From positions 558,001 through 622,000 of the forward strand of contig NEEC01000009.1 in the NCBI GenBank assembly GCA_002189035.1: DNA of 64,000 nucleotides, given 5' to 3'. The stretch comes from Utricularia gibba (taxonomy: Eukaryota; Plantae; Magnoliophyta). Shown piece after piece: positions 1 through 64,000 of the stretch. The position numbers and the translations under genes are program-made. Numbering within the stretch: the stretch's first letter is position 1; each line of letters starts with the position of its first letter. The notes beneath the pieces were generated by a model that saw only the letters and a list, made by a program, of their open reading frames with translations, was not told where the DNA came from and searched no databases.

Positions 1-239
1 ATATCGGAAATACTTTGAAGCAATGACAACACAATACCCTTAATTGATCATGAAAATGAATAATACAAGAAATATAGTTCAAATAAGTAGAGTTTATTAT
101 TGTGCTAAGACTCTATGAACTATTCGAAGTTTGTTGTGATATACAACATAGTGATGAATGAATCCATTTACATGTCGGGCTCACAAAAGATTAAAAAAAG
201 TAATATATGATTGGTGGCCAAATGTTGACTAACGTGGTT

Positions 240-590
240 GATGGTTCCCCTCTATTTATAGAGGAGAACATTTTCTACAAATGAATATCGAAACATCAGC
301 ATTTGATTAGTCTTTTAGAGTGAGTTTGTTAGAAATTCAGTTTCGAAGGGTAGAAAAGGAAAAAAAAGGAAAACAATTTTTTTTCCTATTCGTATTTCTC
401 ACCTCATAGAGTTTTCGGAAAGAAAGTGGAAAGAGAGAATAAAACCCATTAGTTTATCAAATCCCTTTGTATTCATTGTGGTAAATAGTGAATTTTTCTC
501 AGAGTTGGTTGTGGATGTAGCACTTATTTTAAGGTAAACCATATTAACTTTTGGTGTTTATTTTCTTGATTTTATAATTAAATTTATTGT
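240..590. mobile_element. Possible decayed copia-type LTR fragment(s)
   Basis: CTCTATAAATAGAGG-type LTR TATA motif on the minus strand near 250-265 and a U5-like stretch (gtggatgtagc...ggtaaaccatatt) at 510-545. No paired LTR or TSD found. Confidence 0.3.
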
Positions 591-779
591 ATGGTATCGA
601 TTGCATACAAACCATAGGTACTATGAACCTACGTCGTGGACTTACACTTGTACCGAAAGCCAAAGTTGTTGCAATTGCCAATTACTCGGTGTTTGTTGCC
701 ATACGAGAATTTGCTATAAAATGCAATAGCAACTCCAAGTATGAGCTAATTTGTCATAAATTATTTTAAAGTAAATCGC

Positions 780-2560
780 ACTATTATTAGAAAATGTATT
801 ATAGCCATAGTAATATGAAAAGTATATGGAAGATCACATAGCTAATATAACATCAAACTTGCAATATATTTTGTATTTTCACAACAAGACGTGTGAATTT
901 GAGAAAATACTTTTTGACCCATAGCCTGATTGAATGGTAAGAGATTGGTTGTGAATTAGATTGACTACGATATAGCGATTCATCTAAATGCAATTCCAAT
1001 TTAAGATATTGTACTCAAAGGCATAGTGTATTCTGATACGAGCATAGGAGCTAGTTTATGGTACATAGGAGCAATCTATCATTGAATTGCCTGAATATCT
1101 CTTAAAGTGCAATGATTAAATGTAGATACTATTGGTACATTTAAAAATACTCGTGGAAGACAAGAGGAACATCTATTGCATTGCGTTTTCTGGGCCTTTT
1201 GACCGTACGCTGCAAGTTACAAGCATTATCGTCCGATGATATAGGTAGACGAGACACACTTATATGTTAAATATAACTATAAATTATTTGTTATTGTGGT
1301 CATAGATGCCGAAGTTCATTGTTTCCCTGTGTTATGAAAATGGTTCCTACACCTATTAAATGTGCATGTTGTCCACAATTGCCATCCAATATACGTAATT
1401 AATAATGAGAGAGTCAGATTGGTAGATACTTTAAAAACGGTCTTGACATTTCGACTATCTAATGGGATTTATCATTTCTACCTATGACATGTGGGGTCGA
1501 ACTGTATTATATATAATAGAAACAAAAATCTACGTATCTTAGCATAGGTCGCCGGATCTACACCACATGTTGAAGAATTCAATCGTATGATGGAGAGAAT
1601 ATATCACATACATTCAGTAGGATAGCAGTATTTAATAGACATTCCATTGGAAATATAGACATTATCGCATGATTGAGGTGCAAGATTCACTTGTTTTATT
1701 TTTTGCAAACTACATGCTCTATTAATTTTCAACTCTACTTCCATGTATGACTTCCGCTTCTTAATTTCCAAATTCGATATTATAACTACAAACCACGCCA
1801 AAACGATAAATGGAATTTTTCGAGGAGAGCATCGTTTGTTGTGTATATCTATTGTGTATATCTACACCTCAATTTTTTTGAGATAACTTCTTTAACTACT
1901 CTTTTGATAAATGTAGTCATCATTCAATAAAACAAATGAATACTTTGCATACAGGATGGCCGCAGCTCATCAAATAACTCAATAACAAATTAAGTTTGCA
2001 GAAAAGTGTGAATAACTTTTTCAGAAAGTCTCTAATAACTTTTATGTCATATAGGTTAAAAACTATAGTATGGCTATGATGATAGCTTCAATATATGACA
2101 TCGATACTTTATGTATAGTGGGATGCACATATAGAGGGACCCATTAATCAATAGATTGTTATCTATTAAGACATTTGTTATTGCATAATCAACCGACTTT
2201 AACCTCATACGAGATGAAGCTAATTGAGACGATGCTCCTTTATTGTTGGTATGAGATCCAACCAAACTAGGTAATTGTCATCATTTTGGACGAGATACAA
2301 CGACTTAAGTACATGAATAAATGGATTGGGAACTTGATTTATCACATCATAGAACATCAACTCAATCTTAGAGTTAAAGATAATCAACACAAAACCAGCA
2401 GGTGAGAGGTACTACAATGTCTCAAAATGTCTTACATTCCTTATATGCATCAAGATTGAATACGATGATGTATTCGATACAAATTCTAGGCATTCATTAT
2501 ATTTTACATCACTTGTGGAGAGATCATCATCACAAATCATCCGTAACATGCTTAATTTAG
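780..2560 (+). mobile_element. Degenerate Mutator/MuDR transposase remnant
   Basis: ~1185-1345 translates as VFWAF*PYAASYKHYRPMI*VDETHLYVKYNYKLFVIVVIDAEVHCFP, matching the MULE catalytic motif (FWAF..C...RP.I.VDGTHL.GKY.GKL...G.DA...LFP). Downstream fragments IPLEI*TLSHD*GARF and ITTNHAKTING, plus a SWIM-like trace near 2410-2450. Many stops. Confidence 0.75.
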
Positions 2561-3238
2561 TTCATACTTGTAAATCAACATTCGGAATAAAAAGTTTATT
2601 TAAGAATTTTAATCAAAAATAGATATTAATATTTTACGTGAAGTATATTATTTTTTTTCAATTTTTTATTAAGATGCATCTTGATTACACTTATTAGTAT
2701 TGTTTAAGTATATATAGTATGAATATGTTTTGTATGTATATTAAATAAAAAAATATGAATGTGCTTCTTAATTTAATTAGTGAAAATTTTAGAAGATAAA
2801 TAATTAATAATTCATATACGATGTTTTAATTAATAACATTTTTATAAATAAATAATCAAACACAATAACATAATGTATTCTATATAATTTTCATTTAAAA
2901 ATGAATTGAATTGATAACATTTGCAACGCTTATAATATTTTATCAATTCCTATTTAATATTATACATAAAAAAATATTTTAATTATATCTGAAATAAGAT
3001 AAAATATATTATGCAAAAATTAAGCATATTTAGCAAATACCTAGATAAAGTAGGCCTATTTCACAAATCTTTACTAGGATTATATAGCAAATAGAATTTT
3101 TGCGGTGGAAATTAACCCAGCATTCCACAGTTTGAATGAGCTCTGAACTGAAGAAGAGCGAAAAAGGTCTGGACTTCACCAAAGTAACAGATTCGTTCTT
3201 CCGGTTGTCTACTGATTCGAACGCTTTTTGGTGGAAAA

Positions 3239-4194
3239 ATGGCGAGCGGTGGAGGGTATGGGGATGCAACCCAGAAAATAGACTACGTTTTCAAGGTGGT
3301 GTTGCTTGGGGATTCCGCCGTCGGGAAGTCCCAGATTCTGTCGCGGTTCGCCAGAAACGAGTTTAGCTTGGATTCCAAAGCTACGATCGGCGTGGAGTTC
3401 CAAACTCGAATAATGGCCATCCAGAAAAAAAGACTGTTAAAGCCCAGATCTGGGATACTGCTGGCCAAGAAAGGTAATGAGCTTGCCATTTCAATACGTT
3501 TGTCTGTCTCGGAGTTGATTTGGGGATGTGAACTCTCGGATGTTGCGGCTGGAGATGGCGGCATTTCGTGTAATGTCCTGATCTTTGTTTGCTTCAATCT
3601 AGCTATGAACTGTTCTGTGTCTATCATTCTCCATGAATGTCGCTTGCTCACTCACTCACTCACTGCTGTTGATGATTCTTGCTCGTGGGCTTGTTCCATT
3701 GGCGATTTTCCTTTGGATTCGTTGCACACCTCTCAGCACTTTTGCACCATGAACAGATACAGAGCTGTGACGAGCGCGTACTACAGGGGTGCAGTGGGTG
3801 CAATGCTGGTCTACGACATCACCAAACGGCTAACCTTCGACCACATCCCCAGATGGCTTGAAGAGCTGCGTGCCCACGCAGATAACAACGTTGTGATAAT
3901 CCTGATTGGGAACAAGGCAGACTTGGAAGATGAAAGGGTTGTGTCTACTGAAGACGCAAAGGAATTCGCTCAAGCGCAGGGCCTTTTCTTCCTAGAGACC
4001 TCAGCACTGCAGGCTACCAACGTGGAGGAAGCGTTCTTAACCGTGTTGACGGAGATATTCAGCATCGTGAACAAGAAAGCGCTTGAGGTGGTGAGGATCA
4101 GACTGGAAATCCTGCATCTTTGTCCGGGAAGACGATCCTGGTGCCCGGTCCTGGGCAGGTAATCCCCGAAAAGAAGGCGTGCTGTGGCTCATGA
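3239..4194 (+). CDS. RABA4: Rab11/RABA4-type small GTPase, 2 exons (3239-3473, 3757-4194), two apparent frameshifts
   Basis: [22 protein letters not shown]|[26 protein letters not shown] motifs. C-terminus [16 protein letters not shown] appears in a shifted frame. Frameshifts at the A7 run 3425-3431 and near 4086-4090. Confidence 0.92.
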
Positions 4195-4576
4195 CTGATG
4201 TTTGGTCTCTGCTTGTTCCATGTTGCTAATTTTTTGAGATTGGCTGGTAATTCACGTCGGGTTCTTGATTTTTATGCCTTTTAAAACAGAAAAGATCTCA
4301 TTCTGTGTTCAGGTTTGTTCATCAGATCTGTTTTGGTCAGACAAACCTGTATGCCCCATTCTTCAATTTTGTCCATGAGAATGTATATGAAACCATTGAA
4401 ATCCATCAAAGAATGCGAATGAGTGAAGCAATCCACACGGCAACGAGATACTTGATCAAAATCTTGTTGTATCAGAAATGAAAGATGTCCTCAGGAGGGC
4501 GGCAAGTTCAAAACTTGGAACAATCAACGGAGATGAAGAGGGCACATGAAACCGGGGACCATGTCATAGTAGAAAC

Positions 4577-5888
<1,312 letters not shown>

Positions 5889-6206
5889 CTTCGAGTAACT
5901 GCGGAAGCGCAGGTAAGACTCGCAAGAATGGCAGCGACGAAGCTCTCAGCGAACTCCCAGTGATTAGGGTTTCCATTATATATATTCCCCGCAGAGGAAC
6001 ATGGGCCTCAATTCAAACATTTTGTGTTCATTAATGGGCCTAGTTTCCAAAATGGCCCAATATAAAATTTCATAAAAGCTCATTAAAGCCCAAGACGTCG
6101 TAATCGTATATTTTTCCCCACCCCCAACCTTTCTTCTCTCCGTCTCGGTTTTGGAATCGGTATCCCCAACCTTGAGAATTCGCAATCCCTTGTCCCCAAA
6201 TCGAAA
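5889..6206. promoter_or_regulatory. Compact bidirectional promoter RPS6 / 14-3-3 with telo-box and site II motifs
   Basis: Start codons are 318 bp apart head-to-head. Telo-box AAACCCTAAT on the minus strand at 5963-5972, TATA-like 5976-5985, TGGGCY site II motifs near 6002, 6035, 6054 and 6087. Confidence 0.75.
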
Positions 6207-7733
<1,527 letters not shown>

Positions 7734-8535
7734 TGAGATTGGGAGGCTGTTTTAGCTCCATATAGCATAAAATTCCAGGTTTTTTTCCCGCGTCATATTT
7801 TGAGCCGGGAGTCCGTTTCTGCCCTCTCCATCTAATAAAGGTGTACTGAGCGAATAAAAACAAAACAAAAAGAACCGGAAAGGGAATTCGGCCTGACCCG
7901 GCCACTTTATCAACCGGTGGTTGAATCGGTGGTATGGGTACTTTTATCACACAGTAAAAATACAGTGGGTACTTTTTAAATTAACTCTTGAATCGGTTCT
8001 CGTCGGTGACATACTTTACCAGGGTTTGACAAAGGAGTGGCACTCGGTAGGGTTTTTGCCGCAGTTGCCTCCCGACGACTGCAACCGTCTTCTTTCAGCC
8101 TTGGAGCCTACCGCCGCTGTTCTCCCTCGCTGGTCACTGTGCGTTAGGTTAGATTAGTTTTCGGCGCTTGAATATCTTTCATACGTTCCTTGACTCTTCG
8201 GTGATTTTTTTGATCATCGTCTGGTTTGGTGGCAACCCGTTTGCTTCTTCGAGAATCTGTGATTTGGGTTTGTGGCAGAAGACTTAATTTCGGATGTTTG
8301 ATGCTCAAATGTACCTTTGGTTGTTCTGTTAGGTATTGTTGTTTAAGAAAGCTTAAAGCTCTTGGATTGCTGTTGGAATGTATGAAACGAATTCTGGTTA
8401 ACTGGATATGTAACCCATGGCAGTGACCATTTTTTTCTGAAATTTCTTGATTGCTGTGTACTGAAGAGAAGCTCCTTGATATGATTCTGGTACTTGTGTT
8501 CCCTCTGCAGAACTGTAGTCTTTGGGGAGGCTGAG

Positions 8536-8904
8536 ATGAGGCTCATAACTCACAATATGCTCGCTTCAAACATCAAAGGTGTAACCAACGGCTTCCCACT
8601 CCGCATCGAGGCGGAGAAAGTGGTGGAAAAGGAGGTCGACTTTAACCCTGACTTCCTGAGGAACATGTTTTCCAAGATTGAATGGGGCGTCCTTGCTGAA
8701 GCCTCGAAAACATTGGGTTACACGGAGCTACCGCAGGATGCAGACCCCGCCATGCTCGAGTCGGAGGAGTTCCTTCGCAAGTTCCACCATGCACTCCTTG
8801 AACTCCATCTTGAGGAGGGTGCATTGGTTTGCCCGGAGACTGGCCGCAAGTTCCCAGTTAACAAGGGGATCCCAAATATGCTGCTTCATGAAGATGAGGT
8901 TTAG
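8536..8904 (+). CDS. TRM112: TRM112-like methyltransferase activator (single coding exon; 5' UTR intron ending ~8510)
   Basis: MRLITHNML...CPETGRKFPVNKGIPNMLLHEDEV*. Confidence 0.93.
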   Translation: MRLITHNMLASNIKGVTNGFPLRIEAEKVVEKEVDFNPDFLRNMFSKIEWGVLAEASKTLGYTELPQDADPAMLESEEFLRKFHHALLELHLEEGALVCPETGRKFPVNKGIPNMLLHEDEV

Positions 8905-9301
8905 CTGAAGGTTGCATTGAGTTTGCATCTCTTGATATGCATCTCCTGCACTTATCTAGTGAGAAATCAACCATCTTTTTCTTGATCTAGAAGGTGTTTT
9001 GTCCAGAAATGTTTCAAGTTTCAGAAAAAAGTGTTTCCCAGTGACTTTTTATGGGGCTTTACAAACTCTTTGAATGAAGGGTGGCCAATGTATTTAGTTG
9101 CAGATCACAAAAATGAGATCATTTTTTGTGCAGCATGTACCTTAGCTATTATAAGTCCTCTGTGCGATCCTGCGATAAAGATGAGAATCAAATTTAGCAA
9201 GCAGGGTTGTAAGATGCTGTAGTCCGAGCAGGCAAGCCTAATAATGCATGTTGCAAACCTGAAAATTTGGTAATGGAGAAGTTAGGTCATTCTTCACAGC
9301 T

Positions 9302-12300
9302 CTAATCAAATGAAAAAGGGTCGTGTACGTAAGGATTCAACGATCCCTCGGTGAACAGATCGCCGATATTGGAAGGCTGCCGATGATCTACAGCCTGTAT
9401 CATGCATAAAAAGTCAATAGCCCTTGCTTGAGGTTCCGATTTAAAGTTCAGGCATTTCAATTGAAAAGAGAATGAATGTAGTTGTTGCCTGGGTAGCTCT
9501 TGGTGTCTTTGCTTTTGGTGTAGCTCGGCTCCTGTGTTTCCTTGGTTCCTATCATGGAAAGATACCAAGTTTAAAAGGTATAAGGTACTGAATTGATGAA
9601 CAGAACTGCTGACCCCAAACATGACGGTACTCCGAGTCTTCCTTCGCTTTGTGATCGTTCTTCCGTTTGAGGTTTCGATTTCGTATTCATCATGTGTCAC
9701 CTACCATTGTTGCCGTAAAATAGATATATGATTTAGAGCTCATCATATCCACTGATATTAACTTAACTGAAAAGGGCCTCACCTTTCTACTGTGTGTAGG
9801 CATATTCACTGGGCTGCCAGCATTTGCATTATCATTAGTTACCAATCCATGAGGAACCGGAGATTGAGTTTCTTTAAGATAAGGGGACTCCTGCAATCAG
9901 AAAAAAAAAAAAGGATTTCATTGCATACCAAATTCTTCCCCCAATGTTCATAGCAATAAAATGGATACATGTGAAACGCAAACGAGGATTATTTCTGCAA
10001 CTTCACCTTTTCCTCATCTTCTGGTATGTTCATTGCATGCCGAATTCTTCTACCAGTGGCTTTACCTCTCTTAGTAGACGAAAAGGAGTAGTTCTGTGAA
10101 ATATCAAGATAATTGTTTGATCTCATAAGGCAGTCTACCATCAGCTAGTTTCATAAATTCACATGGCCAGATAATTTCTTGTTGCTGTTGATTTTTCTCA
10201 GAGCAATATGTGAAATCTAGACATTGGGAGCCATATTATCCGTTACACTAATTTCTGTACATGTTTACGGTGTTAGTTAAGACGCATTTTCAGTCGACCT
10301 TCATACCTTTTTCGAAGTCACTTCTTGTTCCTCCTGGGGATTGTCGCCCATTACTTTCCATTGCAGATGCAGTAAGGCTCTCTGTCTCTCTTCCTGAAGT
10401 TGAAAATCAGAAGACATAGTTACATGTGACACTACATTCTGTGCCAAAAGTGTACCTTGGCCTTCTGAATATCCAGATCTTCCTGCAGCCTTCTGCACTC
10501 ATCTTCATGCTCACACCTCATAGCCCTCAACTGGGCTTCGTGCTCCGACCTAAGTGATTTCAATTTCTGCAAATATGCATTAATCATAGTTACCACCATG
10601 TTGAGTTTGATAGATAACATAACACCGATACCTCTCTAAGCTCCATGTCAGCTTGAAGTTGCGTGTGCTTTAGTTCTTCGGTGTGCTTTAACAAGAGGGC
10701 CTGTTCTTTATTGGTGTGTTCTTGTTGATAGTTGAATGCCTGTAAAGAATCATGAGCAGTCATCTGAAAGGGATACATTTAATATGAACAGAATGCATTT
10801 TCTTTCAGACAACGGTTCAGCATGACGCAACAAGGCTTATTTTGTAAATTGTATGGTCTGGTTATGAGATCTAAAGTGATTCAATAATACAGTATCATTA
10901 ATCATGAATTACATAAAAACAGCAGCAGAAGCAAATAGGAACCCGCGTCATCAGAGGGCCGGTAAAAATGAATTCATTGTATAGCTCTACTTTCATAACT
11001 CATTGTAAAAATAATATCTTGAAGTCATTGTATAGATTTGCTTTAATATTTCATTGTGAAAATGATATTCTTATAGCATGAAACATTAAATTAAGCATTG
11101 TAAAAATATTTCCTCATACCGCCGCAGTATATTCCTCCTCCATCTTCAGTAACTTTTTACGAGACTCTTCTTCGCATTCTGCTAACTTTTCTTCATATTT
11201 TTTCTCCATGTCTTGGATAATCTTATCTGCCTGAACAGATGGAAAAAGATCTTGTTCAATTTTTTACAGTGAAAAAAATATCATAAGGAAAAACAAGCAA
11301 TCTGACCTTTTGTTTCTCAATATTGATTGCCTCTTCCTTCTCAGCCTCATAGCTCCTTCGTATATCTCTTATAGCCTGTTGAACCAGAAAATGAATTTTC
11401 AAGATTATAGGAGATGGCATTGCCTACGACTGGAATACCTCATCGTTCCTCAAAGAAATTTCCTTCAAGTGTTTTGATAACTCGTGTTGCCTGATTTCTA
11501 ACATGTGATCACACTGCTTCTTGGACTCGTCAAGTTTACTCTCAGTTTCAGCTAGCTGTTCCATAATCTAAAACACGAGAAATATTAATATTTAATAAAC
11601 CAGCTCACTAAAATTGAAACTCTGCTCGAGAAATAAAAATACCTCCTGGTGTTGGTTTTGAAACTGTTTCTCTTTATCTGTCAGGTCCAAAATGAGCAGT
11701 TTTTTCTGCTCTAATGCATTCTCTAGATCGCCTACTCTTTTCTCTAGTGATTCAATCATTTCCTCGCCTCTTCCTTTCTCCATCAGTAGATGATCAATTT
11801 CCCCTTGCCTTCCCAAGATGTCTGCTCTTAGTCCATCGATGCAGTCTTCGCTATTTTTCTCCAACTCCGAATATTTCAGCAACAATTCTTGCTGCAATAG
11901 AATTAAAAAAAAGAACTCCATTACTGATATCATAGTTTAAAAGAAATATGAACTCATTAGTCAACCATTTTTCTATCAGATAATGTTGAGTTTTCTGATG
12001 AAATTCTGAGATCATCCTGTAGTCGGACAATAAACTCCTGCATTTCACTAATCCTAAGGCGAAAGGTTTCGGCGTCAAACTCTAGTTTCTGTATTTTTTC
12101 ATCTGCAACGCGGCATTCATCAGCATGCTGCACCAACGTAAATTCCTGTTCTTTATGAAGCTCCTGAACCTTAATTTTCAGTTCATGATTGTGAATCTGC
12201 AAAGCATCTCTCTCAGATATGACTCTAATCAATTCACCATGCATATGGTTGAACTTTTTTTGCGTAGACTGAACAACAAGGTCTTTCTCCTGTCGAGATA

Positions 12301-13837
12301 ACTCAAGGTATGATTCAAACGAAGCAGTCAGCCGGATGATTTCATCAGAGAAGGCAACCCTTTGATTCTCCAATTCAGTTAATTTCGAAACCAACAATGT
12401 AACAAAATCTTCAAGATTCTTGATCTCCTTGAGTGCCATTTCAAGTCTATGAACAGACTCATCATGGCTGACCAGTAGCTCCTTGTTCACTCTCTCCAAT
12501 TTTGCGTTGGAGACCCTCAAATTCAGTAGATCATCTTGTTTTTCTCCTAAATCAAGAATCAGCTTCTCCAACTTAGACGTCGTATCATCCATGGTTAGTT
12601 TTGTTTCCGCTGCATCATTTTCCAGTTGCTTTATTACAGCATCTGCTCCAACAGTGTAAAATATTAGAGCCCACTATCGAAAACCAGGCATTTAAAAAAA
12701 TGATCTGTAAGAAACTAAACAACATGCAATAATATAAAAAGATTCTCAAGAATTCAGGATTCGGATGGTAAGGCCTTGCCATGATTCAGTATTACCTTTT
12801 TCTTCAATTAGGAAGGCTGCTTTCTTCTCCTCATCTCTGAAATAAGCCTCAGCTTTTTCCTTGGCATGGCCAAGCTCTGTAAGTTCTCTTTCACCTTAAT
12901 TCATTATGCCAATTAAATATCACCACAGTATGAAGAAAAAGAGCCATATATTTTGTAGTGAACTCCCTCAATAATTTCACTTACGAGTGCGGATTCTCTC
13001 TTCTGAACATTTCAATTTTGAGGACAGTAAATCTATGCGCTGTTGTAGCTCATCGAGAGTTGCGGATGCCGAGGAGATTTTTTCTCCGAAAAACTTTTTG
13101 TCCTTCTCAGCTGCAAAAGACGAAAATGAACGAGGGCATCTTTTCTAGAACAGGGAAATAATAATGCAAAAACCACTTGCCTTGCTGAACCTGCAGATTC
13201 AGCTGCAGCAGAGTTTCCGTGAGTTGATCACAGAGTGCCTTAGTCGATGAAAACTTAGACTCAAGTCCCTTCCATAGCTTCTCATCTTCATTCAATTTCA
13301 CTTTTAACCTTGAATTTTCATTGAAAGCGCCTTGCAGTTTCTCTTCCAGGACACGAATTTGGTCAATCGATTTCTTAAGCTTAGAATACTGCATGCTCAA
13401 TGAGAAACAAAAAGCAATGAATCTCTTATCCTGTCCATCGGCATAAAACTTATCACACGAAACTCGTGAGGAGAAAAACAGACATAGAGAACATACAACG
13501 CTGAAAAATAATACGTAATTATTCCATACCGCCAAGTCAAGTTCGGTCTTTGTAGAAGCTTGTTCCCGTACTAATTTCTCTACATGAATATTAGAAATGA
13601 TCATTGATCGAAACAACTTCAGACAATCCTAAACAGACAATTTACAGTAAAAAAAAAAAAACTAAGCAAACCAGCGGTAAGCTTCAGGCTCGCAAAGTTT
13701 CCGATAGAACCGGAATTCGACGAAGCGAACGAAGAACTTGGAAAATTTTTTGAGCTGGTACCGCCTGAATTGGATCCGTGACGAGCTTTGAACATTTCCA
13801 GACCTTTCATGCTCGGAAGTCCGATCAATCTACTCAT
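9302..13837 (-). CDS. ZYP1: Synaptonemal complex transverse filament protein ZYP1 (multi-exon coiled coil)
   Basis: N-terminal FASLKLTA|EKLVREQ...[18 protein letters not shown]...[22 protein letters not shown], long coiled coil, C-terminal [22 protein letters not shown]. Exons chained in frame by hand; two introns need GC donors. Confidence 0.93.
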
Positions 13838-14436
13838 CGCATCTCCGATCTGAAAATCAACGGCAAACTAGATCTAGGATATGTTAGCTTCCGCAGGAAC
13901 ACGAAGAGTGCATGTTTCGGAGCGCCAAATTGAGCATCATTTCGTGGGATCCGGGAAGTAAGCTTCGAGTGTTCACTCTGCAAACGTAACGGTCCAAATG
14001 AAGTTCGCGCCCGATGATTTCGTACGCCAACTGATGAAGAGTTGGGATAATGGAGTGACCAAACTGCCCCTCTATATTTTATTATTTAGGATATTACTTC
14101 AATATATTACAAAAAATGATCGACCAGAGGAGACTCATTGAGTTATCAAAATGATTCTAACAACTATTTATTTAAATACATATACATCTAGCTGGTTTAT
14201 TTTATGGGTAAAATGGTCAAATTGCCCCTCCATTTCATCTTGGAGATCAGCAGTCGATAGACCACCGCACGACGACAGCGCCTGTAGCTTGGACTAAGTG
14301 AAGGCAAATCTCTCGGCATTTGGCGTTATTTGCGTAACGGTAGTTCTTTTGATCTGTTTCATTTCGACATCATCAGTGAGGCAGAGATGAGATCAAGACA
14401 ACCCACTTAGGTTTTTGAATCGCGTACGTTGGGATT

Positions 14437-15099
14437 CAAACCACGCTCCCCTCTGATCCTGCGAGCCAGCTGAAAATCTTTTGGCATGCTCATGGCACGG
14501 TTGCATGGATAGCACACAAGTGGGTGTCCTCAAAGAGACGTACAAGGCAGCAGAGTTCAGCAGCCTCTTGAAGCGCCAACACAGCGTGGCTCTGGAAACA
14601 CAGATTGGTCTGAAGGAAAACAAGAAACAAAATCAAAAAAGGAAGTAACACGGCAGGAGAGCTGTCAATTATCAATACCCTTGAAGTCCTGAGCTATATC
14701 ACGAGCAAGCTTTGGAAAGGTAACTTCCTGATCAGGAGCTCGATACTCTTCGTTTGGTATAGTTTAAACAATCCGTTTGTTATTTGCGAATTTCCCTGCC
14801 AGGGAACGAACAGACGCATTCAAAATCAGCAGAAACGAGTAGAGTTTCAGAAAGTTTTGGAACATAGAAGAGCTGCTTACCGCAAGGCAACAGTACCGGG
14901 ACGGCAGCGGTGAGACTTCTTCACTCCACCCGTGGTTTGAGCAGATTTACAGCCAGCCTGAGACATTATATGCGGCAATTAAATTTCAATTTTCATATGC
15001 ATTAGGAAAGGGTGAATTGCTCGTAAACCTTAGTTGCAACTTGCTTTCTGGGAGCCTTTCCCCAGTTGACTTACGAGCAGTTTCCTTCGGTCGCGCCAT
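14437..15099 (-). pseudogene. Histone H3.3-like pseudogene (4 coding exons plus a 5' UTR intron)
   Basis: MARPKETARKSTG-KAPRKQVATK|[26 protein letters not shown]|EIRK*..KSIELLIRKLPFQ..|[37 protein letters not shown] and the intron layout mark H3.3. In-frame TAA plus a 26-nt insertion at ~14751-14782, further frameshifts and ~20 substitutions. Confidence 0.88.
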
Positions 15100-16095
15100 C
15101 TGCAAGCATTTTACGAGTAGGATCATGAACATCAAACTCAGTCATGCTTCGCGAGCTTTCAAAATGCAGATGAATGATACGAACAATATTCAAATCCACA
15201 CAGTCTAAAATTGAAATTATCATCAAGTAAAGAAGCTACAATCGATAGGCAGATCAGGAGCCAAGATCAACAAAAACAAAAAAAAAACAACCACGGACAC
15301 GATAACCTAACGGAAAACAATTCAACTCAATCCAGAAACTCAAAAAGCACACACGAATCGAAGGAAAAGAAACAAAGAACAGGGGGACTTACCGGTCTAC
15401 CGGGGACCGGAAACCCAGGATCTCTCTCTCTCTCATTCCGGGGATTCAAAACTTCCGTACATGGAAGGCCGATTGATAATTTTGAGTGGAAGGAAGGAAG
15501 GCCCAATAAGACGTGGGCCGGAATAAAAATAATAACATTTCAAAATGTGTTCTTCCTGTCCGAATCGACGGTGGAGAATGATGGAATCTGTGTTTCCATT
15601 CTACGGCTCAGATGAGAGAGATATGGATCGAGATAGCAGGTCTGTTACCGGAGCTGGATCACCAGGCAAACTGAAGGCTTGGAACACCAGCATTTCAAAC
15701 ATAAGGAAGAATTTGTGTTCATCTTTGTACTGCAAACCCAAGTAACACAAATTTCATACATGATCTGATCCCTCGAAGTGAGAGTCAATTGGGAAACAAA
15801 AAGGAAAGAAAGTGCAGATGAAATGGAGAGGGAGGAATTCAACCTCACAGTGCTTCTTGATTCTATCTGTAGTGCCCTCAAGATATGAACAAATGGCATC
15901 TAACACCCAACTAGAAAACCAGAATCTGCAAAACTAGGAACCCACTTGCCAAGGAACAATGCAAGTACTTACTACTACTCAAACTAGCAATAACACCAAT
16001 GCTTCATTGGATTGAACTATATGATAATCAAGCTTTGCTGCTGTATGAGAAGACACTAACATGTACAGATTCCTGCTCTTCCCTTTGCATGAAGA

Positions 16096-18778
16096 TTAGG
16101 AGAATCTAAAGCAATCTGAAACTTCCAAGCAGGCTGCGAGTCGGACGATGGAGGGTTGTACGGACTCTGAGTTGGGGGACAACGCTCTTGGAAGTTCGGG
16201 TATGCATTCTGGGACATGTTGGTCGGTCTTCTCTTGCATGAAGAACAGTGAAAGCACAGCACGGCAGAAAATGAACCTGTAAATTTACGGAGTTCATGAC
16301 AGGATTATGCAATGAAACTTTTGACTTGCCCAGCTGCTATTGCCTATGGATTGGATCACGAGATTCACGAAAATAGTTGAAACAGGAGATGAGTACCTGA
16401 GGATTAGCCGCCGAAGAAACGGATCACACAAAAGCTGAGCCCAAGAAAGGTCCAGCTCCACGGAAGTGCAGAGAATTTCCTCCCATTTAGAAAACGATTC
16501 AGAAATGATCTTTTCCATGGAGCTCAGCAAATCCTGAAACAACACACCCGGTTTCAGAGCACGAACGTTTTACAGTCCCAGGAGGTAGTACGATCATGGG
16601 AATTTCATGAATACAAGGACGACCAACCTGGCCAGCATTGGCCAGTTTATAGTCTACTAGCTGGCAGAACGCCTGCAAAGGAGCAGCTAAGAAAAAAGTG
16701 AACTGGCTTCCATGGTGTGCATCATCAACCACGCTATGATTCTTGAAAGAAGGTGTGGAGGGAGAAAGAAACAGAGAAATAGGTTCACCAATCTCTGCTC
16801 CACGCAAAACCTGCAGAGTAGCAGAGATGCCATCACTTGGAAATGTATTCTTTACCCCAAAGGCAATCCATCCAAAGTTTTAACAAACCTGCCTTGAAAG
16901 AATGGCTGCCATCGCTATCTATTATCAGAAAAAGCGGCTTTCTAGTGAAGGGAATTATATCACCCGGGAAAAGCATATTTGAACCTGAAGAGGTCCATGA
17001 TACATTAAAAAAAGAGGCATCAGTTACTGGCAGAACACCGTGAAATACAAAAGCAAACAGCAGATTTTCTTTTTACCCCGATTTCTGCTGGGACCAAGCA
17101 CCAAGTAATTCTCATAATAATGGTTCAGGACTCCTTTAGCATTTGAATGATTCTCACAAACACCATTCCTTTGCCCATTATGGCTTCTTGCAAGGGCACT
17201 CCTGTGAGAGCTTTTTCCTAGTATTCCAGTGTTTTCAGCTTCGAATGAGCTTCGTTGTAAACTATCTCCTATAACAACACAGTGTCAGCTAAAAGCAAAA
17301 CATCAAGATGGCAGAAAATGGTGACTGGAAATAATAGCTAACCAGGTGCAGATATATATATAAGCAATACATTGTCAGGTGGAAGCTCTTGACAAGCTGT
17401 TGCAATCGTCTGTCCATTACAATTCAAAAAAAGAAAATGCAGGTTGATAACTTTATTGAAGAAATCACATCATGCAGGAACCACATCACACACAGAAATA
17501 ATAGTAATGGAAATCAGACACTCACAGCAATCAAATGTGTCACCAAAGGACGATAAATCACAGCTTTCTTAGGATTTGGGGGCAAATTTGGATCTGTCAT
17601 ATCCGCAAACAAGTTTATGTCAATCATTCCAGAAGTAACCGAATTATCAGCAACTATGCCATTGTCTCTCGGCTCAACAAATTGTTTCTGGTAGAATGCT
17701 CCACTAGGTTCCCATTCCAAACACTGCAACATTCTAAATGTGTCTAAGGAGAGATCCGCAAATTTCACCTGAAATGAGCATTGAACAAAAAATATCACAA
17801 CAAAATGCACTGTAAACATGGAATTCCAACTACAAAGAACCGTAGAATCAAGAACCATACCTCATTTCTGTGATAGCTTGTCAGAATTGCATCCTTGAAC
17901 TTCAGAAGCCTCTTAGCATGATATCGGGCCACAAATGGGAAAGATGATGGATATGAATCATAAGTTGCAGTATACCGCAATGGTCTAATGTTCAAAACAT
18001 CCAAATCCGCTTTCATAAACCGCAATATTTCCTGAACCACAAGCTTCCATTCTTTGAAGGTGGTTTCCTACAAGGCATGTTTTCTAGTTATAACGGTAAC
18101 ACCAGAGGGTGAATTATGTTTAGAACCAAGCCTCTCAAATTCATACAAAGTGCAGTACTGGGGTAGAAACAGAAGAAACTTCACAGGAAAAGACCTATCA
18201 ACCTCCAATCATCAAACCAAAAACTGAATCACATATTCGTGTAATTGAGTAATGGGGATGCAGCAAAATTTTTTTACCCGAAAATTAACTCTGCTTTCCT
18301 CAACAAGCTCTTTCAATTTATCAACAAGCAACTTTACCATCTCCACACGATTCAGAATCAAGGCCACCATCAAAAATCTGGCATGAAATCGAAGTTCTTT
18401 GAACCGCACATCACGGTTGCTAGCTGACCCATTGAAGTACTTCCTATAAAAAATCGCCTCGTAGAATACATACGCCTCGAGAAGAAACCTCGCCTCGCTT
18501 GTCCTCATGTACTGATTGAAATACAGCTGTCCAATTCTTGAAGCAATTTCCCCAATTTCCCACCGCTGGAGCCCAGACTCCATTAGTTTTGCCCGATTCT
18601 CCTGCTGATACTTCCACAACTGCATATAAGCCTTGAAAACCTTGTGAAAGAAATGCCCATACGGCAGCCCTGTTTGGCCGTAAGGATGCAGCGGAGCGTC
18701 ACGCACACGCGCGAACTTCCTCTCCGCTTTCTCCACCAAAGATCGGAAATTCCTCGAAACTTCCTCCGGTTTCGACAT
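16096..18778 (-). CDS. SCAI: Protein SCAI homolog (DUF3550 family)
   Basis: FRSLVEKAERKFARVRD, LQRWEIGEIASRIGQLYFNQYMRTSEARFL, FKELRFHARF, DPNLPPNPKKAVIYRP, PGDIIPFTRKPLFLIIDSD, FLRRLILR|FIFCRAVL. Exons chained in frame. Confidence 0.9.
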
Positions 18779-21013
18779 CGAAGAGATCTCAGGAACTTCA
18801 ACTGACACGACCCTTTACCATACCTCCAGCAAACCCGTTGCTAGTGAAGTCAATGCAGAAAAAGATGGCAAATAAAAGAAAGGGAATACACGAAGAGAGG
18901 AGGAGGACAAAAAAATAAAACTGCAATTCTACATGGTATTTTCAACTTTCCTCAACGGGTCCATGCCCATGGAAAGTGAGCTGGAAACAGTGAATATGTG
19001 CAGTTATAATGTCAGGACGGCAGTCAAAAACATATTCCCCGCATTTGTTTGTTTCTTTTGCTCGTTTCCCCCTGTGCAGATACTTCACCTAGATTCTGAT
19101 TCTGCAATACGGAGTCGAACGGGGGAGGGAGAAGAGGAAGAAGAAGAAGAACAAGTGACTACTGCAGTTCGAGATCCCTATAGGCTGCGACGCCGTGTTG
19201 ATTGGCCGCTATAATGCGTGGGAGTCATACAACTGCGCACAACAGGACGGCTGTACGGGTATCCCCAGTAGGCTCTAGGGTTGGTTCATTTCATTTCAGG
19301 GTTTCTTTCCTTAATTTCTTCAATTTTCATAATAAATTACTCTAATTAGTGTCTTAAAACCCACAAAGTGAAACCGATTCAACTGTAAGAATCGAATTTC
19401 ATTTTTTATAACAAAATATCATGTATGAATATAATTATTTTAATTACTTTTTATTTTATGATAATTTATATAAAGTAAATTTTATTTAAATTATATGTTT
19501 ATATTTAAATATTTTACCAATATCAGATAACATCATAATGTATCTAGTTTTATATTCTCTCACTTTTAGATATTCAAAAGATTAGATGAATACTAATTTA
19601 TCCCACCATTTATATTAGCCTGAATTCGGTTCTAATATCAAATATTATGATCCATTTTATCTTACGTAATATTGTATATTTCAAATACCTAAATATTATA
19701 GTTTATATTTTAAAATTTTTGAAAAAATATCTCATACAAAATTCAAATATTACCTATATGTAAGTGCATCCTTTATCTTATTCATAACCAATATGGTACT
19801 ATCATGATGTTTATTTTTTATTATTAAAATAAAAAATATGTATTTTCAATTTAAAACATCATTTAGTATTAGAAAAATTCTAAAATCAATTAACCATTTA
19901 ATCGAATTATTCCGGTCACGAAGTCGTAGTATTTGTTAATTAAAGCATCCAAAGGAGGTCATTTAGTAGCACACCACTAAATACAGCTTAGAGGCACGCT
20001 GTGCGACAAATTAGGTCCATCGCACGCGCTAGTGACTAGTGAGTGATTACATAATTATTCAACGTAGGCAACATCCCACTTCGAATGAACATCAAGCCTA
20101 GTTTCAATATAATAAACATTAAAACTCACCAAATCATTATACAATTCATTATTTCTCAATATCTGGATGCATAATTTGAATAAATGTTACTTATAAATTC
20201 ATTATTATAAATATTCGCCTGGAGATGCATCATTAATAACTGTATTTAGTGGCCTTAATTGTGCATTAATACTTAGCCCCTGTTTTCCATAGGGTAGGCC
20301 AATAAATTCCACCTTTCGCCGAGGTTGCCGGTTTCAAGGCTATGATAATGCTTTTATTTTTAAATTCACCCGCGTGTTGCCGGCTATTGTGATGGCGATG
20401 GGATGCGACGCATGCGACATCAGTCGTGCGGTTAGACACTCGGACGCGGACACGGTGTCGTATTGGAGCAATGATTCATCTCCACCTTTTTAAAGGTAGT
20501 GGACTCTTAGGAGGCTTTCATTTTCATTTGGAATGATGTGTGGCTCATACTTCTCGTTTTCTTCCCAAGGAAGAAACAAAGGGTGTGTTATGAGATATTT
20601 AGGCGATAGGGTGCACAAATTATTTTTTTACTTAGAAGTTAAAGTAAAATTTAAAAAACTGTTTTATATAGATTATTCCAATTTCTTATTTTTTCAACTT
20701 CTATTTCTATTATTAATTATCAACTATTTATTATATTTTACATTACAATCAACTTATTTATTAACTTATTTTATAAATCATCAAAATGCTACTTATTTTT
20801 ATAAGCAATGATTTATTCAGAAATTTTTCAAGTCCCACATTCTCTAGAGAATATTGGTGTTGAATCCAATCTATGTATGAATGATGCTTTTTTTTTTCTT
20901 ATTTTCTCCTATTTTTTATAGTGTTGGACATACTCTTTTCTCGTTCCTTATACTCAATTGGTTCTAGAATTTTTTTTCTTAAAATCTGAAATCTGATTTG
21001 AAAAGACTCCTAA

Positions 21014-22943
21014 GTCCTCGTTTGTTAGGTGAGTTTAGCCCTCTAAACCTTTAGGTAAAAAGTATTGTATGTGTTTGTTGGAATGGTTTAGCAAAATACA
21101 AGAGTTTGTATTATCCCGAATTAAACTTGCAACTGGTGGTTTCTCAAAACCCACCGAGAAACCCATCTCACACAAATACAACTTTGTCGATAATACCCTT
21201 CTACTCCATAAGCAAATTCACAACAGTAAATCTATGTATCCGTTCATCCTCTTCAACACAAATCTGTCAGGTTTTTACAGGTACATGGTGTGTGGATTCG
21301 AATTCTAATATTTCGACGAAAACCCATACTTCAGTTTAAGCCAAGAGTTCTTATTTTTTGTTTTGCATATGATGGAGTCGGGTGATTTTTTTCCGAAAAT
21401 TGCAGTAGGATGTGCGTTGCTTATTGAGGTTGTTGCAATGGTTTCAAAGAAGATTATTTTGGCTGCCCTTGCTGCGGCGTATTGCGTTGGTCAGCACCTA
21501 TGTGTTATGCATTTCAGGCACTTCAGAATGCCGCTCTCGATGTATGGAAGACACATTGTAGGCATTGCAACCTTTGTTCACGGTGCCTACAGCATTCGAT
21601 CCTTAGGTACGATCCAAATTGCTCCTAAGGGTCGAGCGTTAATATAAATTTAAAATAAATAAATATACACTGGACTCGAATCACACATAAAGATCGAATG
21701 CTAATAAAAATATTAAAATAAAAAGTATATGTTCGATCCGAATCATACCTAAGGATCGAATGCCACACACATGCACTCAGTTGGCGCATCGATGCCAAGC
21801 ACTGCAAGCGCATATTTGTGGTGCCTAGAAAGATTGGATGCATGATAGATACTGCAACATTTATTTGTGGTGTCTAGAAAGGGACGAGTCCTGTTGTTCT
21901 GCTTTCTATAGGTTACACCTCTTGATAAAGATCTTTGGTTATACAAACTGAAATCAGATATCAGCTACTCATGGCAAACATGTAAAGCGTAATATTATCA
22001 CTCAAAGAAAAATGATCTTCATGATATATAGACATCATATGTGGATATGATCAGAACAACAAAGAAAAACGGTGGTGTAACAAACATTATAGACCTCTCA
22101 CAATCCCATCCACCATAACCTCACCGTTCTGCTCAGAAAGAGTTGTAGCTTTATGGGATTACTCAAGATGACTTTAGTTACTCCTAGACACTGCATTGTA
22201 GTTAATTGCAATGGCATCCCTTTGATGATGTCTGCAGCAGCATTTCGACGTTCCCGTAGGTCATTGGTTTCAACAATAAGAATTTCTCCCAATTGTGCGA
22301 TGGCATCATTTGTTGTAGGCACGTTTGCTTCAACCATTTCTGCAACCAACACATAAGTGCACAACCCATGATAAAACCACGACACACATATAGCTCAATA
22401 TGGCACAAGAAGTATAACAACATTATATGGGTTTCAGGGGCACAATTCACATCCATATTACTCAAAAAACATCACGCACACTAACACCCAGTCGCTCAAT
22501 CCATGTGGTTAAGGTCATTCAAGTGGCAAATGAAATAAACGCCTCAAATTCGAGAAAAAAATACTTGGTGCATCACCCAATACCTAATTTTTCGGTAGAT
22601 CAAACTTGTTCCCAGAGTTACATGAGCCGAAGATCCATGATATTACATCGCAGATCGAGGGTTTCGAATTCCCCAATCTGTGAGTCTCATGTTTCTACAT
22701 GTGGGGTCAAAATAGGATAATAAAATATTTTATTATACATAAATTGTATATTATAGAATTCATTTTTTCTAGTATTGAGAATCTATACATTAACCTTTCT
22801 AATAAACATACAAAATTGATAATCATATATTATTGAACTCTATCTATTAAATATATATTTTATTCTAAACCATTATTTATGGGATACAATAAACTAAAAT
22901 AATCTAAACCCTTTTAATTTAAACTCATCTAACAAACGAGGCC
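21014..22943 (-). mobile_element. Decayed PIF/Harbinger DNA transposon (1.93 kb)
   Basis: 24-bp TIRs (gtcctcgtttgttaggtgagttta at 21014; reverse complement ggcctcgtttgttagatgagttta ending 22943; 2 mismatches) with TAA target duplication at 21011-21013 and 22944-22946. Internal minus-strand remnant IIKGMPLQLTTMQCLGVTKVILSNPIKLQLFLS resembles the PIF Myb-like ORF C-terminus. Confidence 0.8.
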
Positions 22944-24296
22944 TAAGAGTTTTCGGATGAACTGATTCTCTTTGTACCAATTCATAAATATTCTATGAAA
23001 ATTTATTACAGATAAATTATGTATAGTTTATAATAAAAGAAGAATGTAATATAATGGATTCTTGTAAATTACATTTCTTATTTCATTATATTATATTTAA
23101 CATAAAAACGTAAAGTATTTGATTTGTAAAATTAGAATATAAATGTAATTTACAATCTAATTATACTTCTTTAAAGTCTATATTCCAATATTTAAAAATA
23201 ATTTTTACATAAACAATGTACCGTATATATCATTAATATTTTACTTGTTATTTATTTATCTAATAAATTTTACTTTATGACTTAAGAAGATGTTACTAAA
23301 AAAATCGTACATACTATAATCTTAGTGTTTTTTGATTGGTTTATGTAACATCAATTGGTACAAAGATTAGTAAAATAATAAAAGAAGAACGAATTTGGTA
23401 ATTGAGAATTGATTGATTTTCGGATGAAATCAATTTGAATTACTTTAATGTTATTTTATATGGACAGTTGACTGGTTCTAAGACAATAATTTATTTTTGG
23501 CCGAATTTTAGAATTTTTTTTTTTGACTTTTTAACCTCATGTCTAGGATGTTGGACACGTTCATTTTTTGAAAAAAAAAAGAATATTATACATATACTAA
23601 GTGTATGGATATTATGTTGAAATATAATAAATTAATATTATTTAATAGTTTAATATGAAACAATATAATTTATTAATATTTATTCTTTTATGTCCAAAAG
23701 CATTCAAATTAATCTTAATCTTATTTCGACCATCCTATTTATCCCACTGCAATTCACCCAACTCCTATTTTTTACTACTTGTACTAAATTGTTATAATTA
23801 TTTTATGTGTTAGACGTGTTAAAAGAATTAAATAATAAATAAAATTGTTTTTATAATTATGTAAAATTTATTTTTGTAATAATATAATTTAATAAAAATT
23901 GATTATGTAATAATAATAATAATATTATTATTATTATTAAAAATATTATCTGTATATTAAAATATGATACTTTATAATTCAATGTATCCTATGTTCGAAA
24001 CTTGTGTGTAAGGCAACTAACAGCCTTGCCTCATGTAATTAACCGGTTTTTTTCCTTAATCTCGGAGCCAAAACAATAGAATTACAGCCAATTGGTTGGA
24101 AATCCAAAATTCGGAACCCTAAATTGATTTACACGATCGGCATTGTGTTTGATTTTGTGTGGATTCTGATTGCTCAAGGCGTTTCTGGGTTTCCTACTAA
24201 CTCTAGTAACTGTTTAGCTTTGCGAGCGTCGGCTGAATTGTGCTGTCTATAAAGGATTCTTGAAGGTTCTTTCAGGAGGAGTGGACTCCGGTGAAT

Positions 24297-27200
24297 ATGG
24301 AGCAGTCCAAAGGGCGGACTTGGGAGAAGAGTCCCCGTGTGGAAAGGGTTTATCGTGTTTCTACAGTTCCTTCTTTTCGCGGGCCTTCGCGTCAACGGTA
24401 CCAGACCAGGTTTTCGAGTTGTCATCAGTATCGTGATCGCCCACCTGATCAGAGATTACCCTGTTTCAACTATGCTGTACAGATGATATCGGTTTCTAGG
24501 AAAGATGTGGAATTGAAGGATATGGATGTCGTGCTTGGAAGGCTTGATTTCCAGCCAGTGGATTGGAATTTGCAACGTTGTAATAATATTTCAGCCACGC
24601 TTTATTACCAGCGATGGAGCGACGCGCTTGAGACTGTCGTTCAGCTGTGGAATATGGTCTTCGACGGTTCTGTTGTTGGATTTCTGCCGCATTTTTTTAG
24701 CAAAGTGAATTTGCCCTCCGAAAGGGAGGAAACAATTTATCGGTTGAGAACTGTGTTTTTGGATAACTTGAAGCTGTTGAGAGGAGTTTTCCTGGAGAAG
24801 TGGATGAATGAGATTCAGAGGGCAGCTGAAGAAATCAGGAAGATTTCTACTTCATTAACAGGACCACAGAACTTACGCGTCTGGGATGAACTTTTGAAGA
24901 GAAAGAAAAGTTTGCAGGAAGAAAGAGATTTGATCTTGAATAGGGTTCAGGAGTTTTTGACTGGGATTGATTGCATTGAGAATTATTTGAAGGACGAAAA
25001 AAACCATGAAGATGGGGATGTCCCAGTTTTCCAGTTTTGGGATGGGGAGATTGACTGGAGGAGAATCTACAATTTAATAATGAGGGAGCGCCGAAGACTT
25101 GAAGATGGACTACCAATTTTCGGCCGTAGGCGGGACATTATGAAGCAAATACACTGCCAACAAGTAATTTCATGCAAAGCTCTTCCTTCTATTAATATAG
25201 TTATTACTTTTGGGCTAAATGGCGTAGGTGAATCTTTTTTCACTGATGTTATAATAGCATCGGCACATGATTAATGTGGTTGATTTGGACTAGGAGATAA
25301 GTATCACTCTCAGTTGTGTCATCCATAATGATCACGTTTGCCCCCTATGGTTTCTGAAAGGCAGTCTGAGAGTCTTTTGTAAAGGAAGATCCTGATGCTA
25401 TAGAAATATCATTTCATCAGGTTCCTTGGTTACACAAGATTAATTTTGTTTTAAAATGAACTGCATGATGAGGATTTGTTGGCGTTTTTCATATGAGTAG
25501 TTCCATTGTTTTGTTCAGATTAGATTGCGAATATGAGGTTTTCTTTTTTGTTCCCTAAAATTCTGAACATTCTTTCTATTTCCATTTTCTTAGTTGTCTC
25601 TTGTGAATGAATAATGTTTGCATTGAATTTAATCCTTTCATTTCAATGACATCTAGGTAATCTTCAGGATTGGTGTCAGTAATCTTTTCGTAATTTTCAG
25701 AATTCATAGAACTTAAATTGTGACTTCACTGATGATGGTCATCTATAGGTTTTAGTACTAATTGGCGAGACGGGGTCTGGAAAGAGCACACAGCTGGTAC
25801 AGTTTCTTGCGGATTCGGGAAATTACCATGAGTCCATTGTGTGTACACAACCACGTAAGATTGGTGCCATTTCTTTGGCAGAAAGGGTCAATGATGAATC
25901 CCGTGGCTGTTATGAAGATACTCTGGCCACATGCTATCCTACATATTCATCTGTTCAGACGTTTAAGAGCAAAGTGGCATTTTTGACCGATAACTGCTTA
26001 CTTAGGCATTACATGAATGACGACAGACTTTCAAAAATATCGTGCATTGTTGTTGACGAGGCCCATGAAAGGAGCTTACACACGGATTTGCTTTTGGCTC
26101 TAATCAAGAAGTTACTCTGTGTGAGGCCCTGCCTTAGGCTTATTATCATGTCTGCCACAGCAGATGCTGGCCAATTTGCAGAATACTTTTTTGGTTGTAC
26201 AATTGTGCGTGTACCTGGGAGATGCTATCCTGTTGAAATAAAATATGTGCCTTCTGAATCTGAAGGATTTTCACCCTCCAATGTATCACAATACGTACTT
26301 GATGTTTTGAAAATGGTAAATGAAATTGACAAAACGGATATAGATGGGACCATTCTTGCATTCTTGACATCCCAAATGGAAGTAGAATGGGCTTGTGAGA
26401 ATTTTCATTCACAGTCTGCTGTAATATTGCCTTTACATGGAAAGCTATCTTCTGCTGATCTAAATCGTGTGTTTCTAACATATCCAGGTAAGAGAATTTA
26501 CTTTTTCCCATCAAAACGTTTCATTGTTGGTCTGTTTTTGAATTTCTGGCATGTGCAGGTAAGAGATTAATTATATTTGCCACTAATGTTGCTGAGACAT
26601 CATTAACAATTCCTGGTGTCAAGTACGTGGTTGATTCTGGGATGATGATTGAGAGTAGATTCGAGCCTTCTAGTGGAATGAACGTTCTAAAGGTATGCCG
26701 CATAAGCCAGAGTGCTGCAAATCAACGTGCAGGCCGTGCAGGCAGGACAGAACCTGGGACATGCTATAGACTCTACAGAGAAAGTGATTTCCTGGAAATG
26801 AGGCTCCATCAAGAGCCTCAAATTCGAAAGGTGCATCTTGGTATAGCAATTCTTAAAATGCTTGCGCTAGGGATTGAGAATATCGAGAAGTTTGATTTTG
26901 TAGATGCACCGAGTGAATGTTCTGTGAGCATGGCTGTTACAAATTTGATTCAGTTAGGAGCCATTCTGCTGAAAGGTGGAAGCTATGAACTAACCGCGCA
27001 GGGATGGGAAATGGTTAAATTGGGTGTTGAACCTCGCTTAGCTAAAATAATTCTAAAATCTCATGACTACCATTTGGGTAGAGAGGGCCTTGTTCTTGCT
27101 GCAGTAATGGCTAATTCAAGTAGCATATTCTGTAGAGTCGGTAGGCTGGAAGACAAGTTGAAAGCAGATTGCCTTAAGGTGCAATTTTGCCATCCTGATG

Positions 27201-30200
27201 GTGATCTTTTCACCCTGCTTGCTGTTTACAAAGAGTGGGAGTCTCTTCCTGATCAAATGAAAAATAGCTGGTGTTGGCAAAATAGCATCAATGCCAAGTC
27301 CTTGAAGAGATGCCGGGAGGTTGTGTTGGAGCTGGAGACATGCCTCCAAAGTGAACTTAATATTATTGTGCCAACCTACTGGAGCTGGAACCCTCAAAAA
27401 GTTACTGAAAATGATAAAAAACTGAAAGATGCAATACTTTCATCCCTTCCTGAAAATGTGGCAATGTACTCTGGGTTTGATCATCTTGGGTATGAGATAG
27501 CATTGACAAGAAAGTATGTGAAATTGCATCCTTCATGTTCTCTTTTCAGTTTTGGTAATAGACCAGCTTGGGTTGCTTTTGGGGAAGTACTTTCTGCATC
27601 GAGTGAATATCTTGTCTGTGTTACTGCTTGTGAGTATGAATCTTTGCTGATGCTTCCTTCTGCTTCACAATATTGTATCATGGAAAGCCAACGGTTGCAA
27701 AAGAGAATTTTTTCAGGTTTTGGGAGTGTTCTGCTGAAGAAGTTTTGTGGCAAGTTTAATGGCAATTTGCAACGCCTTGTTTCAAGTGTTCGGTCGTCAT
27801 GCAATGACAACAAAATATATGTTGAAGTTAATGTTGATCAGAATGATGTGCATCTCTTAGCATCATCTCAGCACATGGAGAGAGCATACGACATTGTATT
27901 TGGAGCACTGGAATATGAAAAGAAGCTCATGGAAAATGAATGCATGATAAGATCTTTATATGACGTAGGGCCTACTGCAGTTGCCCCAGTTGCTCTATTT
28001 GGAGCAGGTGCTGAGATTAAAAATCTGGAACTTGATGGTAGATATTTGACTGTTGATATATTCCACTCCAACATCAACGCACTTGATGACAAGCAGCTCA
28101 TGGGTTTACTTGAGCGGCAAGCCTCAGGTTTTATTTGTAAAACCAGCAAGTGTTTTGGCATCGCTCCTGATGGTGAGGTGGACAAATGGGGAAATGTCAC
28201 ATTTCTTGACCCTGATGCTGCAAAGAGGGCTTCTGAAATAAAGGACTTTGAACTTTGTGGTGGATTGTTAAAGGTAGTTCCTTCCAGAAGCAAGGGAGCT
28301 GGTGATAGCAGAATGTTGAGGGTCCCTCAACTTAAAGCTAGCATTGAATGGCCTCGTAGATATAGCAAAGGGGTTGCTTTTGTGACATGCCATCCTGCGG
28401 ATGTTGATTCTCTGATAGAGGTTGTTTCCAATCGACAGATTGATGGTAGTTTTGTTTGGTGTGACAGAAGTAAAACCAGTGAAAACTCTGTTGTTATTTC
28501 TCGGCTTAGTAAGGAACTTTCAGAAGATGATATATCTAGGGAGTTAGGTGCTGTCACTGAAATACCTATCCTGTCTGTGAATCTCATGAGAGCAGACGTT
28601 GTTGATTGCCCTCCCCTTAAGGTTCTTCATGAGGCCATTTTAAGAGAGATTTCTCCTTTTTTTCGGGGACTTAACCCACAATCCAACTGCGTTCATGTTG
28701 AGGTCATTGAACCCAAAGAAATGGATTCCTTCATGAAGGCGACAATCACTTTCGATGGAGATTTACACTTGGCTGCAGCTAGTGCCCTTGAGCAGATTGA
28801 GGGAAAAACATTACCTGGACTGAAGTCATGGCAAAAAATAAGATGCAGACGATGGTTTCGTAGCTCTGTATCATGTTCTGCAGCAGTATATGATGCTATT
28901 AGCAAACAACTGCAGTCGATGATTGAAAGGATACGGCAGCAAAAGGGTACTTCTGAATCTACTACTTCTTACATGCCATGTTTTGCTCCTTGTCATGTTT
29001 TTGTGTTGTTAGCTTGCAATATATGGAATTCATCAAGAACATCTTTCAGTTGTTGAATTGTTGCCAGAAGTTATGTTTGTGCCCTGATGTTGCGGAATCC
29101 TCATTGGCAGGTGTCACATGCACTCTACTGGGGAACAGAATCGGTTTTTTTAGAGTGGATATATCTGCTCGTGCAACGAGAACAGTTGCAGAGGCGAGGA
29201 GACCTCTGGAAAAGCTTATGAGAGGGAGGATCTTGCAACACCCTGATCTTAATTCCCAAGTGCTTCAGATTCTTTTTTCACGGGATGGTGCCACGCTGTT
29301 GAAAATTACTCAACGGGAGACAGGGGCATACATCATATTTGAAAGGCAAAGCATGATTGTGAGAATATTCGGTTCTCCTGAAAAGGTACAAAAAGCAGAG
29401 GAAATGCTTGCCATAGGCCTTCTTGCACTGCATGAGAGCAAGCAACTTGAGGTCAAACTTCGCAACAGGTTTTTGCCTCTTGACATGATGAAGAGGGTAG
29501 TTCAGAAGTATGGACCAGACCTTCGCAGTCTTAAAGATGCGTTTCCTGGTGTTGAATTCTCTCTGAACGTGAAACGCCATTGTATTTACATGTCATGTGG
29601 CAAGGAGCTGAAGCAGAAGGTCGAGCGACTGATTTTCGACCTCGCCGACACATCCGAACACCAGAGCTCCTGCAAGGACTACGCCCCAGCCTGCCCCATC
29701 TGTATGTGTGAAATAAGCGATGCTTACAGGCTCGACGGTTGCTGCCATGACTTCTGCCGCTCCTGCTTGGTCGATCAGTTGGAGTTTGCAACTCGAAACT
29801 CCGACAGTTTTCCAGTCCGGTGTTCCAAGTATGGCTGCGGATACCCCATCCTCCTTGCCGACTTGAGAGCCTTATTACCAGATGAGCACAAACTGGACGA
29901 GCTTTTCCGGTCATCTCTGATAGCCCACGTCGCCGGCAGCGGAGGGAAGTACGCATTCTGCCCATCCCCGACTGCCCCTCCGTCTACCGCGTCGTGGACC
30001 CCGGCGAGCCGGCCTCCCCCTTTCTGTGCGGCGCCTGCTACTCGGAGACGTGCGCGAGGTGCCACAGTGAGTACCATCCCTTCGTGTCCTGCGAGAAGTA
30101 CAGCGAGTTCAAGGAGGACCCGGATCTGTCACTGAAAGAGTGGCGCAAGGGGAAGGACAACGTGAAGACCTGCCCGTGCTGCCGCTCCACCGTGGAGAAG

Positions 30201-30323
30201 GTCGACGGGTGCCACCATGTGGAGTGCCGGTGCGGGGCGCATGTGTGCTGGATGTGCTTGATGGCCTTCACCACCAGTGAAGACTGCTACGCCCACCTCA
30301 GGTCTGAGCACGAATCCATCTGA
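24297..30323 (+). CDS. DEAH-box RNA helicase fused to C-terminal RING-IBR-RING (RBR) E3 ligase (DEAH11/12-like); exons 24297-25163, 25749-26487, 26559-28946, 29111-30323
   Basis: GETGSGKSTQ, DEAH, IIMSATAD, IFATNVAETSLTIPGVKYVVDSG, QRAGRAGR, CPICMCE...CCHDFCRSC, CPCC...GCHHVECRCGAHVCWMC. One -1 frameshift in the C4 run at 29966-29969. Confidence 0.94.
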
Positions 30324-31199
30324 TATATCCCTTCCCTTCTCCCCGCCTCGCCCCTGTACACGCACCCGGTTCTGCAACTGTACAGCAAGGAATCTGTCTC
30401 TGGTTTGACACCAGAGCCGGATACCACATCCTCCCTGTGAATACGTATTATACGTTTACTTTGATCTGCTTCCATCCCCATTTTGATGTAAATAGTAATA
30501 TTTTATAAAAATAAAAAAGGATGGTATAAAATTTAATCGAAAATTCGAATTTTACCTGATTTAATCTGATTTCTTGATATTTTGAATTCGAATTGATATT
30601 CTTGATATTTTTCATCATATTTTTTTTATAATAGATTGAACTCAATTTAATTAATTATAAAAAAATTTTAATCCAAAATTGTAAATAAACTGAAAAGTAA
30701 GTTAAACGCAATTTTAGACATAAAACCTCCGTTGCAATACAAAAAATTCGTAAATTCGTGGTTAGGGTGGTTATATTGAACCAAACACTTATCTTTATAC
30801 TCATTTATTTAATTTATCGAATGAAAAATGTATTAATATTAATTATAACAAAATTAGTTGGGACCTACCATTGCACAATATCTAACGGGCTACCCGATCT
30901 TAATAAATGGGCCTTATATTGGGCCCAACAACTACGTGGTTTGAAGGGCCCACCCCAAAACATTAAAACAGAGAGAGAGAGAGAGAACTGGCAGCTGGTT
31001 TATGCATAGCGCCCGAGTCTGTGCTGCGAGGGAGCGCAGGGCCTAGGAATCATCAAGACTACATTTTTCTCGGCCACGAGGGTCCGCCAAGCCACGCTTG
31101 CCACCTACCTGGTTATTATTCGACGTGGGTATTTGTCAATGCCGTTCTCTTTATAGTGTAGTGGAATATTTGGGAATCTCCGAGTTCGTTGCCTCGTAA

Positions 31200-34100
31200 A
31201 TGGAGGCGCTTGCACCAGCGATCAAAGGGGTGGGCATTCTCCCGCTTCCGCTTCCTCACTCCCGTCGCTCTCTGCTTCCATTTCGATCTTTCCGGGATAC
31301 CAAACGGAAAGACACCGGGGCTGCTGCCGCCATCGTGATGAAAGTGGGAGCGGGTGTTGATTTTAGTGATCTCGATTGGAAGGCGAAGTATAAGCATGAG
31401 TTTGAGACACGTTTTCGCATTCCGCATATCTCGGACGTGCTTCCCGACGCCGCGTCGTACCCGTCTACCTTCTGTCTGAAAATGAGGTGTTTTTATTTGG
31501 ACTCGGAATTTAGAGTTAGAGAATGGGTTACGTTGTTGAGCTAATGCGTTGAATGTATTTCATTTTGACGATCACCATTGGATGAGCATTTGCTTCGGTT
31601 TTTTTTAAAAAGCTTCTTTTTTGTCCATTCTGTGTTCCCTGTTCCATATGTTTGACTTGAGTTGAGTGTTGGAAGACATCGCTTTCTTGATTCTTACGAG
31701 TGAAAAAACTGCGTGTTTTAGTCGAGCAAGTTAGCAACTTTGTGAGTCTTTGGATCAGTGGGAAAGGAATGTTTTTTTAATTAAAGATTCTTTGACAGGA
31801 CACCTGTAATTCCTGAATTTGAAAGGGGTTATCCGTCAGATGAGGAGTGGCATGGATACATCAACGATAATGACAGAGTCCTGCTAAAGGTTTGATCATG
31901 TTTTGGTAATTAGTGCCTTATGGAACTACCGTTGCTGCTATTAATATTGCATTCTACTTTTAAACTTGGTATGGTCACTTTTTAAACTGAAGTATCTGTT
32001 GGCCCTTTCTTTCAGGTGATAGATTATTCATCTACCGCATCTGCAGGTGCGGAGTGTATAGATCCAGATTGTACATGGGTTGAACAATGGTAACGTTTTC
32101 GACATTTACTAATTCTCATTGTCGAGAAATGCACGCACACTTTGCTGAGACCATGCCTATTTTTTCTGAGACAACTTGGTGGATGATGAGTCTAATAACA
32201 TGCAAATCATTTGATGTGTTGCGATGATATAGAAGATTTTTTTCATGGCTTATATACTCAAGAGTCGGTTCATGTAGAAAATTTCTTGAATTCTTCAGGG
32301 TTCATCGTGCTGGACCCCGAGAGAAAATATTCTTCAAACCCGAGGAAGTTAAAGCAGCTATTGTGACTTGTGGTGGCCTTTGTCCGGGTCTGAATGATGT
32401 CATACGGCAGGTAAGAGTAATATTGATAAAAAGAAGAACATGTCATGATCATGCATCAAGCCTTAGAAAGCAAAAGAACGTATTTTTTTATAGTTCTCTG
32501 AAATTCTTATTTGACATTGATCTTTAAGTTGCTCTTCGCTACTGCAGATAGTCATTACCCTTGAAATCTATGGTGTGGAAAAGATTGTTGGCATTCCTTT
32601 TGGTTATCGGGGGTTTTCCGACAGCAATTTATCTGAGATGCCTGTAAGCATATTGATTCCCAAGAGTTTTCTGAAGTACTCCTCCAACTGACAAATAACT
32701 TATTTTCAGCTATCAAGGAAGGTTGTTCAGAATATCCATCTTTCTGGTGGAAGCTTGCTTGGAGTCTCTCGAGGAGGACAATCAGTCAGTGAGATAGTGG
32801 ACAGCTTGACAGTATGTGCCTAAATTTGTTCCATTTTGGTCCGCACCCTGATTCTTAGCACGCTTGAGATTGCTATGTGCTGTTTTTCCACTTACATAAG
32901 GAATTTTTCAGGAAAGGGGGATCAATATGCTCTTTATTCTTGGGGGAAATGGCACTCATGCTGGTGCCAATGCCATTCATGAGGAGGTACTGGGATTAAC
33001 TTTCATGTTCAATTTACTATTGGTTTCAAATGTGATTTGAATTACATCCACCATGTGGGAAGGATGGAAAAAAAAACTTGATTCTTCTTTTCGTCATGAA
33101 TCAGATATGGTTTGGAATGATTTATAATTTTTGTTTTGTTACTTGTTAGTGCCGTAAAAGAAGAATGAAGGTTTCAGTGGTCGGCGTGCCGAAAACAATA
33201 GACAATGACATTATGCTAATGGACAAAACATTTGGTTTTGATACTGCTGTTGAAGAGGCACAAAGAGCTATCAACTCTGCGTACATTGAGGTTAGTTCAA
33301 TCCATTTTTTTCTTCTTATAGGATTGTCTCCAGGATCATTCTGTCTAGCTGTTAGTTCAGTTTTTTTTTTTTTCAAACTCCATATGTTTGTGATATGATA
33401 GGCTCACAGTGCTTACCGTGGCATTGGAATTGTGAAACTGATGGGTCGCAGCAGTGGCTTTATAGCTATGCATGCATCCCTCGCCAGCGGCCAGATTGAC
33501 ATATGTCTTATTCCAGAGGTACTACATTTGTAGGGAAACTCGCAGTTAAATTTGGTTATTTTCTCCATGCACTACGTGACAGTGTGCTTGTTTGTAGGTT
33601 CCATTTAATCTCCATGGGCCTCATGGGTCTTAAATCACTTGAAGTACCTCCTTGAAAGAAAGGGATCAGCCGTTGTTTGTGTTGCTGAAGGAGCTGGGCA
33701 GGTGACATCATAATCCAAACTTTTCGAACATTGCAATGAGCTCCTAAACTGATCTTGATGATTCACAGAATCTTCTTGAAAAAACTAATGCCAAAGATGC
33801 ATCCGGAAATGTTGTTCTAGGGGATGTTGGTGTTCATATACTAAAGGAGGTATGTTGCTGCACCTGTTTTTCATATTTCCAATTGAAGAATAAACTTGTA
33901 CCCTGAGCATAGTAATGCTTTTGAGCTTCCAGACTAAGAAGTACTTCAAAGATACCGGATCTCCAGCAGATGTAAAATACATCGATCCCACTTACATGAT
34001 TCGTGCATGCCGTGCCAATGCATCAGATGGAATACTTTGCACCGTTCTCGGCCAAAATGCGGTAAGCCAATCTTCTTCATTTGCTGACATTACAACTACA

Positions 34101-34317
34101 TTTGGAGGTTCTTGTAGGAGGCCCCCTGATCCACATTCCATGTTAACAGGTTCATGGTGCATTTGCTGGATACAGCGGAATCACAGTTGGAATATGCAAT
34201 ACTCACTATGTTTATTTCCCTATCCCAGAAGTCATCGCGCAGCCGCGAGTGGTTGATCCCAACAGCCGGATGTGGCACCGTTGCTTAACATCAACAGGGC
34301 AGCCAGACTTCATCTGA
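31200..34317 (+). CDS. PFK5: ATP-dependent 6-phosphofructokinase 5, plastidial
   Basis: Transit-like N-terminus, [72 protein letters not shown]. One -1 frameshift in the G3 run at 33625-33627. Confidence 0.95.
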
Positions 34318-35705
34318 TCCACCAGGATTTAAGTTAGTAATGCTTCTCCTGAAGCGTACCACAGCACTTGTGTTATAATATAGGCCAGAGGAGATGGTGT
34401 CCCTTTTCTTAAGCCAACAACATCTGCCTGGATCATTGGAAGTGTATAGCATTCTTGATCAGCAGTGATAGCAAAGCTTACTTTCAGGATCCTTCAGAAT
34501 CTATTCTTGCAACTCCCATGTGAGAAAAACCCATTCATGAGACTCATGTGTAGTAGTAGTAGTACATTTCCAATAAATGAATGCAAAGCTGTCATCTGTT
34601 TTCCACGTTGTTTCACCTAAAATTACCATGGGCCTTCTTGTTTCAGTGCAGGGGAAACTTACATGACAGGTTTCAAGGAAGACATATGTCGTTACTGTTT
34701 TACCAGGAGATAGTAAATATTTGACCCCAAGCGACTGTGGAGAACTATCTACAGCCCAATTTTCCTTTTGAGCAGCAGTAATGAAACTCAGAAACAAGCA
34801 AAAAAAACTGACTATTACACCTGTGAGGAATCCAATCAGGGATTTCTTTTTGGAGTGAAATAAATGGAATGGATCGACTGTGTGGGTAAGACAAACGTGG
34901 ACTTGGGTCCCAAATGGATTCCCAATCTTAGTAGACAATGCACATACGTTCAATATTTATATAGTAGATTTGAATGAGTCCGGACAACGTAGTGACACAT
35001 GCACATTATTACTATATGGAGTTCTCAGACCAAAACCTGGAAGCGAATGAGGTGAATTCTTGTAATTGAAAAGACATGGCGAATTCAACTTTCACAAAAC
35101 TGTTAGCCCGTGAATATACACCTCTTTTATGACAAACTGCCAATGCAGCAGCAGGCATTAGCTGGTTCCCAGAACCAACATTCAATTCCTCTCTGCAAAC
35201 TCACCTGACCTTATGCCTTCATGACCCATCTCTTAAATTGCTGTGAACACAAATATTTTAACCTCCCCTTGCTTTGTTTATGCTTTTTTATTACACTTGA
35301 CATCAAACTCGCTTCATAACCGCAGTATATGAAACATGTGGTCCTGTGGATGTATTGACAGAGAACTCCTGAAAATATTACGTTTTTTCATGAATCTTTT
35401 TGTTACTGACTTCAAATTACTGAGTAGACTTTCAGTACAAATGTTACCACATTCTTCTGATCATGCTGCTCGAAAACTTCTGGTATGTAAGATATGAGAA
35501 CGTTCGTGTGTTAAATTCAGAACAGGCGCCCATGGAATGACCCTGTCATGTGATATGTATCATGCTGCAATCTGCATGAAGGAGAGGGAACTCTTTCATT
35601 TCTCAACTTCTCGTTATTCATTCTTACATGAACTGGTTTCAGTTTATTTTAGAATACCGGTCTCATTAAGCTAAGCTTGGTGTTTATCCACCATTAACTT
35701 CGGTT

Positions 35706-37112
35706 TCACTCCAATCTCCTTCTCTTGGACTCCTGGCTACTGCTACTCGGCCGAGAATCCAAGCTGCTGCTCTCATCACTTTCATACATCAAGGATGTTG
35801 ATTCCAACACCGTCTTTGGACTCCTCAAATCCCTCGGCTCGTTGTCCTCGTCGGAGTAAGCCAACTGATCTGATATCAGACCTCTCATTCCCTTGGTTGA
35901 CACCATATCTTGGATGAGCTCAACGCACTTCTTCACTCTAATCTGCAAGGAAAAACATGGAGAGTTCAAATGGTAATGATAATACAAGGAAACGGCCTTG
36001 AGGGGACCTGCATTACTAATTACCATGTCTAGTAGTATTCCTGTGGTGGCTGAAGTGAACTTGTCAGTTTCAAGTTCTTGTGTTTCCATTGTGGCATACA
36101 AAGCTACAGCTGCAGCTATTTCCGATGGCCTGAATTCGAGGAACTCTAATCCTAAGTAAAAGAAAAACCAAAACCAAGATCAGCGGAGGCAAAAAGATGT
36201 AATTTTTCTGTCAACATCTCCCATTCTTTTGCCAACCTTCAACCGTGTTAGAGACGATTTGGAGTGATCTCCGGACGGCAGCCATACATGGAGCTTCACC
36301 GCCCTTTGCATTCCGAAGGAAGTAGCCGATGAAATCGAAGGGGGTCAGTGCTTTGATCCTCCATTTAAGTGTACTCATGATCAGTGTCTCCATTCTTTGG
36401 ATGGTTTTTGCGGCAAACAAGAATTTGGGCTGCCCCATCTAACAATGACAGGTTTGATCAATCCTATGAGATGTTCATCGGTCATCACTACTCTACTCTG
36501 AAAAAAAAATCAATTCTTTTTCGTAGCGGTTCCCACCTGTAAATCGACAAGATGGGGAATGGTAACCTCCTCTAGCTTTGCTGCTAGGGACAAGGAGGCC
36601 ACGGCTGTCAACTGGAACAGCCACTTTTTACTGAGTTCCTGTTGAACAGGGATTAAACCCACGTAAGGCATAGATGAACGGACTAGCAAGAAAAATCAAT
36701 AGGAAAACTCCACTTACAGGGGACTCGAGCATTGAAATGAAGCGATCAAAGGTGCGTACTGCCAAATACAAGCATGGATCTCCAAATCTGTAGCGACAAC
36801 AAACCTGCCAAGTTCATCAAAAGCCTTCAGTTCCTTAAACAAATCAGTGAACAAAACTGTTCTAAGGATTGACCTTAAACATCCATTCTAGAGCGTTTCT
36901 CCTCATTCTCTCATCCAACTCCGCCTCCCCGAATCTCGTAACATAATCATTTCTGGGCAAATGCTCCTTTTCCCTCTCGATCATCCAACCCACGGATTCT
37001 TCCCCAAACCCATCACTGAATCCGCTTCCCATTCACCCTCGTCGACAAAGTGCAACCCTTCATCGCAGAGGAGTCCTGCTTCCAGAGAAACGAAACCGGT
37101 TTCCTCGGCCAT
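35706..37112 (-). CDS. CYCD: D-type cyclin (CYCD2/4-like)
   Basis: LxCxE motif (LLCDE), EREKEHLPRNDY, cyclin box (YLAVRTFDRF; QLTAVASLSLAAKLEE; KTIQRMETLIMSTLKWR), C-terminal SKRRRLE*. One -1 frameshift in the C4 run at 37002-37005. Confidence 0.92.
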
Positions 37113-37128
37113 TGGAAGCAAGCCTTTT

Positions 37129-37161
37129 TCACGAAAAAGACACAAAACCCAGTAGCAGCAT
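37129..37161 (-). other. Candidate 10-codon upstream ORF (MLLLGFVSFS*) in the CYCD leader
   Basis: ATG at 37161 and TGA at 37131-37129, ending 16 nt before the cyclin ATG. Transcription start unknown. Confidence 0.4.
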
Positions 37162-39068
37162 TGCGCTCCTCCTGCAAAGCCCAGTGACAGGAAAGGAGGC
37201 TGTGGGCTGTGAGGGAAGAAAGTGCTGAAATCCTCAGATTTATAGACAGTGAAGCCAAGGGGCGCTGAAGAGCGTGTTGTCTGTGAAAGAGGATCAGGGG
37301 AACAGATTTTGTGTTGTAGCTCTGTATCGCATTTGACCGACCGGTGAATATGCAAGAAATGGAAGGAAACAGACAATTTTCCAGTGGTCGTAAACAAGGC
37401 AACCCAATTTGCATGTAAATCCTGCTTCCTCCAAAAATTAATTACCTTCTCATTAACCCTCCCATCAATGTTAATTAATAATATATTTAAATTATTTACA
37501 TTAAAATTAAAAATATAATTGAGACATACATTTTATAAATATATATTTAAAATAAAGATAAAACTTCAATTAAGTAAATAATTTTCAAATATAAAATTAA
37601 AGAAATAATGTAATTATTTTACAAATCATGTATATATTAGAAAATAATCCATTATTTAATCAATGACATAAAGATTAAAGAAATGTAATAATTTATAAAT
37701 TTAATCAGAGAATCTAAATTTATGATTTTAAATTTAATAATATTTTAAACTTATAATACATAAATTTTATGAATAGATATTTAAAATACAAAAATAAAGA
37801 CGAAAAATTAATGTAAATGATTAGTTTTTAAAAATAAAATTGGAGAAAATGATATAATTATTTTACAAATTATATATATATATATATATATTGGAAAAAA
37901 TATATATCAAATAAATATAATTCTCTATATGTTTGTTTGAGGATATAAACATAATTTTTCCAAAAATTCCTATAATCTTCTCATTAACCCAATTAATTTA
38001 AATCAAATTGATGATATACTTGAATTATTTATAGTTAAATAAATAAATATTATGTGATTAAAATTTAAAGTACATGTTTGATGCATGCATTTTACAAATG
38101 TGGTATTCAAATTATGTATTTAAAATACATAAAAAATAGTATAACTTATTTGATTAAAAAAACTTCATGCAAAAAATATTTTTCAAAAATATGAATGGAG
38201 CGATGATGTAATTACTTTAATAATTAAATACATGCTTGCCAAATAAACATAATTCTCATTGCATATATATTTAGAGCCTTAGAAAATTGCTAAATATGTA
38301 GTTAGCATGCATTCCTTCTAAATTAGATTCGGGAAATCAGTTCATATAATATTTTTTATTTATTCTTAAAATATAAAAAAAGATGAAAAAAATAAATTTA
38401 GTATATTCATTACAAATGTATTCATGCAATAAACAATATTTCACCAGCCTTTTAAATGTTATTTTATTTTTCCACGTCCACAATGAAAAAGAAAATACTA
38501 AAATATGCTTGAAATCAAATTTTTGGGTATATTTTGTAATTTAAAGGTGTACTCTAGATTATGTAGAATAAAATTAGTTTTAAAATTATGAAAATAGATT
38601 TAATTTGAAATTCTAAAATTGTTTTATGGATAACATAAAATTATATTATAAAATTTAATAAAATAATTATATATTGTAAAGTTTAATATATTAAATTATT
38701 ATATAATTTAATGATATGATATAAATGTATTTTTAGAATAAATAAAAATAAATAGTATAATTTTTCTAATTAATCTCTTATTTAATTATTGAAATAGAAA
38801 TTAAATTTTTTTAATAATTTCTAAATTAAATTATATAATTTAAATTTATAATTTTATTGAAGATTAAAATCTTTAAAAATTAAATAGAATCACTTCAATA
38901 ACTAAATAAAACAGAACATATCACTGTTTTGTAAAATGGATTGTCTACAAACCACATTTGTGAGTTCGGACACAGGCCGAATTAGTTGAACCAAGTGGAG
39001 ATATTTTCGTGAGTTCGGACACTCGTCTTGTTCAAAAACCTTTGTATTTACATTTTACAGAGTGCTTG

Positions 39069-39150
39069 CATGCAGTTGAACCACGCGCCGCCACGTGCCA
39101 CCGTCGAAACCGCTTCACCTCCTCAACTAAAAACCTCTTGGTCTATAAAT
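39069..39150 (+). promoter_or_regulatory. ABA/seed-type promoter module of the glycine-rich protein gene
   Basis: RY CATGCA 39069-39074, CACGCG coupling-element-like 39082-39087, G-box/ABRE GCCACGTG 39090-39097, TATA CTATAAAT 39143-39150. Confidence 0.6.
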
Positions 39151-39223
39151 TTACACACATTCGTTGCATTCTAACGCATTCTGATTTTTCTGATTGGAAA
39201 ATATTCCTCTCCCGGAGCTGGAG

Positions 39224-39852
39224 ATGAAGGCGAAGATTCTCTTGTTTGTCGTTGGCTTAGCTCTCGTGGCTTCCGCGGTGGCTGCCGTGGAAGCTTCTGG
39301 AAGCGAGAAGAAGAAGGGAGTTGCCCAGGAGGGAAAATCTGGTTTGCTGAGTTTCATTACATTCGGGATTTTTTTTTCTTTTTCTTTTCTGGTTGCATTC
39401 GAAATTTGCGGACTGCAGGAAGTGAGATGAAGCCTGATGGTTACGACGGCGGGAAGGGTGGCTACGATGGCGGGAAGGGTGGAGGTTATGGGAAAGGCGG
39501 AGGCTACGACGGCGGGAAAGGCGGAGGCTACGACGGCGGGAAAGGCGGAGGCTACGACGGCGGGAAAGGCGGTGGTTACGACGGTGGGAAAGGCGGTGGT
39601 TGTGGCGGGAAAGGCCCATGCACTGAGAGCAAAGAAGAGATTAAAGAAGGTGAGAATTGACAGTCGAATTTCGAGGTCACTACTCTGTGTGTACATATAT
39701 ATACCTGAGCACTGAGGATACACGCAGGCAAAGATCATTACGGTGGCGGCGGGTACGGCCATGGCGGTGGCCACGGTCATGGGGGCGGTCACGGCGGCTA
39801 CGGCGGCGGAGGGTATGGGCACGGCGGGAAAGGAGGGGGCCATGGGAAGTGA
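39224..39852 (+). CDS. Secreted glycine-rich protein (class II GRP-like), 3 exons (39224-39341, 39419-39649, 39728-39852)
   Basis: Hydrophobic signal peptide MKAKILLFVVGLALVASAVAA, exon 2 with GGGYDGGK repeats, exon 3 Gly/His/Tyr-rich; both introns phase 1. An alternative frame EPKVGESKN* ends at 39880, so a terminal frameshift is possible. Confidence 0.85.
39445..39600 (+). repeat. Coding minisatellite, ~24-bp unit (GGCGGAGGCTACGACGGCGGGAAA), about 6 imperfect copies
   Basis: Directly visible tandem units encoding GGGYDGGK. Confidence 0.9.
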
Positions 39853-41114
39853 ACCCAAAGTTGGCGAGTCTAAGAACTGATGCAACAAGGCGGCGGTGGT
39901 GGAGAATCCTTGATGATGTATTGAAATAAAAGCGCCGAGAATAATTTCTAAGTTGACTAATCTCATCTTAGCCTATGCTTTTATGTGCCACGTCACCAAA
40001 TTCCCCCCCCCCCCATCAGTCAACTCTACCCCCCAAAAGCCCCTTTAATCATAATAAAATATTATAAAATAATACATATTTTTTATATTAGAAAATCCAA
40101 AAAATATTCTAATTATATATTATAAAATATTTATATATATAACATGTGTGTGTGTGTTTACATTACTTTTGTCCAAATTTTGATAAATAAGTGGGCACTT
40201 TTTTTAAACGTGTGTAAAATTTTTATTTCAAATAATCACAACTCATTTATATGGGTCATCACAAATAAATATTTATTTCATATTTAAATATTTTAAATCA
40301 TATTAATTTTTTACATAGCTACAAATTAGTTTAGTTTGGAATTTAACCAAAATCGATAAAATAATTGTGCATAATAGTTTTGGAACCATAACCAACATTT
40401 GTTGCTCTCATAATACTGGGTCAAAGAAGACAATATAATAGTTAGAATGGTTTATTATATTGCGGATGAATAACATTAATTAGACAGGTTTCTGGAAATA
40501 ATAAATTAATTATTCGCATAAAAATTCATTATTTTAAATGTTTGTATAAAAATATAAGAAATAAAAAGATGTGACTATATGACAATTCTCTACTATATTT
40601 TTATCTAGATTTTGCATTTAACATATACAACATACGTTATTTTTGGTACACACAAAAATCGGGATGGTCATTCTTCAAATAACCCGACAATTCATGCATG
40701 AGAATGATAATTGCACAAGTTTTGGTGATATTGTACCAAAACAACATTACTTGTTTCACCCAATGTATAGACTTGTAATATTACTTAATGGTCCACTAAT
40801 TTCATAATAATATTACTTAATATTCCACTAATGTAGAATCATTTCTGTTAATCCATATTTATGTACATAATTCTCACATTGGGTAACACAAGTGAAGTAC
40901 GAGTATCTTCGATTGATACGTTTATTATTATGATTTTTACAATTTGATTCTTAGGTTGTGTAATTCAAGTGGTTGTTTTAAAAATCTCAATTCAGCCACA
41001 TTATTATAAAGTTGGATTAAATTTGAATCATTTAAAAATAAAAAAATGAATCACATTTCAATCATGTTTCAATTATAATTAAATCAGGATTTAATTATGA
41101 TTTAATGTATAGTT

Positions 41115-42881
41115 TGATGGGATCCAAATCACATTGGGATAACGAGCCACTGAAAAGTAGCCGAAAGGTGCTCTGGTGGACTGGCGTAGGCCGATAAACC
41201 GATATGTGTTAAAGTTTGCCAGCAGCGGCCGTTTTGAACAGTCTGAAAAATAGTCGAATTATGGCAATGCCAAAACAGTCGGCGGCTGATAACATATATT
41301 TTTGAGTGATTAAGTACATGGTAAAGATTCATATTGTGCCATAAAAATTAAGTTTTATTGCCTAGTTTTATATTTTTACGTATAAGTACCGTATTTGTGT
41401 TATTTTAGTCTTATTTGGGTTAAATCTACGATTTAGGGTTTAGCAATATTTGTGTTATTGCCTAAACCCTAATCTACGATTTAACCCCATGATTCTAATA
41501 GTTTTCTTTGAGCAATACAACATAGGTCGCAACACAAATCTCAAGAAGCTGTATATAAATAGTGTAGTGGCATAAGATGAGGTCAAAGTCCGAGAAGGAG
41601 TACAACAAAATCTAAGAAAGGAAAAATTAGGATTTTGGACAAAAAGGAGGACAATATGGAGAAATAAAAATATCTCCCCCATTGAAGACGCACGAAGTTC
41701 TTTCTGGAGAAAGTTTTCTAGGGGAAAAAAGGAGAAAGACGAACCTGGAACGAAGCTTATATTTCAAGACTATTTTATGTTTCCAAATAATATTACTCTT
41801 AGGTAAGAGTAGCTAACAATATGTTCTAGTTTTTTGTTGATATTTTAAATTCTTTACTAGTTTATTTTCTGGTATTCGATTATGAAATTATAATGTGGAT
41901 GATGTTTTTTTTCTATTTTCATTTACCTTAAGTATAAGTGACTAACCATTTAAGGGTGACTTGGGGTGAAAATGAGAGATTTGTACTAGTCAATCTTTAG
42001 ACCTAATCAGCCATAAGTCATGCCATTTCCTTAACAAACCAGGATAGATACAGGAGAAGAGAGTAGTGAAATTCATCTTAACAATCCTAAATAGAGGTAG
42101 ATCAAAAATTAGAGAAAAACAAGAGTTTAGGTAGACCTAAACTTTGTATTAAATGTTTGATTTATGGTTTGTGTAAGCGTGTGTAGTGATAAACATATAT
42201 CTCTTAGGAGTCTCAAGTCATTACCCATTTCATCTCAGAAACAATCGAGTTCCAAAGCTTGTTACTTTTTTTACTGCATTCCATTGTAGTTCTACCTTAG
42301 TCCTAGTTTTAAGATTAAATTTACCAATGTGACATTGATTTCATGCATTGATTTTCATATAACAAACATCATACTCCTTGTATTCGACCCTAATTACTAT
42401 GTTCACAATTGTATTATGTTTGAATGTGTGTTAGGTTATAAATTTAGTTGATAAGAAAAATTACAATATAATGACGTTGTTAATTTTTCGTTTATCAACG
42501 GTTATTTGAAGACAAGACCACAATACGGACAGCAGGCACAGGAAATAACTGACGTCTACAGAACTCAAAATTCGATCAGACTAGTCTCTTCTATAAATAC
42601 AAGGAACCCCGAAGAATTAAGAGCGAGAACTCCAATCCCTTTAATTTGTATCTTTTCCCCATCCCCATCTAGTGAAATCATTTGTCCAATGAGTCACGAC
42701 AGTTTCGTGGTTTTTTCTGTTTTTCGACAGTTTTCACGTTAAAACCCCTTGTATTTTTTCATTTATGTCGACCGCATCACAGCACTCAACTCGTTAAAAT
42801 CTAATTCGAATAGGACGCATTCAGCTGCATCCTTGACCTGAAAATCGGTCTCCACCCCCTTGCCGATTTTCGACCACAAAA
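41115..42881 (+). mobile_element. Older gypsy-like (Tat-type) solo LTR interrupted by a nested LTR
   Basis: Begins TGATGGG at 41115, ends ...ttttcgaccacaaaa at 42881, flanked by a 5-bp direct repeat TAGTT (41110-41114, 42882-42886). CTATAAATAC TATA at ~42592. Lineage assignment is from recalled motifs. Confidence 0.65.
41335..42465 (+). mobile_element. Nested gypsy-like (Athila-type) solo LTR
   Basis: TG...CA ends, ATAT on both flanks, ~32-bp imperfect inverted repeat at 41417-41487, TATA at ~41554, Athila-like 3' end (ctccttgtattcgaccct...gtgttaggttataaattt). Confidence 0.55.
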
Positions 42882-43642
42882 TAGTTCATAATGAAAATAT
42901 TAAAACAAGATTCAATCATGGTTTGGATTATAAAAATCATTAACCACTTGTATAGGTAATTTATAATTTTTTTACAATTTAAAACCCTATTTAAAAGTAA
43001 AATAATATGAAAATAAGAATTATAATTATATAATGACCCATTTTCACTTTACATGATATTATTCGTTTCGAATATTTAATACTCATAATTATTACATTCT
43101 ACTCTTTTGAAAAAAATAACTTTTATAAGGTTATAGAAATTCTGTGTATAAACTGTTACTTTATCTCGTTTTAATTAATTATTTGTTCTAATTCACATGG
43201 TTCCACTTATAACTAACAAAGATTCAAAAAAAAATGAAACAAAATATTAGGATATAATCAAATATTCATCTTGAAATTATCTTATGAGACACATTGATAT
43301 TTTTTTTTAAACACAAAAATTAACTGTCATTTCCTCCATGTGAAACTGCTACGAAATTAACTGTTGAAATCTGCTGCTGTTAATCAATGGATTTTGTATT
43401 TATTAAAATTGATAAATTAATTTTAAATTAAAATTCAAAAAGATGATTTATTGATGAGCCACGCTGGTCCAACATTAACGTCTGTTTCCTTTGATAAGAA
43501 CATCTTCTCTCTCTGGCGGCTCCTACTTATAGAAACCTTTTTCTTTTCCTAAAGGACTCCACTTGGTGCTCTTGTTCCTTTCTGGGTCATTTTCATTTGG
43601 GTTTCCTTTTACCAGTGCTGTAGTTGTTATGTGGAGGTCAGG

Positions 43643-45100
43643 ATTGGCAAGACAAAACAAATCAAGAAAGAGAGAATTGAAAATCTGAGCTCTCTACAGA
43701 TGGCTTTTTCAAAGAGAAGAAAGAGAAGGGCTTATCAAGAGCTCCCACAATTTTCTCCTCCTCTGAAAGGCTCTTTGAGTTCTTCAGCTCCAGGTTCTCT
43801 ACTCTTGTTTCATCTTTAAACAATTGTGTTTATGAGTAATCTGATTTCATTCAGATCCCTGCGAGAGGAGAAGAAAAAAAAGGGTTTTGTAGTAAGAAGC
43901 TTTCTTTGTTGTTTCTCCTTTCCCCCCTTTTGTTCTGTACGGACGGTACGGACAGGCATGTACTGTTTGCAAACAAAGAAATCAAAATACAAAATGGCGT
44001 TGCTATTTCAAGGTGGAAGTTTGAATTTCTTTTATGCAGTGGGTGCATGCATCATTAACCGTTAATTCCTCTGTAGTTAAGTTAATGCTGACAATTAAGG
44101 TTGAATTGCTTATATTAGAAGATAATAAATCTGTTGTGGCATGATTAGGCCCCCGTAACTCTAAGGAAAATAGCTAATGCTCTCGAGATGTGTGATTTGA
44201 TTCTTAGGCATTTCTTATTGCTGATAACCGAAGTTAATTCCACATGAGGTTTTCTGCTTGTGTTTTGAGAGTTTTATGCTGACAAACACGGAGTAAATTC
44301 AATGCATTTTTTAACATCATGAAGCATGAATGGCATACTTCAGAGGCATGATTTTGCAGTTTCAGGAGCCCGGAGAAGTTGGAGTGACCATGGCGTGATG
44401 TTGAGGTAATAGTGAACGACACCCTAAGGTTTGCCATCCGTTACTTGAAAAAAAGAACAATACGGACATGGTGATATTCATATTGTTAGAAAGCATATCT
44501 CAGGTCCAAGGAGGTAGATTAGTGATTGTCTTGTCATTTTTGTTATGAATTTGAATTTCATACGCATCTTTTCGATCCATCGGATCATGAGGCTGCAACT
44601 TTCTTGAACAGTTGAATGAGTGGCCTAGAAGATGGGCCTCTGAGGTGCCCGTAGTTACACTTGATAATGGTGAACTGGATGAGAAGGTCAGGACACTTGG
44701 ATCTCTTGTCTTCTTAAGACTACTGGTTCTATCATGCTTTATTTGAGTTCCCAACTAGTGAACCCCCCCCCCCCCCCTCTCTCTTGTTCATGAAAAACAA
44801 GTACCCGGTTCATCATGTGAGTGTATGCTTTCACCCTTGAATGTGAACATGAGCCATGGGACAAAATTCAAAATCAGTGTGATCTACATGCTCAGTGATG
44901 TCTTTGTGTTTTTGCTGATTACGTCATAAGAACATGGAAGATGTTTATGTAATCAGGGGTTTTGTTTTCTTTCACCGTGTTTAGGTGGTGGAGACGTCAG
45001 TCGGGAGCCAGAAAAGCGCGAATACAAGCTGCAAGATCATATCAGCGATGGATTCCGGTCACCGGTATCCGCCAGCGGCGCCGCGATTGCCTAAATGGGG
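43643..45100 (+). pseudogene. SVP-like MADS-box pseudogene 1 (psi-0)
   Basis: Start codon lost; MADS exon (IENLSSLQMAFSKRRK) with deletions; exon 2 remnant with a stop at ~44330-44406; exon 3 remnant ~44590-44644; exon 7 remnant VVETSVGSQKSANTS at 44983-45100, homologous to B2 exon 7 [14 protein letters not shown]. Confidence 0.85.
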
Positions 45101-45658
45101 ACTTTCAAAACACTTTCAGTTCAATCTTTCCCAAGCAAAATCATTAACCGAAATCTCAAACTTACAAGAAACGATCATCCATGAAGATGAAACGGTTTAC
45201 AGTGATCATGATCTTGTTATTTTACAAGATGATTGTTACTATTATTCCAACGGTTGTTTGATCTCGTGCTTCCTTTTTTTTTTCTTCTTTTTGTAACGTA
45301 AGACATTCCACTGAACTAGGAAGATCTTTGTCCAAAGGGGTGTAAAGGCGATCGAACATGTCCGTACAAAAGATCCGATGAAAAACAACATGTATTAATT
45401 TAATGATAATTTAGATAGGCATTCGTGGTTTGTGGAGGTAGAGGCGGATTCTGTGGACGTGAGACCGATGGACAGACAGCTTGCCTGGGGCCTGGGCCTC
45501 TGACAAAATTCATGACTGGATTTCTTTCTTCTCTTCTCATCTCTTCCATTTCTACCTCCACGGAAAGATTCCCTGAGCACTATTTTTAGAAAGCCCTTTG
45601 CTTTTCAAAGGTCAATTCGCAACTTCCCTTGTGTTGATCGAGCTCTGCACTACCGAAA

Positions 45659-47460
45659 ATGGCACGAGAAAGGATCAAGATCAAGAGGATCGAAAACCTG
45701 AGCGCCCGACAAGTGACTTTTTCCAAGAGAAGAAAAGGGCTCATCAAGAAGGCCAAAGAGCTCTCAGTTCTCTGCGACGCCGAAGTTGCTCTCATAGTCT
45801 TCTCCTCCACTGGGAAGCTCTTCGAGTTCTCTAGCTCCAGGTGGGTTCATTTGTTTTTCCAACACTAAGTGTGTGCTGTTTTTTTATCTTCATTTTTTAG
45901 AAATTATAGCATCAGATCCTTGGTATAATTAGGGTTCGTCATCTGGAGACCTCTCCTTCTTACATTACCTTGTTTTTCTCAAAGAATATCCCGAGATCTA
46001 GGAATCTGGTTGATGCCCAGCGAGTTCTAAGCACCCATCTGCAAATAGCCATCCATCTACTTAGAAAACAACATTTCTAGCAATCGTAACTGGTAGAAAC
46101 TAGGGGTGTAGAGAAACAAGGTATTGTTTTCAAGCGTAGCAACAGGAATGAAACATAAGTTGTGTTGTAAATCTTGCATCGACTTTCTGCACGTTTGTTT
46201 CAAGTCAAATTGTCAAGTGAACTTTAGAGCTGAAGATTCAACATCTGTGGTAAGGGTGTAACCAAACTCATGGTGCTTCTCTCTGTTGAATCTTAGATAC
46301 TCCATTGCTATTTTGATCTGTGTTCTATTACCATGTACGGCTTTGTTATTACGCATTGTCTGTTGGAATGAGATGAAGCTCAAGTCCACTCTCTTGTTAA
46401 TGTTGTGAAGCATGGATGGTATACTGGAAAGGTATAACTTGCAGTCGAAAAGCCACGAGCTGCAGGCACTTCCGTCTCTCGACCTTCAGGTTTGAAAACT
46501 ACGATTCAGTAGCATTGCAATGTGAGTGGCATACATTTTACACTAGCTACTGATGATCTTGTGGTGATGGCAGCTTGTCATGAGCAGCGATTTCCCCACA
46601 TTAAGCAAACAAGTGGCTGAGAAGACCCGCCTGCTGAGGTAGTGTGCTCGACTTCGCAAACCCTTCTAATTTCTCATGTTGACAACATGGCTATGTCGAC
46701 ACAAGGCGGATGAGAGGGGAGGATCTCCTGGAAATGAGCATACAGGAGTTGCAATCTTTGGAGAAGTCACTAGGAGAAGGATTGGATCGCGTTATCGCAA
46801 AAAAGGTCTGTGCAGCAAATCCATGAATGAAGCTCTTGGGAGAATCAAGGTTGTCTCTTCTGATCCTGGTGTTTTGGCTTTTGACAGAATGAGAGGATTG
46901 AGAAAGAGACAAGTGAGTTACAAGAGAAGGTTAGCACCCTTGATCCCTTTGTTTAAGCAAGACAAGCACTCAATACAAGCTTAAAAAAAGTTTCCCAGAA
47001 TTAGATCTACCTGGTTCATGGCTCACTTTCCATCCCTATGTGCAGATAATCCAGCTTGCAAGAGAGAATGATTTGCTAAGGCAAGAGGTATGCACATCTT
47101 TTGGTTCAAGACAACATCTGTCCACAGGGCATCAACTAACCAGATACGTTAACACCACAGTGCCATTCACTTTTTTCCCCTTTCTTGTCCACAACATTCC
47201 TGTTCAGATGGAGGACATGTCGACCAGTAGCCTGAAAATGGGGACTACATGTTCCGAAACCATAGCTTACGACGAAGTCCCGACGTCGTCCTCGTTTTCC
47301 AAGAGTTCCTCAGACACCTCCCTTACACTAGGGTGACTGATTCCTTCACTCCGTGAAGAAAAGAATCCAAGCCCTCCTCTTCTGACCTCGCTGCTGCTCC
47401 TTCTTTGGTTGCAGGTTGGGTTTAGATGAGACCAGCCGGGCTAGTGGCGGCTCACGCTGA
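45659..47460 (+). CDS. SVP/StMADS11-clade MIKC MADS-box gene A1, 8 exons, intact
   Basis: [40 protein letters not shown]; K-box [20 protein letters not shown]; C-terminal [24 protein letters not shown]; all introns GT-AG and in frame. Confidence 0.93.
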
Positions 47461-49072
47461 TGGATCCGTACCCTGCAGCTGACTCCTTGCTCATGTTGTG
47501 CCCTTTTCTTACATTGGAACTTCCATGTTTGCTGCTTCTAATCAGTGGCTTGCCGTTCCACCTTTAAAATTTAGTGCGTGATTTCCGTTGTGAAAATTAA
47601 AAGCTAATGATATATTTTATTTAAATTATTTATATTTAGATAAATACGTATTATACATTAAAATCATACTTAATACATAGATTTTATAAATATGTGTTTA
47701 AAGTGAATAAAAAAACTAAATCTTGTATGACTACAAAAATTCATGCCGCATTGGAGGTTTGAAAATATGGTTGAATAGGTTACGTAAATATTTCAGAAAT
47801 TATGTGTATTCTTCCATAAATAACAAAAAAAATAGAATAGGAAATATGAAAAATTTCATTTCTGAAATTATATCATTATTAATACATGTGTATTTTTAAA
47901 AATAAACGCATATCAAATATAATCTGTGTTGTATAGACTTAGGGTATCCACATTATGCATGGTCCTCTTTTTTCATTTTTTATTTTTTCTTATTCCACAC
48001 AATAAATTTGCATTGTTGTAGGAATATTAATATTTTTTTTAAAATAGTTTTGCTTTTATACAAATATTTTATATTATCAAATACAAATAATTTTTACTAT
48101 AAATTAAATTGATAAGCAATTCTTATTTTTTTAATAAAATAATAATATTAATTTACATTTTATTATATATACTTAAAAAAATTACATTTTTTTGAGAAAC
48201 AGAATCAAATGGATACGATGAGAATTTGGAGTTCCTATGCTACCAAATGTTTTTGTTCCTTTGGGTTGAATTTATGATTTTAAAACCATGGCTTAGTATT
48301 CAGTTTTTTTTTTAATATTATTGACCAATTGATTATGAAGAGTTAAGTCAATATAGGAGCATTGTTATCTAAAATTTCTTTGTATGATATTGTTATTTTT
48401 GAATGTACAATTCTCATAATTTTACGTTATCTTCTTCTAAAAAAAAAAAAGAGCTCATACAAAATCAAAAAATATATTTTTGTATAAATTGTCTCTCTAT
48501 GTATTAGTAAACAATATGATATTCGACTAAATCATTATATAATTACTTGGACTCATTAGCAATTCTTGACCATATTTATTGACCAATTTATTAAAAGAAA
48601 CTCAAAATGTACTTTTCTGTCAAATTTAAAATGAAAGTTTAAATTTCATAATAAAATTCGAAAAATGGTGACAGGGGCCCAAAGGCAGCCAAATCATTTA
48701 GTGGGAATGACACGGTGGGTGGGGGTGTCATTTGGATTTTTTTGAAAAATACTCACTATGTGTGTGTTAAAAATATCCATCCTGTGTTCAAATTTTTGTA
48801 CGTGGTGTGTGAGAGATAAATCCTTTAATACCATTGATTGCTTATACCATTGATTGCTTGCTTTGCTTGCTCATGGCGTTTGTCAGGTGAATTTTTTTTT
48901 GATTCTCGCGTGTTCTCTCTCCGGCGGCTCCTATTTTTAGAAACCCACATGGCATCCCCCCTTCCCCCTCAACCCCGGTAGGGCGGTACCTTGCACTTGG
49001 TGGACCTGCTTCTCTCTTCGGCCCTCAATCTTCATCTGCTCTCAATAATAGCTTCTTGTCCGAGAGCCAAAA

Positions 49073-50126
49073 ATGGCGAGGGAGAAGATCAAGATCAGGC
49101 GAATCGATAACTTGAGCGCCCGCCAAGTAACTTTTTCCAAGAGGAGAAAAGGGCTCATCAAGAAAGCCAAGGAGCTTTCGATTCTCTGCGATGCTGATGT
49201 TGGTCTCATCATCTTCTCCTCTACTGGGAAGCTCTCCGAATACTCCAGCTCCAGGTTCCGTACCTCTGTTATCTATTTATTTATTGGTTCTGCCTCAGGC
49301 CCTCAAGGTCTTCTGTTTCTGTCAAAGAAGTTGGACATCGGATCCTTGGGAGAAAAAAGGGTCCTTCTGATGTTTTTGTATCGTGATCTGGAGATATTTC
49401 ATTGTTTTGGCCCTCGATCTTTAGAGATCTGAGAGAGCTGTCCATGTTCCTTAAGTTCCGTACAACTCGGAAACTAAAGACCAAATGGATAAAGAAGGAA
49501 TATACCTTTTTAGTTGCTGCCTGTGCCTGTGGGCTTGTTGCTTTTTTGGTAATTAAAAAAATCATATCTTGATCTGTTCTCTCTAAAATGGTTTTCTTGG
49601 AGCAGTTGAGAGTAAGCACAGTTGAGGCTCTTGATTGGCCTTCTGTAAAACTTTTGTTGTGTTTCAACAAGCTGATAGAACATCTTCTATTGCACTGTTT
49701 TCTTTTTCTCAATCCCTACTTTTCTTCCAATCGCGTTGTTAATGTGACTCTACAATGGCACCACTGCTAATTTGGACTCCTTTGTTGAAATCATGAAGCA
49801 TGGATGATCTTCTTCAAGGGTACAAATTCCTGAAAATCTGTTGCAGCCATGGCTTGATCTTGAGGTAAGCAAGCACCATCTGGCATTCTCTTCTTATTGG
49901 GATTGTGATACGAAGCTGTCACTGAGATTCATATCCTATCCTTCTTGAATCTTCTTGAACGTGCAACAATGGCGGTGGCAGCTCGTTGTGGGCAGCGACT
50001 TCCCCACATTAAGCAAAGAAGTGGCTGGGGAGCCAGAAAAGCGCGACTACAAGCTGCAAGATCATATCCCGGGATGAATTCCGGTCATCGGAATCCACCA
50101 GCGACGCCGCGATTGCCCAACTGGGG
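49073..50126 (+). pseudogene. Truncated chimeric SVP-like locus B1 (MADS intact; exon 2 frameshift; exon 3 fused to psi-0 exon 7)
   Basis: Exon 1 49073-49254 intact. Exon 2 (49799-49864) is 66 nt versus 79 nt in B2. Shifted frame stops at 50010-50012 (92 aa). Junction at 50027/50028. Confidence 0.85.
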
Positions 50127-50671
50127 ACTTTCAAACCACTTTCAGTTCAATTTTTTCCCAAGCAAAATCATTAACCGAAACCTCTAAAACTTACAAGAAG
50201 CGATCATCCTTGAAGATGAAGCTGTTTACAGCGATCAAGATCTTGTTCTTTTACAAGATTACTCTTATTCTAACGATGGTTTGATCTTGTGCTTCCTTTT
50301 TTTTTCTTTTTGTAATGAAAGACATTCCACTGAACTAGGAAGATCTTGGTCCAAAGGGTGTAAAGGCGATCGAACATGTCCGTACAAAAAGATCCGATGA
50401 AAAAACATATATTAATTTGGTAACTTAGATAGGGATTCGTGGTTTGTGGAGAGGCGAATTCTATGGACGTGAGACCGATCCGATGGACAGACAGCTTGCC
50501 TGGGGCCTGGGCCACTGACAAAATTCATGACTGGATTTCTTCTCCTTCTCATCTCTTCTATTTCTATCTCCACGGAAAGATTCGCTGAGCACTATTTTTA
50601 GAAAGCCCTTTGCTTTTCAGAGGTCAATTCTCAACTTCCCTTGTGTTGATCGAGCTCTGCACTACCCAAAA

Positions 50672-52488
50672 ATGGCACGAGAAAGAATCAAGATCAAGAG
50701 GATCGAAAATCTGAGCGCCCGACAAGTGACTTTTTCCAAGAGGAGAAAAGGGCTCATCAAGAAGGCCAAGGAGCTCTCAGTTCTCTGCGACGCCCAAGTT
50801 GCTCTCATAGTCTTCTCCTCCACTGGGAAGCTCTTCGAGTTCTCTAGCTCCAGGTGGGTTCATTTGTTTTTCCAACACTAAGTGTGTGCTGTTTTTTTAT
50901 CTTCATTTTTGAGAAATTATAGCATCAGATCCTTGGTATAATTAGGGTTCGTCATCTGAAGACCTCTCCTTCTTACATTACCTTGTTTTTCTCAAAGAAT
51001 ATCCCCGAGATCTAGGAATCTGGTTGATGCCCAGTGAGTTCTAAGCACCCACCTGCAAATAGGCATCCATCTACTTAGAAAACAAGATTTCTAGCAATCG
51101 TCACTGTTAGAAACTAGGGGTGTAGAGAAATATGGTGCTGTTTTCAAACGCAGCGACTGGAATGAAACGTAAGTTGTGTTGTAAATCTGGCATCGACTTT
51201 CTGCTCGTTTGTTTCAAGTCAAATTGTCAAGTGAACTTTAGAGCTGAAGATTCAACATCTGTGGTAAGTGTCTAATCAAACCCATGGTGCTTCTCTGTGT
51301 TGCATCTTAGATACTCCATTGCTATTGTGATCTGTGTTCTATTACCGTGTACGGCTTTGTTATTACGTATTCTCTGTTGGAATGAGATGAAGCTGAAATC
51401 AATTCTCCTGTTAATGTTGTGAAGCATGGATGGTATACTGGAAAGGTATAACTTGCAGTCGAAAAGCCAAGAGCTGCAGGCACTTCCGTCTCTCGACCTT
51501 CAGGTCTGAAAGCTACGATTCAGTAGCATTGCAATGTGAGTGTCATACATTTCGAACTAGCTACTGATGATCTTGTGGTGATGGCAGCTTGTTATGAGCA
51601 GCGATTTCCCCACATTAAGCAAACAAGTGGCTGAGAAGACCCGCCTACTTAGGTATCGTGCTCTCGTTTGATTTCTCAAACCCTTCTACTTCTCATGTTG
51701 ACAACATGGCTATGTCAACACAAGGCGGATGAGAGGGGAGGATCTCCTGGAAATGGGCATACAGGAGTTGCAGTCTTTGGAGAAGTCGCTAGGAGAAGGA
51801 TTGGATCGCGTTACCGCAAAAAAGGTCTGTGCAGCAAATCCATGAATGAAGCTCTAAGAGAATCATGGTTGTCTCTTCTGATCCTGGTATTTTGGCTTTT
51901 GACAGAATAAGAGGATTGAGAAAGAGACAAGTGAGTTACAAGAGAAGGTTAGGACCCTTGATCCCTTTGTTTAAGCACAAAAAAAGGTTCCCAGAATTCT
52001 ACCTGGTTCATGTCTCCCTTTCCATCCCTATGTGCAGATAATCCAGGTCGCGAGAGAGAATGATTTGCTAAGGCAAGAGGTATATACATGGTGCCATAAT
52101 AATGCTTATTCTGGGATCTTTTGGTTCAAGAAAAAATCTGTCACACAGGGCATCAGCTAACCAGATACATGAACACCACCGTGCCATTCACTTTTTTCCC
52201 CTTTCTTGCACACAACATTCCTGTTCAGATGGAGGACATGTCGACCAGCAGCCTGAAAATGGGGACTACATGTTCCGAAACCATAGCTTACGACGAAGTC
52301 CCGACGTCGTCCTCGTTTTCCAAGAGTTCCTCGGACACCTCCCTTACACTGGCGTGACTGATTCCTTCATCCTTCACTCCGTGAAGAAAAGAATCCAAGC
52401 CCTCCAATTCTGACCTCGCTGCTGCTCCGTATTTGGTTGCAGGTTGGATTTAGACGAGACCAGCCGGGCTAGTGGCGGCTCACGCTGA
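50672..52488 (+). CDS. SVP-like MADS-box gene A2, 8 exons, intact
   Basis: Paralog of A1; ends [24 protein letters not shown]. Confidence 0.93.
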
Positions 52489-53887
52489 TGGATGCGTAGC
52501 CGGGAGCCATTCTGGAGCTGTCTCCTTGCTCATGTTGTGCCCTTCTGTTACCTTGGAACATCCATCTTTGATGCTTCTAATCAGTGTCTTGCCGTTCCAC
52601 CTTTAAAATTTAGTGGGTGATTTCCGTTGTGAAGTATGTGAAAATTAAAAGCTAATGATATATTTTATTTAACTTATTTATATTTAGAAAAATACGTATT
52701 ATACGTTAAAATTATATTTAGTACATAGATTTTATAAATATATCTTATGAATTGATAGATGTGTTTAAAATAAATAAAAAAAACTAAAAAAAAATTCGAG
52801 ATTTGAAATTATGGTTGAATAGGTTATGTATTTCAAAAATTATGCGTCTTCTTCCATAATAACAAAACAAATAGAATAAGAATTTTGAAAAATATCATTT
52901 CTGAAATTATATAACTATTAATACATGTATATTTGTAAAAATAAACGCATCTATCAAATATAATCTGTGTTGTGTAGACTTAGGGTATCCACATTATGCA
53001 TGGTCCTCTTCTTTCGTTTTTTATTTTTTCTTATTCCACATAATCAATTTGCATTGTTGTAGGAATATTAATATATTTTTTAAAATATTTTTGCTTTTAT
53101 AAAAATTAAAACACAAATAATATTTATTATAAAATTAAATTTATAAGCTATTCTTATTTTAATAAAATGCGAATATATAATTTACATTTTATTATATATA
53201 TTTATAAAAAAATACATTTTTCGTGAAACAGAATCATATGGATATGATGAGAATTTAGAGTATGTATGCTACCAAATGTTTTTATTCCTTTGGGTTGAAT
53301 TTATGATTTCAAAACCATGGCTTAGTATTCAATTTTCTTTATTTACCAATTGATTACCAAGAGTTAAGTCGATATGGGAACATTGTGGTACATTTCACAC
53401 ATTGTGGCGCTCGTTAGCAATTATTCCACACCATTTCTTGACCATATTTATTGACCCATTTATTAAAAAAAAACTCAAAAATGGACTTTTGTACTCCATC
53501 CATATATACACACATATATATATGTATATATTTTTAATTTGTAGTAATTTAAAATGGAAGTTTAAATTTCATAATAGAATTCGAAAAATGGTGACAGGGG
53601 CCCAAAGGCAACCGAATCGTTTAGTGGTAATGACACGGTGGGGGTGTCTTTTTTATACCATTGATTGCTTGCTTTGCTTGTTCATGGCGTCTGTCTGTCA
53701 GGGTGAATTGTCTTTTGATTCTCGCGTGTTCTCTCTCCGGCGGCTCCTATTTTTAGAAACCCACATGGCATCCCACCTTCCCCCTCAACCCCGGTAGGGC
53801 GGTACCTTTCACTTGGTGGACCTGCTTCTCCCTTCGGCCCTCATCTCCATCTGCTCTCAATAATAGCTTCTTGTCCGAGAGCCAAAA

Positions 53888-55776
53888 ATGGCGAGGGAGA
53901 AGATCAAGATCAGGCGAATCGATAACTTGAGCGCCCGCCAAGTAACTTTTTCCAAGAGAAGAAAAGGGCTCATCAAGAAAGCCAAGGAGCTTTCGATTCT
54001 CTGCGATGCTGATGTTGGTCTCATCATCTTCTCCTCTACTGGGAAGCTCTCCGAATACTCCAGCACCAGGTTCCGTACCTCTGTTATCTATTTATTTAGA
54101 GGTTCTGCCTCAAGTCTTCTGTTTCTGTCAAAGAAGTTGGACATCGGATCCTTGGGAGAAAAAAGGGTCCTTCTGATGTTTTTGTATCGTGATCTGGAGA
54201 TATTTCATTGTTTTGGCCCTCGATCTTTAGAGATCTGAGAGAGCTGTCCATGTTCCTTAAGATCCGTACAACTCGGAATCTAAAGACCAGATAGATAAGG
54301 AAGGAATATACCTTTTTAGTTGCCGTCTGTGCCTGTGGGTTTGTTGCTTTTTTGGTAATTAAAAAAATCATATCTTGATCTGTTCTCTCTAAAATGGTTT
54401 TCTTGAAGCACTTGAGAGTAAGCACAGTTGCGGCTCTTGATTGGCCTTCTGTAAAACTCTTGTTGTGTTTCAACAAGCTGATGGAACATCTTCTGTAAAA
54501 CTCAATCCCTACTTTTCTTCCAATCGTGTTGTTGGTGTGACTCTACAATGGAAAAGATGATGAAGATGCAAACTCCCTTCTCATCCCACCACTTCTAATT
54601 TGGACTATTTTGTTGAAATCATGAAGCATGGATGATCTTCTTCAAAGGTACAACTTGCAGACCAAGAGTCCCGAAAATCTGTTGCAGCCATGGCTTGATC
54701 TTGAGGTAAGCAAGCCCCATCTGGCATTCTCTTCTTCTTGGGATTGTGATACGAAACTGTCACTAAGATTCATATCCTATCCTTCTTGAATGGGCAACAA
54801 TGGCGGCGGCAGCTCGTTGTGGGCAGCGACTTCCCCACATTAAGCAAAGAAGTGGCTGAGAAAACACATCAACTCAGGTCCTACACCCAAATTCTGCTAG
54901 TTAGTTATTTACCTCATAATTTCATTAAAGATGAGATTTTGACACACGAATGAAATGTAAAGACGACTGAGAGGGGAGAATCTCCAAGGACTTAGCATAG
55001 AAGAGCTGCAGGCGATGGAGAAGACTCTCGGGATCGGATTGGACCGTGTTATAGCGAAGAAGGTATGCTCATCTCACAAACATCGATGAAACCCCTAACA
55101 GAAAAACCAGTTCTTTTGTTATTCAAATTAACACGCCTATTGCTATTCATAGACTGAGAAGATCAAGAAGGAGACCGATGAACTTCAGAAGAAGGTCACG
55201 ATGAAGAGACTAAGCATCTTCGTTTTTAGCATTTTCTTTTCATTTCATGTCTAGTGAAAGAAAGAAAAGAGGGCCCTTTACCAGCACTAGGGAGACATGT
55301 ATGTCTAGGGTTACCCCAGAGCCGTGTGTGCGGTGCGGAAGCGTGTGTTATTCTCTTGAGTTTTACGTGCTTCACTTCTCATTCCATAAATCCTGAGTAT
55401 GTTGCAGGTACTCCGACTCACCGAAGAGAATGATCAACTGAGACGCGAGGTTCGTTTGGACAAGTTTACCAGCCTGTGTGATCTCCTGCTAAGACAACGT
55501 TGTTGTGTTAGGTGTTGGACTCCAAGGGTAGCCAGAAAACGGCTGATGCAAGTTCTGAAACCATGATGTACGACAAAGCCCCCTCCTCGGAATCTCCAAG
55601 CAGTTCCACTCAGCACCTTCAAGATTCCAAGAGCTCATCCGACACCTCTCTTACACTAGGGTGAGCGTTTATTTTTTCTGCTTTTTTTTTTTTTGGAAGA
55701 ACACAGATCTCCTAGGGGTTGTTGACAAATTCGTCTTCCTTCTTCTTCCCCGCAAGATAGGCTGCATTTCGTTTGA
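53888..55776 (+). CDS. SVP-like MADS-box gene B2, 8 exons, intact
   Basis: [26 protein letters not shown]; [29 protein letters not shown]; ends [14 protein letters not shown]. Confidence 0.92.
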
Positions 55777-56185
55777 AACTTCAAACCAAAGGATCTACCT
55801 GGTCGTGTGACAGAAATTGTAAAAGCAACGTTTGTGTTCAATCTCATGTTCCCCCCTGGATGTAGCCAGTTATCATCAGCAATGGTGGCCTCCGTGCTTG
55901 AAAATGTTCATGTCTGCAAAGTCGCTACTTGTGAATTGGGTGAATTGTAGTTGCATTGGAAGTGAATGGTGGTGGAGAGTGTAACTTTTGTAATGACAAC
56001 AACCCTTTCTCAAACTTCACATCCCAACACTGCTAAAACTTCGAAGGATATTCTGCTGAACAGATCTAAATTGTTTCAGAGAAAAAAAGGCAACATTTCA
56101 AAATCGGGCTACTTGTGATTCATATTGGTGGTAGCTGAGAAGAAGAAGAAACACGGTATGGGGGTGGTCCCGGCCTGGTGCTCGG

Positions 56186-56190
<5 letters not shown>

Positions 56191-56217
<27 letters not shown>
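56191..56217. repeat. (CT)13 microsatellite immediately upstream of the psi-C CArG-like site
   Basis: Direct reading. Confidence 0.95.
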
Positions 56218-56218
<1 letters not shown>

Positions 56219-56350
56219 CGGAACTGGCCCTATTTTCTAGAAACCCCTTTTAGCTTCTTTCAAGGAACCCCACTTCACAACCTAACGTGACTTCCTGGCT
56301 CAGTCATTTCAAACCTTCTCGTCCGAATCCACGGCCGCCGGTGAACAAAC

Positions 56351-57601
56351 ATGGCAAGGGAAAATGATGAAGATCAGGAAAACTGAAACTCTGAGCGCTC
56401 GCCAGAGAAGAAAAAGGGCTTATTATCAAGAAGGCTAAAGAGCTCCCAGTTCTCTGCCGCGCCCAAGTTGCTCCCCAACAGGGAAGCAGGCTCCTCCTCC
56501 CTTTTGCTAGCCCCAGGTTCCTTCCTTAATCTTTCAGCATTTCACTGTATGCAAGAACACAGTATCGACAAGAAGGGATGGACCAAGGTGGAAATACTCA
56601 GGTTTTGCTGAGATTTTGGTTGTGGAAGGAAGTAAGAAACCAGAACATGATTTTGCCTTGACCTGCTCTCCTTTTTTGTTCTGGTTTCTTACTTCCTTCC
56701 ACAACCAAAATCTCAGCAAAACCTGAGAGTATCTGCATCGTGGCCTATCTCTTCTTGTCAGGTATGTTTGTTTTTTGTTTGCCGGAGTGAAAATCGGTGT
56801 CTCAGATCCATGAGAAATAGGGTTTGGGCTGGAGATTTTATTTCAAGAGGAGATGGATATATTGGAGATCTACCAACAACCTGCCCAATTCTCTTCTTTG
56901 AGAAAATGCTGATGAACTAACTTGGCCAGTATAGCCTCCTTTGTTTTTTATTTTCTTACCAAAAAAATTGTATTTTATTTTTTGAATACAAAAGAGTTAG
57001 ATAGATTTCAAAATTTAAGTGATATTTAACTTATATAATTTTTAAAACATTCAATGAATTAATTATGTTTTCATATCAACTCAAAACATATTTGTTTTGT
57101 GCATAGATACTCTTTAGTAATTCATAAATTGTATTTTCTTTCCTAGCAATTCCAATGCTAAATATTCAAATTACTTGAAAATGTTTGTGTCATGACTCAA
57201 AATGCGGTATTTTTATAATTCCTTTGATTTTCGATGACATTCATTTTGTAATAGCCCCTGAGCTTCTATTCATAACCTCCTTTGACATCACGATCAAGAA
57301 GTTTGATCATGTTTGTAATGTGATACATTTAGTTTGCTAACTTGATTTGGACATGCCTTTTTTTTTTTTATCTAAGATGACTAGAAGAATTGGTAGGATT
57401 TAGCTTTGGAGAAGTCAACAGAATGGTAGCATGAAAATTTCCAAGTTGCTACACATTACAAACTCATGCTACTTGCCATAGTTCATTAACTCCATTTAGG
57501 CTTCTGTTGTTTATGTGATGAAGCATGGATGCTACACTCAAAAGGTATAGTTCGCAATCTGAAAATTGTGAGACAATGGCGTAGCCATGGCTCCACCTCC
57601 A
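56351..57601 (+). pseudogene. SVP-like MADS-box pseudogene C (psi-C)
   Basis: ATGGCAAGGGAA followed by frameshifts and deletions in the MADS exon (ends 56516). Exon 2 remnant SMDATLKRYSSQSENCETMA*PWLHLQ has a stop and has lost its donor (GG). No later exons recognised. Confidence 0.85.
56567..56759 (+). ncRNA. Foldback hairpin, candidate young MIRNA/siRNA precursor
   Basis: Perfect 51-bp inverted repeat (56597-56647 with 56677-56727), 29-nt loop, plus a ~30-bp imperfect outer stem. The structure is certain; expression and strand are not shown. Confidence 0.5.
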
Positions 57602-57759
57602 GGGCACTACACCATTCTGAGCTAAGGTAAGATGTAGTGACAGAGGGGAAAGCATTGATACTTGTGGCATCCTTCATGAGGTTCAAAGTGTGTGTTCAAT
57701 TTCCTTTCCTCTGATGTGAATAGTGACTGGGATTGCTTACTTGTCTTTGGTACATGGCT

Positions 57760-57993
57760 CATGACAAGAGTCTATTTAGACAAGAGATGTGTGTACGGAT
57801 GTAAGAATGTTCCACTCCCTCTTGTTGGATGACCGCATAGGTGTCGGTTAAACTAGCGAGCTCATCGGCAGTTGAAGTCTTTTGTATTTTCCTACATTTT
57901 TCGAGCTCAGGTAGCAGTGAATCAGGTCATTCGGTGGTTTCCGATGGGTTTCCGCCGGAAACACTCCTAGACCTCCTCTGATGCTTCTCTTAC
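57760..57993 (-). mobile_element. Possible gypsy LTR 5' fragment
   Basis: Minus strand begins TGTAAGAGAAGCATCAGAGG...TTTCCGGCGGAAACC, resembling recalled Tat-type LTR starts. No second end or TSD found. Confidence 0.25.
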
Positions 57994-58873
57994 AGTGGTG
58001 CATTTGCTTTGATTATTCGAAAATGTTTTTCCCACAAGCAAATCTTTTTGTTTAATTGGTAACATAACTAATTTGCAAGAACAACTAATATTTGGTAAAA
58101 TATATTTTTAATGCGATTGTTTTTGTCAATTTGTTTTATTATTTTCTTTAGAATTTTTTATGTCTTTTTATTTCTATCTTAAATAGTGAATTGAGTGATG
58201 AATTATTTTTCAAATAAGTAATGATTTTTTTTTATGTGAGCGATTTAATTTGATATTAAATTTATTATCTTGAATTTTCTGAGAAAAAATTATGGAAAAA
58301 AAAATTAAAAATTGCATCTAATAAATAAGAATTAAGATACTGCAGTTCATCAAAAAAGAAAAAAAGGAAAAGTGTGTAGAAATTATTGGAATTAAGTAAC
58401 GAAGTTATAACTTATATTCGAATATATTTATTTAGATTTGTATATTATTTTGGAGTTTGACTTCCGGAAGCATTTAGCCCTAGGGCGCCTCTCGCCGCAT
58501 TCCTGATGGGATGCCAAGCGGAATGATGCTTCGTTCTCGTCTTGAATTTCAGTTTAAGTTCCGATCTGATGAGAACAGAAGGCTTCAACCTGACTAATTC
58601 AAAGGGATAAAGAACAAGACCCACATGCATCAGTGCAGTGCAAAAACGCGTATTGATTAAGTTCCTTCTCATCGACTTGGGATATTCCTCTCAAGGAAGA
58701 TTCCAAGGGCTCCTATTGTGGAAACCCTCTTGGTACTACTTAGTACTTGGCACTCAAACGAACCCCACTTTCTCCATAAGCGCGTCTAGTGTCTTTCACC
58801 TCCAGCAGTCTTATCTGAGCCAAGCTCTCTGTCTACCTGCAGCTGCTTCTTTTTCCTTTTGGGGGGAAAAGAA

Positions 58874-60296
58874 ATGGCAAGGGAGAAGATAAAGATCAAG
58901 CGAATCGATAACTTGAGTGCCCGACAAGTGACTTTTTCGAAGAGGAGAAAAGGGCTCATCAAGAAGGCAAGCGAGCTTTCGGTTCTCTGTGATGCACAAG
59001 TTGCCCTCATAATCTTCTCCTCAACGGGGAAACTCTTCGATTTCTCCAGCTCCAGGTTCCCTTTTATGTATCCCTCTCTGTGACGAAGATTTGCCAACAC
59101 TATACCTTTAGGAGGAGGGTTTTTTTCTTTCTTCTATGTGATCATAATCTGGAGGTATTCCTTGACTTTTTGCTTTTCTACAAAGCCCCAGTCTGGGATC
59201 TGGGTGTGTAGTCAACGTTCCTTGCGTCCGTACAGCCATTTTTAAGCGCTTTCCAAGTAGAAGCCACAGAGAAGCAGAGAGACCTGTCTTTGTTGCATAT
59301 ACTTATTTATTTTTCCTGTGAGGAAAACAGGGTTTTCTTGCAAGTATTGTTGCGCCTTTATTGCAACGCTGTCGTTTGGATTTAGCACAGTTTGCAAAAT
59401 CACAATCATCGCCACTGAAAATCCTAGCAATATTTATCATTTTTGCAATCCTTTAACTTAGGGGGGAAAACATAAACATTTCGTCCAACCATCGAAGTTT
59501 AACCCTTTTTCCTTGTTCATTCCAATATGTTCTGTATGCCCCTACACTACATGAATATTTTTTGTTCATGATGTTGAAGCTGATATGCTCCTTGGTTTCA
59601 TTGTTGTGAAGCATGGATGAAATACTTAAAAGATATCATCTGCATTGCAAGAACTCTAATAACCCGGCGCAGCCTTTACTTGACCTTGAGGTACTTACTA
59701 CCCTCTCATGTGACACAAGCTTTGTCAATGGTGTTTAACAAGCTTGCGGTGGTCTCACAGGTGGTTGTCGGAAGCCACACGCCGACGTTAACCAAAGAAG
59801 TAATGGAGAGAACTCGGCAACTCAGGTAGTCTATCTGCACTCGTTGTTTATTACAAGCTCGTTTTGATGCTCATTTCATGATGATATGGTGATGTTCTGA
59901 GAAGGCGTTTGAGAGTGGAGGATCTCCTGGGACTGAGTGTCGAAGATCTGCACTCCATGGAGAAGTCACTCGGAGCTGGATTGAACCGTATCATATCAAA
60001 GAAGGTAGCCACCGTTTGAATGAGATCAAGCACTTGCAATAGGAAGAAAAAAACACTCTAATTCTAATCCTTGAATTTCGATAGAACCAGAAGATCGAGC
60101 AACGGACTGAGGAACTACAAGAGAAGGTTTGTTTCATGGTACCGAGTATACGAATCTTTTCTACATGACATGTTTCTCCATCCATATGCAGATACTGCAG
60201 CTTACAAAGGGCAATGAACTACTTAAACAAGAGGAATCCCAACTCCGTCTCTGCGGTATCCCCGGCCAAAATCCCTGGCTTCCTTTTACAGTTTGA
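58874..60296 (+). CDS. SVP-like MADS-box gene D: intact M-I-K domains, C-terminal domain lost
   Basis: Exons 1-6 in frame. Exon 6 donor reads GA not GT (60234-60235), giving readthrough [20 protein letters not shown] (stop 60294-60296). Exon 7 remnant ADRNRKHLLP* also has a stop. Confidence 0.8.
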
Positions 60297-60699
60297 AAGA
60301 GCAAACTCAAGTAGCAAGCACCATTTACCGCATCCTCTTTATGCAGGCTGATCGAAATCGGAAGCATCTTCTGCCCTGAGAAGGAGGGTCTCACACAATG
60401 GAATCAATATACCTATAGAGACACTGTGATTAGTTGCTACACTGTGGGGTTTGCGCAGATCACCCCAATCTGAATAAGCAGACAGATGTGATTGATTCTA
60501 CACTAATTCCATTAATTTGCAATATGGAGTCTTCAGAGGGGATCCTCGAAAATAGAATGGATGCTAGTTAGAGTGTTTGTGTGTGTGTGTGCTTAGGTAT
60601 TTAAATATAGAGAGGAGGAAGACAACCGAGAGCAGGTGATTTATTCATTAAGTTGATCGTACGGACGGCAAGTGAGACGTGGGGTTAAACCAGTGGCGT

Positions 60700-60770
60700 T
60701 CAGGGCTGATGTGTCTTTCCCTTTCTGTCCTTTGCTTTCTTGGAGAGCCACTATTTTTAGAAATAAAAGA
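60700..60770 (+). promoter_or_regulatory. Orphan SVP-array promoter-like remnant with CTATTTTTAG-AAA
   Basis: CTATTTTTAG at 60751-60760 plus AAA, preceded by TGGCGTT and a pyrimidine tract as upstream of B1/B2. No MADS exon follows. Confidence 0.45.
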
Positions 60771-62039
60771 GAAAAAGGGCGGTGGTCCTCCTCCTCCTCT
60801 ATTCCTTTTTTAAAGTATGTTTTAAAATAAAAAAAATTAATCATTTTACTTTTAGTGTGTTATAAAAATAAATATAAAAATTGATTTTAATGCATGATAA
60901 AATTTGGTCTGAAAAAATATAATATTTTTGATTCCTTAATTTTAGGGCACGATTTCTATTTAAATTCTTTCAAGTATATAGAATTTGATGAGTTTTTGCC
61001 AAATTAACTTGTTTTTAGGATTAAATTTTTTTTATTTTTTATGGAATACATTAAAAAAGTTATAATGTTTAAAGTATTGCATATTATTATTTCACTTTTA
61101 AAAAAATTGTTTCATTCTTAAAAAAGATTGTTTTGTATTACATATATTTGAAATACTTCGAAAAATAGAAATTTTAGAACGTTACAAAATTTTTTTAAAG
61201 TATTTCTAAAATTTTTGAATCACTAGTTAGACCTATTAAATAAGGTTTAAATGATAAATTTTTACTTTTAAAAAATACTTTATAAATAATTTTGTTATCA
61301 AATAAGATCAAATCTTATTATAAAAATAGTATAAAGTTGAGAAAAATGCATACCACACCCATTATATTTAACGTTTCTGTACCCCACACTCAAAATTTAA
61401 AAAAGTACATCTCATGCTCAAATCATTTTAACTTTAGTCGCATAAGAGCTACATGTGACTCATGTGCATCACGTGCCCTTAATTTTTATCATGAGAAATA
61501 TTAAACATATTGGATGTAGCTTGTAATTTCTTTGATAAAAGCATCGTGAATCATTGGAAGCTCCGATTATTGTTATGATACACTTTGTAGATTGCATTTG
61601 ATTTAGGATTAGCAATTTGTTGATGATAGCTCTATTTTTCATTTTTTATTTGACATTGACTATTTCATTTTGGCCTGAGGTGCTTGGGTTTTGCATGAGC
61701 TGCTTTGTTCTTTGAGTTTCGTTTGATTCAATACTTCAATTCTATAATGGGTTGAGCTATTACATTTTTTTTTCTTAGGTTTTTTGTGGGTTGCTTTGAT
61801 GTTGAAATTTCATATGACTAGAAACTTTTCTTACATAATAGCTTCAATATTTTTTTCCTTTCTATTTGCTTCAATATGATGTGATATTGAATATTTATCT
61901 CATCAATTTGATGTGTTTTGGTATGAGATTCTATATTGCTAAAATTTTGAATGTATTGCACACTTATCGTGTTATGAAATTAAATGCTTTATTTTATAAA
62001 ATACATATAAGGTTGTTGATTGTTGTAGAATATATGAAA

Positions 62040-63000
62040 TGGATTATAATATTAATTTCATGGTTGAAGAAAATATTGACGAGTTAGATATTGATCAAAA
62101 AGAGTGTAATAGGATTGTAAGTGAAGATAAGTAGATTGAAAGTATATGATTCTAATTATGAATATTTGAATAATATTAATTTTGATGTTGACTTTGTTGC
62201 TATTTCAAAAAATGTGGAAAAAATTCTACCTTTATTTTAGAGTTGTTTTACCCGAGGAAAGAAATAAGAGATGCTATTAAAAATTAATATTATTAGAATG
62301 AAAAAAACGTCTAATTTCTAAAAAGTAAAAAATTAAGATTAGAAGTAATATGTTTTCAACTATGTGGTATAAATGACAATGTTAATCCTGGAATTCGTTG
62401 TGTATTTCATATAGCGTTGAAATTCACCTTGAACAAAAAAAGTTTAATACTTGTATGTTTATTTTAAAACTTGTCATAAAATCTTCTAAAAAACATATAG
62501 ATCTATCATTAGAATGAATGAATGTTTTTTAAAGTAGATTTTTCAAGATCAAATTTTGGTTTTTTGGCTTAGATCTGAATAATATTTTTTCAATTATTTG
62601 GACTATCCAAATTGGTGTTAGTTTATTAAGTTATTAAAAATTTACTTAGGTATTGATAAGAAAAATGTCAATAAATACATGTTCATTCCGGATCAACATA
62701 AAGACTTAATATTTGCATTTGATATTGTACATCAAGGAGCTAAAAAAATATTTTATATTAGAACTATACACATACAAAAAGAGTAGGATATGATTCACTA
62801 TTAATGAAACTTGCTTTATATAGAGCATCAACAACTTCAATTGAGGATTGTGACAAGTGGTTGCAAGATAAATTGTCAAAGTATTAGTTAACAAATTTTT
62901 TTCAATACAAATATCAAAATATGATAACTTGTCGAACAATATGTCAAAATACTTCAATTCATTTATTTTAGAATCATCAATTTCTTTAATAAATTAGAGA
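62040..63000 (+). mobile_element. Degenerate MuDR transposase remnant
   Basis: ~62670-62742 translates KYMFIPDQHKDLIFAFDIVHQGAK, like MuDR FISDQQKGLI.A...VFP.A; ALYRASTT-like fragment downstream; heavily interrupted. Confidence 0.6.
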
Positions 63001-64000
63001 ACTTGTTATGTTGAGGTTGTTTCACTGTTGAGATATAGTCAAGAAATAAATAGTTTCGATATATTTTGTAGAAATGGTATCTGTACAATGCGAATTAAAA
63101 AAGATGATCAATATAAGTGAATTAATCATTTTTAGTGTTGAGATCTATATGATCATCTTTTTATTATATTATTAGTTTATGTTCTTTATCATTTTAATTG
63201 GTTGTTGATAAAGAAGCACTTAAAGTTGTTCCAATTAAGAAAAGAAGAGTCAGTAGGCTAGTGAAAAATAGGAAAAAAACATATAATGTGACAACTTGAT
63301 AAACAGATATTTCTATATTGTTATAATAAAATCAAATTTTCGTATCAAATAAATTTGTATGTTGTAATTTTCATAAAATACAAATTTAGAAAACTCGTAT
63401 AATAGATTTTGGAATTGATTACAAGAAGTACGTGCTTGTTATGTGTTTTATTATATGCAAAATTATAGAGCAAATTCTTTTCTTAGTCCAAGGTAAGACT
63501 AATAACGACATATAAGTAATTTAAATCAAATAATAATGCAGAAAGTAGATAAATTCGACTTTTGCATAAAGGGACACGTGATGCCTCAGGGTGCTTATAT
63601 AGTGTGGTAAACAAACTCTTAATTTTTTTCATGCAATTTTACATTTTCTTAATTCCAAACAAGCTAAATTTACTTAGACTATTTGTTAAAGCTTTGGCTC
63701 TAACACTCTCTAGTATTACAACTCATTTTATGCATAAGTCTATTAATTTGTGAAATATATAGAATTAGGTATACTTAGTTCTATTGGTTTTATTCAAAAG
63801 TAACACTTAATAAGTTTTGTATCAATTATTTGGTTTACATTCAAGTTGAAAGTCTGAGTTATTCAATTGATTTGTCTATTTCTTAAATCTACCTGAGACA
63901 TAGTAATATATATAGTAAATGTACAAAAAGTATAATTAAAATAGATATTCATCCCACACCAACTTCGTTACCCTAAAGCATCTCCTAACCTTAGCTATTC

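What the first reader, a model, noticed from the sequence alone, without database searches (positions are those of the whole stretch)
43500..60800. Seven-locus SVP-like MADS array in active birth-and-death
Order is psi-0, A1, B1 (chimera), A2, B2, psi-C, D, all on the plus strand in 17 kb with first introns of only ~550 bp in the coding copies. Types A, B and D differ strongly in the I, K and C regions yet share SVP hallmarks, and all carry non-canonical MADS residues (RRKGLIKKA[K/S]EL versus SVP RRRGLFKKAEEL). A hand count for A1 versus A2 gives roughly 8 replacement and 14 silent changes, consistent with purifying selection on both. SVP-clade tandem arrays control dormancy in Prunus (DAM), and I recall one reported in Utricularia, so the theme has precedent; this mix of intact, truncated and hairpin-bearing members may be undescribed.
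Basis: partly seen in the sequence, partly recalled or inferred. Interest (0 to 1): 0.75.

Follow-up and report, generated by a model that had tools for sequence, protein, structure and literature searches.

The report
Tandem cluster of SVP-type flowering-regulator genes
A compact plant genome (very probably the bladderwort Utricularia gibba) carries seven neighbouring copies of an SVP-type flowering-regulator gene, three intact, one with an altered tail and three dead or truncated; the cluster is real, but its expansion has already been reported.

Summary

- A1, A2 and B2 are intact seven-exon genes with GT-AG introns, encoding 212, 212 and 220 aa.
- D has six intact exons, but its exon-6 donor reads GA and it lacks the SVP C-terminal motif.
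- B1 has an intact MADS exon, a 13-nt frameshift in exon 2, and is cut inside exon 3.
- psi-0 and psi-C are old relics.

The cut in B1 is the junction (50027/50028) of a roughly 5 kb tandem segmental duplication that produced A2.

A1 and A2 differ at 21 of 639 coding bases (13 silent, 8 replacement). All replacements that could be polarised fall on A2, so "purifying selection on both" is only partly supported. A, B and D are old paralogues (dS 0.9-1.4, omega 0.12-0.20). In my tree they form one clade with 100/100 support.

The "non-canonical" MADS residues sit at positions that vary across the family.

Expansion and tandem duplication of SVP genes in U. gibba is published, so novelty is low. 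Expression could not be tested. The scan also noted a second SVP array on another contig of this genome (s1-239991).

The parts
43645..44405 (+). psi-0: relic of MADS exon 1 (43645-43793; TTG in place of ATG, a 38-nt gap, small insertions) and of exon 2 (44325-44405). No later exons detected.
   Evidence: (no Pfam hit)
45003..50027 (+). Unit 1 of the ~5 kb tandem segmental duplication: upstream region of A, gene A1, the intergenic stretch, and the 5' part of B.
   Evidence: self-blastn, 88.4% and 89.3% identity to unit 2; per-class divergence
45659..47336 (+). A1: intact seven-exon gene, 212 aa, ending SSDTSLTLG*. Exons 45659-45840, 46411-46489, 46574-46638, 46706-46805, 46888-46929, 47046-47087, 47208-47336; all introns GT-AG.
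   Evidence: Pfam SRF-TF and a K-box fragment in exon 4
49073..50027 (+). B1: truncated copy. Exon 1 (49073-49254) is intact. Exon 2 (49799-49864) has a 13-nt deletion that shifts the frame. Exon 3 (from 49982) is cut at 50027 by the duplication junction. Predicted product is about 95 aa if spliced, or 119 aa with intron 1 retained.
50028..54862 (+). Unit 2 of the segmental duplication (A2 plus the 5' part of B2). The junction at 50027/50028 joins B exon 3 to sequence homologous to 45003 onward.
50672..52357 (+). A2: intact seven-exon gene, 212 aa, ending ...TLA*. Exons 50672-50853, 51425-51503, 51588-51652, 51725-51824, 51906-51947, 52038-52079, 52229-52357. Carries all polarised amino-acid replacements relative to A1.
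53888..55664 (+). B2: intact seven-exon gene, 220 aa, ending SSDTSLTLG*. Exons 53888-54069, 54627-54705, 54813-54877, 54963-55062, 55153-55194, 55408-55449, 55512-55664.
56351..57598 (+). psi-C: relic of exon 1 (56351-56473; internal deletion, frameshifts, 3' third missing) and of exon 2 (57524-57598; in-frame stop).
56597..56727 (.). Perfect 51-bp inverted repeat with a 29-nt loop inside psi-C. It extends imperfectly to 56567-56759 and folds at -124.8 kcal/mol. No similarity to the rest of the window.
58874..60296 (+). D: exons 1-6 intact with GT-AG introns (58874-59055, 59612-59690, 59761-59825, 59905-60004, 60085-60126, 60192-60233). The exon-6 donor is GA instead of GT. Read-through stops at 60294-60296, giving about 190 aa. 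There is no SSDTSL tail.

Best explanation
This is a lineage-specific tandem array of SVP/StMADS11-clade MIKC-type MADS-box transcription-factor genes in a compact Lamiales genome, very probably Utricularia gibba. Old tandem duplications produced three diverged gene types (A, B, D) and two copies that later died (psi-0, psi-C). A later duplication copied about 5 kb, from upstream of A to the middle of exon 3 of B. That event created A2 and left a B copy truncated from birth (B1). A1 and B2 look like fully functional SVP-type regulators: a MADS domain for CArG-box binding, a K-box for dimer and tetramer formation, and the SVP C-terminal motif. A2 is intact but evolving under relaxed constraint. 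D is a MADS-I-K protein with a short non-SVP tail and a mutated last splice donor. By homology (inferred, not shown here) the products act as dimerising repressors or modulators of phase change and flowering.
For: - Domain content: MADS domains in five copies and K-box fragments in exon 4 of A1, A2, B2 and D.
- Clade: every named protein among the listed best hits of the MADS exon carrying a clade name is called SVP, AGL24, JOINTLESS or StMADS11. The tail SSDTSLTLG of A1 and B2 (SSDTSLTLA in A2) matches the SSDTSLKLG of named Sesamum and Vitis SVP proteins.
- Gene models: complete GT-AG models with identical exon lengths 182/79/65/100/42/42.
- Duplication: self-similarity 45003-48365 ~ 50028-53386 and 48842-50027 ~ 53653-54858. 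The junction lies inside B exon 3.
- Constraint on A: exons 3.3% diverged versus introns 6.4% (P=0.006), with 0 indels in the CDS versus 8 events in the introns. Pairwise dN 0.014, dS 0.107.
- Between types: dS 0.9-1.4, omega 0.12-0.20.
- Tree: A1, A2, B2 and D are monophyletic at 100/100 on a long stem.
- Literature: U. gibba-specific SVP expansion and tandem duplication (PMC4350169; PMC6251477).
Against: - No expression or binding data were available. PMC4350169 reports low to null flower expression for the U. gibba SVP-like group.
- The species was not verified directly. It is inferred from scan notes, genome compactness and the match to published copy numbers.
- The tree contains only SVP-group references, so clade membership rests on best hits and motifs rather than on a tree with other MIKC clades.
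- SVP1 versus SVP2 or SVP3 placement is unresolved in my tree (a polytomy) and is taken from the paper.
- A2 and D may already be non-functional.
Confidence: 0.85

Rival explanations
1. Only A1 and B2 are working genes. A2 and D are young pseudogenes that have not yet picked up frame-breaking lesions, so the array is mainly decaying rather than diversifying.
For: All 5-6 polarised replacements between A1 and A2 lie on A2. They include I139T in the K-box and G212A in the C-terminal motif, while A1 has none. For A2 alone neutrality is only weakly rejected (P 0.02-0.16; P 0.085 from the absence of indels). D has a GA in place of the GT donor after exon 6 and lacks the SVP tail.
Against: A2 keeps 639 nt free of indels and all 12 splice sites, while its introns gained indels. 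The pairwise N:S count rejects a model of one neutral copy plus one constrained copy at P=0.008. D versus the other types gives omega 0.15-0.20 across exons 1-6, so it was constrained for most of its history.
Confidence: 0.25
2. The truncated B1 copy is kept as a MADS-only micro-protein that poisons SVP-type dimers (a dominant-negative regulator).
For: B1's MADS exon differs from B2's at only 2 of 182 nt, against about 5% in the flanking non-coding DNA. A public read-set contig (Logan SRR2033663) carries B1-specific variants from -192 to +235 relative to the ATG.
Against: Two differences are what is expected if only B2 is constrained: about 4 expected, and P(at most 1 change on B1) is about 0.08. 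The type of read set (RNA or DNA) is unknown. The contig is a mosaic of B1 and B2. The frameshift and truncation are typical of a dead copy.
Confidence: 0.08
3. The A1/B1 versus A2/B2 repeat is an assembly artefact, with two haplotypes placed in tandem.
For: None directly. This is only the general risk that attaches to near-identical tandem units.
Against: The units differ by 6-10% substitutions plus many indels. The junction is a clean fusion of B exon 3 to sequence upstream of A. An independent read set contains both B1-specific and B2-specific variants with no private differences.
Confidence: 0.03

Closest known systems
Published Utricularia gibba SVP expansion (Carretero-Paulet et al. 2015, PMC4350169; Liu et al. 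2018, PMC6251477, citing Lan et al. 2017)
   Same: Copy numbers match (five in one orthogroup; six in the SVP1 clade). The expansion is lineage-specific and tandem duplication is stated. My tree shows a species-specific clade, consistent with those reports.
   Different: The papers I could read give no anatomy: no pseudogenes, no 5 kb duplication junction, no A1/A2 asymmetry, no altered 3' end of D. Lan et al. 2017 is not held in the library, so I could not check its details.
Prunus DAM (dormancy-associated MADS-box) tandem array at the evergrowing locus
   Same: Several SVP-group genes in a head-to-tail tandem array, generated by serial duplication and diverged in the I, K and C regions.
   Different: According to PMC6251477 the Prunus copies belong to the SVP2 (AGL24) clade, whereas the U. 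gibba copies are SVP1 and SVP2 is absent from Lentibulariaceae. The expansions are therefore independent. No dormancy link is known here. Three of the seven loci here are dead or truncated.
Arabidopsis SVP (AGL22), a floral repressor
   Same: MIKC architecture, the MAREKI... N-terminus, an [11 protein letters not shown]-type I region (compared here with Sesamum and Linum SVP) and the C-terminal SSDTSLxLG motif (in A1, A2, B2).
   Different: R26K, F29I and E33K/S in the MADS domain, plus N-L-S instead of N-A-T. The proteins are shorter (212-220 aa versus 240 aa for Arabidopsis SVP, the latter from memory). The genes are very compact (about 1.7 kb). They sit on a long stem branch (0.48).

Membership tests
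MIKC-type (type II) MADS-box transcription factors | N-terminal MADS (SRF-TF) DNA-binding domain | tested here: met
   Pfam PF00319, E 6e-26 to 7e-28, full profile coverage 1-48/48 in A1, B1, A2, B2 and D. Aligns over residues 1-59 with MEF2C, and the basic residues R3, R17, K23, R24, K30 and K31 are kept. psi-0 gives no Pfam hit.
MIKC-type (type II) MADS-box transcription factors | K-box coiled-coil region after an I region | tested here: met
   Exon 4 alone hits PF01486 at profile positions 32-63 of 93: E 4e-6 (A1), 5e-6 (A2), 1e-5 (B2), 3e-4 (D). These scores are below the whole-domain cut-off because only one exon was searched. The joined protein was not searched.
SVP / StMADS11 clade | The closest relatives of the MADS domain are SVP-group proteins | tested here: met
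   Every clade-named protein among the 120 listed best hits is SVP, AGL24, JOINTLESS or StMADS11. A tree that includes other MIKC clades was not built.
SVP / StMADS11 clade | C-terminal SSDTSL(K/R/T)LG motif | tested here: met
   Present in A1 and B2 as SSDTSLTLG and in A2 as SSDTSLTLA. It matches the Sesamum and Vitis SVP tails. It is not met in D.
SVP1 sub-clade (orthologues of AtSVP) | Phylogenetic placement with AtSVP rather than with AGL24 (SVP2) or SVP3 | tested here: inconclusive
   In my tree the clade sits in a polytomy. The nearest rows by path are Morus, Acer SVP and Sesamum SVP. The SVP1 assignment comes from PMC6251477.
Prunus-type DAM array | Membership of the SVP2/AGL24-derived DAM lineage and seasonal dormancy-linked expression | not tested
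   PMC6251477 puts the Prunus copies in SVP2 and reports SVP2 absent from Lentibulariaceae. I did not test placement against DAM sequences, and no expression data were available. This array is analogous to DAM, not a member of it.

The most novel reading that the evidence does not exclude
The array is more than a set of redundant copies. It may be a self-regulating module in which full-length SVP-type proteins (A1, B2) are modulated by truncated or tail-less relatives made next door: the MADS-only product of B1, the MADS-I-K protein D, and possibly small RNAs from the perfect hairpin inside psi-C. That would make it a natural case of micro-protein or dominant-negative control born from a duplication junction.
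Probability: 0.08. Interest if true: 0.55.

Novelty: already known. Interest (0 to 1): 0.22.

Why it matters
SVP-group genes control phase change, flowering and bud dormancy. Independent tandem expansions, such as DAM in Prunus, are textbook cases of regulatory diversification. U. gibba is a model for extreme genome compaction, so a 17 kb array that retains three to four coding copies despite strong DNA-loss pressure suggests selection for retention. That point has already been made in the literature. This analysis adds a base-level map: exact gene models, the duplication junction, which copies are dead, and the asymmetric evolution of A1 and A2. The map is useful for designing copy-specific expression or knock-out experiments, but it does not change what is understood about the array.

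Tried and rejected
- Lan et al. 2017 (DOI and PMC5465930) is not held in the library. The supplements of PMC6251477 are not held.
- A paper search for SRR2033663 found nothing, so I could not tell whether that read set is RNA or DNA.
- Exact-product look-ups all returned nothing: the unspliced A1 ORF, a genomic 14-3-3 ORF, and a single-exon TRM112-like housekeeping protein. The collection therefore covers this species poorly. The absence of spliced A, B or D proteins of 65-220 aa in the word searches says nothing about expression.
- The scan's sequence look-up was blank, so the second SVP array on another contig (s1-239991) could not be compared.
- The bacterial promoter and terminator scan near the 3' end of D is irrelevant for a plant gene.
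- I looked for a remnant of an SVP-type last exon downstream of D at the DNA level. None is alignable.
- I considered gene conversion as the cause of the low exon divergence between A1 and A2. I rejected it because dS (0.08-0.11) is as high as or higher than intron divergence (0.067).
- I did not run the large representative-protein search, structure prediction, or any database search with a joined spliced protein.
Full report
**What is there**

The window is plant DNA with very short introns. Between 43.6 and 60.3 kb, five ORFs on the plus strand begin with MARE(K/R)IKI...[16 protein letters not shown]. Pfam scores each as a complete SRF-TF/MADS domain, with E from 6e-26 to 7e-28. These found two more degenerate loci:
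- psi-0: exon-1 relic at 43645-43793 and exon-2 relic at 44325-44405.
- psi-C: exon-1 relic at 56351-56473 and exon-2 relic at 57524-57598, the latter with an in-frame stop.

No other MADS-like piece turned up anywhere else in the 64 kb.

**Gene models**

I read the sequence and checked every boundary by script.
- A1, A2 and B2 are complete seven-exon genes. All introns are GT-AG and exon lengths are 182/79/65/100/42/42 plus a last exon. They encode 212, 212 and 220 aa.
- A1 and B2 end in SSDTSLTLG and A2 in SSDTSLTLA. Named Sesamum and Vitis SVP proteins end in SSDTSLKLG.
- First introns are 570 nt (A1), 544 (B1), 571 (A2), 557 (B2) and 556 (D).
- Exon 4 alone hits the Pfam K-box, E 4e-6 to 3e-4.

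D has six intact exons. After exon 6 the donor reads GA instead of GT. The following 57 nt look like the small intron 6 of B2. Whether that stretch is retained or removed, the protein ends within about 20 residues and lacks the SVP tail.

B1 has an intact MADS exon and a 13-nt deletion in exon 2 that shifts the frame. Its exon 3 stops at 50027, where the sequence switches to a copy of the region upstream of A1. If spliced like B2 it would give a peptide of about 95 aa; with intron 1 retained it gives a 119-aa ORF.

psi-0 and psi-C carry a lost start codon, internal deletions, frameshifts and a stop. They sit on long branches of 0.28-0.29.

**How the array arose**

Self-comparison shows 45003-48365 matching 50028-53386 at 88.4% and 48842-50027 matching 53653-54858 at 89.3%. 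This is one tandem duplication of about 5 kb. It runs from upstream of A to the middle of B exon 3. It created A2 and left B1 truncated from birth.

Substitution divergence between the two units:

| Region | Divergence |
|---|---|
| Upstream of A | 7.0% |
| A introns | 6.4% |
| A-B spacer | 9.5% |
| B introns | 5.1% |
| A exons | 3.3% |

The three gene types are much older. Pairwise dS over exons 1-6 is 0.9-1.4 and omega is 0.12-0.20. dS in the MADS exon is roughly half that of the I and K regions.

I built a maximum-likelihood tree with 30 SVP-group proteins from other plants. A1, A2, B2 and D form one clade with 100/100 support on a long stem of 0.48, with topology (B2,(D,(A1,A2))). The position of that clade among the SVP sub-clades is unresolved.

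**Selection on A1 and A2**

The two copies differ at 21 of 639 coding bases: 13 silent and 8 replacement, giving 7 amino-acid changes. NG86 gives dN 0.014, dS 0.107 and omega 0.13.
- The N:S split rejects neutrality of both copies (P=9e-5).
- It also rejects "one neutral copy plus one constrained copy" (P=0.008).
- The coding sequence has no indels, against 8 indel events in 1039 nt of introns.

Polarising with B2 and D gives a different picture. A1 has 4 silent and 0 replacement changes. A2 has 4 silent and 5 replacement changes, plus G212A in the tail motif. A1 is tightly constrained and A2 is relaxed. For A2 alone neutrality is only weakly rejected (P 0.02-0.16). "Purifying selection on both" is therefore only partly supported.

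B1's MADS exon differs from B2's at 2 of 182 nt. That is compatible with constraint on B2 alone, so it gives no evidence that B1 is maintained.

**The "non-canonical" residues**

RRKGLIKKA[K/S]EL is present in all five coding copies. Among 109 SVP-group MADS domains from the first search that contain this stretch:
- K at the third basic position occurs 4 times.
- I occurs 10 times.
- K or S occurs 7 times.

Only the combination is unique to this window. In the alignment with solved MEF2 structures these three positions are F, M and Y, so they vary across the family. The basic residues conserved between these copies and MEF2C are all retained. Nothing suggests impaired DNA binding.

**Identity and prior knowledge**

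All named proteins among the listed best hits of the MADS exon that carry a clade name are SVP, AGL24, JOINTLESS or StMADS11.

Scan notes describe this genome as a compact Lamiales genome. One note on its mitochondrial DNA appears to refer to the well-known adjacent-cysteine pair of bladderwort cytochrome oxidase. That identification, and the roughly 100 Mb size implied by the 1590 windows, are my inferences. Both point to Utricularia gibba. I did not verify the species directly.

For U. gibba the literature already reports the following:
- An orthogroup of five SVP-like genes seen as a species-specific expansion, with low to null flower expression (PMC4350169).
[quoted passage not shown] 2017 (PMC6251477).

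The array as such is therefore known. The Prunus DAM array is an independent SVP2-clade analogue.

**Expression**

Expression is untested. One public contig (Logan assembly of SRR2033663) is a perfect mosaic with no private differences from the window. Bases 1-427 carry only B1 variants and bases 576-1019 carry only B2 variants. It starts 192 nt upstream of the ATG, retains intron 1, and ends exactly at the exon-2 donor. This shows that both B copies exist in an independent read set of the same genotype. The exact stop at a splice donor hints at RNA, but I could not establish the library type. Control look-ups of housekeeping products from this window also returned nothing. The absence of spliced A, B or D proteins from the database is therefore uninformative.

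**Method note**

All database searches used single exons or genomic ORFs given by reference. Exons were joined only inside local scripts, read from the window file by coordinates. Those scripts were used for translation checks, dN/dS and the tree. The large representative-protein search was not used.

**Verdict**

This is a well-resolved example of a phenomenon already reported for this species. Interest is low to moderate. The scan noted a second SVP array on another contig of this genome (s1-239991), which I could not examine.

Noticed in passing
window 56567-56759: A perfect 51-bp inverted repeat (arms 56597-56647 and 56677-56727, 29-nt loop) lies inside the dead psi-C gene. It folds at -124.8 kcal/mol and has no similarity to any other part of the window, so no target is evident. 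It was already noted by the scan as s1-233708.
   Followed up: partly
L001 (Logan SRR2033663 contig, 1019 nt) versus window 48881-49307 and 54262-54705: This public contig is an exact mosaic of the B1 5' part and the B2 3' part. The switch falls inside a stretch of about 148 nt that is identical in both copies. It is an assembly chimera that could mislead copy-specific analyses. It ends exactly at the exon-2 splice donor.
   Followed up: yes
window 45659-45840, 49073-49254, 50672-50853, 53888-54069, 58874-59055: Synonymous divergence between the A, B and D types is about half as high in the MADS exon (dS 0.56-0.94) as in the I and K exons (1.3-2.2). Either old gene conversion was confined to exon 1 or silent sites there are under extra constraint.
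   Followed up: no
window 55450-55511 and 60234-60290: Intron 6 is extremely short: 62 nt in B2, and 57 nt for the homologous stretch in D, where the donor has mutated to GA.
   Followed up: partly
window 24291-30135: Long + strand ORFs, including one of 809 aa, contain helicase-like motifs followed by a Cys-rich stretch that looks like a RING-type region. This is an unrelated neighbouring gene, judged by eye from the ORF list only.
   Followed up: no
window 39151-39966 (- strand): A 271-aa ORF contains the tandem peptide repeat AFPAVVAS. I did not examine it.
   Followed up: no

Follow-up and report, generated by a model that had tools for sequence, protein, structure and literature searches.

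Whole hairpins can arise in one template-switch event, and hairpins of this origin are enriched in introns (Monttinen, Frilander and Loytynoja 2023, PMC10710096). Switching between the arms of an imperfect inverted repeat is also described as homogenizing and expanding the arms (PMC13100816). The hairpin analysed here, in intron 1 of a dead MADS gene of Utricularia gibba that we call psi-C, has in common with the former group a perfect stem attributable to a single step, sharp boundaries and an intronic position. As in the template-switched inverted repeats of PMC13100816, an imperfect, older repeat lies beside its perfect part. The published template-switch cases were inferred by ancestral reconstruction in primates or yeast, whereas the psi-C hairpin is judged from a single sequence.

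Arabidopsis MIR161 and MIR163 are young MIRNA loci that came from the inverted duplication of a founder gene. In the models of MIRNA birth, long near-perfect stems enter the DCL2/3/4 pathways and give heterogeneous siRNAs (PMC10004981). Founder-gene MIRNA or hpRNA loci (Model 1, PMC10004981) and psi-C are both long, near-perfect fold-backs for which siRNAs made via DCL2/3/4 are the expected initial products, but no founder or target of the psi-C arms was found in the searches of the window and of proteins. MITE-derived hairpins and MIR genes (Model 3, PMC10004981) are, as is the psi-C hairpin, short, self-complementary from end to end and situated in or near a gene. Unlike them, the psi-C hairpin has no target-site duplication (TSD), no second copy in the window and termini of no recognized superfamily. 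The miR402 locus of Arabidopsis (Knop et al. 2016, PMC5389571) resembles psi-C in that a 5' splice site lies close to a hairpin carried by the first intron or first exon of a host gene. This situation is different from that of psi-C in two respects: miR402 is a proven miRNA, whereas the psi-C hairpin has a pseudogene as host and is only a candidate; and psi-C has both a native upstream donor and a cryptic downstream donor, with opposite predicted effects.

Setting and structure of the psi-C hairpin

The window, which is the whole 64-kb stretch of DNA that was analysed, contains a tandem array of SVP-type MADS genes, and a tandem SVP expansion has been reported for U. gibba (PMC6251477). MADS-box open frames at 45659, 49073, 50672, 53888 and 58874 read MARE(R/K)IKI.... 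In an alignment with four paralogues, the MADS exon of psi-C carries five indels, which bear out the preliminary description of the host as dead. Exon 1 of psi-C ends in a donor of the paralogue type (CCAG/GTTCC at 56516/56517; the same type is found at 49251, 54066 and 59052, in two classes of paralogue), so that the hairpin begins 50 nt into intron 1, as had been proposed. The features of the locus are as follows.

56184-56217, + strand: CT dinucleotide run upstream of psi-C, read from the sequence; putative part of a promoter
56352-56516, + strand: decayed MADS-box exon 1 of psi-C, ending at CCAG/GTTCC (alignment to four paralogues)
56567-56596, + strand: left outer arm, with a perfect 9-bp terminus (56567-56575) and then the mismatch patch (gapped alignment)
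56597-56647, + strand: left arm of the perfect 51-bp inverted repeat (complementarity; unique in the window)
56648-56676, + strand: spacer (loop) of 29 nt (folding and repeat search; no second copy in the window)
56677-56727, + strand: right arm of the perfect 51-bp inverted repeat (complementarity)
56728-56759, + strand: right outer arm, with 2 extra nt (bulge) in a GAGAG run where the perfect arm joins (alignment)
56759-56767, + strand: consensus-like 5' splice-site motif CAG/GTATGT directly after the stem, read from the sequence; putative site
57502-57565, + strand: remnant of psi-C exon 2, about 78-79% identical to 46390-46451 and 51403-51465 (BLAST)

An acceptor-like TTTAG/G lies just upstream of the exon-2 remnant. 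Intron 1 of psi-C aligned with that of every paralogue no better than shuffled sequence did, and the insertion of the hairpin is therefore not mappable by comparison with the paralogues. For the same reason, nothing can be read from the earlier remark that the hairpin is absent from the other introns of the array. The paralogue classes cannot be aligned with one another in intron 1 either (45841-46389, 49255-50000, 59056-59800 and 56517-57500, all with shuffle-level scores). Since the MADS exons of the array are 70-86% identical, intron turnover in the array is very fast.

Three further regions of the window were characterized. A DEAH11-like helicase/RING gene (24291-30135, + strand; Pfam RBD_DEAH11, RRM_DEAH11, KH_DEAH11, OB_NTP_bind and zf-C3HC4) is broken up into four or more successive + strand ORFs, with an overlap between two of them at 28978-29056; introns or frameshifts could account for this. 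An ORF of 307 aa (3239-4162) has a Ras/Rab domain that is interrupted, with residues 19-63 and 172-273 as its two parts, which suggests an in-frame intron that the ORF finder read through. An ATG-initiated ORF of 271 aa (39151-39966, - strand) matched no Pfam family, and of 8000 candidates that share words with it not one scored at E up to 0.001; it is an orphan gene or else no gene at all.

The inverted-repeat search of the 64 kb recovered the perfect arms (56597-56647 and 56677-56727; 51 nt each, 100% complementary and 29 nt apart) and an outer stem (56567-56599 and 56727-56759) of 79% complementarity. In a gapped alignment, the left arm (81 nt) differed from the reverse complement of the right (83 nt) by seven substitutions and one 2-nt indel, all of which sit outside the perfect core. 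The whole inverted repeat thus spans 193 bp (56567-56759). The perfect hairpin with its 29-nt loop, the outer stem with seven differences and a 2-nt bulge, and the CAG/GTATGT immediately 3' of the stem are therefore all as the preliminary description had them. No other inverted repeat in the 64 kb is of this strength; the rest are short, AT-rich and 70-95% complementary. A weaker inverted repeat at 21592-21763 has 22-nt arms that are 95% complementary and separated by 128 nt; part of the arm recurs once more between them (AAGATCGAATGC at about 21690), and no TSD is obvious by eye. A small fold-back and a MITE-like relic are both conceivable readings of it.

RNA folding, a check that had been suggested at the outset, gave one unbranched stem-loop for 56550-56780. 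Both strands are far more stable than shuffled sequence: the + strand RNA folds at -134.9 kcal/mol (z = -17.8; none of 200 shuffles equalled it) and the - strand RNA at -122 kcal/mol (z = -17.5; no shuffle was as stable). Three of the mismatches pair as G:U on the + transcript, as stated earlier, and two do so on the - transcript, so that the strands show no asymmetry and the implied bias towards the plus strand disappears.

Age and origin of the inverted repeat

The two parts of the stem differ strongly in divergence, with 0 differences in the 51 bp of the inner part versus 7 in the 30 bp of the outer part (Fisher p = 6e-4), and the boundary between perfect and imperfect pairing is statistically real. 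All seven mismatches are confined to one 18-nt span (P = 2e-4 by simulation), and the patch that they form is bounded by nine perfect terminal bp on one side and by 51 perfect bp on the other. Because five of the seven are transitions and two are transversions, the patch is homologous sequence decayed by point mutation and not unrelated filler. No template for the patch was found within about 2 kb, and extension of the repeat into the flanks was not significant (local p = 0.45, anchored p = 0.03). The clustering of the mismatches indicates template switching, conversion between the arms or a single clustered mutation suffered by a young repeat, and the hairpin is very young or recently homogenized.

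The preliminary description had offered selection, arm-to-arm conversion or a very recent inversion as causes of the boundary. Selection does not explain the lack of any difference over 51 bp, because G:U changes that are neutral to pairing would be tolerated; the perfection of the core points instead to lack of time or to conversion. Conversion and very recent inversion were thus the right class of cause.

We put at roughly 0.58 the probability that this 193-bp repeat, single-copy in the window and lodged in the intron of a dead SVP-like MADS gene, was made by local template switching and is, as regards RNA function, undemonstrated raw material. During replication or break repair, a nascent strand would fold back, copy its own sequence and then return to its template. 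Such fold-back or snap-back synthesis, or arm-to-arm conversion, would produce, in one step, an inverted copy that is perfect and sharply bounded. A template switch is expected to leave adjacent sequence copied perfectly in inverted orientation, with abrupt limits, and in psi-C the arms are identical at 51 of 51 positions and the identity stops abruptly at the 2-nt indel; together with the short unique spacer, these abrupt ends make up a template-switching signature. Two versions of the event fit equally well. In version (a), a recent switch, with its return at the pre-existing homology, would have extended or re-homogenized in the inward direction an older, decayed repeat that is now the outer stem; in version (b), a young repeat of about 83 bp would later have taken one clustered mutation in the 18-nt patch of one arm. 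An arm of 51 bp seems long for a template-switch event, and the splice donor exactly at the base of the stem is a coincidence that template switching leaves unexplained. In short, the hairpin is a real, young and locally generated inverted repeat, an example of a kind that is already known.

Other origins were weighed against this one. It is unlikely that the repeat came into the psi-C intron as a 193-bp, almost wholly palindromic copy of a MITE or fold-back transposon, although its size (MITEs measure 100-800 bp), its self-complementarity over nearly the full length and its perfect 9-bp termini, which correspond to terminal inverted repeats, all fit such an element, and MITEs rank among the main published origins of hairpins and young MIR genes in plants (PMC10004981). 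No TSD was found at any of the standard lengths; only a 4-mer, GTAT, occurs near both ends, at offsets of 1 and 2 nt. The repeat is also single-copy in the 64 kb: the arm does not recur in the window with up to 3 mismatches, and BLAST at word size 7 within the window returned the partner arm only. The lack of a TSD had been noted before, and the numerous dispersed copies with TSDs that were to mark a MITE are not seen at the scale of the window. Two 24-mers gave 0 matches in a metagenome collection, which does not represent plant genomes. To our knowledge, the termini of the hairpin (GACAAGAAG...) are unlike Stowaway, Tourist, hAT, Mutator or CACTA ends, and we count this too against a MITE.

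The founder-gene model, by which part of some distant gene, perhaps an exon and the adjoining splice donor, was duplicated in inverted orientation and would give siRNAs targeting that gene, seems very unlikely here. In its favor, the right arm ends at a good exon/intron-like junction followed by a U-rich stretch, and several frames through the arms are open. However, the donor lies outside the duplicated unit, since the repeat ends 2 nt short of the GT, and the window holds no DNA match and the tested frames no protein match. Neither the word-size-7 BLAST nor a scan with 21-mers revealed a source or target inside the window, apart from a low-complexity site at 14622 that is the sole 21-mer match outside the hairpin; in the array genes, no target-like site for 21-mers of either strand was found with up to 3 mismatches. 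Likewise, no coding origin was detected: an exhaustive HMMER search of 1.84 billion representative proteins with the 102-aa frame that is open across the hairpin gave 0 hits, the 71-aa frame of the opposite strand yielded no candidate in a word search, and Pfam returned nothing meaningful for four frames (a single line, DUF6858, at E = 0.016, was below the cut-off). Together these protein searches cover four of the six frames of the arms and are blind to a non-coding source. Last, library artefacts can yield perfect palindromes, but an assembly or sequencing artefact in the form of a chimeric fold-back read is extremely improbable given the short arms, the unique 29-nt spacer, and the diverged outer repeat with ordinary unique flanks. 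Fold-back read artefacts are usually of kilobase scale and without a decayed outer stem, which also speaks against this.

Small-RNA potential of the hairpin

If transcription of psi-C, or read-through, covered the hairpin, the product would be a near-perfect RNA duplex of about 85 bp, which would probably be diced by DCL2/3/4-type enzymes into mixed siRNAs and not into one DCL1 miRNA duplex. The fold-back required of a plant MIRNA by the criteria of Axtell and Meyers 2018 is reportedly no longer than 300 nt and free of secondary stems where the duplex lies, and the 193-nt unbranched stem-loop of psi-C lies within these bounds. The same criteria are said to demand one precise miRNA/miRNA-star duplex with 2-nt 3' overhangs, seen in small-RNA reads. 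A duplex of this precise kind, envisaged in the preliminary description as one outcome, runs contrary to the prediction of mixed siRNAs from a stem this long and perfect (PMC10004981). The hairpin is thus best regarded, on its sequence, as raw material for a small-RNA locus, a candidate and not a demonstrated one.

In Rfam searches of 14 kb and then, more permissively, of 331 nt, no family exceeded its threshold. The best match was MIR8643, at 71 bits against a gathering score of 135. Matches below threshold to unrelated miRNA families occurred on both strands and so reflect generic matching of a long hairpin and not membership of a described miRNA family. A relic of MIR156 in the outer arm was also considered and rejected: 34 of 638 tiles of the window score as well, and the mir-156 model gave no hit at E up to 10.

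Because psi-C retains a donor of the paralogue type upstream, the hairpin is probably intronic if it is transcribed. For miR402, the only intronic case examined, an active 5' splice site of the hosting intron lowers the yield of the intronic miRNA and its inactivation raises the yield, while stimulation by a downstream 5' splice site was demonstrated for hairpins in first exons (PMC5389571). The earlier proposal that the donor aids processing therefore keeps its consensus-like site but is opposed by the lowered yield of intronic miR402. As the effect depends on position and the hairpin is probably intronic, the net influence of the splice sites on its output is unpredictable.

The promoter proposed earlier, a (CT)13 run with a CArG box, is only partly recovered. 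The CT run is present at 56184-56217, but no canonical CC(A/T)6GG box occurs upstream of psi-C, and that upstream region has no BLAST similarity to the promoters of the paralogues. The only canonical CArG boxes of the array (CCAAAAATGG) are at 49067-49076, 50666-50675 and 53882-53891, where they overlap the ATG of three members; the homologous site in psi-C, ACAAACATGG, is non-canonical.

A functioning young small-RNA locus (hpRNA or proto-MIRNA), driven by the psi-C promoter and aided in processing by the downstream 5' splice site, would agree with the very stable + strand fold, the CT run upstream, and the CAG/GTATGT at the stem base with the exon-2 acceptor downstream, as well as with the higher yield that PMC5389571 reports for first-exon hairpins with a downstream 5' splice site. 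We nevertheless consider such a locus decidedly unlikely. The upstream region has no canonical CArG box and the promoter is unlike those of the paralogues; the retained native donor type makes the hairpin probably intronic, a position in which the active 5' splice site of the host intron lowered the miR402 yield. In addition, the G:U pairs have no strand asymmetry, the genes of the window contain no complementary site, and the 51-bp perfection is a sign of youth and not of selection. The hairpin itself is probably neutral. There is also a small chance, which we rate as slight, that the dead member of the SVP array has been recycled as the host of a new hairpin RNA gene, in which the surviving promoter and splice signals would lead to siRNAs or an emerging miRNA.

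As it stands, the main value of the psi-C hairpin is as a marker of fold-back template switching, and it cautions against taking perfect pairing for a sign of selection, when it is one of youth. Should small RNAs from it be demonstrated, the locus would illustrate cleanly the beginnings of a plant small-RNA gene, from a hairpin formed by a one-step mutation together with the borrowed promoter and splice signals of a pseudogene. And if psi-C has indeed been recycled, it would represent the earliest stage of MIRNA birth, with the template switch and the borrowed transcription unit both identifiable, and a new silencing signal would be tied to the flowering-time expression pattern of the array.
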